This document shows, in pieces, positions 1-48,049 of a DNA stretch of 48,049 bases; within the stretch, counting starts at the first letter, position 1; each line of letters begins with the position of its first letter. The notes beneath the pieces were generated by a model. That model ran no database searches. It was not told the origin of the DNA and saw only the letters and a list, made by a program, of their open reading frames with translations. This DNA is from Catajapyx aquilonaris (taxonomy: Eukaryota): NCBI GenBank assembly GCA_000934665.2, contig KZ538776.1, forward strand, positions 1 to 48,049, in the 5' to 3' direction. The position numbers and the translations under genes were made by a program.

Positions 1-1282
1 GAATACACCTGACCCGGGGCCCCTGCCTTCTGGAGTGTATATGGAGCTGGAAAAGGTCCTTTGTGGGTAAGCTTAGTGGATTACACGTAATAATTGTTGG
101 CCACGTCTCCGCGCTTAACAGTTTCCAAAGCGCAGGAAAAAATTGTCATCAACTTTTACCCCCCGCTCCCCCCTCCCCCACCTCCCGTTTGCAATGAGCA
201 ATGGCTGTGAATGGCGCTCAATTATTGCGACAGCATTGCCCCTGCATTGCATTGCAAAGGACAATATAGGTATGATCAAAATGTCCATCACTTCTTCCAT
301 ACGGCGAAATAAAGGGAGCTGTATAATATGTCATCCGGGCCGAGAGAGAGACACTTGATTCAAACGCGCGTGTACGGTGCACGACCTTCAATGCCACGCC
401 ACTTATATCCCTTCTATATTTCCAGAATCGGCTCTTATCTGCACCTCGACCTCGTGTTGTCCCCCCCTCTCATGCCCCCTCTATCCCCCCTCCCCCTTCA
501 ACCACCACGTGATTCCGCCAGAAAAGAGTAGCCGATGTAACGCAGCTAGACAACAGTAGTCGAGGAAAACGAGCGAGGTCAAAGTTATCCTGGCCAGACT
601 GTAACCCACTCGACGGGAAATTTCTTTTTGAACCGTTGATACATGGCCTTAGGTTCTCCTCTATCCATCTGCACATGCATGGCATGTTTATGTCCAACGA
701 TAACATTGTTATGAGCAGTGTAGGAAAGGACCTGTTTTTCTCGCCCCTACGCACTTCACTGCATGGCTAATTTTTTTGTTTTTGTTTTTCCTTTACCCCA
801 TTAGAGGGACACTTCCTAATATCATCCATGCCGTGCAACGTTGCCATTGCCCACCTTTGCCTGTATTGGAAATAAATGCAAGATTATGCGACAGCAATCT
901 TTGATATAGTGCAGGGTGCCAGACGCCAATCGTTTACGATAATTACGATGCAATTACTACATTTATTATATTTACTTTGTCAGTTATCAATGAAACGTTT
1001 CAAATCTTTCCATATGTAATGCTACTCAAATGAACGACAATCTGGCTATCTTGGAAAAAAAAATCCGGAATTGACCTCGAGGTCAGATCAAATGAAAGTA
1101 GTGAGAAAAGGCAACAGATGGCGATGAAACCTATTTCATTCTATATGAAACAGCTACCAGCTCTTTTTTTCCCCCCTGTTACTTGTGTCCCAGGTCCATG
1201 TAAACATCACTGACTCACTGCGTGGTAGGCATTGCAAGGACTGGAATTGACTGATCGTGGCTACCCCCTCACAGTACGATTT

Positions 1283-2000
1283 TTAACCCTGGAACCATGA
1301 CGTGCCTGAAAGTTACTGCAACCGTGCCGTGGGGGTCTTTTCAGACCCCATCCATATTTTAATTTTTTATTAATTATTATATAATACTTTTCAATGTATT
1401 GACTATATACAATCATTCTTTTATTATTTTATTATTTTTGGTACCCCCTTGAGACCTAGTGGCCAATGTAGGGGGTGTTTTCTATACTTTTTCGTTCTCT
1501 CCGGTGCAGGGGACAGGGAAGGGATAAGGAGGGAGGGACAGTGGTGCAGTGCATTGTCTTGTGGTGGGGGCCGTGTGCAGTCCCTCAGGGGGCCAAGCTA
1601 GTGAGACCTCCCCTAGGCGGGGCCACTGACACCGCACCTCCTCCAGGGCAGGGAAAGGAAGGAAGCGGCTGTGGCCTATTTTACGGTACGATCCCGGCAT
1701 TTTCCTGAAGCGACCTTGGAAAACCACAGAAAACCAAGGTCAGGACCACCGGCCTCCGGGACTCGAACCCAGGACCTCCCGATTAGCAGTCGGACACCAT
1801 ATCCACTCCACCACTTTTGCTTCGGTATATACAATCATTCTTTGAACAATGCATAAAATGATCGCTAGTTCAAAGTACATGCACTTCCTGTTATACGTAT
1901 ACTATAAAAAAATGGCAAAAGTTCATTGTAATTATCATTTTAATGCATTTTAATTCCTTTGGGGTCGAAAAAGACCCCACGTCCAGGTTCCAGGGTTTAA
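1283..2000. mobile_element. piggyBac-like MITE interrupted by a SINE
   Basis: TTAA-CCCTGGAACC ... GGTTCCAGGG-TTTAA, with internal GGGGTC..GACCCC hairpins near both ends. Confidence 0.7.
1422..1826 (-). mobile_element. tRNA-derived SINE, family A head with family B-like 3' half
   Basis: A box TGGTGGAGTGG, B box GGTTCGAGTCC, anticodon arm GACTGCTAATC (Ser-GCT-like), A/T-rich tail, TSD TATATACAATCATTCTTT (1404-1421/1826-1843). Confidence 0.85.
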
Positions 2001-2456
2001 TGGCGGTAACTGAAGGGTTAACAAGAGATGCATTCTAGGCTATAATTTGGTACACGAGATGATTACAACACAGGAAGGTTAGGCTGAGTTTCCTATCCCT
2101 TAAAAATGCTGAATTCATATTTTTCTACTGAACATTCACACTAGATGTAATTTCTTCTTGCAGACAAGCCAGCAGAAATGGAAGTAACACCATGATCTCA
2201 TCGTGCCAACTGAAAAATTCTGGTACTCGGATAAAATTTGTAAATCTTTTTTTCTTTTGATGAGAGCAGTATTATTTTGCCCAAATTCTTTGTAAGCTGT
2301 TTTCATAATAAATTTAACCGTCATTGGTTTCACTCAGCAATCAATTAAGTTATGTCCTTCATTACCATTGGCTGTATACAGTGTGTTCAAAGTATTTGTG
2401 TCCTTTTAGTTGGACAAATTTTGCCCAAAATTATGATGTTTGTGTATCAGATGCTA

Positions 2457-2861
2457 TACAGGGTGGTCCAACTTCAAGTGTCATTTTATAACGGCTATTA
2501 ATAGAAACGCTTTACGATTGACGTAGCAGAGACGTGTAAAATGGCCCAATTCGGCGCCATAGAAAATATTAGCTGTGTTTCGTTTGCAGGCTTCCCCCTT
2601 GCATTACAGGTCCATGGTCCATGGTCCATCTGGTGCCTTGGACGTCACCCATTTCACCCAGGCGCATCGCAGGTCATGTGTGCACCTCCTTTTTTCCAGG
2701 TCAACCCAGCAGCAGGGTTGATTACATGTGTGCTGTATTGGCAGCTACTATTTTCGATGGCGCCGATGTGGGACATTTTACACGTCGCTGCTACGTCATC
2801 GCAAAATCACTGCTATTAATCGCCGTTATAAAACGACACTTGGAAGTTGAACCACCCTGTA
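2457..2861. mobile_element. Tc1/mariner-type palindromic MITE
   Basis: TA-CAGGGTGGTCCAACTT ... AAGTTGAACCACCCTG-TA; arms complementary over ~150 bp. Confidence 0.8.
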
Positions 2862-4205
2862 TAATTGGGCACCTCGATCGGGGTGCAAAAAGCTATAACT
2901 TCAGGCGAAATGAGGGGTAACTCTAAGGACCTCAGTACTCGGAACACTGTGTATGCACATATGAGATAGGGGTATTAGGTGCATTAGTAAGCCTGCAGAC
3001 CCGTCGGTAGGTCGCCCAGCATCAATTGCTACCTGTAAACAGTGGCAGCAATAGAAAGAACGCCAAGCACACCCCATATGCCGATGTCCGAACATGCCAG
3101 GTTTCCAGGTAACGCCAAAGCGGTTGTTTACATTTATGATATGCTATTATGCCCGGTACTGAAGCCTACAGTAGTTGGGCCAATTGAGGGAACGATATTT
3201 TGTATCTTTTACCCGAAGTAGTGTGTGACCTGTAGGTCACAGGGGTCAACATCGGTCAACATGTGGAGTTTTTCAGAACCAGCTAACCAAGCCCGTTCAA
3301 TTGGTACCACATTTGATGGACCTTATGAGGGAATGGTAGACTGCCCTTTGACCCGATGTAGCGGGTGACCTGATGATATTCATGTCTTGGCGCAATGTTA
3401 AGAATTGATTACCATCTTATTTTCTACAACATATAAAAAATTGGGAGAATTTAGCCGAAAGCCATTTTCCATAAGGATGGTGCCATGTCCTTTCCCAAAT
3501 CCCAGACCAAGGCTAGGACCCCATTCAGGGCATGATCAAAAGTCAAAAGTAGGTAACTTAGTGATAACCATATTTTATTAAATATAAAAAGGTTTTCCAT
3601 GCACTCACACACATTCTTAAAAAATTCAGGCAGGTACCCGGTACACCTCCAATGCAAAAACAAATAGTTTCCTTCATTTGCCCATTACTGGTTTGGCCAG
3701 AAACACCTAAATGCAGGTAAGATGTTGCATTTACAGGTCAGAATGAAGATCAAGCTAGGAAGAAGGTCATGGCATCTGCCCTGTGGCTGGTGAAAAGGAA
3801 AGTCTAGGATAATCGCTCTCATAAAAACTAATTTCTCCTCTTCAGTCATGAATGATTTCCTTACACAGCAGTATCCAAAGTGTTCATCCGTAAGTACATC
3901 TGTAGAAAATCCGTAGAGAAGAGTCACATAAAATACAAGCCAAAGGAAAAGAATTTGGCACCTTGAGAAGTGGCTGCCCATTTACACTTCAGGGAACTCC
4001 TGTGACCCAAGCCTAGTCTGAAGGAAAGGGACAGAGAAATTGTTTAGTACTATCACGTATGTATCAACAATCTACTGGGTCTGAAACTATTTGGCAAAAT
4101 CCACATTTCCATGTGTAGCGCAAAATCTTCTAGTTTCCTGATTGCAGTAAAAGTCAGAAAATTATTACAATTCCATGGTGAGTTACTAAGCACAATGTTG
4201 TATCT

Positions 4206-4552
4206 TTTTTTTTTTTTAATACCTTACCCTGTGATAAGGCTGAGCCTTTTTAGGGGGGTGGAATACCACCATTTCACTCCATTTTCCGGTATTGACTTCA
4301 TTCACCGGTGCAAGGAGTCAAGGATGTAGGGTAGGGATAGGGATTTTTGGGGAGGGAACATTGGTGCAAGTGCAATGTCGGTAAAGGGGTCATGTGCTGT
4401 TCCCCAGGAGGTTAGGTTGCCAGACACCTCCTTGGTGCAGGTCAGAGACCCTCCCGACGCAGGTGAAAGGAAAGTTCCCCAGGCGGGGATCGAACCTGGG
4501 GCTTTTCACTCAGCAAGCTGAGACGTTACCATCTCGGCCATCTACACCTCCC
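4206..4552 (-). mobile_element. tRNA-derived SINE family B
   Basis: Head GGGAGGTGTAGATGGCCGAGATGG..GGTTCGATCCC (TGC-like loop), poly-A tail, TSD CACAATGTT(G/T)TATCT (4191-4205/4553-4567); sister copies at 16479 and 29905. Confidence 0.85.
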
Positions 4553-4647
4553 CACAATGTTTTATCTCAAACTGATAATGTTGAGTCAAATGCTATTATG
4601 CTGCCATAATGTTTGACAAGTACAATGAGTTTCACAATGATTTAGCC

Positions 4648-4872
4648 CAGTGGTGTCCAACCTTTTACCAACTGCGACCCCCTAAACATGTTTCCATAAA
4701 TGTGCGACCCCCCCTGGCCCCATCTACAACTGCCTCATTTCCAGAAAACATACATGCTGTATGGCAGCAAAATTGGTTCAATTTACACAGAAATTGCAAA
4801 AAAAAGTTGAACAAAGGCTCGCAACCCCCCGCGACCCTGCCCGCGACCCCCCCCCCAGGTTGCAAACCACTG
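4648..4872. mobile_element. hAT MITE
   Basis: CAGTGGT...ACCACTG TIR with 8-bp TSD ATTTAGCC; same family as 25076-25314, in the opposite orientation. Confidence 0.9.
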
Positions 4873-5856
4873 ATTTAGCCAAATGTTTATGCCATGATAT
4901 TTTATACCTTGTGTTTGAAGCACTGTCTTAGTAATGACTTACAGATACCAAGTGACACCTTTGTGCCAAGAGCTCTAGTACCTATAGGAGTTAGCATGAG
5001 ATGCTTTGTCTGAATTGTTATAGAACGCCTTACTAGGTAGATTGCAATATTGTTATTTTTCACACAATGACACCCTAATTTTGTTTTGCTCCTCCTGCAG
5101 CTGATGAAAAATACACACTGATTCCTGTGGATTAGTGGAAAGGGCTCTCACGTGTATATTTAAATTTCTCTGTTATTGTTGACATGCAAGTGGAACACAT
5201 TAACTCCTTTGTCCAGAAAACCAGTTTTGAAATAATGGAAGACAAAAATGATGATAACCAAGTCAGAAAATCCTTGCTTGCTGGCTCCTTATGAATCTTT
5301 AAGACTAATGGACTGGAATGGACTTCACCAGGTGACAAAGCAGAAAAGTGCCAGTTAGAAGTGGTTGTATGGAATATGAGTTAAGGTTAACTACAGAGTT
5401 AGCTCAGAGAACGAAGGTTTTTGTTCTTGACAAAATAATTACCAAAGTAACAATTGTCAATACTAATTTTATTGATTGTTGGAGTTAATTACAACTTTGT
5501 TAAAATATTCATTTGTCCTTGGTGCAGAATGTGATTGTACTGACATTAATATTGGTTACAACTGCAAGTTCTGCATCAGTGTGCTGTGTAGCCTCTTGAT
5601 TTTCAGTGGCCAGAGGAAAATTTTAATGCCACACAGCTGTTGTACTTCCATGTTTGATGTGCCATTTGTCTGTTGTTTTAAGGGCCATTATTTTGACCTG
5701 TCATGAAAATAAAAATGTGCTTCATCATTAGTCCACATGCAGTAAGTACACTGAATATTTGTTATCTTTGACTTTAGTGGACTAGCAGGTGTCATTAGGT
5801 TAAGTAACTACTATGCTGGGTGTGAAATTTGGTCCCTCATTCTTTCGAGTATGCCC

Positions 5857-6607
5857 TTAAGCCGGTGGTTTCTGGTTGGCCTTGTTTTTCTTGGAAGACA
5901 CTGCAAAGATAAAGGCATAATTTTTTAGGGGGCGTGACCCACCTTTTTACAAGGGAATACTTTCTAAAATTGTTTTTCACCCTCAATTCCCTGACACCCC
6001 CCTGGCCTGCCAACATAACAGTATCCTTGGCATGCAACTTGATTACAGATTGAAGAGTGTTCTTTTTTTTCACCCGCTCCTACCTGTTATGAGTTTGGTG
6101 GGTCCGTCTGGCTTTTTGAACTTGCCCTGGTTCTGTGCCTGTATCACACCCAGCCCATATCCAACTTTGTAAACTGGGATGGGGATCACAGTAGACGACA
6201 CTGCTATTAGTACTGTGGAAAAAATTATTGGACATTGAGTGGTTTTCATAATAACTTACGTAAAATTTACTTTTTGCTTATGACAGTTGAGAGACCACAC
6301 ATCCTTGCTTTAGGATTTTGACAAGGAACAACAAGCTTTATGATCAACACATATTCTGTCAAGAGTGCTCTGGGAATATTCGCCAATAAAGTTGCCCATA
6401 TGTATAGGTGAGATCAAGGAAGGGAGGGGCTCTTCCTTCAAGGCCACAATAAGTGAAAGTGGACCACAACAATCTGGCAACTTAAAACCAAACTTTGTAC
6501 CAACCTGGTTCCAAATTCTTGTGCTCATTTTTGGCATACACTGTGGTTTTTGCAAGTCCTGCACCCACCAACACCAGCACAGCACCCACCAAAAGCAGGA
6601 GCTTCAT
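5857..6607 (-). CDS. Small secreted cationic protein, 91 aa, 3 exons: complement(join(5857..5900,6084..6212,6505..6607))
   Basis: Exon 1 encodes MKLLLLVGAVLVLVGAGLA-KTTVYAKNEHKNLEP and ends CAG|GTTGGT. Exon 2 follows TTTTTTCCACAG and ends CAG|GTAGGA. Exon 3 follows TTTATCTTTGCAG and ends TAA. Both introns are phase 1; 103+129+44=276 nt. TATATA at 6735-6740 and AATAAA at 5468-5473 on the minus strand. Confidence 0.75.
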
Positions 6608-6699
6608 TATCACACACCCTATCACAGCAGCAAGTCCTTCCCAACAATGTAGGCCACCTGTGTGCGTTCCACTCTACTGACTTGGCACACCGCTCACTA

Positions 6700-6745
6700 A
6701 GACACTGCAAAATGGTAGAGGTTGAGCGTGTGTGTATATATGTGG
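6700..6745 (-). promoter_or_regulatory. TATA-type core promoter of the small secreted-protein gene
   Basis: Minus strand reads CATATATACA, followed ~30 nt later by Inr-like TTGCAGT/TTAGTG, ~100 nt upstream of the ATG at 6607. Confidence 0.4.
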
Positions 6746-7319
6746 GCGGGATGATGAGGAACCTTTTTAAGGGAAGTGCAGCCTTGGTTGGTTTCTAACA
6801 GGATCACGAGTCGTCACCACGCCTTAGGGAATTTTACGCGCATGTTTTTTCCTTTGATTTGAAGGGCGTGGGTTCCAGGTGGGGTAGGGCAATGGGGGTA
6901 TCATACTTGGAAATTTTGCGGTGGGTTAAAAATATTTTTAATCGTCAATTATTTTGGAATTGTATGCTTTTGTTTGAGCCCTATTTAAAATACTTGCAAA
7001 TATTTTTCGTGGATAATATATTTTGATGTTGTGGAAACACATCAAGTTGTATTATTCTATCACAATATATTGAGTCCATGGATATAGGCATCTGATCCAT
7101 TTTTACATGTAATCGTTGATATGGGATGCAAACGGTGCTAATTGTGTGGGTTGACATCGCTAGGGGTCGCCGAACCCATTTGGCCAACCATAAAAGGTGA
7201 CCTAAGCGTGGTCACACCTACGTGATCCCGGATTCCTGTCATGGAAAATGCCATTGTTATGTAATGACTATGGTTGAGATATTGTGGGACTTGGCGTTAA
7301 TTCACGGTGAATTATTCTC

Positions 7320-8190
7320 AGGAAAGTTCCCGCCATCAGTATGAGCAAGTTCTATATGCGCATGCGCACATACTAATTCCAATGTGCCGCGATTGTCGGC
7401 AATAAATTATTCAGCTCCATGATGAGCTTTCATGGTGAGGTAGGTCGCCACTGTTACAGTCTGAGTTGCAATAACGGGATAGACCTTTCCACTCATTTTT
7501 AAGAAATAATATAAAAATGTCCGTTTTGGGCGGGCGGTGTCCCTTACAAAGGATCCCAGGGCACGAAAGTCATGACCGGAAAATGACACAAAAAAAGGAA
7601 ACACGCACGTTATTCGCAGCATCTTCATGAGAAACCCGCTTCAAACACCTATTGTTATCAGTTGCCCATGGCACGCTGAAGAGAGGTGACATACTTTGTT
7701 ATAAATGCGTTTAAGTTCAAACAAGTAATGTTGTAATTAAAGCTACATAAATTTAAAAAGGAAACTTTTTTTGGCCTTTCGTGAAGTTGACGCGGAGTTG
7801 GCGTACAACTGTACGAGTGTACGGTGACTTCGTGATTTGAACACACTTTTGAATCCGCCACCAAACACCTGGGCAGCATGTGACTTGTATCACGTGATTT
7901 CAAATTCAGTTTATAAAATATTTTACGTATTGCTCTGAAACTAATATAACTTTAATTTACGGTACGAAGAATGATCCAAACCCATGATCCAAACCATCCA
8001 AACCAGATCCAAACAGTTACGAAATAGCATGTCGTTGTCGGTACAGTCACGTGACCAGTGGTATCAACATGGCTGCCACTTATTGCTACTAACCACGACA
8101 GTAACCTTTGCATTGATTGTACGGACTGTACTAAGCGTGTTTACAAAAACCGTGGCCTATACGCATATTTACTGGCATACGTGTGGGTAC
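7320..8190 (+). promoter_or_regulatory. CpG-rich housekeeping-type promoter region and probable non-coding first exon of RBM41
   Basis: TTCCCGCC (E2F-like) at 7327, TGCGCATGCGCA (NRF1/EWG-type) at 7357-7368, GTCACGTGAC E-box at 8046-8055, CAACATGGCTGCC (YY1-like) at 8065-8077, donor G|GTACGT at 8187, and acceptors just before the ATG at 9288. Confidence 0.45.
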
Positions 8191-8217
8191 GTACATACTT
8201 ATCTTGATCTTGAGAAC

Positions 8218-9167
8218 TACGAGTACGAGTCAAAACATATTGGGACTGATTTTTTGTGATAAAGAGAGTGCCAAAGAGAGTTAGGTCATGACTTTTCATG
8301 AGTGACATCGTGTCCAGAATGGCTTGAAGTATTAGATCACGAATTCTTGTTTTAATATTCTAAAATCCCAAGTGACAGTGACACTGGAAGTTGGTTTATA
8401 TTCGCCTCTGCTCGTCCAGGAGGTTGGCGGTGGGGGCCAATATTCAGCGTTGAGGTTTTTCTTCTGTTTGAAGACAACAGCAGCGACGGATGCATATGGC
8501 ATGCTAAGAGAGGTGTATGGTGAGGAAGTTTTCCATACCATTTCGATGGTACAAGGCATTCAGCGAGTCAGTAGTAAGCTTTCAAAGACAAGTCTGCAGA
8601 ATCTCATCAGAGTTCTGACATAGGATCTCATTAACACCACCTGTGCAGTGATTGTTCAGGAATAGTGCTGCATATCTGTTGATGGCCTTGCCAGAATATG
8701 TGGTATTTCCCATGGTAGTGCCCACGCAATTTTGCACTGACCAAATTTTGCACATATGACGCGTTTGCACCCGATGCGATCGGTCCTCAGGTTGTTTACT
8801 CCATAGGAGAGGCAGATACGGGTGGAATGTTTGTGAAGAGTTTCAATGTCTTGTGGCCTCACATGGTGACCCGTATCTGCTGTTCACAATCTTAGCATGT
8901 CGTACACCTCTGTGGCTGTTTTCTGGAAGAAAAACCTCAGCGCTGAATATTGGCCCTCACCGCCAACCTCTTGGAGAGCAGAGGCCAATATAAACCAAGG
9001 TCTACTTCCGGTGTCACTGTCGCTTGGGATTTTAGAATATTTGAGCAAAAATTCGTGATCTAATACTTCAAGGCATTCTGGACACGATGTCACTCACGAA
9101 AAGTCATGACCTAACTCTCTTTATCACATAAAAAATCAGTCCCAATTTGTTTTGACTCGCCCTTGTA
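8218..9167. mobile_element. mariner-derived element with ~300-bp inverted arms
   Basis: TA-CGAG..CGAGTCAAAA ... TTTTGACTCGCCCTTG-TA. Both arms carry the transposase start (KTTAATDAYGMLREVYGEE / KTATEVYDML). Confidence 0.85.
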
Positions 9168-9287
9168 TGTAGGTATGATTTATCTGAAGTCAATATGGTT
9201 TTTTTTGCATGTATGTGAAGTAACAGGCTATGTGCTAATATTGTATTGTTTATAGTCTGGAGAGAGCTTCATTGCTTGCATCAGATC

Positions 9288-12200
9288 ATGATGGAGTCAA
9301 AGTATTCCGGGGCAAGGGCTAAGAGGTATGGGATGATTGATGCCGAATACTGTCCGCCGGTCGAACCACACGAAACCGAAATCGACAGGCAGGTCAGGGA
9401 TCTGCTTAGCAAGCAGCAGGACACGAGAATCACACTGAGAGAGTAAGTATACACTGTGTGCTCTGTTATTATGGCAAAATGAATTGTTGCAGATTGGGTG
9501 CATGGCCGTTTGAGCGGAACAGTTGTAGACTCGTATGATACTTATGACTTCAGGCAGTTTGTGTCAGTTGACTACAAGTCAGCAATGGACTGAGGAGGAG
9601 CCAAGTGCCAGGAGGAGAGGCAGCGCAACTGCAGTTGTTGTAGACATTGAACACAATGTTGATCGATACATGCCAGTAATAATTTTATGACCTCCTGTCA
9701 AATGAGCAAAGAGCTGTGGCTCAGCAAGTGTTAAACATGTTACCCAACCAATGCAATGGGACCAATTTGTGCCAGCCCTTTGAGCACTGTGGAATGTCAC
9801 ATACATGCTGCTTTATTATAAGCTGGTTACTCGGCTGCTAGGCAGACAGGCAGGAAGGCCACTTTGAAAGAGGCCATACTAACTTAATATGTTTATTAGA
9901 TGGATGACTAGATAAGAATTTGTTATTAATTTAGAGTTGAACTGATTTTTGGTACATCTTGTGTATCATCTTGGGTCGGGGCATGTTAAAGCTGCTCAAT
10001 GTGGAGTCGTATTTAATGTTAATTAAAATGATCCTAGTAACAATTTTAGTGCAAATGGGGGAGTGGTGCTTGCAAATTTAGGATCATAACACATTTCAAC
10101 CTATTGCATGAAATATTTGTGCATTTTTAAAAACGATATTGACAGTCCAACTAATTGAGCAATAATTATTTCAGACAATTGGCAGCGAGGAAGGAATTTG
10201 TCTCGTCATCTAGTTTTGTCCCAGTTACTGAACTTTTATCGGGAACCTTAAGTCTGACACAGTTTGAATTAGCTGAGGGGCTTATGGGCAACATCCAGCA
10301 CCTAAAGAGTTGTGGTTTGACTGATGATGAAGTGAAACTCCAGCTTGATTGCATTGAACTGAGCCCTGCAGAATTCAACCAAAAGTATGCTAAAGTCAGC
10401 CGGAATGCACTTGAGTCACGCCTAAGAAGCATTGCGGAGCGGATATACATGAAGACATTAGAACTGACAGAGAAGCATGACCTGCATAAAAACATAACCA
10501 GACATGAACTTGACTTGGAGCTCTCACTTAATCCACTACCTGAGAAGGCATCACTCATTCACTTCCTGATTGGACAGAGGAAGTCACCCAAGAGGGACAA
10601 CCACCCCTTGACACATCCCATTAACCAGATCAAGCAAATTGAGTCAGATCTGAACCTCAGATTACAACCTCAAAAAGTCATTGTAAGTACTTGAGTAGTA
10701 GTAGTAGTAGTGATGAGGATAATAGCAACACCAGCAGCAATAATAATGATAGTAATTTAGAGTGGTCTTTCTAGGAAGGAAGAGTGCTTACAATTATTCA
10801 GCTGATTTCCAGTAACCATAAAGTATGAGGTTACTTTCAGCAATTAAGAGTAACTGCTATCCCCTCCTTTGTGGGGATGAAAAAAAGCAGCAGTCAGCAG
10901 TCTATTTTGAGTGCATATCAGATATCAGCCATTTGTGTCAAAATTACTCAGAATGTAGACCAGGAGCACACATTTTGTAGTAAATCGATGTTTGGCCATC
11001 AAATAGGGACATTACTGAGGCTCATGGATGTTTTTAGCAGAGAAGATTTTAGGTTGGAAAACCCAGTCTTACGCTCCCTGTATAGAGGAGGTTGCACAAG
11101 TAATAGCAATTTGGACGTCATGTTTTGTCATAATGTCAAGAATGTTGTACAATTTCTCTAGCACAAGGGGTCCAAGTATGGTTTTTGATCTTAAATTTTG
11201 GCTGCTAAAAACATCCCTGGGCCTCAAGTAGGACCAAATTAGGTGACTAAAGTGTGATGTACAGGTGAAGGGAAACTCGTGGACAATCGCCAAGTAGACT
11301 GACAGTACTCGTAAAACTAATATAGGTATGTGCAATTAGTTTTGGGTGCCATTGCATAGTTAACGCGTATGGCGCCTTTAAAGTGTAGAGGGCCGGATGG
11401 TAAAATATGAGGTAAAAACGACAAAGTGCACGGGTGTCGTACCTGGATTCTTACTCTGACGGGATTTGATCACCTATTGCACATGGACGATGTGTTACGG
11501 ACCCAAGGCTGGATCGGAGGCGCTCGAGCTGGCTTCTGCTTCTTTGAAGCTGGCGGAACGGATGTGACGTCACGAAACTTTGACAGTGCCGTATGCATTA
11601 ACTACGCAACGGCTCCCAAAACTAATAAATTGCACATCCCTATATTAGTTTTGCAAGTACTATCAGTCTACCTGGTGATTATCCGCGAGTTCCCTCCACC
11701 CTGTATGTTGAAAATGTATTCCCCGAGCTGGTATTTTGCTGTAATTTTTGACTGCCCAAATTATTATTAATTATAATACTTTCTGGTTAACTGGAAAGGA
11801 GTTGTGGAAAGGATCCCTTCCAGGATCGTTATTCCTCTTAGGATTACAATCGGAGGATAAGAATTTGGGCACATTAATGTCATTACCTCCAGTTTTAACT
11901 AACAATTGGTATTTCAAAAAGTCACAGTCACATCTACCATTGCTTGACAAATTCAAATATAAATTTTCTTACGTTTCGAGTACCTCCTGTTATGGTTTTA
12001 GAGTGGAAAAATTGCACAATTTGAAATTTCTTAAATACATAGATCTTCAAAATGTCTTCTAAAATCCTCTTACTACCTATTATTTTGAGTTTCTCTGAAT
12101 ATAATTTTTTGGCACATATTTTGTTTCAATATTATACCTTGTTATTTACAGAAGCCTGTCAGTCTACATCCCAAGCCAACATGTGAAGTGGAACCAGCAT

Positions 12201-15200
12201 CTCGTTTTGTGGGCCCTTGTAGACCAGATTCATTGTGGGACATTAAAACCTCAGTGCCATTAAAAGCATGGTCAAGGCAACGACCACAAATTGAACCAGT
12301 TCAGCCCAAGAGACAAAAGTTGTACACTGTGCAAGATGGACAAATTATCTCAGTTGACAAAGTGACAGAGACACATGTACCCAAAAGTACAGCTCAAAGT
12401 ACATGGTTTGTAGGTACAAGCGACATCAGGCCAGAAGCTTGTGACCAGCTCAGTGTGGAGGATATCAGGAAGATTTCACATTTCTCAAATTATGATCCAG
12501 GAGTGCCATCCAATGTGCTGTATGTTAAGAACTTAGCCAAACATGTGACTGAAAGTGACCTTGTAACAATGTTCAGTGAGTCTGAAAAAGCAGGAAGGCC
12601 AACGTTGAAGTATCGCTTGTTAAAAGGACGAATGAAAGGACAAGCTTTTGTTACCTTTCCAGGTAAGCCCTGTTTCTTAATATTATGAATATGACCAAAT
12701 ATTTCGAAAAATTATTCTGCTAAACAGAATCTCAATATGTCTTAGTAATTCAGGCTGAAAAGCTGGCCGTAGGGATATTACTTTTTTGGCTTTTTCACGT
12801 GACACACATTAAGACGTACCCAGTTCTACCCTTAAGAAGGATGTCACTTTGGCAAGGAAGTTTTTACCTTCTTCCTGTCTGCCTTACAAAATATTATAAT
12901 ACAAGGGTTGGATTTTAAATAGTGGCAACACTGCGATAAGTTTCAAAAGAAAGCTTGAATTAACAAATTTGTTATATACATTCCTTCAAGGTAGTTGTCC
13001 CCGCACTCCATGACCCCTTTCCAGACATGTGGGAGGCATTGGATGCCTTCAGCAGAGTGATGTTTGTTGATATCTGCAGTCACCCGCCCTGAAAGCGTGT
13101 ACTATCACTTCAATTCTCTGGATACGTTGCCCTGCACTGATTCCTTCATTTTTGCGAACAAAATAATCAAAATCGCAAGGGATCATGCCTGCAGAGTAGG
13201 GAGGGTGCTGCAGTGTTTCCCATTGCCAACGAAGCAATAATTATCTCACTGCAGATGCGACATGGCAACGCGATAGGGCAACGCTAAAGGGCTGGTCATG
13301 GTGCTGGTGGTCAGGAAGTGTGGTCGATTGCGTTGTTTCGCTGGTCTCATATGGTGTTCCAAGACCGAAGCAGTAGTGGTGGAGTGGATAGGGTGTCCGA
13401 CTGCTAATCGGGAGGTCCTGGGTTCGAATCCCGGAGGCCGGCGACCCTGACCATGGTTTTCTGTGGTTTCCCATGGTCCTGGCAGGATAATTCCAGGGTC
13501 GTTACCGTAATATAGGCCACAGCCGCTTCCTTCCTTCCCTTTCCCTGCTTCATTTCGATCATGAGAAAATAGTACAAAATGGAAGAGTTCCAGACAAAAA
13601 AATTGGGAGAAATCCCCCCCTAGGAAGGCCCGTAGGCTGATAATGGGGTATCAAATTATTATATGGTGTTCCAAGTCGTGGTAGTACTGGGCATTGCCAT
13701 GGCCTCTCGCCACCTCGATCTTCAACCAAAAGTGATGTTCTAACTTCGATGCCACGGCTTAGGGCGGTGCACGAGGATGCGGCCCCTTTGAACTACCCTG
13801 TCACCATCACCAGTAGCACAGCTGGGTCCAAACTAGACATGAACAAGACCCACATCTGTCTGGATCTCCCTTCTTGCGCAGAAGCCACAACCCCGTTTCT
13901 GTGCGCAAGGGGAACAGGGTTGCCACTATTTAAAATCCAACCCTCGTAATTATAATAATTCATACCCCATTATCAGCCATCGGCTCTTTAGGGGGGAAGT
14001 TCGTTTTGCCTGGAACGCTTTGCTTTCATTTTACTGCGCTCTTTGGGATAGGATAGGGATGGAAGGAAGCGGCTGTGGCCTATTAATTACAGAAACAACT
14101 CCGGAATTTTCCTGGAAGGACCGTGGGAAACCACAGAAAACCACGGTCAGAGTTGCCGGCCCCGGGGATTTGATCTCAGGACCTCCCGATTAGCAGTCAG
14201 ACACCATATCCCCTCCTCCAAACTGCTTCGGTCCCTCGTAATTATAATGATTTGGGTAGGGAGGACCTCTTGTGATGTATTACACAGGCCTTAATTTTTG
14301 TGTTATACTGTATGATCAGTACATCTAGGCCCTTTTTACATCGAAATGCCCTGGTCCACTGGCATATGGGTGGGGGGTTCCCAAGGGAGGGTAGGCTACT
14401 GTAAATGCACGGTGATTCACTAGGTAGTTGATCAGAATTTAGCTTCCTAATCTGCACATAATGCAAGCAAAGACAGTCTATTTTGTTTTACACTTGCCAT
14501 GTTTGATGTGAAAGACAAAGACATTTGACAATTTGGAGTGGTGCGTTAGGTTGTGTCTGGACTCTAGAGGTCAGTGGTGGCCACTTTCAGCACCTACTGT
14601 GATGTCACCTTTCACATCATACATGGAATGTTTAAAACAAAATATAATGTCTTTGCTTGCTTTCTGTGTGGGTTAGGAAGCTATATTCGGGTCAACTACT
14701 TAGTGAATTAGCCTGTTTTTCGTGTCATTTTGGACTGTCCTTAGCACGGGACCTTTTCTCCTGGCCCTGGGCAGGAAAAGGAATGCTAATCTGCCTGGAC
14801 ATGTTGGGTGAAAAGCAGGAAAAGACCCAACCAAACGAAGGTGACAGGATTTTTTTCCTTCTACCTCCCGCTTGGCTGGCCAGTGCAGTGGCATGACCTC
14901 TAGAATACTGTGCCCCTTGCTTTAAAAAATATATCCAAGTTTCAAGTTTTGTTTTCTTTGCGCTTAAAACTAGTTCCAACATTCTGTTCAGCAAAAGAGA
15001 GCTGCTAGGGACAAATTTTATATGAGGGCATGCTGATAATTTTTGCCTCCATGGACATAGAATCATTAGAATGTGTAATACATGTCACATGACAATGCAG
15101 GTAACATCAAATGAAAGCCTGAAATGTCTTCTTCAGTACCATACATTAAATTTTCTACATAATCACCACCAACAGCAATACACCTACGCCAACTATGTAG

Positions 15201-18200
15201 TAGTTATTTCTTCCCACCAGCATAGAACTCTTGACTGTGCCAGTGGCACCAAGTGCGAACAGCAGCCTCAACTTATGCAATGGAGCTGTACCAATTGCCC
15301 TTCAGGTGTGTCTTCATTTTTGGAGAAAGACAGAAGTTGCAGGGCACAAGTTCTGGGCCCTATACACCAGATGAGGAAGAACAGGGAATTTGAGTCTCTG
15401 GAGGGCATCTGCAATGTGATTGCTTGTGTGTGGTCGAACATTATCATGGTGAAGAATGACTTCCTTTCCTGGGTGCATCCTGTTCACTTGTACCCAATAC
15501 CTCAGCAGAGTGTCCACATGCACCTCAGAATTCACAGTTTTGTAACCGGTCAGGTTCTCGACATGCATGACATCTTCTCCAGAGACTCAAATTCCCTGCA
15601 CTTCCTCATCTGGCGTACAGCCCAGATCATGTGCCCTGCGACTTATTTCTTTTCTCAAAAATCGAGGCACACCTGATGAAAGGCAATCGGTACAGCTCCA
15701 ATGCAGAAGTTGAGGCTGCTGTTTGTGCTTGGTGCCTCTCCCACAGCTCAGAGTTCTATGTAGATGGAAGGGAAAAACAAGTACCATCAGAAGGGGATAC
15801 TTTACACAGCCAGGGTAACTTTACACAAATCAGGGGAAAATATTAGGTTTCGTGGTGGGTGACATCATGATTCCACAGGAAGCAAGGGATTGCTGCTGTT
15901 GTTTGACCACTGACCAGTGCATGTGCGGAGCTACTAGCCAAATCTGGAAGTCATTGAGTGACCCTGCGACTGTCTGTTGCGGGGACTAGTACATTAGGCA
16001 GCATTTTGTGGCACTTCTTAGCATCTGCAAACTTCGTAGTGCACCCTCGTCATGTGGGATGCAAATGTTCCCAGATTCAAATATGATGTCCCCTGAAGGG
16101 TTGTTATCTACATTATATGGGTATGAAGTAGTTTTTCAAAATATATATGTTAAAATTCAGTGTTATGCTGACAAGGGTCATTTTACTTAGGCAATCAGGG
16201 GCAACTTTACACAAAGCATTCCAAGAGTCCAACCCTTCTGGTGCCACTTTTGAATGAAAATTATGAGTAACAGTAATGATTGACTGTGAAAATGATCATG
16301 ATCGTGATTTGGTGCAGGGAAAATGGGTTGTGGTGGAATTATCTGGTAAAAATTCACTGGTCTACTATAAGCCTAGGTGCTGCTGGTGTGAGCTCTCCCG
16401 GCTCACCCATTGATGTCATAGGTAGGTTGAAATAAAAAATGCCTTATTCTTTTGTGTGGTCAAACGTGTAGGACATTTTCTTTTTAACCCCATGATAGGG
16501 CTGAGCCCTTATAGGGGGTGGCACACCACCATCAGTTTTCTAGAGTGTAAGTTTTTTTCTTCAGACTCTGGTGCAAGGAATCAAGGACATTGGGTAAGGA
16601 TGGGGCTTCTTGGGAAGGGTACACGGGTGCAAGTGCATTGTCTCAAACTGGGCCACGTGCAGTCCCCCTGGAGGTTAGGTTGCCACCTCCAAGGCGCGGG
16701 TCAGAGACCCTCCTGACGCAGGTGAAAGGGAACTCCCAGGTGGGGATTGAACCTGGGACCTTTCACTCAGCAAGCCAAGACGTTACCATCTCGGCCACCA
16801 CACCTCCCCATGTGTAGGACATTTCGGAAGTAGAAAAGAGCTAAGATGTTAGAATTCTTGTTGATCTGACAGAGTTGTGCAGGTGTGACACAACATTTAA
16901 AGAAGCCTCTGTGAAGTGTCTGTTTGGTTTTCCACATTATGCTGCCGCTATTTGAGGAATTTTTTATTAATAGTGCTTCACTGTGTTACCTGGTGCTATG
17001 TGTTTGTTTTTATACCAGTACCAGTATTTATTTGTAATTATACTAGTGCCTGTATCTCACACTTTAGTGGTTCATGTTCAGGTAAAGAGTATTCTTAAAA
17101 TTAGTGTAGCCACTGCATTTGTAGTCTCATTCCTCCTGCTTTCTTATGGGGGGCATTTTTTGTTGTAATGGCATTTTAGGTTGAAATGGCAAGCTTGTGT
17201 AAAGTTGTCCCAAAACCTGGGTAACTTTACACAGCAGCTTTTTATTTTTTATATTTATTAGTAAAATCTACTACATGCTTAACCCCTTCGGCCCCAGATC
17301 GGCCCGAACCACACAGTTTTTGGCTTACGCGTACTCCGAAGATAAGGACAAGATATTTTGCAAATAATAACAGCTATACTTACGAGATCTGGGAAAACCC
17401 TATGAATGTGTCTGGAACCATTTTACTCGTCTAGCAGTCCCTAAATTAATTTCCAAAAAAGGGCTATAATAACTCGAAATTGGACTACTGCCGCCCAACT
17501 TTTAGGCTGATTGAATTACGAAATGCGTGAAAATATGCGGAATAACAACTTTGAGAACCATACCAGAGGAATTTGCTGAAATCGTCGTACTTTGCGAGAA
17601 ATAAATTAATATTTATTTGCGGCTTTCTAGCACTTAGGAAAACTCCTAAATGAGTATGAGAAGAATTTTCTGAAATCGTCGTACTTCATGGGAAACAAAT
17701 AAATGTGGGAGTTTTCCGAAGTTTTCCGAAGGGCCAGAAAGCCGCAAATAAGTATTAATTTATTTCTCGCAAAGCACGACGATTTCAGCAAATTCCTCTG
17801 GCATGGTTCTCAAGGTTGTTATTCCGCATATTTTCACGCATTTCATAATTCAATCAGCCTAAAAGTTGGGCGGCAGTAGTCCAATTTCGAGTTATTATAG
17901 CCCTTTTTTGGAAATTAATTTAGGGACTTCTAGACGAGTAAAATGGTTCCAGACACATTCATAGGGTTTTCCCAGATCTCGTAAGTATAGCTGTTATTAT
18001 TTGTAAAATATCTTGTCCGTATCTTCGGAGTACGCGTAAGCTAAAAACTGTGGTTCGGGCCGATCTGGGGCCGAAGGGGTTAATCCTGCATCGCATAAAT
18101 ATGTAGGTTGTCTGCATGCAATGGTTTCGAAATCTCACATTCACATAATATGCAGTTAATAGGGAGCCAAACAAAACTGTGTAAAATATCCCCTTCTGAC

Positions 18201-19191
18201 GGTACATCATTTGTGCAAGTGTACTGCTGTTTAGTGGTGATTATGGAGAAAATTGCAGTAAAACTTTTATAAGTCGAATCTCCATGGGACCGGAAAAAAC
18301 TTCAAGTTATAGAAGATTTGAGTTTGAGAAGTTTGGATTTTTTAAAGCACAGAATTCTATAAGGAAGCCTGCCTTTATATCCAGCGACGAAAGGTGTTCA
18401 AAACTTAAAAATAACTGTCACTATCACACTTACAATGTTCCTCGTTGTTTTGTTGTAAAAAAAATCTCTGTTTGGACATTTGCTTATACTCTTAGATTCA
18501 AGGATTTAATTGTCACAATCGATTCGAACACTTCTTTCAATGCGTCTGGTTGATGGAGATCACGAAAATGAGCCTTTCTGTGCATGTTGCCTAATACTCT
18601 CAACCCTTTGGCTGGGAAATGAGAAAATTTTCCATACTCGTCAACATGAACTTCGACTTGGGGAGACCGAAAATGCATTGATATCCCATCGTAAGGCCCT
18701 GCCAGCACTTCGAGTTATAGAAATTCAAGTTAGGGAAGTTCGACTTACAGAAGTTTTACTGTATATGGTTTTGAAGAGGACATTTCAGGCTTTCATTTGA
18801 TGTTACCTGGATTGTCCTGTGACATGTTCTGTATTACACATTCTATGTCCATGAAGGCAAAAATTATCAGCATACCCTCGTAGATTTTCTTGTAAAGGTT
18901 AGGGCGTAATGATTTCACACACATGACTCCAGTGTCAACATTTTTGAAAGCACATTGCAAGCCTGTTCCACATTATGAAAAACAATTTTCAAATATCCAA
19001 ATTTACTACTGAGAAAATTGTGACATGTCTGAAATAAGGCATTACTAGGAGCAATTTTGTACATGCCATAATGCAAAATATTTTTACTTTCAGACATTTC
19101 TGAAGCTGAGGCAGCATTGAAGAAAGTAAATGGTTGCATTTGGAAAGGAAAACCCATTGTTATTGAGTTTGGAAAGTCTAGATATGCCTAG
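9288..19191 (+). CDS. RBM41: RNA-binding protein 41-like (RRM; paralogue of U11/U12-65K/RNPC3), 423 aa: join(9288..9442,10175..10682,12152..12662,19094..19191)
   Basis: Recognisable RBM41 blocks: ETEIDRQVRDLLSKQQDT, GTLSLTQF, LKSCGLTDDEV, ITRHELDLELSL, LSVEDIRKISHFSNYDPGVPSNVLYVKNL, YRLLKGRMKGQAFVTFP, ALKKVNGCIWKGKPIVIEFGK. GT-AG junctions with phases 2,0,1; total 1272 nt. Confidence 0.92.
11260..11705. mobile_element. Tc1/mariner-type MITE
   Basis: TA-CAGGTGAAGGGAAACTCG ... GAGTTCCCTCCACCCTG-TA with ~115-bp TIRs; second copy at 21299-21747 is inverted. Confidence 0.85.
12900..13948 (-). mobile_element. Deleted mariner element with transposase remnant
   Basis: TIR TA-CAAGGGTTGGATTTTAAATAGTGGCAAC / GTTGCCACTATTTAAAATCCAACCCTCG-TA. 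WETLQHPPYSAGMIPCDF matches the mariner HPPYSPDLAPCDF motif. Confidence 0.9.
13364..13660 (+). mobile_element. tRNA(Ser-GCT-like)-derived SINE family A nested in the mariner
   Basis: A/B boxes (GGTTCGAATCC) and 15-bp TSD ATATGGTGTTCCAAG (13349-13363/13661-13675). Confidence 0.9.
13957..14232 (-). mobile_element. SINE family A
   Basis: Reverse copy with 16-bp TSD CCCTCGTAATTATAAT (13941-13956/14233-14248). Confidence 0.9.
14408..14716. mobile_element. Degenerate MITE
   Basis: ~70-bp imperfect inverted repeats GATTCACTAGGTAGTTGATCAGAAT..GCAAAGACA / TGTCTTTGC..GTCAACTACTTAGTGAATT. Confidence 0.55.
15205..15790. mobile_element. mariner transposase C-terminal remnants in inverted duplication
   Basis: Minus strand: ILHHDNVRPHTS..LKFPVLPHLVY. 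Plus strand: PCDLFLFSKIEAHLMKGNRYSSNAEVEAAVCAW..EFYVDG. Confidence 0.75.
16479..16811 (-). mobile_element. SINE family B
   Basis: Same head and body as 4206-4552; TSD GTGTAGGACATTT (16466-16478/16812-16824). Confidence 0.9.
17279..18083. mobile_element. piggyBac-like foldback MITE
   Basis: TTAA-CCCCTTCGGCCCCAGATCGG ... CCGATCTGGGGCCGAAGGGG-TTAA with ~350-bp near-perfect arms. Confidence 0.9.
18256..18761. mobile_element. Tigger/pogo-like MITE
   Basis: CAGTAAAACTT.TATAAGTCGAA ... TTCGACTTACAGAAGTTTTACTG-TA, with repeated TTC(A/G)AGTTATAGA subterminal motifs. Confidence 0.75.
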
Positions 19192-19760
19192 CGTCCTATA
19201 TGGGTCATTCCGAATCAAGTAGGCCGAAATGTTGCTAGACCATCTCGGAATTTGCTAAAAAATATCACCGCTGTACATGACTATGCCATAACACGTCATG
19301 TCAAGTTTCAGCCAAATTACGCAATACCGTTGGGAGGGGAAAAAATCGCGAAATTGAGGAAAATACTGAAAATGAGACCTTTTTGGAGAAATTTTTCGGT
19401 TAGTGGAAGTGGTCAAACCCCAATAAACATATACGTCAAATGAAAGAGGATCACGAAGGGAATGCGTTGATGGAATTAGTTTTCCCCTAAAGTGTAACCA
19501 GAAACATGTGCGTGACATTCCATTGGTCACTGCTTAGTCACATGTCCAGGAATTTTGAATTTTTCTGGTTACATTTTAGAGGAGAACTAATTCCATCTTT
19601 ATGTTAGTTCTTTATTTGCTCATAAAAAGAAAAACATTTTAAAAATTTAACAAAAAATAATTCAGGCATATCTGGGTTAATAAATCTTTTAATGAGACTT
19701 CAGCTTTCAAGTTACAATTCGAGTGTTTCAATCTCTTCTTGAATAATCATGTTTCATTTG

Positions 19761-20275
19761 TTAAGGGGGCGCATGAGTAAAAATACAGTAGGCGCATTTT
19801 TGAGGGAATTTTATTTTTTGTGGCGAAACAGACGGTTAATTGGAAAAATCACGCCGAAGGGGCCCTGCGGAAAGGTTTGGCCTTTACTATGGTACCATAC
19901 TCGATATGATTGCCTTAAAATTGTGGACATACGGGCACCGAAGCGTTCCCGAATTTGTCGCGTTCCTGCCGCCATGTTATTCAAATGGGCTTTTTGGGAA
20001 CGCCATTTTCCTTTCACTTCAACTCGATGAAAAGGTCACTTCTAGGCCGAAAATGGTAAAATGACGCTGAAGGTGCCCTGCGCCAGAGCATGTCATATTT
20101 TTTGGTGTAATTTTTGTGTCCATTGCTCCATTTTAGTGGCCGTACGGCCGCAGAAGCGTGGACATGTCGAATCCCCATGTGCTGTCCATGCAAACGCGAG
20201 TTTGTTTACGTAGTCGCCAAGGGCTCACATTGTTACCGATTGTTACCGTATTTTTTTACTAATGCGCCCCCTTAA
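19761..20275. mobile_element. Non-autonomous DNA transposon with TTAA flanks (Kolobok- or Harbinger-type ends)
   Basis: TTAA-GGGGGCGCATGAGTAAAAATAC ... GTATTTTTTTACTAATGCGCCCCC-TTAA. Confidence 0.75.
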
Positions 20276-20927
20276 ATTCTAATCTAGGCTATTTTAATGT
20301 TCCCACTTGTACCGAAAAGAAATAAATTCTACATGTTAGAATTGGAAATTATTTTTAAAATTGAGGACGGAGCTGTGCTGATAAATGCTACATTTTTTTA
20401 AAGTTCAAAGGTTTCACAGATAATATGAATTCCCACCTTCTTGACCTTCAAGTCTGAATATGCATGTTTTTTACACTTTGCAGAGCTTTCTCATAGATGG
20501 CAACTAAAAAAAACATTAAACATTAATTAAAACATTTATTAATTACATTTATTCAAACATTAAACATTAAAGCAGAAAAATATAAGAAAGTTGCCTTTTG
20601 TCATCTGTAGTGTACCTACTCTTTGTCGAAATTGTAGTCCAAGAGCAACATTTTGAAATAAATTCAGCATTATTGTCATTAATTCTTATTTTAGACACTG
20701 CCCTGAATTTGTTTTCAAGATGGTAATGGCATGTTTAGTAATTGCCTTTTTTGCTATAGGTATTTGCTATCAGTGGGGTTTTATCTACATTTTATCTTTG
20801 AAGAAAATGTCAAAGGGAAATTATGACTTCATTCCAAAAGGCGGAACGATCAGGTGGAAAAGTTGGAAGATTGAAAAAAACTGATGGCGAGGAGTGCGGA
20901 AGACAGGACATACAAAAATCGAGGTGC

Positions 20928-20972
20928 TGGGGGGGGGGGGGGGGGAAGGNAGGAAGGAAGGAAGGAAGGAAG
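20928..20972. repeat. poly-G plus (GGAA)n microsatellite
   Basis: Directly visible; contains one N at 20950. Confidence 0.9.
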
Positions 20973-21298
20973 GCTCCCTGACATTGCACCACATACAGTC
21001 ATCCCCTTAATCAAAGTGAAGATTGCGACCCAATAAGAACACACTTGGAGAGCGGTGACGCAAATTTGCCAACAAACGAGTGATTTTAATCAGCGTAAGA
21101 TAATTGAGATAGTATGCAGGGGTGTCTATCAGACAAATCTCTCAATAATGGGAATAACGGATAGAAATAGATAATTCATGTTCACTCCTAGCCAAGAGGA
21201 GGTGTGAACATGAACGTGGCCTAGATACCAAACTGTTTGTTTTTGTTGATATCTGAACAAGTGTAATATTAATAAATTAAACGTATCATAGGTATGTA

Positions 21299-21747
21299 TA
21301 CAAGGTGAAGGGAAAGTCGTGGACAATTGCCAGGTAGACTGATAGTACTCATAAAACTAATATTGGGATGTGCAATTAGTTTGGACGCCATTGAATAGTT
21401 AATGCATTTATAAGCGTCAAAGTTTTGTTATGTCACATCTGTTCCGCCAGCTTCAAGGAAGCGAAAGTCAGCTCGATGGCCTCCGAATAATCCGGCCTTG
21501 GGTCCGTAACACATCGTCCATGTGCAATAGGTGATCAAATCCTGTCAGAGTAATAATCGGGGTGCGACACCCGGGTACTTTGTCATTTTTACTTCATATT
21601 TTACCATCCAGCCTTCTACACTTTAAAGGTGCTGTATGCATTAACTACACAACGGCGCCCAAAACTAATCCTACACGTCCCTACATTAGTTTTGCGAGTA
21701 CTATCAGTCTACCTGGCTATTGTCCACTAGTTTCCTTTCACCCTGTA
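21299..21747. mobile_element. Tc1/mariner-type MITE (same family as 11260-11705)
   Basis: TA-CAAGGTGAAGGGAAAGTCGTGGACA ... TTTCACCCTG-TA; internal block is the reverse complement of the first copy. Confidence 0.85.
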
Positions 21748-22299
21748 TATGTATGTTTAAAAACATGTAAGTAGGGTTCGGATTTTTCATGGGTTTCAAT
21801 CCTCAGGAGGAGGGGATGGCCTTGGGGCCAATTATTGCAGGTAATTTGGGGCCAACTGCATGTTATTGTCTCGATAAAGTCGAAACTCATTCTTTCATGT
21901 CACATATTACACTCTGTATCATATACAGTAGTATGAATAATTAACCTAATGATAAGAATGACCCTTTATCCTAATTACTTACATCATTGACACTTGCACT
22001 TGATAACTACTGTCATGATCTAAGACGTTATATAACAAGGGCCTGGCCTACAACTGATGTATGTCATAGCATCCTTAGTACTTCAAAATATTTTTGTTAA
22101 AATATGCAGATTCTGAATGTGTGGCTGCAACTGACCACATATTTGGATGAATCAGTGATTTCTCTCTGATTTTTAGGCCAAATTTGCCAAAATAGAGAAC
22201 CCTGCCTTTAAACCTTTGGTAGATTTAATTTAATTAATTAAATTTATTTGGGTTTATCTTTTGATGCAGAAATAGACAATTGCAGATGATATGAAGTAT

Positions 22300-22496
22300 T
22301 TGTCTTGATAAAACTTACACTCTGGATGGTATAGTTTGAATTATGAGTCCATTGATGAGAATGACCTTTATCCTGTTGACTTCTATCATTGACACTCAGG
22401 ATAACTGCTATCATAACCTTGAAAGTTATATAATAAGAACTAGGTCTACTGCTGATTTATGTCATAGCATCCTCAGTCCTGCATGAGACACTCACC
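22300..22496 (+). promoter_or_regulatory. Esterase proximal promoter (GATA sites, TATATAA 22427-22433)
   Basis: TGATAA/GATAA motifs, AATGACCTTTATC, TATATAA, and TCAGT at 22473, directly upstream of ACCATG at 22497. A diverged second copy lies at ~21865-22080. Confidence 0.55.
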
Positions 22497-25400
22497 ATGT
22501 TCAGGATTACTTTGAGAGTGCTTGCTTGCTGTTTTGTTGCGACACTGGTATGGGGTAGTGAAGCTGAACACCCTGTGGTCCGCACTAAAAAGGGTTCTGT
22601 GCGTGGCTTCATTCAAGAATCAACTAAGGGAGATCCTTTTTATTCTTTCCTGGGAATTCCATATGCTGCTCCTCCAGTTGGAAATTTGCGGTTCAAGGTT
22701 GGAAACTCTTTTTATTGAATCATGTTACTGAAATGCTCCTGGAATTATTACCAAGTTATCAATTTGCAGCCCACTCAGCCAGCTTCAGCATGGACCAATA
22801 TCTTGGATGGAAGCACACCAGCAGCAATGTGCCTGCAATATGACGAGTTCTTCACTCACAGCGTTGCTGGTGACGAGGATTGTCTTTACTTGAATGTCTA
22901 TTCCAGAGAGGTAATTGTAATGTGTACATATTGATTCTTGCCAAATTGTTGACTGTCTTTAGAGGTCCAAGATTTAACACTGATAATAATCAGTTAGGGA
23001 GTATGTAGCTACTGACATACTGTACTTGTGAGAATGTAAGTGTTGTAGAATAATGGCCAGCTGCTTTCTGAATCCATCTTGCTTGTGAGACAGGTTTTGA
23101 TACAGAAGCTGGGAGTGTCAGGTAGAACTTAGTGTGCCATTAGGATAATATCCAGTTGGTTGGTTGCAACACATTTTTTTTGCAGCATATCAGACATTGA
23201 AAGTTATTTTTCTGAGTTGGCCAATGCTGGGACACCCTCTTATTCTTTTGCCAAGTTGAGGATTGCATTAGGCCCTTGAGTCACTGAATGGCTAAAGTAG
23301 GGAGAAGCATACATGGCCCAAAGGTGGTGGCGAGTCACGGGTTAGGCTCAGGTTGACTTACAGCAATGTGCAGCAGAATGGTATTTACAGTCATTTCAGT
23401 GAAAGAACGACATGACGTCACACGAAAATGTCACTAATGCGCAGTAGTGTGCTTGGTGGAGTGATTCGAGGACTTGAGAGGGGGAAGAGCCAGGGTGGAG
23501 GCAGGCTTAATCTGACATCATGTTGTTCTTTGCTGAAAGGACTGATGCTGTAGAACAGGATGGTCAAAGAGCATTGTGCAATTATGAACTGTTGTTTGTA
23601 AGCTGGAATTATGCCCAAGGCCAACACTTTCTACAATGGCAGAATATATTGTAGAACTATGCGAGCCCAGTGGTCTTATGCAGATGCCAAATACTTTCTT
23701 GGAATATGCGAATCTGTTCTTATAATGAAGTCTGGTCTGTAAGCTTCGAGTGACCAGCTGATTAACACAAATCAGCCCCCTGTCTCTTCCAGCCTAGCCC
23801 TGTGTTGACTTTAATATAAAAATCTCCGCCATGAGGGGACTTTGGCGCTGGCACGCCCCCACAGGAATCTACTGGGGTGTCGGTTTGGGTTGGCCACCTT
23901 CGGAACCAACCCAAACCGTCCTTTCCTCAGAGGGCGTTTGCAGACTAGGATTTGGGTGGCTGGCAGGGGTAGATTCCTGTGGGAGCGCGCCAGCGCCAAA
24001 TTCTCTGTCTGGGGGATACTTTTATATTAAACTACTGTATCGTAGGAGTGACAGGGGGCTGACACAAATCATCAGAATTAGCCTGCTCATTAACCCCTTG
24101 AGCCCCAGCTATACTGCCATCGCCTAGATTTTCGTTTCTGTTAAATTTACATGTACTCTGAAGATAAAAAATAAGATATTTTACCAATAATAACAGCTAT
24201 ACTTACACGTTCATGCTCTACTCTATGTGTGTGTTTGGAACCAGTTTCATCGTGTAGAAGTCCCTAAATTAATTTCCTAAAGGATCGCCGCAGAGTATAG
24301 CTATATTGCAAGCGCCTAGTTTTTGGCTTGCACGTACTCTGAAGATAATTATAACATATTTTACAAATAATAACAGCTATACTTACACATTCACGGAAAA
24401 CATAACTTATATCTTGGAAACTATTTTCCTTGTCTAGAAGTCCCTAAATTAATTTCCAAAAAGATTGCTGTAAATTCCATCACCTAGATTTTCACTTGCA
24501 CTTACTCTGACGATAAGGACAAGATATTTCACAAATAATAACAGATACACTTACACGTTCATGCTCTACACTATGTAGGTGTTGGAAACCATTTTCATTC
24601 ATCTAGAAGTCCCTAAATTAATTTTCAAAGGTAATAACTTGAAATTCAATTACTAATGGCCAACCGTTAGTCCACCGCCTAGATTTTCCCTTACACGTAC
24701 TCTGAAGATAAGGACAATATATTTTACAAAATAATAACAGCTATACTTTCATGTACCTTGAAAATGCTATGAATGTGTTTGGAACAATTTTCCTCCTCTA
24801 GAAGTTCCAAAATTAATTTCCAAAAAGGTCGCTGTAAAAAAACTCGAAATTCGAGAACTGCCGGCCAACTGTTACGCTGATTTAATTATGAATACATTCA
24901 AATATACAGAATATTAACCTTGAGAACCATGCAAGACGAAGTTGCTGAAATCGTCGTACTTCGCAAGAAATAAATGAATTAGGGAGATTTCCGAAGTAGC
25001 AGGAAAGCCTCATGTAAGAAATAATTTATTTCTCCCAAAGTACGACGATTTCAGCAGATTCTTATGACACTATTCCAGTGGTTTCCAACATGGGGATCGC
25101 GACCCCCAGGGGGGGGGGGGGTCGCGTGTAGGGTCACGAGCCTTTGTTCAACTTTTTTTTTTGCGATTTCTGTGTAAATTGAACCATTTTTGAGGCCGTA
25201 AGAGTGTATGTTTTTGGAAATGGGTCAGTTGTAGAAGGGGCCCGGGGGGGGGTTTCGCACATTTATGGAAACATGTTTAGGGGGTCGCAGTTGGTAAAAG
25301 GTTGGAAACCACTGCACTATTCTCAATATTGTTATTCCTTGTATTTTAATGTATTTCATAATTTAATCAGCTAAGTAGTTGGCCGGAAGTACTTGAATTT

Positions 25401-28400
25401 CGAGTTTTACAGCGATATTTTTGGAAATTAATTTAGAGACTTCTAGATGAGGAAACTTGTTCCAGACACATTCAAATTTTGGGTAACTATATTGATGATC
25501 AGTTGTACTGTTTCTGGTAGGTATTATATTTTTTAATGCAAGTGCATTATGAATAAGTGATATATTGTGACAATAATTGAGGGGTGCTCTTCCATAACGA
25601 GGTAAGTGCCAAAAATGAAATTTTACAGGGGAGGGTTTTTTCCATTTTGTGAGGAAACTTGTGTACCTTGAGGACTACAATTATTTATTTTAAAAACCAT
25701 ACAACAATACTAGCCAAAATAACACTACAAATTATTATGCTTGTATTAAAACGTATAGTAGGAAAAAATTTGCAAAAAAAGAAAAAGTTCCAAAACGAGG
25801 CAAGTGCCACATTGGGTTGCAATGAGAATCAGTATGTTGCCTTAAGATGAGATACTGAAGGAGGTTTGCAAGTTGAAAGAGAGTTGAAAAAAGCATGAAA
25901 GAGCTTCTCTCTGTGTCTTGTAGCAAGTGAGTGGCATTTACATGATACCTGTAATGGTTTAATTTATATGAGTGGCTATAACCGTGGCATACAAAATTGC
26001 TGTTCATGCATTGTTGTTGTGGAATCATGCGGGCTGCAGACCTCTTATTTATATTTTGTCAGTACCGTATTTACTCGCATATAAGACGCACTTTTTTTCT
26101 GATTTTTGTAGCTCAAAAAGTAGGGTGCGTCTTATATGCGTGTGCGTCTTATACGGCAGGGCACAACGGGTGAAACCCGTGAGAAATCGTGAAAATCGTT
26201 TATTGAAAAATTTAAGCTTGTCTGTTTGATGTCCTGTCAGCACAGTTGATCACTTTCCTCTTGAAATCGGCACGGTACGACATGCGTTTCTCCTTCACTT
26301 CCATTGATATGCTCTCCCCGTCCCCACACGTGCACAATTCCGGTGACACGCACATGCATTGCACATGCATTGCGAGGCCAGTTCCCAAACTACGGCAATA
26401 AATCTGGGTGCGTCTTATATGAGTCAACAACCGATTTTCCCCGATTTTTCGCCTCAAAACCGGGGTGCGTCTTATACGCGTGTGCGTCTTATATGCGAGT
26501 AAATACGGTATTTTATAAAAGTGTGGAGGATGATACTAATTATGTAAGAGAGGAATAAAACATGGAGCACTCTGGCCACACCTGCGCTGGGGTGGCTTTG
26601 CCTTTCTTTCCTCTCCCATCGTAGCAGTGTAACTTGTGCCAGTATTGCGGTGCTTCTTCCGAATGTTTTTTCCCCATTTTTCTGGATTTGAGCGTTTCTT
26701 CGGACGCCCTGTTGTCCCTTTCTCAGCCGCAGATGAGGCAATGTCCTCCATGATCTCTCTTGGCAAATTTGCCTCGTTCTAACCCGTTGTATGAGTGATG
26801 GCTGAAAACCTTCGGTATCGATACTTTCGGAACGGAGGCTCATAGGACAGCCACGTTTTTAGGGCAACTGCAGGGTGGCATTTGCTGCGAGAAAACACAA
26901 AAAAATGATTTTCCGCAAAAATGGTACTTACCACGTTATGGAAGAGCACCCCTCAATTGATCTCAAGTGAAAGATGGATATTTGAAAATTTGCTGTCAGT
27001 GTCACTGTCCAAACCCTGGTAAATTTTTGGAATTGTTAATTTACTTGAAATAAATACCCTTTTGTATTGTTATTATTGAAAAATATATATTGAACAATGT
27101 ACTGACAACATGTAACCAAATAGATACCAAAAGATGCCCATAACCCTAAACGACCAGTCCTGGTGTGGATTCATGGTGGTGGCTTCACTATTGGATCTGG
27201 GAACCCTGCTATGTACAGTCCAACATTGCTTATGAATAAGGACATAGTTTTGGTCACCATAAACTACCGTCTGGGTCCCTTTGGTGAGTCATGATGTGTT
27301 CATAAAAATGTAACTTTCTCTGATCAAACATGAACATTGCAGGATTTCTGAGCACTGCTGATGAGGTCGTCCAAGGCAACATGGGCCTGAAAGACCAAAG
27401 CATGGCTCTGAGGTGGGTCAAGGAGAATGTTGAGGAGTTTGGAGGAGACTCTGAGAAGATCACCATCTTTGGAGAGAGTGCAGGAAGTGCCAGTGTGCAC
27501 TACCATCTTCTCTCGCCAATGTCGAAGGGTTGGTAAAAATTATGTTTGTTTAAGAGTATCATTTATTAACAGTGGCAGGGGGGGCAGTGGCAGGGGGGGC
27601 AGGTATAACGTGTGGGGGCATAACGTGTGGGGCATAACGTGTGGGGGCATAACGTGTCAGGGGCAGTGGCAGGGGGGGCAAGGGGGGAGAATTGCCCCCC
27701 CCCCTTTCGACATCGGGGAAGTAGTCGTACACCAAAGTCTCTTCTGCAGCTCGTTTCTTGGCACACCACGTCGGCAGGGGTAACCGAACAATGGTCACTG
27801 TTCCTTGTGCCTCTTCTGTATACAATAATGTATCACGTTCATGAACAGAGCCCGGAACAATACGAAGCGGACGAAACTGTGGCGCACCAAGAAAGTTCCT
27901 TTGGGGGGGAAGGGGGGAAGGTAAAGCCCGCCACAGGCGAAAAATTTTTTGGGGTTCAAAGTCACAAGCTTAGGTGAATGAAATTATGTTCCTTCTCTCT
28001 CTCTCATTTTGCGCCCCCTAAATGTTGGCGCCCGGGGCAACTCCCCCCGGCTGCCCCCCCACGATACGCCACTGTTTATTAATACCAAAGCATTTCAGTT
28101 GTAACGATAAGTTTCACTACCAATCTCTTACGATTACTGGGAATGTGGTTAGTCATTGGTGAGTTGTTAATTTTCAAAGCAGGTGGTGGGTGCCCAGTCA
28201 TAATCATTGAAATTTTTGTGGAATATATACATGAGTGCTGCATCAAGTTATTGTAATGTGGTTAATTTATTAATAATAATAATAATTTATAATAATTCAT
28301 ACCCCGTTATCAGCTGGCGGCTCTTTAGGGGGGAAGTTCATCCCAATTTTGTTTTGACTGGAACTCTTTGCTTTCATTTTTACTTCGCTTTTTGGGATAG

Positions 28401-31400
28401 GATAGGGATGGAAGGAAGCGGCTGTGGCCTAATTAGTTAGGAAGCAATCCCGGAATTCTCCTGGGTGGACCGTGGGAAACCACAGAAAACCACGGGTAGG
28501 ATTGCCGGCCCCGAGACTCGAACCCAGGACCTCCCGATTCGCAGTCAAACACCTTATCCAATCCACCAAACTGCTTCGGTTGGTTAATTTATTATTTAAA
28601 AGCAAAATTATATCGCAAGACACATAATTTGTGGGGTACAAAAATGTCTTCAAGAAGTTGTATTTCATTTCCTGGTTTGAAATCAGGTAATGTACAAACC
28701 TGGTGGGCAAGTTGTATGAAATTTTAAAATTCATAAGGTAAAGTTTTTTCACTACCAGTAATATGTACGATGGCCATATAAAGCTTCACTCAGCATTTAA
28801 TAATATGAAAACTGGCTGATTAGATACTGTACAGGGTGCGCCAGAAGTAGTCTAACACGTTTGTGAATTTTTTTCTTGGTGCAGTGATTTATTAATTTGA
28901 AACTGAATGAATCACACAATAGCACATACTCTGATAATGCATCCAGGTATTTTTCATACATGATGCTGTGATGTCTGACTGTACAGGAGGTCACAGAACT
29001 TGTCTGCCATCACCGCCGAGGCACTCACGTAGTCGACCCTGGACAGACCTGCACACTTTGGCACAAAATTCCGGAGAAATTGTTGCAAAGCTCTCCCGGA
29101 TCTTCTCTCGTAATTGGGGAAGAGTTTTGGGCTTCTGGGCGTATGTTTTCTCTTTCAATACACCCCACAAAAAAAAATCTGGAGGTGTCAGATCGCAGGA
29201 TCGTGGTGGCCAGTCCAACATGGCCGCCGGCGCCCATGTTGGGCCCCCCAATGTAGCACTTCCCTTTTGTACCTATAAAGTTCAGCCTAGTCCGGTAGGG
29301 TCGCCACATAATTGCTCTGGGAAATGTCTCATGGCGCTCTCAGGTGAGCACCCGCTGCAAAACTCATCGGCAGGCGACAAGCTCAGAATGTAGTATAAGT
29401 GTCCGGGGGCTGCACTGAATGCGGTCCTCTAGTGACAAGCGCCCAGCCATCTTTCAGGTGGCGATGACATCGTCGCTATTGGAATCCTCAGGCACTATCG
29501 ACATCGCCCCATGCTATTATGTTAAAATTTTACCTGAATTGCAGTTGCAAGGACGTAAAAAATTCTCAAACCTGTTAGACTACTTCTGGCGCACCGTGTA
29601 TAGTGTAGATAGTTGCGGGATGAAAAACCCGTTTAGCGGCCACACTGTAATAGCTACTAGCTAGTTGCCACTATTTGGCTGCTACTAGAGGACACTGAAA
29701 CACCCACCCTAAAAAACTACAAGGACAGCAAGAATAAGAGCCAGTTGGTATTGCATGCAAATATGGTTGTGACTTAATGTGAGAATAAATAATTAGGAGG
29801 TCTTGCCTATCCATGTTGGTTTGGTTGCCATCAGTGCAGCATTCAAGTATTGGAGAGAACTGCCATATTTCCGAGAATGATAGTTCCTGCAATGTAAGCA
29901 ATATTTTTTTGTTCTTTTATTTTTTTTCTATTACCCCGTGATAACCAGATTAGGGTTTATAGGGGAGGGGTTTACCACCATTTTAGAATAATTTTCCATT
30001 TTACTTCAATCTCCGTGCAAGGACTTCGGGAAATGGGGTAGGGAAAGGGATTGTTGGGGAGGGGACACTTGTGCAGGTGCATTGTCCTAGCCTTTTGGGC
30101 CATGTGCAGTCCCCCAGGAGGTTAGGTTGCCAGACACCTCCTTGGTGCAGGTGAGGGACCCTCCTGACGCAGGTGAAAGGGAACTCCCCAGGCGGGGATC
30201 GAACCTGGGACCTTTCACTCAGCAAGCTGAGACGTTACCATCTCGGCCACCACACCTTCCCCACAATGTAAGCAGTATGTAGTGTGTTTCAGTGCATTAC
30301 TGGCACCAAGAGTGGAAGTCACAGATGTGAACTGAAGATTGCAGGGACAATTGGTGAGGATTCTCTCACTGGCTATGACAAAGAATTAATGAAATCATCA
30401 ACATGTGCAGTAAACTGATCTGCCTTTAATTTACAGGTAGGCCCTGTTTCATGATGGGGTTAGGTTCCAGCGAAACAGAGTTATGAAATTAATAATAAAT
30501 GTCATTATTAATTATATTTTTACGTTTTATATTTTTAACTGAATTAAATTTATTTATTTTCACTGCACAGTTAAGACAATGTGTTGCAACTGCTCTGGTT
30601 ATTACTTAAAATGCACAAGGGTCAGTTTCATGAAAGTTAGCCATCTGTCCTTGCGAAAACATGGTTGCAATACTTGTAAATTGAGAAACACAAATGAACG
30701 TAATTTTCTGGAAGGTTTTACCTGCCTGTGGGCTAAGTGGTTAAAATAAAGTAAGCAGCAGTTGGTGCCAGTTGAAATTTTTAAAAGAACACCACACCTG
30801 ATCATTTCAGGCATTGTAAATTTTAATCAGGACACCTGCAACCCACATTGCAACAGTGTAGAGATTTGGGTAATATGAGAATGTCAGGGCAATTTTTTAA
30901 AAAGCTGACTGTACAGTGCGGGACATTAATGGTGTCCTACTAGTGGCATCATGAGCCCCTGGCAGCAAAAGAGCAAATTGAAGTGATGAATGATCAACCA
31001 ATACAACACTTCGATTTGCTCTTTTACTGCCAGGGGCTCGTGGCACCACCAGTAGGACACCATTAATGTCCAGCACTGTAGTGTGGTGGAAATTAATGGA
31101 TAAGCACAAGTATCACCGCCTGGCGGAGCTTTTCCTTTACATTAAGCAGCTTTATGTAAATTGTAAAGGAAAAACTCTGCCAGGCGGCAGTACTTGGGCT
31201 TCTCCATTAATTTCCACCTCTGTACCACTAAATACGACTAAATATCAGCAATAACTTTTGTCATGCTGGGTGAGTTTAAAATTGCATCTTTATTGTCCAA
31301 CCGGTTTTGGAGGTGTCTGATGTCAATCGAGCGGAAAATAGTAACATTTTCAAGATATTATTTCGATATTTCTGATAAATAATTTTTTATTTGTCGATAA

Positions 31401-33381
31401 ATTTTGTTATTTAAAAAAATTTGGTATTATATGACTATAATTTGATGTGTTTATCCATTGTGCACCAGCATTCAGCTCACAACATCAGGTAGGGAATAAA
31501 GTCAGTAAAGGCATTACTTTCAGGCCCTTCCTGTCTAACTGTCTGTGTCAGTTTATGTACAGCACTAAACTTGTGACTCGGCATAGATAGACACTGCCTC
31601 CATTCACCATTCCTTCTCCAAGGTTAACAAAGCATAGGGCTTTACTACTGTCACAATTATAGGTCGGATTGTATGTTTATACATGTATTTTCTTCCTGTG
31701 TATGCAGAGAGTGTCACTCTTACAAAAGGGCGAAGTGTGGTGTTCTGCCCTTGCTGCCCACTTATTGACTATTATTGTCACCTTGAGAACTGACTAACCA
31801 GCACTAACTTTACTTCTTTATCCAGGCCTCTTCAACAATGCCATCAGCCAAAGTGGAACTGCCCTTGATGTATGGGCTTACATGGAACCTCAGCGAATAG
31901 CATCCCAGTCAAAGATCCTTGCTGGAATGTTGGACTGCCCAACAGATAATTCAGAAGTCATGATCAAGTGTTTGCGCAGTGTTGATGGTGAAAAAGTGGC
32001 AGAAATGCTCCCTAAGTTTTCGGTCAGCAAATGTTTGCCATTTTGTCCATCATAATTGAAACGAGTCCATTTTAAAATGATGACATTTTTCCAGAAATGG
32101 CTTATATTTCCAATTGTGCCATTTGGCCCAACAAGAGAAGTTAGAGGCAGTGGAAAATTTCTGGATGAGAGCCCACTGCAGGCACTGCATAATGGACATG
32201 TGTTGGATGTGCCATGGATGGTTGGGCATTGTGACTCTGAAGGAGAATTTTTTAGTGCATGTAAGTTAAGATGTAATTGGATATGTTATTGATAACGTAT
32301 TTCATGTACACTCAGACCACATGTTCCTATTGACCAGTTTTAACTACAATTAGACATTTTGTAGTTCAGAGAGATATAATTATGAGGTATTAGCCTGAAG
32401 TTTCTGCCCTGTTTATGTTCCAGGGGTGATGGAAATAATGTCAGGTAGTGCCATTCATGAGTGGACAAACTTAATGTAAACATTTCTGCTTGCAGATTTC
32501 ATCCCACATTTCAATAAACTCAACTTCGGGNNNNNNNNNNNNNNNNNNNNNNNNNNNNNNNNNNGGAGGGGGGGGGGGGGGGAAGAGATGCAGGAGGCAG
32601 TTTATGAGCATTTGCAGATATAAAACTTCTGAATATTTTTCCAACAGTATTGTTTGTTACCCCAGGGATGTAAGGAGTGTGTTGTAGTACTGTACAGTAC
32701 AAGAAGACTATATTGAAAAGTGACTGTCGTTTTATATCCATCACACCTAGAACATAGTCAGCCCAGAAACTTGAGGCACCTACCTCGCTCACAGAGCAGA
32801 GCATGCTTAATTTTATTAACAAATCCTGGGACCTGGTAAAATGTAATGAATTCCTTATTCCAGTTCTGCACATCAAGATATAGCAATGGGAATGCATGTG
32901 CATGATTGAAATGAATATCTATTGGTATTTTCACCTGACACATTGTCAGAGATGTTCAGGTCTGGTTGTACCACAGCCGGAAAACATTTTTATTCAGAAA
33001 AAAGCCAACAACATGCATAACAAACTTTTCTGGTTCCTTTCTGACTGAAATAGGGAAACACCCTGGAAGGAAAGAGTAACCCTTACAGGTGTGCAGGAGG
33101 CGGCAGGGGGAGTGGTGGCTGGGGGCAGCTTGGCTATGTCGCAAAGGCAAGGATGATTTTTCGGATTTTGGAAGAGGTATGCTGTACCAACCTAACCTAA
33201 CCAAGCCTTTCCTTCCTTCCTTGCGGATACAGACCTATCTTTGCGACACAGCCCGCTGCCCCCACCGACTACTACCCTCCCGCACGCCCATAAGAGCAAG
33301 TATATCCCCCTGGAACTCAACATGCCATGTTTCTTTTGAATGGATCTCCTTAACTTCTGTAATGTCTCACTATAAACCTTT

Positions 33382-33417
<36 letters not shown>

Positions 33418-36400
33418 AGTTCCAGGGGTGTTTCCCTATTTTGGCCGATGTATTACATCATGAATAATAATAGACGTTCTTGCTCTACCTAATTATATAA
33501 TAATAATAACAATAATAATAATAATCATCATCATCATCATCATCATCACAATAATCATAATAAACATAATACAGGTCAATTGACATGGAAGTATATGCAC
33601 TTGCCAGGCACTTGCCCAACACCAATGAAGTTCGCCTAGCACAAAAATCACCTGCATGTTGATGTTACAAATACGAATTACTTGAGAATGAATCATGTTT
33701 TAATCGCACAACTTGTGTGCTAATGACCCACAAGGAAGAGCAATGTTGGGACGAGATATCAATGCATTTGTCAGTGGAACAAGAAGAATGGGCCAGTATT
33801 TATGTAGCTCACCTAGGGCAATGGAGTTCGCCCAGAGTGCTAAACACGCTGCCACAAAGTTCGTCCACTGTTAAATACAGACTGATATGGTTGTGTCAGC
33901 TGAAAAAAAGTGCAGGTGGCATTACTCACTCATTGCACTCTGTGTCTGAAAATAACAATCACAGGAGTTGGTAAGATCATTCCTCCAGAGGTATGCAAGG
34001 TGACACGGAAGAGCTCGGAAGAATAAGAAAAGTCTGCGTATGTGGTTGCACAAGAAGGCCATGTGTCATGCTCCATGTCCATGGTAAGGGGCATCACAGG
34101 AAGTAACAAACTCAAGAACCACCCAGAAAAACTTTATTATGGACTTCACCAGGCAACAGCAGCAAGGAAAAACTGAGAGCTGAAAAAAATGTGTTGCAAA
34201 ATCGGCTAAAGAAGTAGTGACCATCAATTTAAAAATGGTCGGAGGTGACCCAAAAGGTGGTCCCCACAACAACCTTTCGACTCTGCATCCATGACATGAA
34301 GACAACCTTACTTATACGCGTAACTTCTCCAAGACTAACGGGGAATTCATGAAATCAGGACCTGCCCTCTTGACAATAGGCCAAGAAGAAACCCTCTTGA
34401 TGGTACTGGTACAGGAAAAAGACTTGCTTGGGAGAAGGAATGGAAGCATTGGGCACATCAATGTCATGGAATTAGTCATGTTTCATGATGAATTAGGCAG
34501 TAATTGAGTACTGCAAACAAAGGAAGAGGCGTACCATCCCAATGTCTCACCAGAAGCAGGATTGTAAATGCACACAGCATTATGTTGTGGGGTAGCATGG
34601 GTAGTATCGGCCTTAGCAACTTTCACAGCATCAATGGCACCATCAATATAGCCATGTTTCATGAACTTTTGAGAGACCATCCACTGTATGTGTCCTCAAT
34701 AGCAACCTTACATCCAGATGTCAACGCAGTGTTTTAACTGGACTTTGCATCATGCCAAAATAGCGGAAGCAAGTGGCTGGCCGACAAGGGGATTGACATT
34801 CTACGTGGCCGTCGAGCAGCCTGGACCTCAATCCTATTGAGACAGACTGGAAAATCATGAAGATGGTTGTTCGGAGGAAACGCCCTTGCACCAAGACATT
34901 CCTGAGGTCCAAACTACGGGTGGTTTGGGACAGCACCACTCCAGAGGAGTGCCAGAGCTCATTCAACACATTGTCGTGTTGTGTGGAGGCCGTCATTGTT
35001 CCCCATCTCGATGTCACCTGCTTCTAAGCGAACTTTGTGGCAGCATGTTTAGCCGTCTGGACGAAGTCCATTGTCCCCGGCGCACTACATAAATACTGTC
35101 CTATTCTTCTTGTTCCACTGACAAATGCATTGATATCTCGCCCCAACATTGCTCTTCCATGTGGCTCATTAGCATATAAGTTGTGTGATTAAAACATGAT
35201 TCATTCTCAAGTAATTCATATTTGTAACGTCATGCAGGTGATTTTCATGCTAGGCGAACTTAATTGGTGTTGGGCAAGTATAATTGAATCGTGGAAATCA
35301 AAACCGCACTATGTTGCATTTTCTAGATTTGCTAATCTTGACGTTATTGAACGAAGCCTATAATAACGAAAATACAGATCGCACATGCGTGATATTGGTA
35401 TCCCCGGAAAGATTTGGCGAAACTGTCGAGATATCGGGTGGTCCGATCCCCGTCAGTTGACCGACAACTGAATGGCAAGCAACAGTTGGACCCCCCCCCC
35501 GCAGAGGCTCAAAAAAACATAGCGTGGTTTTGATTTCCACACTGCCGTGGAACGTAAAACCACACTATGTTGAACGAAAATCTAATTTATGATGCACGAA
35601 ACTCGCAATTATGATTCGCAGAATAGAGTGCAGGAAAAATAGTTCCGTCGAAACTGAACCAATACCAGGTGGTTCGACACTCGTGGCTCAAGCAGGAGCC
35701 GTACAGTGAGCGGAAGTAGTATACTCCCCACTTGCAACATACCCCGAACATAGCGCGGTTTTACGTTCCATGGAATATCAAATGAAAGGAAGAGCATGGA
35801 ATATAGGTACTATAACACTCAAAAACATAGAGACGATTTTGCATTTGACTCAAGTGCAGCCTGCACTTGAATCAAATGCAAAATCATCTCTATGTTTTTG
35901 AGCGATATAGTACACTGCTGAGTTTCCCAATTCCTTCGGTCCAGTGGCACATGCGGTGTTCTAAATCAGTAGAGGTGTGTCGCATATTACCGCCCGTGTT
36001 CGTGGTCTGATTATGACCCACCTCTACTTATTTAGAACACCGCGTGTGCCACCATAATGTATCTCTTAAGTGTAACGTACGCAGGGGAGGTGGAGTGGTG
36101 CTGCGGTAGCACATGGGCCCACGGATGTAAGGGCCCCAGGTTCGATCCCAAGCCCGGGCATTCCCCCTTTTCACTCGTGCGGAGTTTGGGGTCGTCTCCG
36201 ACTCCGCGTAGGGTGGGATTTCCGCTGGACTAACCACCCGGGGAGCTCACAAAATAACCTTGGTAAACAACAATGCACTGCACACAGCACATCCCCTCCC
36301 TGTCACTTCGCCCCTCGGACCAGGGCGTCAAATTTTGGCACATGGTTTTACGAACTCGGGTACTTGTTCATTGCTTGCCGCAATATTCCGGGCCCTAAGC

Positions 36401-39400
36401 GTTTTCACTTAGCACTTTGTGATAAGAAGGTGCCACTTGGCACACATGTTCCCTAAGCCTATAGGAGCCCTTTCAGAGTTGGCGGCAACTGATCTGCCCC
36501 TTAGGTCACGGGTTATGCCGTGCTGCCAACCTGGTCCGGGAACCGAAGCTTTTGAACTTTGCACTTTGTGATAAGAAAGTGCCACTTGGCGCATACGTTC
36601 TCTAGGCCTTTAGGAATCATTTTATAGTTGACGGCACCTGATCGGGCCCTCAGGTCAGGAGTTAAGCGGTGTAGCCAAGAATGCCAACCCATGAGGCTCA
36701 AAACATAGAAATGTCCTAAAGGTCGGATAAAACCGCATGAGAATGGCAGAAAATGAGACAGATCCACGCTGCCAGCATTCTGACGATGTATTACGAGGTA
36801 ATGAGGTGACACCTGTCCATAATGGACCCTGAGTGTAGCCAAAACCTGTCAATTGTAGAATTTTCTGGAAACTGGGGTACCGGTATATGCAGTGGCATGA
36901 AATGCTGTTGTTTTTCTTTTGACCTAAGGGACTGATCAGGTGCCGCCAACTATAAAATGATTCCTAAAGGCCTAGAGAACGTATGCGTCAAGTGGCACCT
37001 TCTTATCACAAAGTGCAAAGTTAAAAAGCTTCGGGTCCAGGACCAGGTTGGCATCACCGCATAACTCGTGACCTAAGGGGCCGATCAGGTGCCGCCAACT
37101 CTGAAAGGGCTTCTTTTGGGTAAGGGAACATGTACGCCAAGTGGCACCTTCTTATCACAAAGTGCTAAGTTAAAACGCTTAGGGTCCGAAATATTGCGAC
37201 AAGCAATGAACAAGTACCCGAGTTCGTAAAACCATGTTCCAATATTAGACGCCCTGGTCCAAGGGAGAAGTGACAGGGAGGGGATGTGCTGTGTGCAGTG
37301 CATTGTTGTTTACCAAGGTTATTTTGTGAGCTCCCCGGGTGGTTAGTCCAGCGGAAATCCCACCCAACGCGGAGTCGGAGACGACCCCAAACTCCGCACG
37401 AGTGAAAAGGGGGAATGCCCGGGCTTGGGATCGAACCCGGGGCCCTTACATCCGTGGGCCCATGTGCTACCGCAGCACCACTCCACCTCCCCTGCGTACG
37501 TTACACTTAGAGATACATTATGGTGGCACAAGCGGTGTTCTAAATAAGTAGAGGTGGGTCATTATCAGACCACGAACACGGGCGGTAATATGCGACACAC
37601 CGCTACTGATTTAGAACACCGCATGTGCCACTGGACCGAAGGAATTGGGAAACTCAGCAGTGTACTATATCGCTCAAAAACATAGAGATGATTTTGCATT
37701 TGATTCAAGTGCAGGCTGCACTTGAGTCAAATGCAAAATCGTCTCTATGTTTTTGAGTGTTATAGTACCTATATTCCATGCTCTTCCTTTCATTTGATAT
37801 TCCATGGAACGTAAAACCGCGCTATGTTCGGGGTATGTTGCAAGTGGGGGGTGTACTACTTCCGCTCACTGTACGGCTTCTGCTTGAGCTACGAGCGTCG
37901 AACCACCTGGTATTGGTTCAGTTTCGACGGAACTATTTTTCCTGCACTCTATTCTGCGAATCATAATTGCGAGTTTCGTGCATCATAAATTAGATTTTCG
38001 TTCAACATAGTGTGGTTTTACGTTCCACGGCAGTGTGGAAATCAAAACCACACTATGTTTTTTTGAGCCTCTGCGGGGGGGGGGTCCAACTGTTGCTTGC
38101 CATTCAGTTGTCGTTCAACTGACGGGGATCGGACCACCTGATATCTCGACAGTTTCGCCAAATCTTTCAGGGGATTCCAATATCACGCATGTGCGATCCG
38201 TATTTTCGTTATTATAGGCTTCGTTCAAGTTCGTCAAGTTCGGTAAGGTCTAGATTCGCAAATCTAGAAAATGCAATATAGGGCGGTTTTGATGTTCACG
38301 ATTCAATTATGTAGCCTACATACAGGGTGCGGAAATGTAAAGTACCATTGCTTTGGGAAATGATAGAGGGCATCTAGGCGATCACTTTGAGTATATATGA
38401 AACATGGGTTTCCACCGCATAGTTACCGAGATAATTTGCATTAAATAAAAAGTGCATTATATCATCTTATAGGTTTCAGATACAGCCTACGACACTTCAA
38501 TCGCCCAGGCCATTCCATGCTACACCTAATAGGATCATCAATTAAAAATGAAATTGCATGGTAACACCTTAAATTTCAATTTAAAAGGTTAAGTTGTGCT
38601 GACTGATGTATTTAACCAGGATATTTTATTCCTGGTGTTGGAAGTCCATTATGTCGGTAACTGTACTGCAGAGACCCATGATGCATACACTTAAAATGAT
38701 CGCCTAGAACTCCTCTATCATTTCCCACAGCAACGTTATGTTAAATTTCCGCACCCTGTGTATTGGTGTCACTTATTAACGATACTTTGACAGTTATTTC
38801 AGGTCAAAACATGTTGGCAGATTTAAACAAGAACTACCTCAAAATTTTCCCTGATTTACTACACTATCGCCATATGGTGTCTAATCCTGATGAATATTCA
38901 CGTAGGATCCGAAAGTTCTACTTTGGTAAGAAGGACATTACAAAGGAGACATTTCCTGAGCTGACTAAGGTAACACAGATTGAAATAGAAACAATCAGTA
39001 GTACAGTGGTGGACATTAATCGAGGCATACTGCTAGCAACATTCTCCGAAGCGGCAGAAGAAGGAATCGAAGATAAAGATACTGCAAGCCAGGCGAGCAA
39101 GATTCCTTCTTCTGCCGCTTCAGAAAATGTCGCTGGCAGTATGCCTCGATTTATGTCAGACACTGTCCAAATAATTTTCATGACCTTGTAATTTGTTACA
39201 GTTGTTATCAGACAGTTTCATGAATTTCTGGGGCTACATGAGTATCCGCTATCATCAAGCCGCGTTAGTCAAGTCTCGAGTATATTATTATTTACTCACT
39301 TTCAAGGGTCCATTCAGCCTTGCCACGTTGCCCATACTGGGAGATATTACTCATGACGCAATTGGTTAGTATTTTGACAAAATGCATAATGTTAATTGAT

Positions 39401-40072
39401 TTAAATCATGATGGTTTAACTATTGCAGGTGTTTCCCATGGTGATGATGTGCAGTACTTTTTTGATAAACCATTTGGTATACCAATGTATGATATTGAAG
39501 AAGGCACTTCAGCTGAATTAATGTCAGACAAAATGACAGCATGGTGGATCAACTTTGCTAAATATGGGTAAGGACAACTGTCTGTTCAAACATTGTGATG
39601 GTGATATTGTATGCAATTGATTTTATTGTAGGTTGAAGATATGTTATTCCTTATGAGGATTAATTTTTTTAAAACACACACAAGCATTTTCTCTAGGGGA
39701 CTGTGTAATTGCCTTAGCTAATTTGATATTCAGAAAGTACTCCGGTATTACCACATGTTACACAATGCCTAGCTCAATTTTGACCAAAATGTATCAGATA
39801 GCTGTGCTTATCAGGTCATCATATGTTAGTCTAACATGATTTCTAAGCCACAGAATTAATGTAATATATTTAAAATCTGTTTTAGCAATCCGACTCCTGA
39901 TAGTGGAAAGGAATCACAAGTTATTTGGACTCCCTTGGAAAAGCACCACTTCAATTACTTCAACATGACATTGACACCAAAAATGCAAACAGATTTGTCC
40001 CTTGAACATATAGAATTTTGGAGGCACCTCTATGATGATATGAATGAGTCTAACACCAGGGATGAACTATAA
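22497..40072 (+). CDS. Type-B carboxylesterase (COesterase family), ~571 aa: join(22497..22697,22770..22910,27124..27283,27343..27528,31826..32022,32095..32260,38794..38969,39202..39364,39429..39567,39886..40072)
   Basis: Signal peptide, [63 protein letters not shown] (catalytic Ser), AISQSG, DSEG (Glu), GVSHGDD (His), NFAKYGNP, C-terminal RDEL. All junctions are GT-AG and in phase (1716 nt). AATAAA at 40122-40127. Confidence 0.95.
23773..24061. mobile_element. Palindromic MITE with 8-bp TSD (hAT/P-type)
   Basis: ACACAAAT-CAGCCCCCTGTC ... GACAGGGGGCTG-ACACAAAT. Confidence 0.8.
24090..25475. mobile_element. Relative of the 17279-18083 MITE with a tandemly amplified ~170-195-bp subunit; right end truncated
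   Basis: TTAACCCCTT start; GTACTCTGAAGATAA..ATAACAGCTATACTT..AGAAGTCCCTAAATTAATTT repeated 4 times; inverted arm ends at CCAGACACATTCA. Confidence 0.8.
25076..25314. mobile_element. hAT MITE
   Basis: CAGTGGTTTCCAAC ... GTTGGAAACCACTG with TSD CACTATTC. Confidence 0.9.
25579..26954 (-). mobile_element. Sola-like DNA transposon deletion derivative
   Basis: AATT-GAGGGGTGCTCTTCCATAACG ... CGTTATGGAAGAGCACCCCTC-AATT (4-bp TSD). The internal [29 protein letters not shown] resembles Sola transposase N-termini (from memory). Confidence 0.7.
26063..26510 (-). mobile_element. pogo/Tc2-type MITE nested in the Sola-like element
   Basis: TA-CCGTATTTACTCGCATATAAGACGCAC perfect TIRs, repeated GTGCGTCTTATA, and transposase-start remnant [17 protein letters not shown]. 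Confidence 0.85.
27570..28074. mobile_element. hAT-type MITE with internal 17-bp minisatellite
   Basis: TTTATTAA-CAGTGGC ... GCCACTG-TTTATTAA; (CATAACGTGTGGGGG)-like unit x4. Confidence 0.85.
28273..28580 (-). mobile_element. SINE family A
   Basis: TSD TGGTTAATTTATTA (28259-28272/28581-28594), (ATT)n tail, B box GGTTCGAGTCT. Confidence 0.9.
28830..29600 (-). mobile_element. Tc1/mariner superfamily (rosa/DD41D-like) deletion derivative
   Basis: TA-CAGGGTGCGCCAGAAGTAGTCTAACA TIRs; [36 protein letters not shown]. Confidence 0.85.
29905..30263 (-). mobile_element. SINE family B
   Basis: TSD CAATGTAAGCA(A/G)TAT; intact A/B boxes. Confidence 0.9.
30912..31224. mobile_element. Two abutting miniature palindromic MITEs (30912-31080, 31079-31224)
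   Basis: TA-CAGTGCGGGACATTAATGG..CCATTAATGTCCAGCACTG-TA, then GGTGGAAATTAATGG..CCATTAATTTCCACCTCTG-TA; the two share one TA. Confidence 0.8.
33386..33565. repeat. (TA)n and (ATA)n/(ATC)n microsatellites
   Basis: Directly visible at ~33386-33414 and ~33494-33565. Confidence 0.9.
33609..35280 (+). mobile_element. Decayed Tc1-family transposon with ~200-bp TIRs
   Basis: CACTTGCCCAACACCAAT.. / ..ATTGGTGTTGGGCAAGT long TIRs, ~1.67 kb in total. Frameshifted transposase remnants: [43 protein letters not shown] (cf. WPSQSPDLNPIENLW). Confidence 0.85.
35281..38310. repeat. ~3-kb foldback: ~1.38-kb inverted arms (35281-36658 / 36920-38310) with ~260-bp spacer
   Basis: TAATTGAATCGTGGAAATCAAAACCGC.. 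mirrors ..GCGGTTTTGATGTTCACGATTCAATTA. Mirrored ORF pairs differ at 2/60 and 4/62 aa. Confidence 0.95.
36084..36325 (+). mobile_element. tRNA-derived SINE-like unit (family C, related to B); mirrored at ~37255-37492
   Basis: GGGGAGGTGGAGTGGTGCTGCGG..GGTTCGATCCC head and ACAATGCACTGCAC module shared with family B. Confidence 0.65.
38321..38762. mobile_element. Tc1/mariner-type MITE
   Basis: TA-CAGGGTGCGGAAAT ... ATTTCCGCACCCTG with ~110-bp imperfect TIRs. Confidence 0.8.
39004..39165. mobile_element. Miniature palindromic MITE in esterase intron 7
   Basis: CAGTGGTGGACATTAATCGAGGCATACTGC..GCAGTATGCCTCGATTTATGTCAGACACTG; termini resemble 30914-31078. Confidence 0.8.
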
Positions 40073-40616
40073 TTTTGAAGTTGTCAAAAATTGCGAATTA
40101 AGAATGTTTGAGTGCTGTAGCAATAAAATACTGATGCTAAAACTTTCCTGAATTTGTAAGGGGAGAAGGAGAGAGAGAGGAGACTGGTTATGTAAATATA
40201 GTGATGAAAGGAGCCAGTGAAGAAATTTTAAAAAGCCAAGAGAGGACCTGGGAAATAAACCGTTAATTGTAATATGAGAATGAGTGTCAGAAAAGTCAGG
40301 GTTAGAATGGGCTAATAGTAGTAAGAAAAGAGTGGGACAGAGCAGTACCACGTCTAGTGACTGCCGAAAACACCTCAGTGTCAATGTCAGCCAGGGACGT
40401 TGGAACCATGGGGGCGGTCGCCCCCACTACTTTTTGAGTGGGGGGGGGGCAATGGTTACCATTTGCCCCCGCAGTTTGAAATGGTCACATACATTAATTA
40501 ACCTGTTGAGGGCCAGGTTTTCTTTTCAATTGCAAGCCCCCACAGCCCGAGTTTTTTTTTTCCAAATTCAGGCGATAAAAATGAGTGACCAGACCTTAGT
40601 ATTCTTAGGCAGCTTT

Positions 40617-40925
40617 GTAAGTGCGTTGCCCCAGGTAGGATTTTCCGCCGTGTCCTCACACCAATGCAATGAATTTCAAAGGTGTCGAGTGTGACCAGGG
40701 GCGAACTGTGGTTTGCGGGCGGCCCGGGGGCCGCTATGTAAGTGCGTTGCTCCAGGTAGGATTTTCCGCCGTGTCCTCACACAGCTACAATGCGTTTCAA
40801 TGGTGTCGAGTGTGACCAGGGGCGAACTGTGGTTTGCGGGCGGCCCGGGGGCGGCCCCGGGGCCGCTATGTAAGTGTGTTGCTCCAGGTCGGATTTTTCG
40901 TCGTGTCCTCACACCACTGCAATGA
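40617..40925. repeat. ~120-130-bp GC-rich tandem repeat, ~2.5 copies
   Basis: GTAAGTG(C/T)GTTGC.CCAGGT.GGATTTT at 40617, 40738 and 40870. Confidence 0.9.
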
Positions 40926-41095
40926 CTCATGCCAACACCAATTCCCAGCAGAATTTCTATGGCTGCTGATGAGTTGCAACTATTTTCAGTAACGGTTAGG
41001 GCCTACTTAAATAACAGTTATTGCAAAGTAGCTGTTATTTGTAGTTTTGTACTACCGACGAGGGGAGCGGATCCGCGCTGATAGGGGCCCATCTG

Positions 41096-41498
41096 TAGGG
41101 CTGTGGGATATCCGAAATTACATATCTACTTTCGATACTTAAAAATATCGAATCGAAGTCGATATATCGAAAATCGAAAAACCGACATCGAAAACCGACA
41201 TCGAAAAATATCGAATCGAAGTCGATATATCGAAAATCTAAAAACCGACATCGAAAAGGATCGAAAACCGAATCCAACCGGCATCGAAAAAGATCGAAAA
41301 CCGAATCGAACCGACATCGAAAAAGATCGAAAACCGACATCGAACCGACATCGAAAAATATCGAAAACCGACATCGAACCGACATCGAAAAATCGCGATA
41401 TTCGATACATCGAACATGCCAAGCGTCGGATATCGCGACTTCGATATTAGGAAAATATCGTATCGACAGTCGATATATCGAAATATCGCACAGCCCTA
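41096..41498. mobile_element. hAT MITE composed of ATCGA/CGATA repeats
   Basis: CCCATCTG-TAGGGCTGTG ... CACAGCCCTA-CCCACCTG. Confidence 0.85.
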
Positions 41499-42083
41499 CC
41501 CACCTGATTGGCCGGCTATAGCTTCCAAGATCCTCTCATTCATGGCCGCCTGGGGCATGCCACGTCTGGTAGGGTTTGGACACTCTTTTTTTTACCGCCT
41601 GACGCCAGATATTTTGTCTCTCAGGCAACAGGGGGCAGCAGCATCCATCTTACCTCGCGAATTCGAGCCAATCACGCAGTCCGTGATAGTTGAACTCCCA
41701 ACCACGAGATGGCATGGCAAGAGCAGCTTAAAAGTCATTGGCTCCTTTTAAAATGAGAACAAATGAGCGCACAAGTAGCAAACGGTCATATGACCGCCGT
41801 GGGCCCTGAGGCACGTCTTTCCTCGGCGGTCATATGACTTCCGTGGCCCTCAACAGGTTAAACCCCATTTCCTTTATCTTCTAAAACTAAAAATTTGAAG
41901 AAGAAAAATCGACTCAACCGGATTTGTGAATGCACCATTAGCGACGGGCCTACTCTTGGGCATACTATAGGGGAGAGGGGGCGAGCCGAGGGTTTGAAAC
42001 GGGACTCGTCGGCTACTTCTGTAGGCAGGGATGCCGCGAAGCTTGGATAGGAAGGAAGGCAGTACATGCTATAAAATCATCAC

Positions 42084-42302
42084 GGGCCGAATTCAGAGAG
42101 GTTGCTTAACGTAAACGCGCCCGATTAAATCCTTTAGTTATCCTCGATTAGCAAATTTAAAAGTGCTAACAAGTGCGATTAGGGGGCGTTTAGCGCTAAT
42201 CGCCGTCTTTGTATTAGCAGGTTGATTAAATTTGCTATTCGAGGCTGACTAAAGGATTTAATCGGGCGCGTTTACGTTAAGCAACCTCTCTGAATTCGGC
42301 CC
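42084..42302. mobile_element. Harbinger-like palindromic MITE
   Basis: CAC-GGGCCGAATTCAGAGAGGTTGC ... GCAACCTCTCTGAATTCGGCCC-CAC (3-bp TSD). Confidence 0.85.
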
Positions 42303-43010
42303 CACGAATCCCGTTAAAAGGGGCCCAGCAGTTTTTGTGGAGGCTACTTGAAAGAGAGTCTCTCTCTCAGTTTGGGTGTGAACTCGGGGCTCCTTGTATA
42401 TCGTCGGCGTTCTTCCGTATTCCGTATTGGACATTTTGCATCTGATCGTCCCTAAACACCCCTTGCTCGTACTTCTCCCCCCCCCCTCCCACTCCCACCA
42501 GTCCTCAGTTGCCCCACGCCAGCCATGAATTAGCATACTGGTATGTGTTGTGATGTGAAGTGCATAAGTCATAAGTGCCCAAGAATGAAGAGACAGCGAA
42601 ATACGCTCTTCACCTATACTTTGGAAAGAAACAGGATGGCGATTTAGCCGTCCCCGACTCCCCGTAAATTCCAAAGGCGATTGAAGGTCCGTATTGCATT
42701 GTTTTACAATGTTTTATCGCTTGCCACATTAGTACATTAAATCAACTTCAACTTTCGGATAATGAGAGAGAGAGAGAGATTTCAATTTTCTGCAGAAACA
42801 ATAGGTTCATTCTTTTTGCTGTATGTTGTTTATGTCGGAGTTTTGTAAAACACTGGAACAGTTTTCTGTATAATTTTAAAGTCAAAATACAAGCGACAGA
42901 CAAAAGAGAGGAGGCGGGTAACCTTTCTGTCATTGTCACTAATTAGTAACATCATTAGCTCTTAATTGGTAACACTTACTGTAACATTCACCTAAGTTTG
43001 TGTGACCTTA

Positions 43011-43534
43011 AGCTGGGTTTACATGTGAGCGAAATGATCAGCGATTTGCATCGCCAGCGATGAAATCCTAACGAAAGCAGTGATTTGGGCCGAAAGTAGC
43101 AATCGCGTTTAAGAAGGGAGGGCCTCGGCGATGACATCGCTCAAGGAGATGGCGACGACATCGTCGCTCACTTGTGGCGTATTCGGGTGGCTGTACTGTG
43201 ACGGCGTGTGGTGACAGAAAGGTCCCTTGTTCCACCAAAAACACAGAAGCCGAGTATATTCGCGATACAGGCCGAGGGAGTCTCTTCGCCATTCCAAAAT
43301 TCGAGCCATAAACAACCCGATCGTCTTTTGTCTCCTTCCGATAGTCCTTTGCGCGGGCGATGCTGTTGGCATGCTGTGGCGATGCTGTTGGCATGCCGTG
43401 GCGATGCCCGTCGCCGGCATGTAAACACACGGGCGATGCTTAAGCGCTATCGCTTGAGTCATGACGTCAGAACCGCTACAATGCATCGCCGCGATGCATT
43501 TCGCTGATCATTTCGCTCACATGTAAACCCGCCT
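43011..43534. mobile_element. PIF/Harbinger-like MITE
   Basis: TTA-AGCTGGGTTTACATGTGAGCGAAATGATCAGCG ... CGCTCACATGTAAACCCGCCT-TTA; CATCGC/GCGATG-rich. Confidence 0.85.
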
Positions 43535-44377
43535 TTATACCCCAAAAAAATTTCGCCTGCGGCGGGCTGCTTCTTTGCCCTTCCATCATTCATGAGGGGG
43601 GTGCGTGCATCTATTCCCTGTCGCCCGGGGTGCCTAATTCCGCCTAATCCTCATGCTACGCCCCTGCCGTGTGCTATCATTTCTTTCTCTGCAAAACATA
43701 TGGACATCGTTCCAACTTTGATTTCTCACTTTTCCTCTTGGCGATGCACGGATAATCCGCAACACGGATCAGTGGATGTTCCTCCTTACCAGCGCCCCCC
43801 CCCCCNNNNNNNNNCCCCCCGTGCATTCTGAGTTCTGAGGTTCGCCCCCACAGTTATAAATGACTTCCGACGTCCCTGATGTCAGCTGCATCGGAGCCAA
43901 GAGGCCAGATGTTCAACCATGACATGACCAGAAAAGTTCAAATTACTAAGGAAAGGCCACAGAAGGTGGTTGTGGCAACATCTTGCTACCAGGTAACTTT
44001 ATACTGCTAATGTTAATTTCTCCATATTTTGGCCAAAAGAACAATGCAATGCAAAAAGGACCCAATTGTTATCATTAAAAGTATTAAAATTAAATAACTT
44101 ATACATTACATTTCAGTGAAGGTGCAGTCAAGTTTTCATGTTGCATACCATATATCTTATCACGTTCAGAGCACATTTGCCTACGTCTCTCTCTCATTTG
44201 CCTACTTCTCTGGTGGGTCAGTGGATTGTTCATGATCGGCCTGAATGGTTATGCACTGTTGGAGGTGGTATGAAGGTCCAGCATGGTTCAGCAGACCATT
44301 GGGGGAGTGTCAAGGGGTCATGGAAGTCCTCATGTGGGGGGAGTCACAAGCAATGCCAGGGCTGTGGCAAGTTCGGG

Positions 44378-44691
44378 CTATTTTTCCACAAGATCGGTTC
44401 CATCACCAGTGTCCTCAACTTTGTCATCTCTAACCACCCCATCATGAATCACAGAGAATTCCATCTGTAGCTTGCTATAGACCTGCTTACCTTTAAAGAG
44501 AATGGAGAGTGTCTACCGCTCATACAGAAGGCAGATATTAGTTTAGAAAACCAAGAAAATAAGCATGACCATATCCAAGTCAAAATTGTCACTGTTCACT
44601 GACCAACCTCAGAAGACACCATTGAGAAGGAGAAGAGTACATAGCAGAGGCACAGGAGGAACATGGCAATTGCTAAGGAACGATGCCTCAT
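44378..44691 (-). CDS. Candidate small secreted protein or pseudogene; tentative complement(join(44378..44512,44608..44691)), 72 aa
   Basis: AAAATG start, hydrophobic leader MRHRSLAIAMFLLCLCYVLFSFSMVSSE, GAG|GTTGGT donor, and TATAAAA at 45018-45024 (minus). The downstream exon choice is uncertain. Confidence 0.3.
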
Positions 44692-44708
44692 TTTACCAGT
44701 GCCATACT

Positions 44709-44968
44709 TTAGTGGGGGGTTTAACGTTGGCCTATTTCTGCCGCTAGGCTCAACACTGACGCCAGGGGGTTGTCCTCCTCCTGGAAATTTGGCCACTTTG
44801 GGGATCTTTAGCGTGCACTCGCACAATGTCACAAGCACACGGGACCCCCGACTTTACTTCCCCTTCGAAGGAAGGCGCACTCTCACTTTTCTACCACCCG
44901 GAGAAAAGTCACCGACCTCGGCCTGGTTCGTACCCACACCCAGAGGCGAGGGCGCCAAACACCAGACC
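44709..44968 (-). mobile_element. SINE family D (tRNA-like head, CCTTCGAAGGGGAAGTAAAG..GCACGCTAAAGATCCC core)
   Basis: 14-bp TSD ACCAGTGCCATACT (44695-44708/44969-44982), degenerate B box GGGTACGAACC, ACGTTAAACCCC 3' end. Confidence 0.8.
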
Positions 44969-46375
44969 ACCAGTGCCATACTGCTGCCACATATCCTACA
45001 ACCCCTGAGTTCAAAGGTTTTATATGATGTAGTGTAGAATAGTAGAAATAATGTGTTTGCTTCACTAAATTTCTGGGGCAGCTCACTATTACTTGCCTGA
45101 ATGTCAGTCAATATTGCTGACCACTTCGTGTCCAAATGTTGACTGCTTGTTCCAACTTTCTGGATAGCTGGTTTGTGATGTCCTCTTTGCGGGCATCCAA
45201 CATGGCTCGGATGTCAGAGTTCAACGCCATTGAACTCCCCAATTTTATAGACAGATATTAAAGATGAACTGCTATATTTCACGGTCAGCACAACCTTCCC
45301 TTACAACAACTGGCAGAGAAGATTTGAACCGGCGTGAAACTCGTAGTACGTGTGTCATAATTGCATAATGAATGTATGGTAACAACTTCAGACCTGTGGC
45401 ATCTTTTAGTTGAGCATTTTAATATGCGGATGAAGAAGTTCCAGAATTGGATGGATCAAATGCTCGTAAGCCCTGCCACTGCGTCAAAGTAGATGCCTCG
45501 ACAGGGTTATCTTTTTTTACAGGCAAAGAAAAACAAACTCAGGCAGGTCTGATTAAATTATGCCATGTGAGACACTGACCAAGTAAAGCTTAAGATGGTC
45601 ATGCTGCATAATTCATTGTCCTGTGTCTCGCATGTCATGATTTTAAAACCCGAGGTTGCAGAGAAGCCTTTTCTACATAAGGGTTCACATAATAACTTCA
45701 ACAAATTACAAGAGAGGCTAGGAAGAAACCACTAGTGTACTATTCACCAAATCATGGGGTTTATCATGGGCATTGCCGAGTTACGGATGGTAATTTGGCA
45801 ATATTCCTGAATCCACAACACTTTGCTCACCAGTCGCGTTACCACGGTCCTGTGGCCGCACTGTCTGGGTCCCGGTTTGAGAGCACCGCTACTTATTCGT
45901 TACCACTTGTTTCTAGTTTATAGAGTCTTCGTAATTTATGAAACAGAACCCACTCATTTATCAGTGATTTAATCCACATTGCAATGAAATAATGCTCCGT
46001 TAGTTCTGTACATGATTACGCTTGTTCGAAGACATTGTTTTTGCCGTGCAAATTGGCGGATTCCGCTGTGTTGACACACAAAACCCAGACATGTCATGCC
46101 AGCACCTGGTGGGTTATAATCCAAGAGGGCTGGTCAGTGAAGAAGACTAACCTGATAGGGGGAACCCAGTCTAACCTGACTGTGACGTAATAGGTTCACC
46201 TGAAGCTACAGTCACTGGAAATCTGCCGAAGACACCTCTGGAACCTTCCACTATTCCTGTTTCCAAGGAAATGCCCTCATGCAATAGGAGTAATTACTCC
46301 TACACATCTCGTCAAATGCCTAAGACAACTGGAGACTGTCACAAGATAATTACGACCACGTGTTTTCTGAATGTC

Positions 46376-47325
46376 GGCTTTACACTAGCAACACCACAAT
46401 AATCCACAATATAAATATTAATCTTATGCAACGGGCCCAGGGGTTGAAGACCAACTATTTGCTGGTCTGCAACTGTATAGGCAGCGATCAGATGTCAATT
46501 TAAGGGAACTGAGGACACAGTCCGACAGGCAGGGCTCGATCGACAGGCAGGGCTGATCCTCTCGACTTTACACTAGCAACACCACAATAATCCTCTCTCA
46601 ATGTTAATCAATCTAATCAATATTACCTCTCTATAAAGAGCACCGGTACAGTACCCGCAGGTACCTAGAAACATATGATATGTGCATAATAATTGTTATA
46701 CACAGTAGGACATGATACTGCTACTGGTGATGACAAGGAAGATAACGGGATAGAAGTTCTGATTGGAAATCTCACCATCTCCCAGGACACTCGGGACCAT
46801 GATGCTGACGAGGAACCCGAAAAAGGACTAGCATGGATTCACTGAAACCATTGGATTGCAACATGCAAACCGCCATTTCATATTGGATTATTGATACACT
46901 TGTTACTCATTACCAATATGTAGGCTAATGACTTCTTTCATTCACTTTTTGTGAGTTAATATACTTTCCACTCTGTAAAAACCAAAACTGAAGCCATGAT
47001 TTTTAAAAAAAAAAAAAACTTGTGTTTAGGCCCTACCATGTAATTCTCGAGGTTTTTGGAAGTTTTGTAATCCAAACCTCCTCATAATATTTGTGTGTGG
47101 TATTTAACCATATTTATGGTATATAAAGGTCATGTTTTGTTCAGGCAACTGCAACTGCAGTTCTGCAGGCTGATCCTCTCGGCTTTACACTATAGCAACA
47201 CCACAATAATCCACAATATAAATATTAATCTTATACAACTGGCCCAGTCGTTGAAGACCAACTATTTGGAGGTCTGCCACTGTAGGCAGCGATCAGATGT
47301 CAATTTAGGGCAATGACACAGTCCT
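46376..47325 (+). repeat. Dispersed direct repeats (46376-46520, 46550-46595, 47166-47325)
   Basis: CTTTACACTA(TA)GCAACACCACAATAATCC occurs three times; GTTGAAGACCAACTATTT..AGGCAGCGATCAGATGTCAATTTA twice. Confidence 0.85.
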
Positions 47326-47640
47326 TAGTATTTGTTTCAATAACAACATGTTAAATGCTAATTATTATATCAGTACGTAGATAGAACATGCCTGTATGAA
47401 ATATATACATGTATCTACAATGATCCACGTCTATTTCCACAGACCTCTCAACAGGTTTGTTCCTCTCGACCAGTGAAGAGAAGGAAGTATGTTGAGCAAC
47501 ACAATCCGACAGACAGGGTTCCCATCGCAATCCACAATATTAATATGAATAATAATATATTCTAATATTAATATTAATATTGCATTGCATTGCATAATGG
47601 TGTGTTATGCCTGTCCTATGAGTGGTATGACTGATGGTAT

Positions 47641-48049
47641 ACAATCGCAACTATAAAGCTACGAATGTCATTCATCTGACAATCATGAGCTATTCAGAGT
47701 ATATTGCAGACTCATATTACAGGAGCGCCTGCCGTAAAATAACATTATAATTATTGCGAACGTCTGTCCGTACAATCACAACTATAGAGCTACGAATGTC
47801 ATTCATCTGACAATCATGAGCTATTCAGAGTATATTGCAGACTCATATTACAGGAGCGCCTGCCGTAAAATAACATTGACCATAAGTCGTATGTCCGTAT
47901 CATATACAAGTACAAGCCGACCCATTCATTAATAGAGCTACTAATATCCCACATCTGACAATCATGAGCTATTCAGAGTATATTGCAGACTCATATTACA
48001 GGAGCGCCTGCCGCAAAATAACATTGAACATAAGTCGTATGTCCGTATC
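47641..48049 (+). repeat. Tandem repeat, ~130-170-bp units, 3 copies, running off the window
   Basis: CATCTGACAATCATGAGCTATTCAGAGTATATTGCAGACTCATATTACAGGAGCGCCTGCCG occurs three times. Confidence 0.92.

What the first reader, a model, noticed from the sequence alone, without database searches (positions are those of the whole stretch)
5468..6745. Hidden three-exon gene for a 91-aa Cys-free, strongly cationic secreted peptide
Seen: three short exons join through two phase-1 GT-AG introns into MKLLLLVGAVLVLVGAGLA/KTTVYAKNEHKNLEPVLIAVSSTVIPIPVYKVGYGLGVIQAQNQGKFKKPDGPTKLITVSSKKNKANQKPPA, with TATA and AATAAA. The spliced frame is absent from the ORF track. The predicted 72-aa mature peptide has 12 Lys against 3 acidic residues, no Cys, a beta-prone hydrophobic core and two KK sites. 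Inference: an antimicrobial, cuticular or glandular peptide or a peptide precursor. I cannot assign it to a named family.
Basis: partly seen in the sequence, partly recalled or inferred. Interest (0 to 1): 0.72.

Follow-up and report, generated by a model that had tools for sequence, protein, structure and literature searches.

The report
Conserved unnamed insect secreted microprotein
This is a real, spliced gene for a tiny secreted protein that belongs to an old, still unnamed insect family with an almost unchanging core, and it looks more like a partner-binding extracellular protein than an antimicrobial peptide.

Summary
The gene model is exact: three exons, two phase-1 GT-AG introns (292 and 183 nt), 91 aa. 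One contig of a public run skips both introns at the predicted junctions. The protein is not an orphan. Exon 2 alone finds 35 relatives, and a profile finds 401. Those with names come from Odonata, Orthoptera, Blattodea, thrips, Hemiptera, Hymenoptera and Coleoptera, and NCBI calls them all uncharacterised. The core motif SSTVIP, Leu75 and Thr77 are invariant in 132 aligned members, while net charge runs from -2 to +11. Both intron positions recur in other genomes, and the gene has one clear copy here. I found no Pfam family over cut-off, no solved relative and no paper. AlphaFold gives an N-terminal hairpin with the core unfolded. Best reading, inferred: an ancient secreted microprotein whose hydrophobic strand docks on a conserved extracellular partner, most likely in cuticle or matrix, possibly as a signalling ligand. 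An antimicrobial or precursor role is unlikely. Verdict: a new member of an existing but unstudied family.

The parts
6735..6740 (-). TATA-like box (TATATA), 29-34 nt upstream of the 5' end of the spliced contig
   Evidence: function inferred
6608..6706 (-). 5' UTR part of exon 1, with no upstream ATG. The contig begins at 6706, the A of an initiator-like GCAGT (consensus recalled; contigs cannot prove a start)
6505..6607 (-). Coding exon 1: signal peptide (aa 1-19, 6607-6551) and the mature N-terminus, the region modelled as a beta-hairpin in relatives
   Evidence: BLASTP to relative P0158 14/33 identical, E 4e-07
6213..6504 (-). Intron 1, 292 nt, GT-AG, phase 1; position conserved in relatives
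6084..6212 (-). Coding exon 2: conserved core, variable loop, then K-P and L-x-T
6181..6198 (-). Invariant SSTVIP motif (aa 40-45)
   Evidence: 100% in 132 aligned members (rows were pre-selected on [SA]STVIP, which all 175 non-RBM41 proteins then held carried); STVIP also invariant in A1, A4 and A5, built without a script filter
5901..6083 (-). Intron 2, 183 nt, GT-AG, phase 1; position conserved in relatives
5857..5900 (-). Coding exon 3: Lys-rich, poorly conserved tail and TAA. It lacks the optional C-terminal helix motif of some relatives
5468..5856 (-). 3' UTR (listed contigs cover it down to 5481) and AATAAA at 5473-5468

Best explanation
Shown: this is the single clear copy, in this genome, of an old and vertically inherited insect gene for a secreted microprotein. 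The layout is a signal peptide, a short N-terminal beta-hairpin, an invariant uncharged Pro/Val/Ser/Thr/Ile segment followed by an alternating aromatic/Gly stretch, a variable loop, a K-P...L-x-T motif, and a variable basic tail. Inferred: after signal cleavage before Lys20 the peptide is secreted whole. It has no stable fold alone, and its invariant segment binds as an extended strand to a conserved extracellular protein partner. The basic tail probably adds loose electrostatic tethering. I put the most likely setting in cuticle or apical extracellular matrix assembly, where it would act as a small adaptor or structural accessory. Membership in the family is about 0.97 sure. The confidence below is for the partner-binding matrix or adaptor mechanism.
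For: Spliced contig. 35 and 401 relatives. Invariant uncharged core with variable charge. 130 of 132 members have a hydrophobic 8-mer just before the mature start, and 128 of 132 have A/G/S/C at -1. In 11 of 11 genomic loci the intron-1 acceptor sits at the same phase-1 position. The intron-2 donor is at the same position in 10 of 11, and one codon later in L019; these 11 loci are about four distinct lineages. The gene tree clusters by insect order: 11 label changes against a shuffled mean of 33, with Hymenoptera at 100/99. Two AlphaFold runs give the N-terminal hairpin; it is confident in the second (first 20 residues pLDDT 86-88) and less so in the first (74-77), and the core gets no secondary structure (pTM 0.29 and 0.21).
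Against: No partner, tissue or stage of expression is known, so the matrix setting rests only on composition (Cys-free, rich in P/V/Y/G) and on recalled properties of cuticular proteins. No cuticular Pfam family matches. Low pTM may just reflect a shallow alignment (Neff 2.8) rather than real disorder. This member is on a long branch (0.89) and departs from two near-invariant prolines, Thr at 21 (P 96%) and Ala at 38 (P 99%). The neighbouring reptin-like gene seen in ant-like and termite-like loci is not in this contig.
Confidence: 0.42

Rival explanations
1. It is an undescribed hormone- or cytokine-like ligand. The whole mature peptide is released into haemolymph and its invariant segment binds a conserved receptor.
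For: One clear copy, secreted, short, with an invariant core and a tree that follows insect orders, a pattern typical of ligands (general knowledge). It does not fold alone in prediction.
Against: No Cys scaffold and no conserved amidation signal (10 of 132). The one candidate I checked, PaOGS36577/Pea-NPLP, is a 679-691-aa precursor (PMC9552230, passages). No expression data.
Confidence: 0.25
2. It is a small regulator of an extracellular enzyme (a propeptide-like inhibitor, chaperone or accessory subunit) that inserts its Pro-rich extended strand into a groove.
For: An invariant extended hydrophobic segment of about 15 residues with fixed prolines, and a C-terminal motif that is dispensable (22 of 132 by my pattern).
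Against: No sequence or fold match to any solved inhibitor. No partner known.
Confidence: 0.15
3. It is a cationic antimicrobial peptide.
For: This member is +9, pI 10.06, and the family median is +6. It is secreted and small.
Against: Charge is not conserved (-2 to +11; 17 of 132 at +2 or below). The Lys residues lie mostly outside the core: only one Lys falls in aa 34-64. There is no match to an AMP family. One clear copy with an invariant core is unlike the duplicated, fast-changing AMP families (general knowledge).
Confidence: 0.1
4. It is a precursor cut at KK sites into active short peptides, or a lineage-specific gland or venom peptide.
For: 75 of 132 members have KR or RR somewhere in the mature part (position 26 is Arg in 53%). 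A Lys cluster separates the core from the optional C-terminal motif. One automated UniRef label reads 'Venom protein'.
Against: This protein has no Arg. Position 67 is Lys in only 9% of relatives and is followed by K-P. There is no conserved amidation signal. The family spans at least seven orders, most of them without venom (order assignment and venom status from my own knowledge).
Confidence: 0.08

Closest known systems
Unnamed insect family annotated 'uncharacterized protein': Tribolium castaneum LOC100141997, Apis mellifera LOC107965706, Ischnura elegans LOC124154284, Cryptotermes secundus LOC111875545, Bemisia tabaci LOC109035962
   Same: Signal peptide, mature N-terminus, SSTVIP core, K-P...L-x-T, basic tail and both intron positions. 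Best BLAST hit is Ischnura, 58% over 79 aa.
   Different: This member has Thr for Pro21 and Ala for Pro38 (the Ala also occurs in P0021 and P0158). It is among the most basic members (+9) and lacks the C-terminal helix motif found in cockroach, cricket, whitefly and many beetle members.
Cys-free cationic insect antimicrobial peptides (cecropins, proline- and glycine-rich peptides; recalled)
   Same: Small, secreted, Cys-free, net positive.
   Different: No Pfam match. The charge is not conserved, the invariant core is uncharged, and there is one clear copy.
Non-R&R cuticular proteins (CPF/CPFL, Tweedle, low-complexity P/V/Y-rich classes; recalled)
   Same: Secreted, Cys-free, rich in Pro, Val, Tyr and Gly, arthropod-restricted in the Atlas hits.
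   Different: No cuticular Pfam model matches any of 107 members. Not repetitive, and much shorter.
DUF4794 (PF16042)
   Same: An automated UniRef label on one firefly member and a feature-level Atlas neighbour at 0.81.
   Different: 0 of 107 members match PF16042 at E<=1.
Bacterial GerW/YtfJ (PF09579)
   Same: One short beta-strand-like stretch is similar; 7 of 107 members hit at best E 0.01, below the cut-off.
   Different: HHalign probability 26% over 20 columns, and 1 of 60 block shuffles scores as high. Treated as chance or convergence.

Membership tests
Unnamed insect SSTVIP family | Invariant SSTVIP core plus K-P and L-x-T | tested here: met
   the A4 profile scores exon 2 at 75 bits (exon 2 is one of A4's 107 rows)
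Unnamed insect SSTVIP family | Signal peptide directly followed by the [K/H/R]-P-T-x-Y mature N-terminus | tested here: met
   Hydrophobic 8-mer 3.2, G at -3 and A at -1; exon 1 aligns to P0158 at E 4e-07; Pro21 is replaced by Thr. SignalP itself was not available.
Unnamed insect SSTVIP family | Two phase-1 introns flanking the core exon | tested here: met
   Acceptor in 11 of 11 and donor in 10 of 11 genomic loci at the same place. 21 of 31 representatives without the mature N-terminus continue with Gly or Ser after L-x-T (the N|GT donor read through), against 5 of 115 full-length proteins.
Unnamed insect SSTVIP family | One clear copy per genome | tested here: met
   One match at E<=10 with exon 2. 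With P0064, one strong match and one borderline at E 0.47. The assembly is fragmented (20,583 contigs).
Unnamed insect SSTVIP family | Downstream convergent reptin-like neighbour (seen in ant-like L006/L007 and termite-like L012) | tested here: inconclusive
   Reptin-like genes lie on other contigs, C6779 and C4332. The contig ends 5.4 kb past the gene in a repeat.
Cationic antimicrobial peptides | Positive charge conserved as the functional trait | tested here: not met
   Net charge -2 to +11 among 132 members; invariant residues uncharged
Cationic antimicrobial peptides | Match to a known AMP profile | tested here: not met
Cationic antimicrobial peptides | Immune induction and killing activity | not testable with these tools
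   needs challenge RNA-seq and an assay
Neuropeptide precursors | Conserved dibasic cleavage sites and a Gly amidation signal around a conserved peptide | tested here: not met
   No Arg in this protein; K67 in 9% of relatives; amidation pattern in 10 of 132; KR/RR in 75 of 132 but not family-wide
Named cuticular protein families | R&R, Tweedle, CPF or chitin-binding Pfam domain | tested here: not met
   none among 107 members at E<=1
Named cuticular protein families | Epidermal, moult-linked expression and presence in cuticle | not testable with these tools
   only one contig-level run was listed
DUF4794 | PF16042 match | tested here: not met
GerW/YtfJ | Profile-profile homology beyond one strand | tested here: not met

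The most novel reading that the evidence does not exclude
The family is an overlooked, ancient hexapod (perhaps pancrustacean) hormone- or cytokine-like ligand with its own receptor. It would have escaped fly and moth genetics because it is lost or strongly diverged there. None of the 103 named rows among the 120 listed is dipteran or lepidopteran, but 281 of the 401 hits were not shown, so absence is not established. A divergent clade of unassigned sequences (L010, L014, L017, L018, P0163; 98/88 support) and L019 hint at a range beyond winged insects.
Probability: 0.2. Interest if true: 0.75.

Novelty: new member of a known kind. Interest (0 to 1): 0.42.

Why it matters
The locus itself is an ordinary orthologue. 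The family is the lead: a secreted protein of about 70 residues with a six-residue motif fixed across at least seven insect orders, and no Pfam model, structure or paper in my searches. Such constraint in a tiny secreted protein suggests a conserved partner and a function that matters. Because it appears to be single-copy and is present in Tribolium, Blattella, Gryllus and Apis, one RNAi experiment could test it. It could add a new cuticle factor or a new insect signalling axis. Split over three short exons, it is also easily missed or mis-modelled; several database entries have wrong N-termini.

Tried and rejected
Word-indexed search with exon 2 against longer proteins: 2 candidates, none at E<=1, a sensitivity failure that overturned. 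Pfam and NCBIfam: nothing over cut-off. PDB by sequence: 0 at E<=10. Foldseek on a low-confidence model: 0 at E<=0.001; the second model was not searched. Homodimer prediction: no verdict, score 0.00, alignment not used; not evidence either way. Atlas with exon 2: best 0.82, a lead only; with P0034, two unnamed arthropod clusters at 0.93. YtfJ/GerW similarity: rejected (45 of 80 examined loci gave a usable protein, and they had been selected by the very motif in question, which biases towards a match). PaOGS36577: wrong size. Viral contigs: 41 pattern matches, 0 relatives. Second genomic hit L003 (E 0.47; 22 bits with the profile; no DNA similarity beyond 10-15-nt words): left as probable chance. 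The apparent overlap of window 1-642 with reptin-bearing C4332 is a repeat with 48 matches, so it gives no synteny evidence. No run was on record as RNA. Earlier findings: none by sequence or place, and one by words on another contig, not checked. Papers: motif searches gave 0 and 2 irrelevant hits; 18 gene and protein ids gave 0; topic searches were seen as listings only; PMC13539456 passages and its one supplement held nothing relevant.

Full report
Observation. The window is the whole of contig C1486 of a 285.6-Mb assembly in 20,583 contigs. The product is 91 aa, and the mature 72 aa have 12 Lys, 3 acidic residues, no Arg, no Cys and pI 10.06. TATATA starts at 6740 and AATAAA at 5473. One public run was listed (kind not on record). 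Laid on 4500-8000, a 501-nt contig at depth 71 follows the three exons with no mismatch and skips exactly 5900-6084 and 6212-6505. Another contig covers 5481-5760. The intron interiors and the region above 6723 are uncovered (8 of 49 pieces were shown). I read this as a spliced transcript. It is one run from one study. A processed DNA copy is the alternative, but searches of the genome found no second strong match. The contig begins at 6706, on the A of an initiator-like word 29-34 nt below the TATA box. Contigs cannot prove a start, so this is only consistent.

What it is. A word-indexed search with exon 2 failed, but the full HMMER scan gave 35 relatives at E<=0.001, 50-68% identical. A profile of 11 sequences gave 401 proteins at E<=0.01, of which 120 were listed. 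By my count 103 of the 120 carry a species name: 66 Hymenoptera, 21 Coleoptera, 5 Orthoptera, 4 Hemiptera, 3 Blattodea, 3 Odonata and 1 thrips (orders assigned from my own knowledge). Their names are uncharacterised, hypothetical or unnamed; two carry automated UniRef labels, 'Venom protein' and 'DUF4794'. Repeated species are isoforms or alternative models, apart from two identical Cataglyphis entries. No fly or moth is among the listed rows, but 281 hits were not shown and the profile held no such sequence. The best BLAST hits of the spliced protein are damselflies, 58% over 79 aa. In a tree of 55 rows (50 of the 175 family proteins then held, 4 transcript loci and this protein) the labels cluster by order: 11 changes against 33 shuffled. 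This protein sits unresolved on a long branch (few columns, 20 of 52 inner branches open).

Anatomy. Of 175 family proteins, 132 had a recognisable mature N-terminus and were aligned; the other 43 are fragments or mis-modelled and were dropped. The set is rich in Hymenoptera and near-copies. In it SSTVIP, Leu75 and Thr77 are 100% conserved; Tyr24, Asn27, Glu33, Pro38, Tyr49 and Pro69 are 96-99%; the loop at 59-67 and the tail vary. Net charge runs from -2 to +11 with median +6; 2 of 132 reach +9 and 17 are at +2 or below; 1 of 132 has a Cys. 130 of 132 have a hydrophobic stretch right before the mature start and 128 have a small residue at -1. An optional C-terminal motif, helical in the second model, occurs in 22 of 132 by my pattern and is missing here.

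Gene structure is conserved too. Of 16 metagenome loci, 5 are spliced and 11 genomic. All 11 have an AG acceptor at the same phase-1 position as intron 1. Ten have a GT donor at the intron-2 position, and L019 has it one codon later. These 11 represent only about four lineages: 3 ant-like, 6 termite-like, L015 and L019. The exon-1 donor was found in 3 of 5 loci tested. Ant-like L006/L007 and termite-like L012 both have a convergent reptin-like gene downstream (gene name recalled from the sequence). In this genome the reptin-like genes are on other contigs and the contig ends in a repeat, so synteny is undecided.

Structure. Two AlphaFold jobs on relatives (107 and 65 rows) gave pTM 0.29 and 0.21. 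Both show a short N-terminal hairpin and no secondary structure over the invariant core. No Pfam family reaches its cut-off in 107 members. The recurring weak YtfJ hit shrinks to one strand, HHalign probability 26%, matched by a block shuffle.

How it most likely works. Shown: a spliced, apparently single-copy, vertically inherited gene with a secretion signal and an invariant uncharged core. Inferred: invariance over at least seven insect orders in an unfolded-looking segment points to a conserved binding partner, with the segment docking as an extended strand. I weight the settings as cuticle or apical matrix adaptor 0.42, hormone- or cytokine-like ligand 0.25, enzyme regulator 0.15, antimicrobial 0.10, and processed precursor or gland peptide 0.08. 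Against my reading: there is no expression, partner or phenotype evidence; the shallow alignment (Neff 2.8) may explain the poor models; and this member has lost two near-invariant prolines. Against the antimicrobial reading: charge is the variable trait and only one Lys lies in residues 34-64. Against a precursor: no Arg here, no conserved KK at 67-68, and an amidation pattern in only 10 of 132, although 75 of 132 have KR or RR somewhere.

What is known. Full-text searches for family motifs and for 18 gene or protein identifiers found no relevant paper; topic searches were seen as listings only. I read passages of PMC9552230, which gives PaOGS36577/Pea-NPLP as 679-691 aa and so not this protein. 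I read passages of PMC13539456 and searched its one supplement, with nothing relevant. The library lacks most subscription papers, its search does not cover supplementary tables, and bioRxiv supplements are closed. Expression or proteomic tables listing these genes under other identifiers could therefore exist. Properties of AMPs, cuticular proteins and convertase sites used above are recalled.

Verdict. This is a new member of a family that exists in databases but has no name, profile, structure or study that I could find. The locus is ordinary; the family is a tractable, moderately interesting lead. Interest 0.42. The boldest reading left open, an overlooked ancient ligand missing from flies and moths, has probability about 0.2 and would merit 0.75.

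Noticed in passing
window 9290-12688 (+): A divergently oriented multi-exon gene starts about 2.6 kb upstream. One exon has an RRM (Pfam E 4e-06) and hits RBM41/RNPC3-like proteins.
   Followed up: partly
window 22437-39571 (+): Exons of a carboxylesterase (PF00135 at both ends; signal-peptide-like start) spread over at least 17 kb.
   Followed up: partly
window 1-642: An interspersed repeat with 48 matches in G000, up to 99% identical, ending sharply at 642; it probably broke the assembly here.
   Followed up: partly
window 15314-15846 and 28991-29272 (-); 8336-9120: Short frames that resemble mariner/Tc1 transposase remnants (recognised from memory), and an inverted-repeat-like element near 8.2-9.1 kb.
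   Followed up: no
window 41151-41392 and 40608-40852: Tandem arrays with 11-33-nt units (up to 94% match), open in several frames, and a 121-nt two-copy repeat.
   Followed up: no
G000:C6779:2080-3359 (+) and G000:C4332:6990-14934 (-): Two reptin (RuvB-like 2)-like genes, about 74-77% identical in DNA. One is compact with a short intron; the other has kilobase introns. A duplicated reptin is unusual as far as I recall.
   Followed up: partly
L003:1501-1638 (G000:C3915:14570-14707): A 28-residue stretch resembles the family core across the intron-1 junction (E 0.47; 22 bits). It could be a decayed retrocopy but is more likely chance.
   Followed up: partly
L010, L014, L017, L018, L019; P0015, P0163: A divergent subgroup with an acidic insertion after the core motif, from organisms I could not assign. 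L019 is the most divergent yet keeps phase-1 introns around the core exon.
   Followed up: partly
P0002, P0007, P0014, P0031, P0032, P0033: Several NCBI isoform models of the family replace the signal-peptide exon with unrelated sequence, exactly at intron 1. These are either alternative first exons or annotation errors.
   Followed up: no
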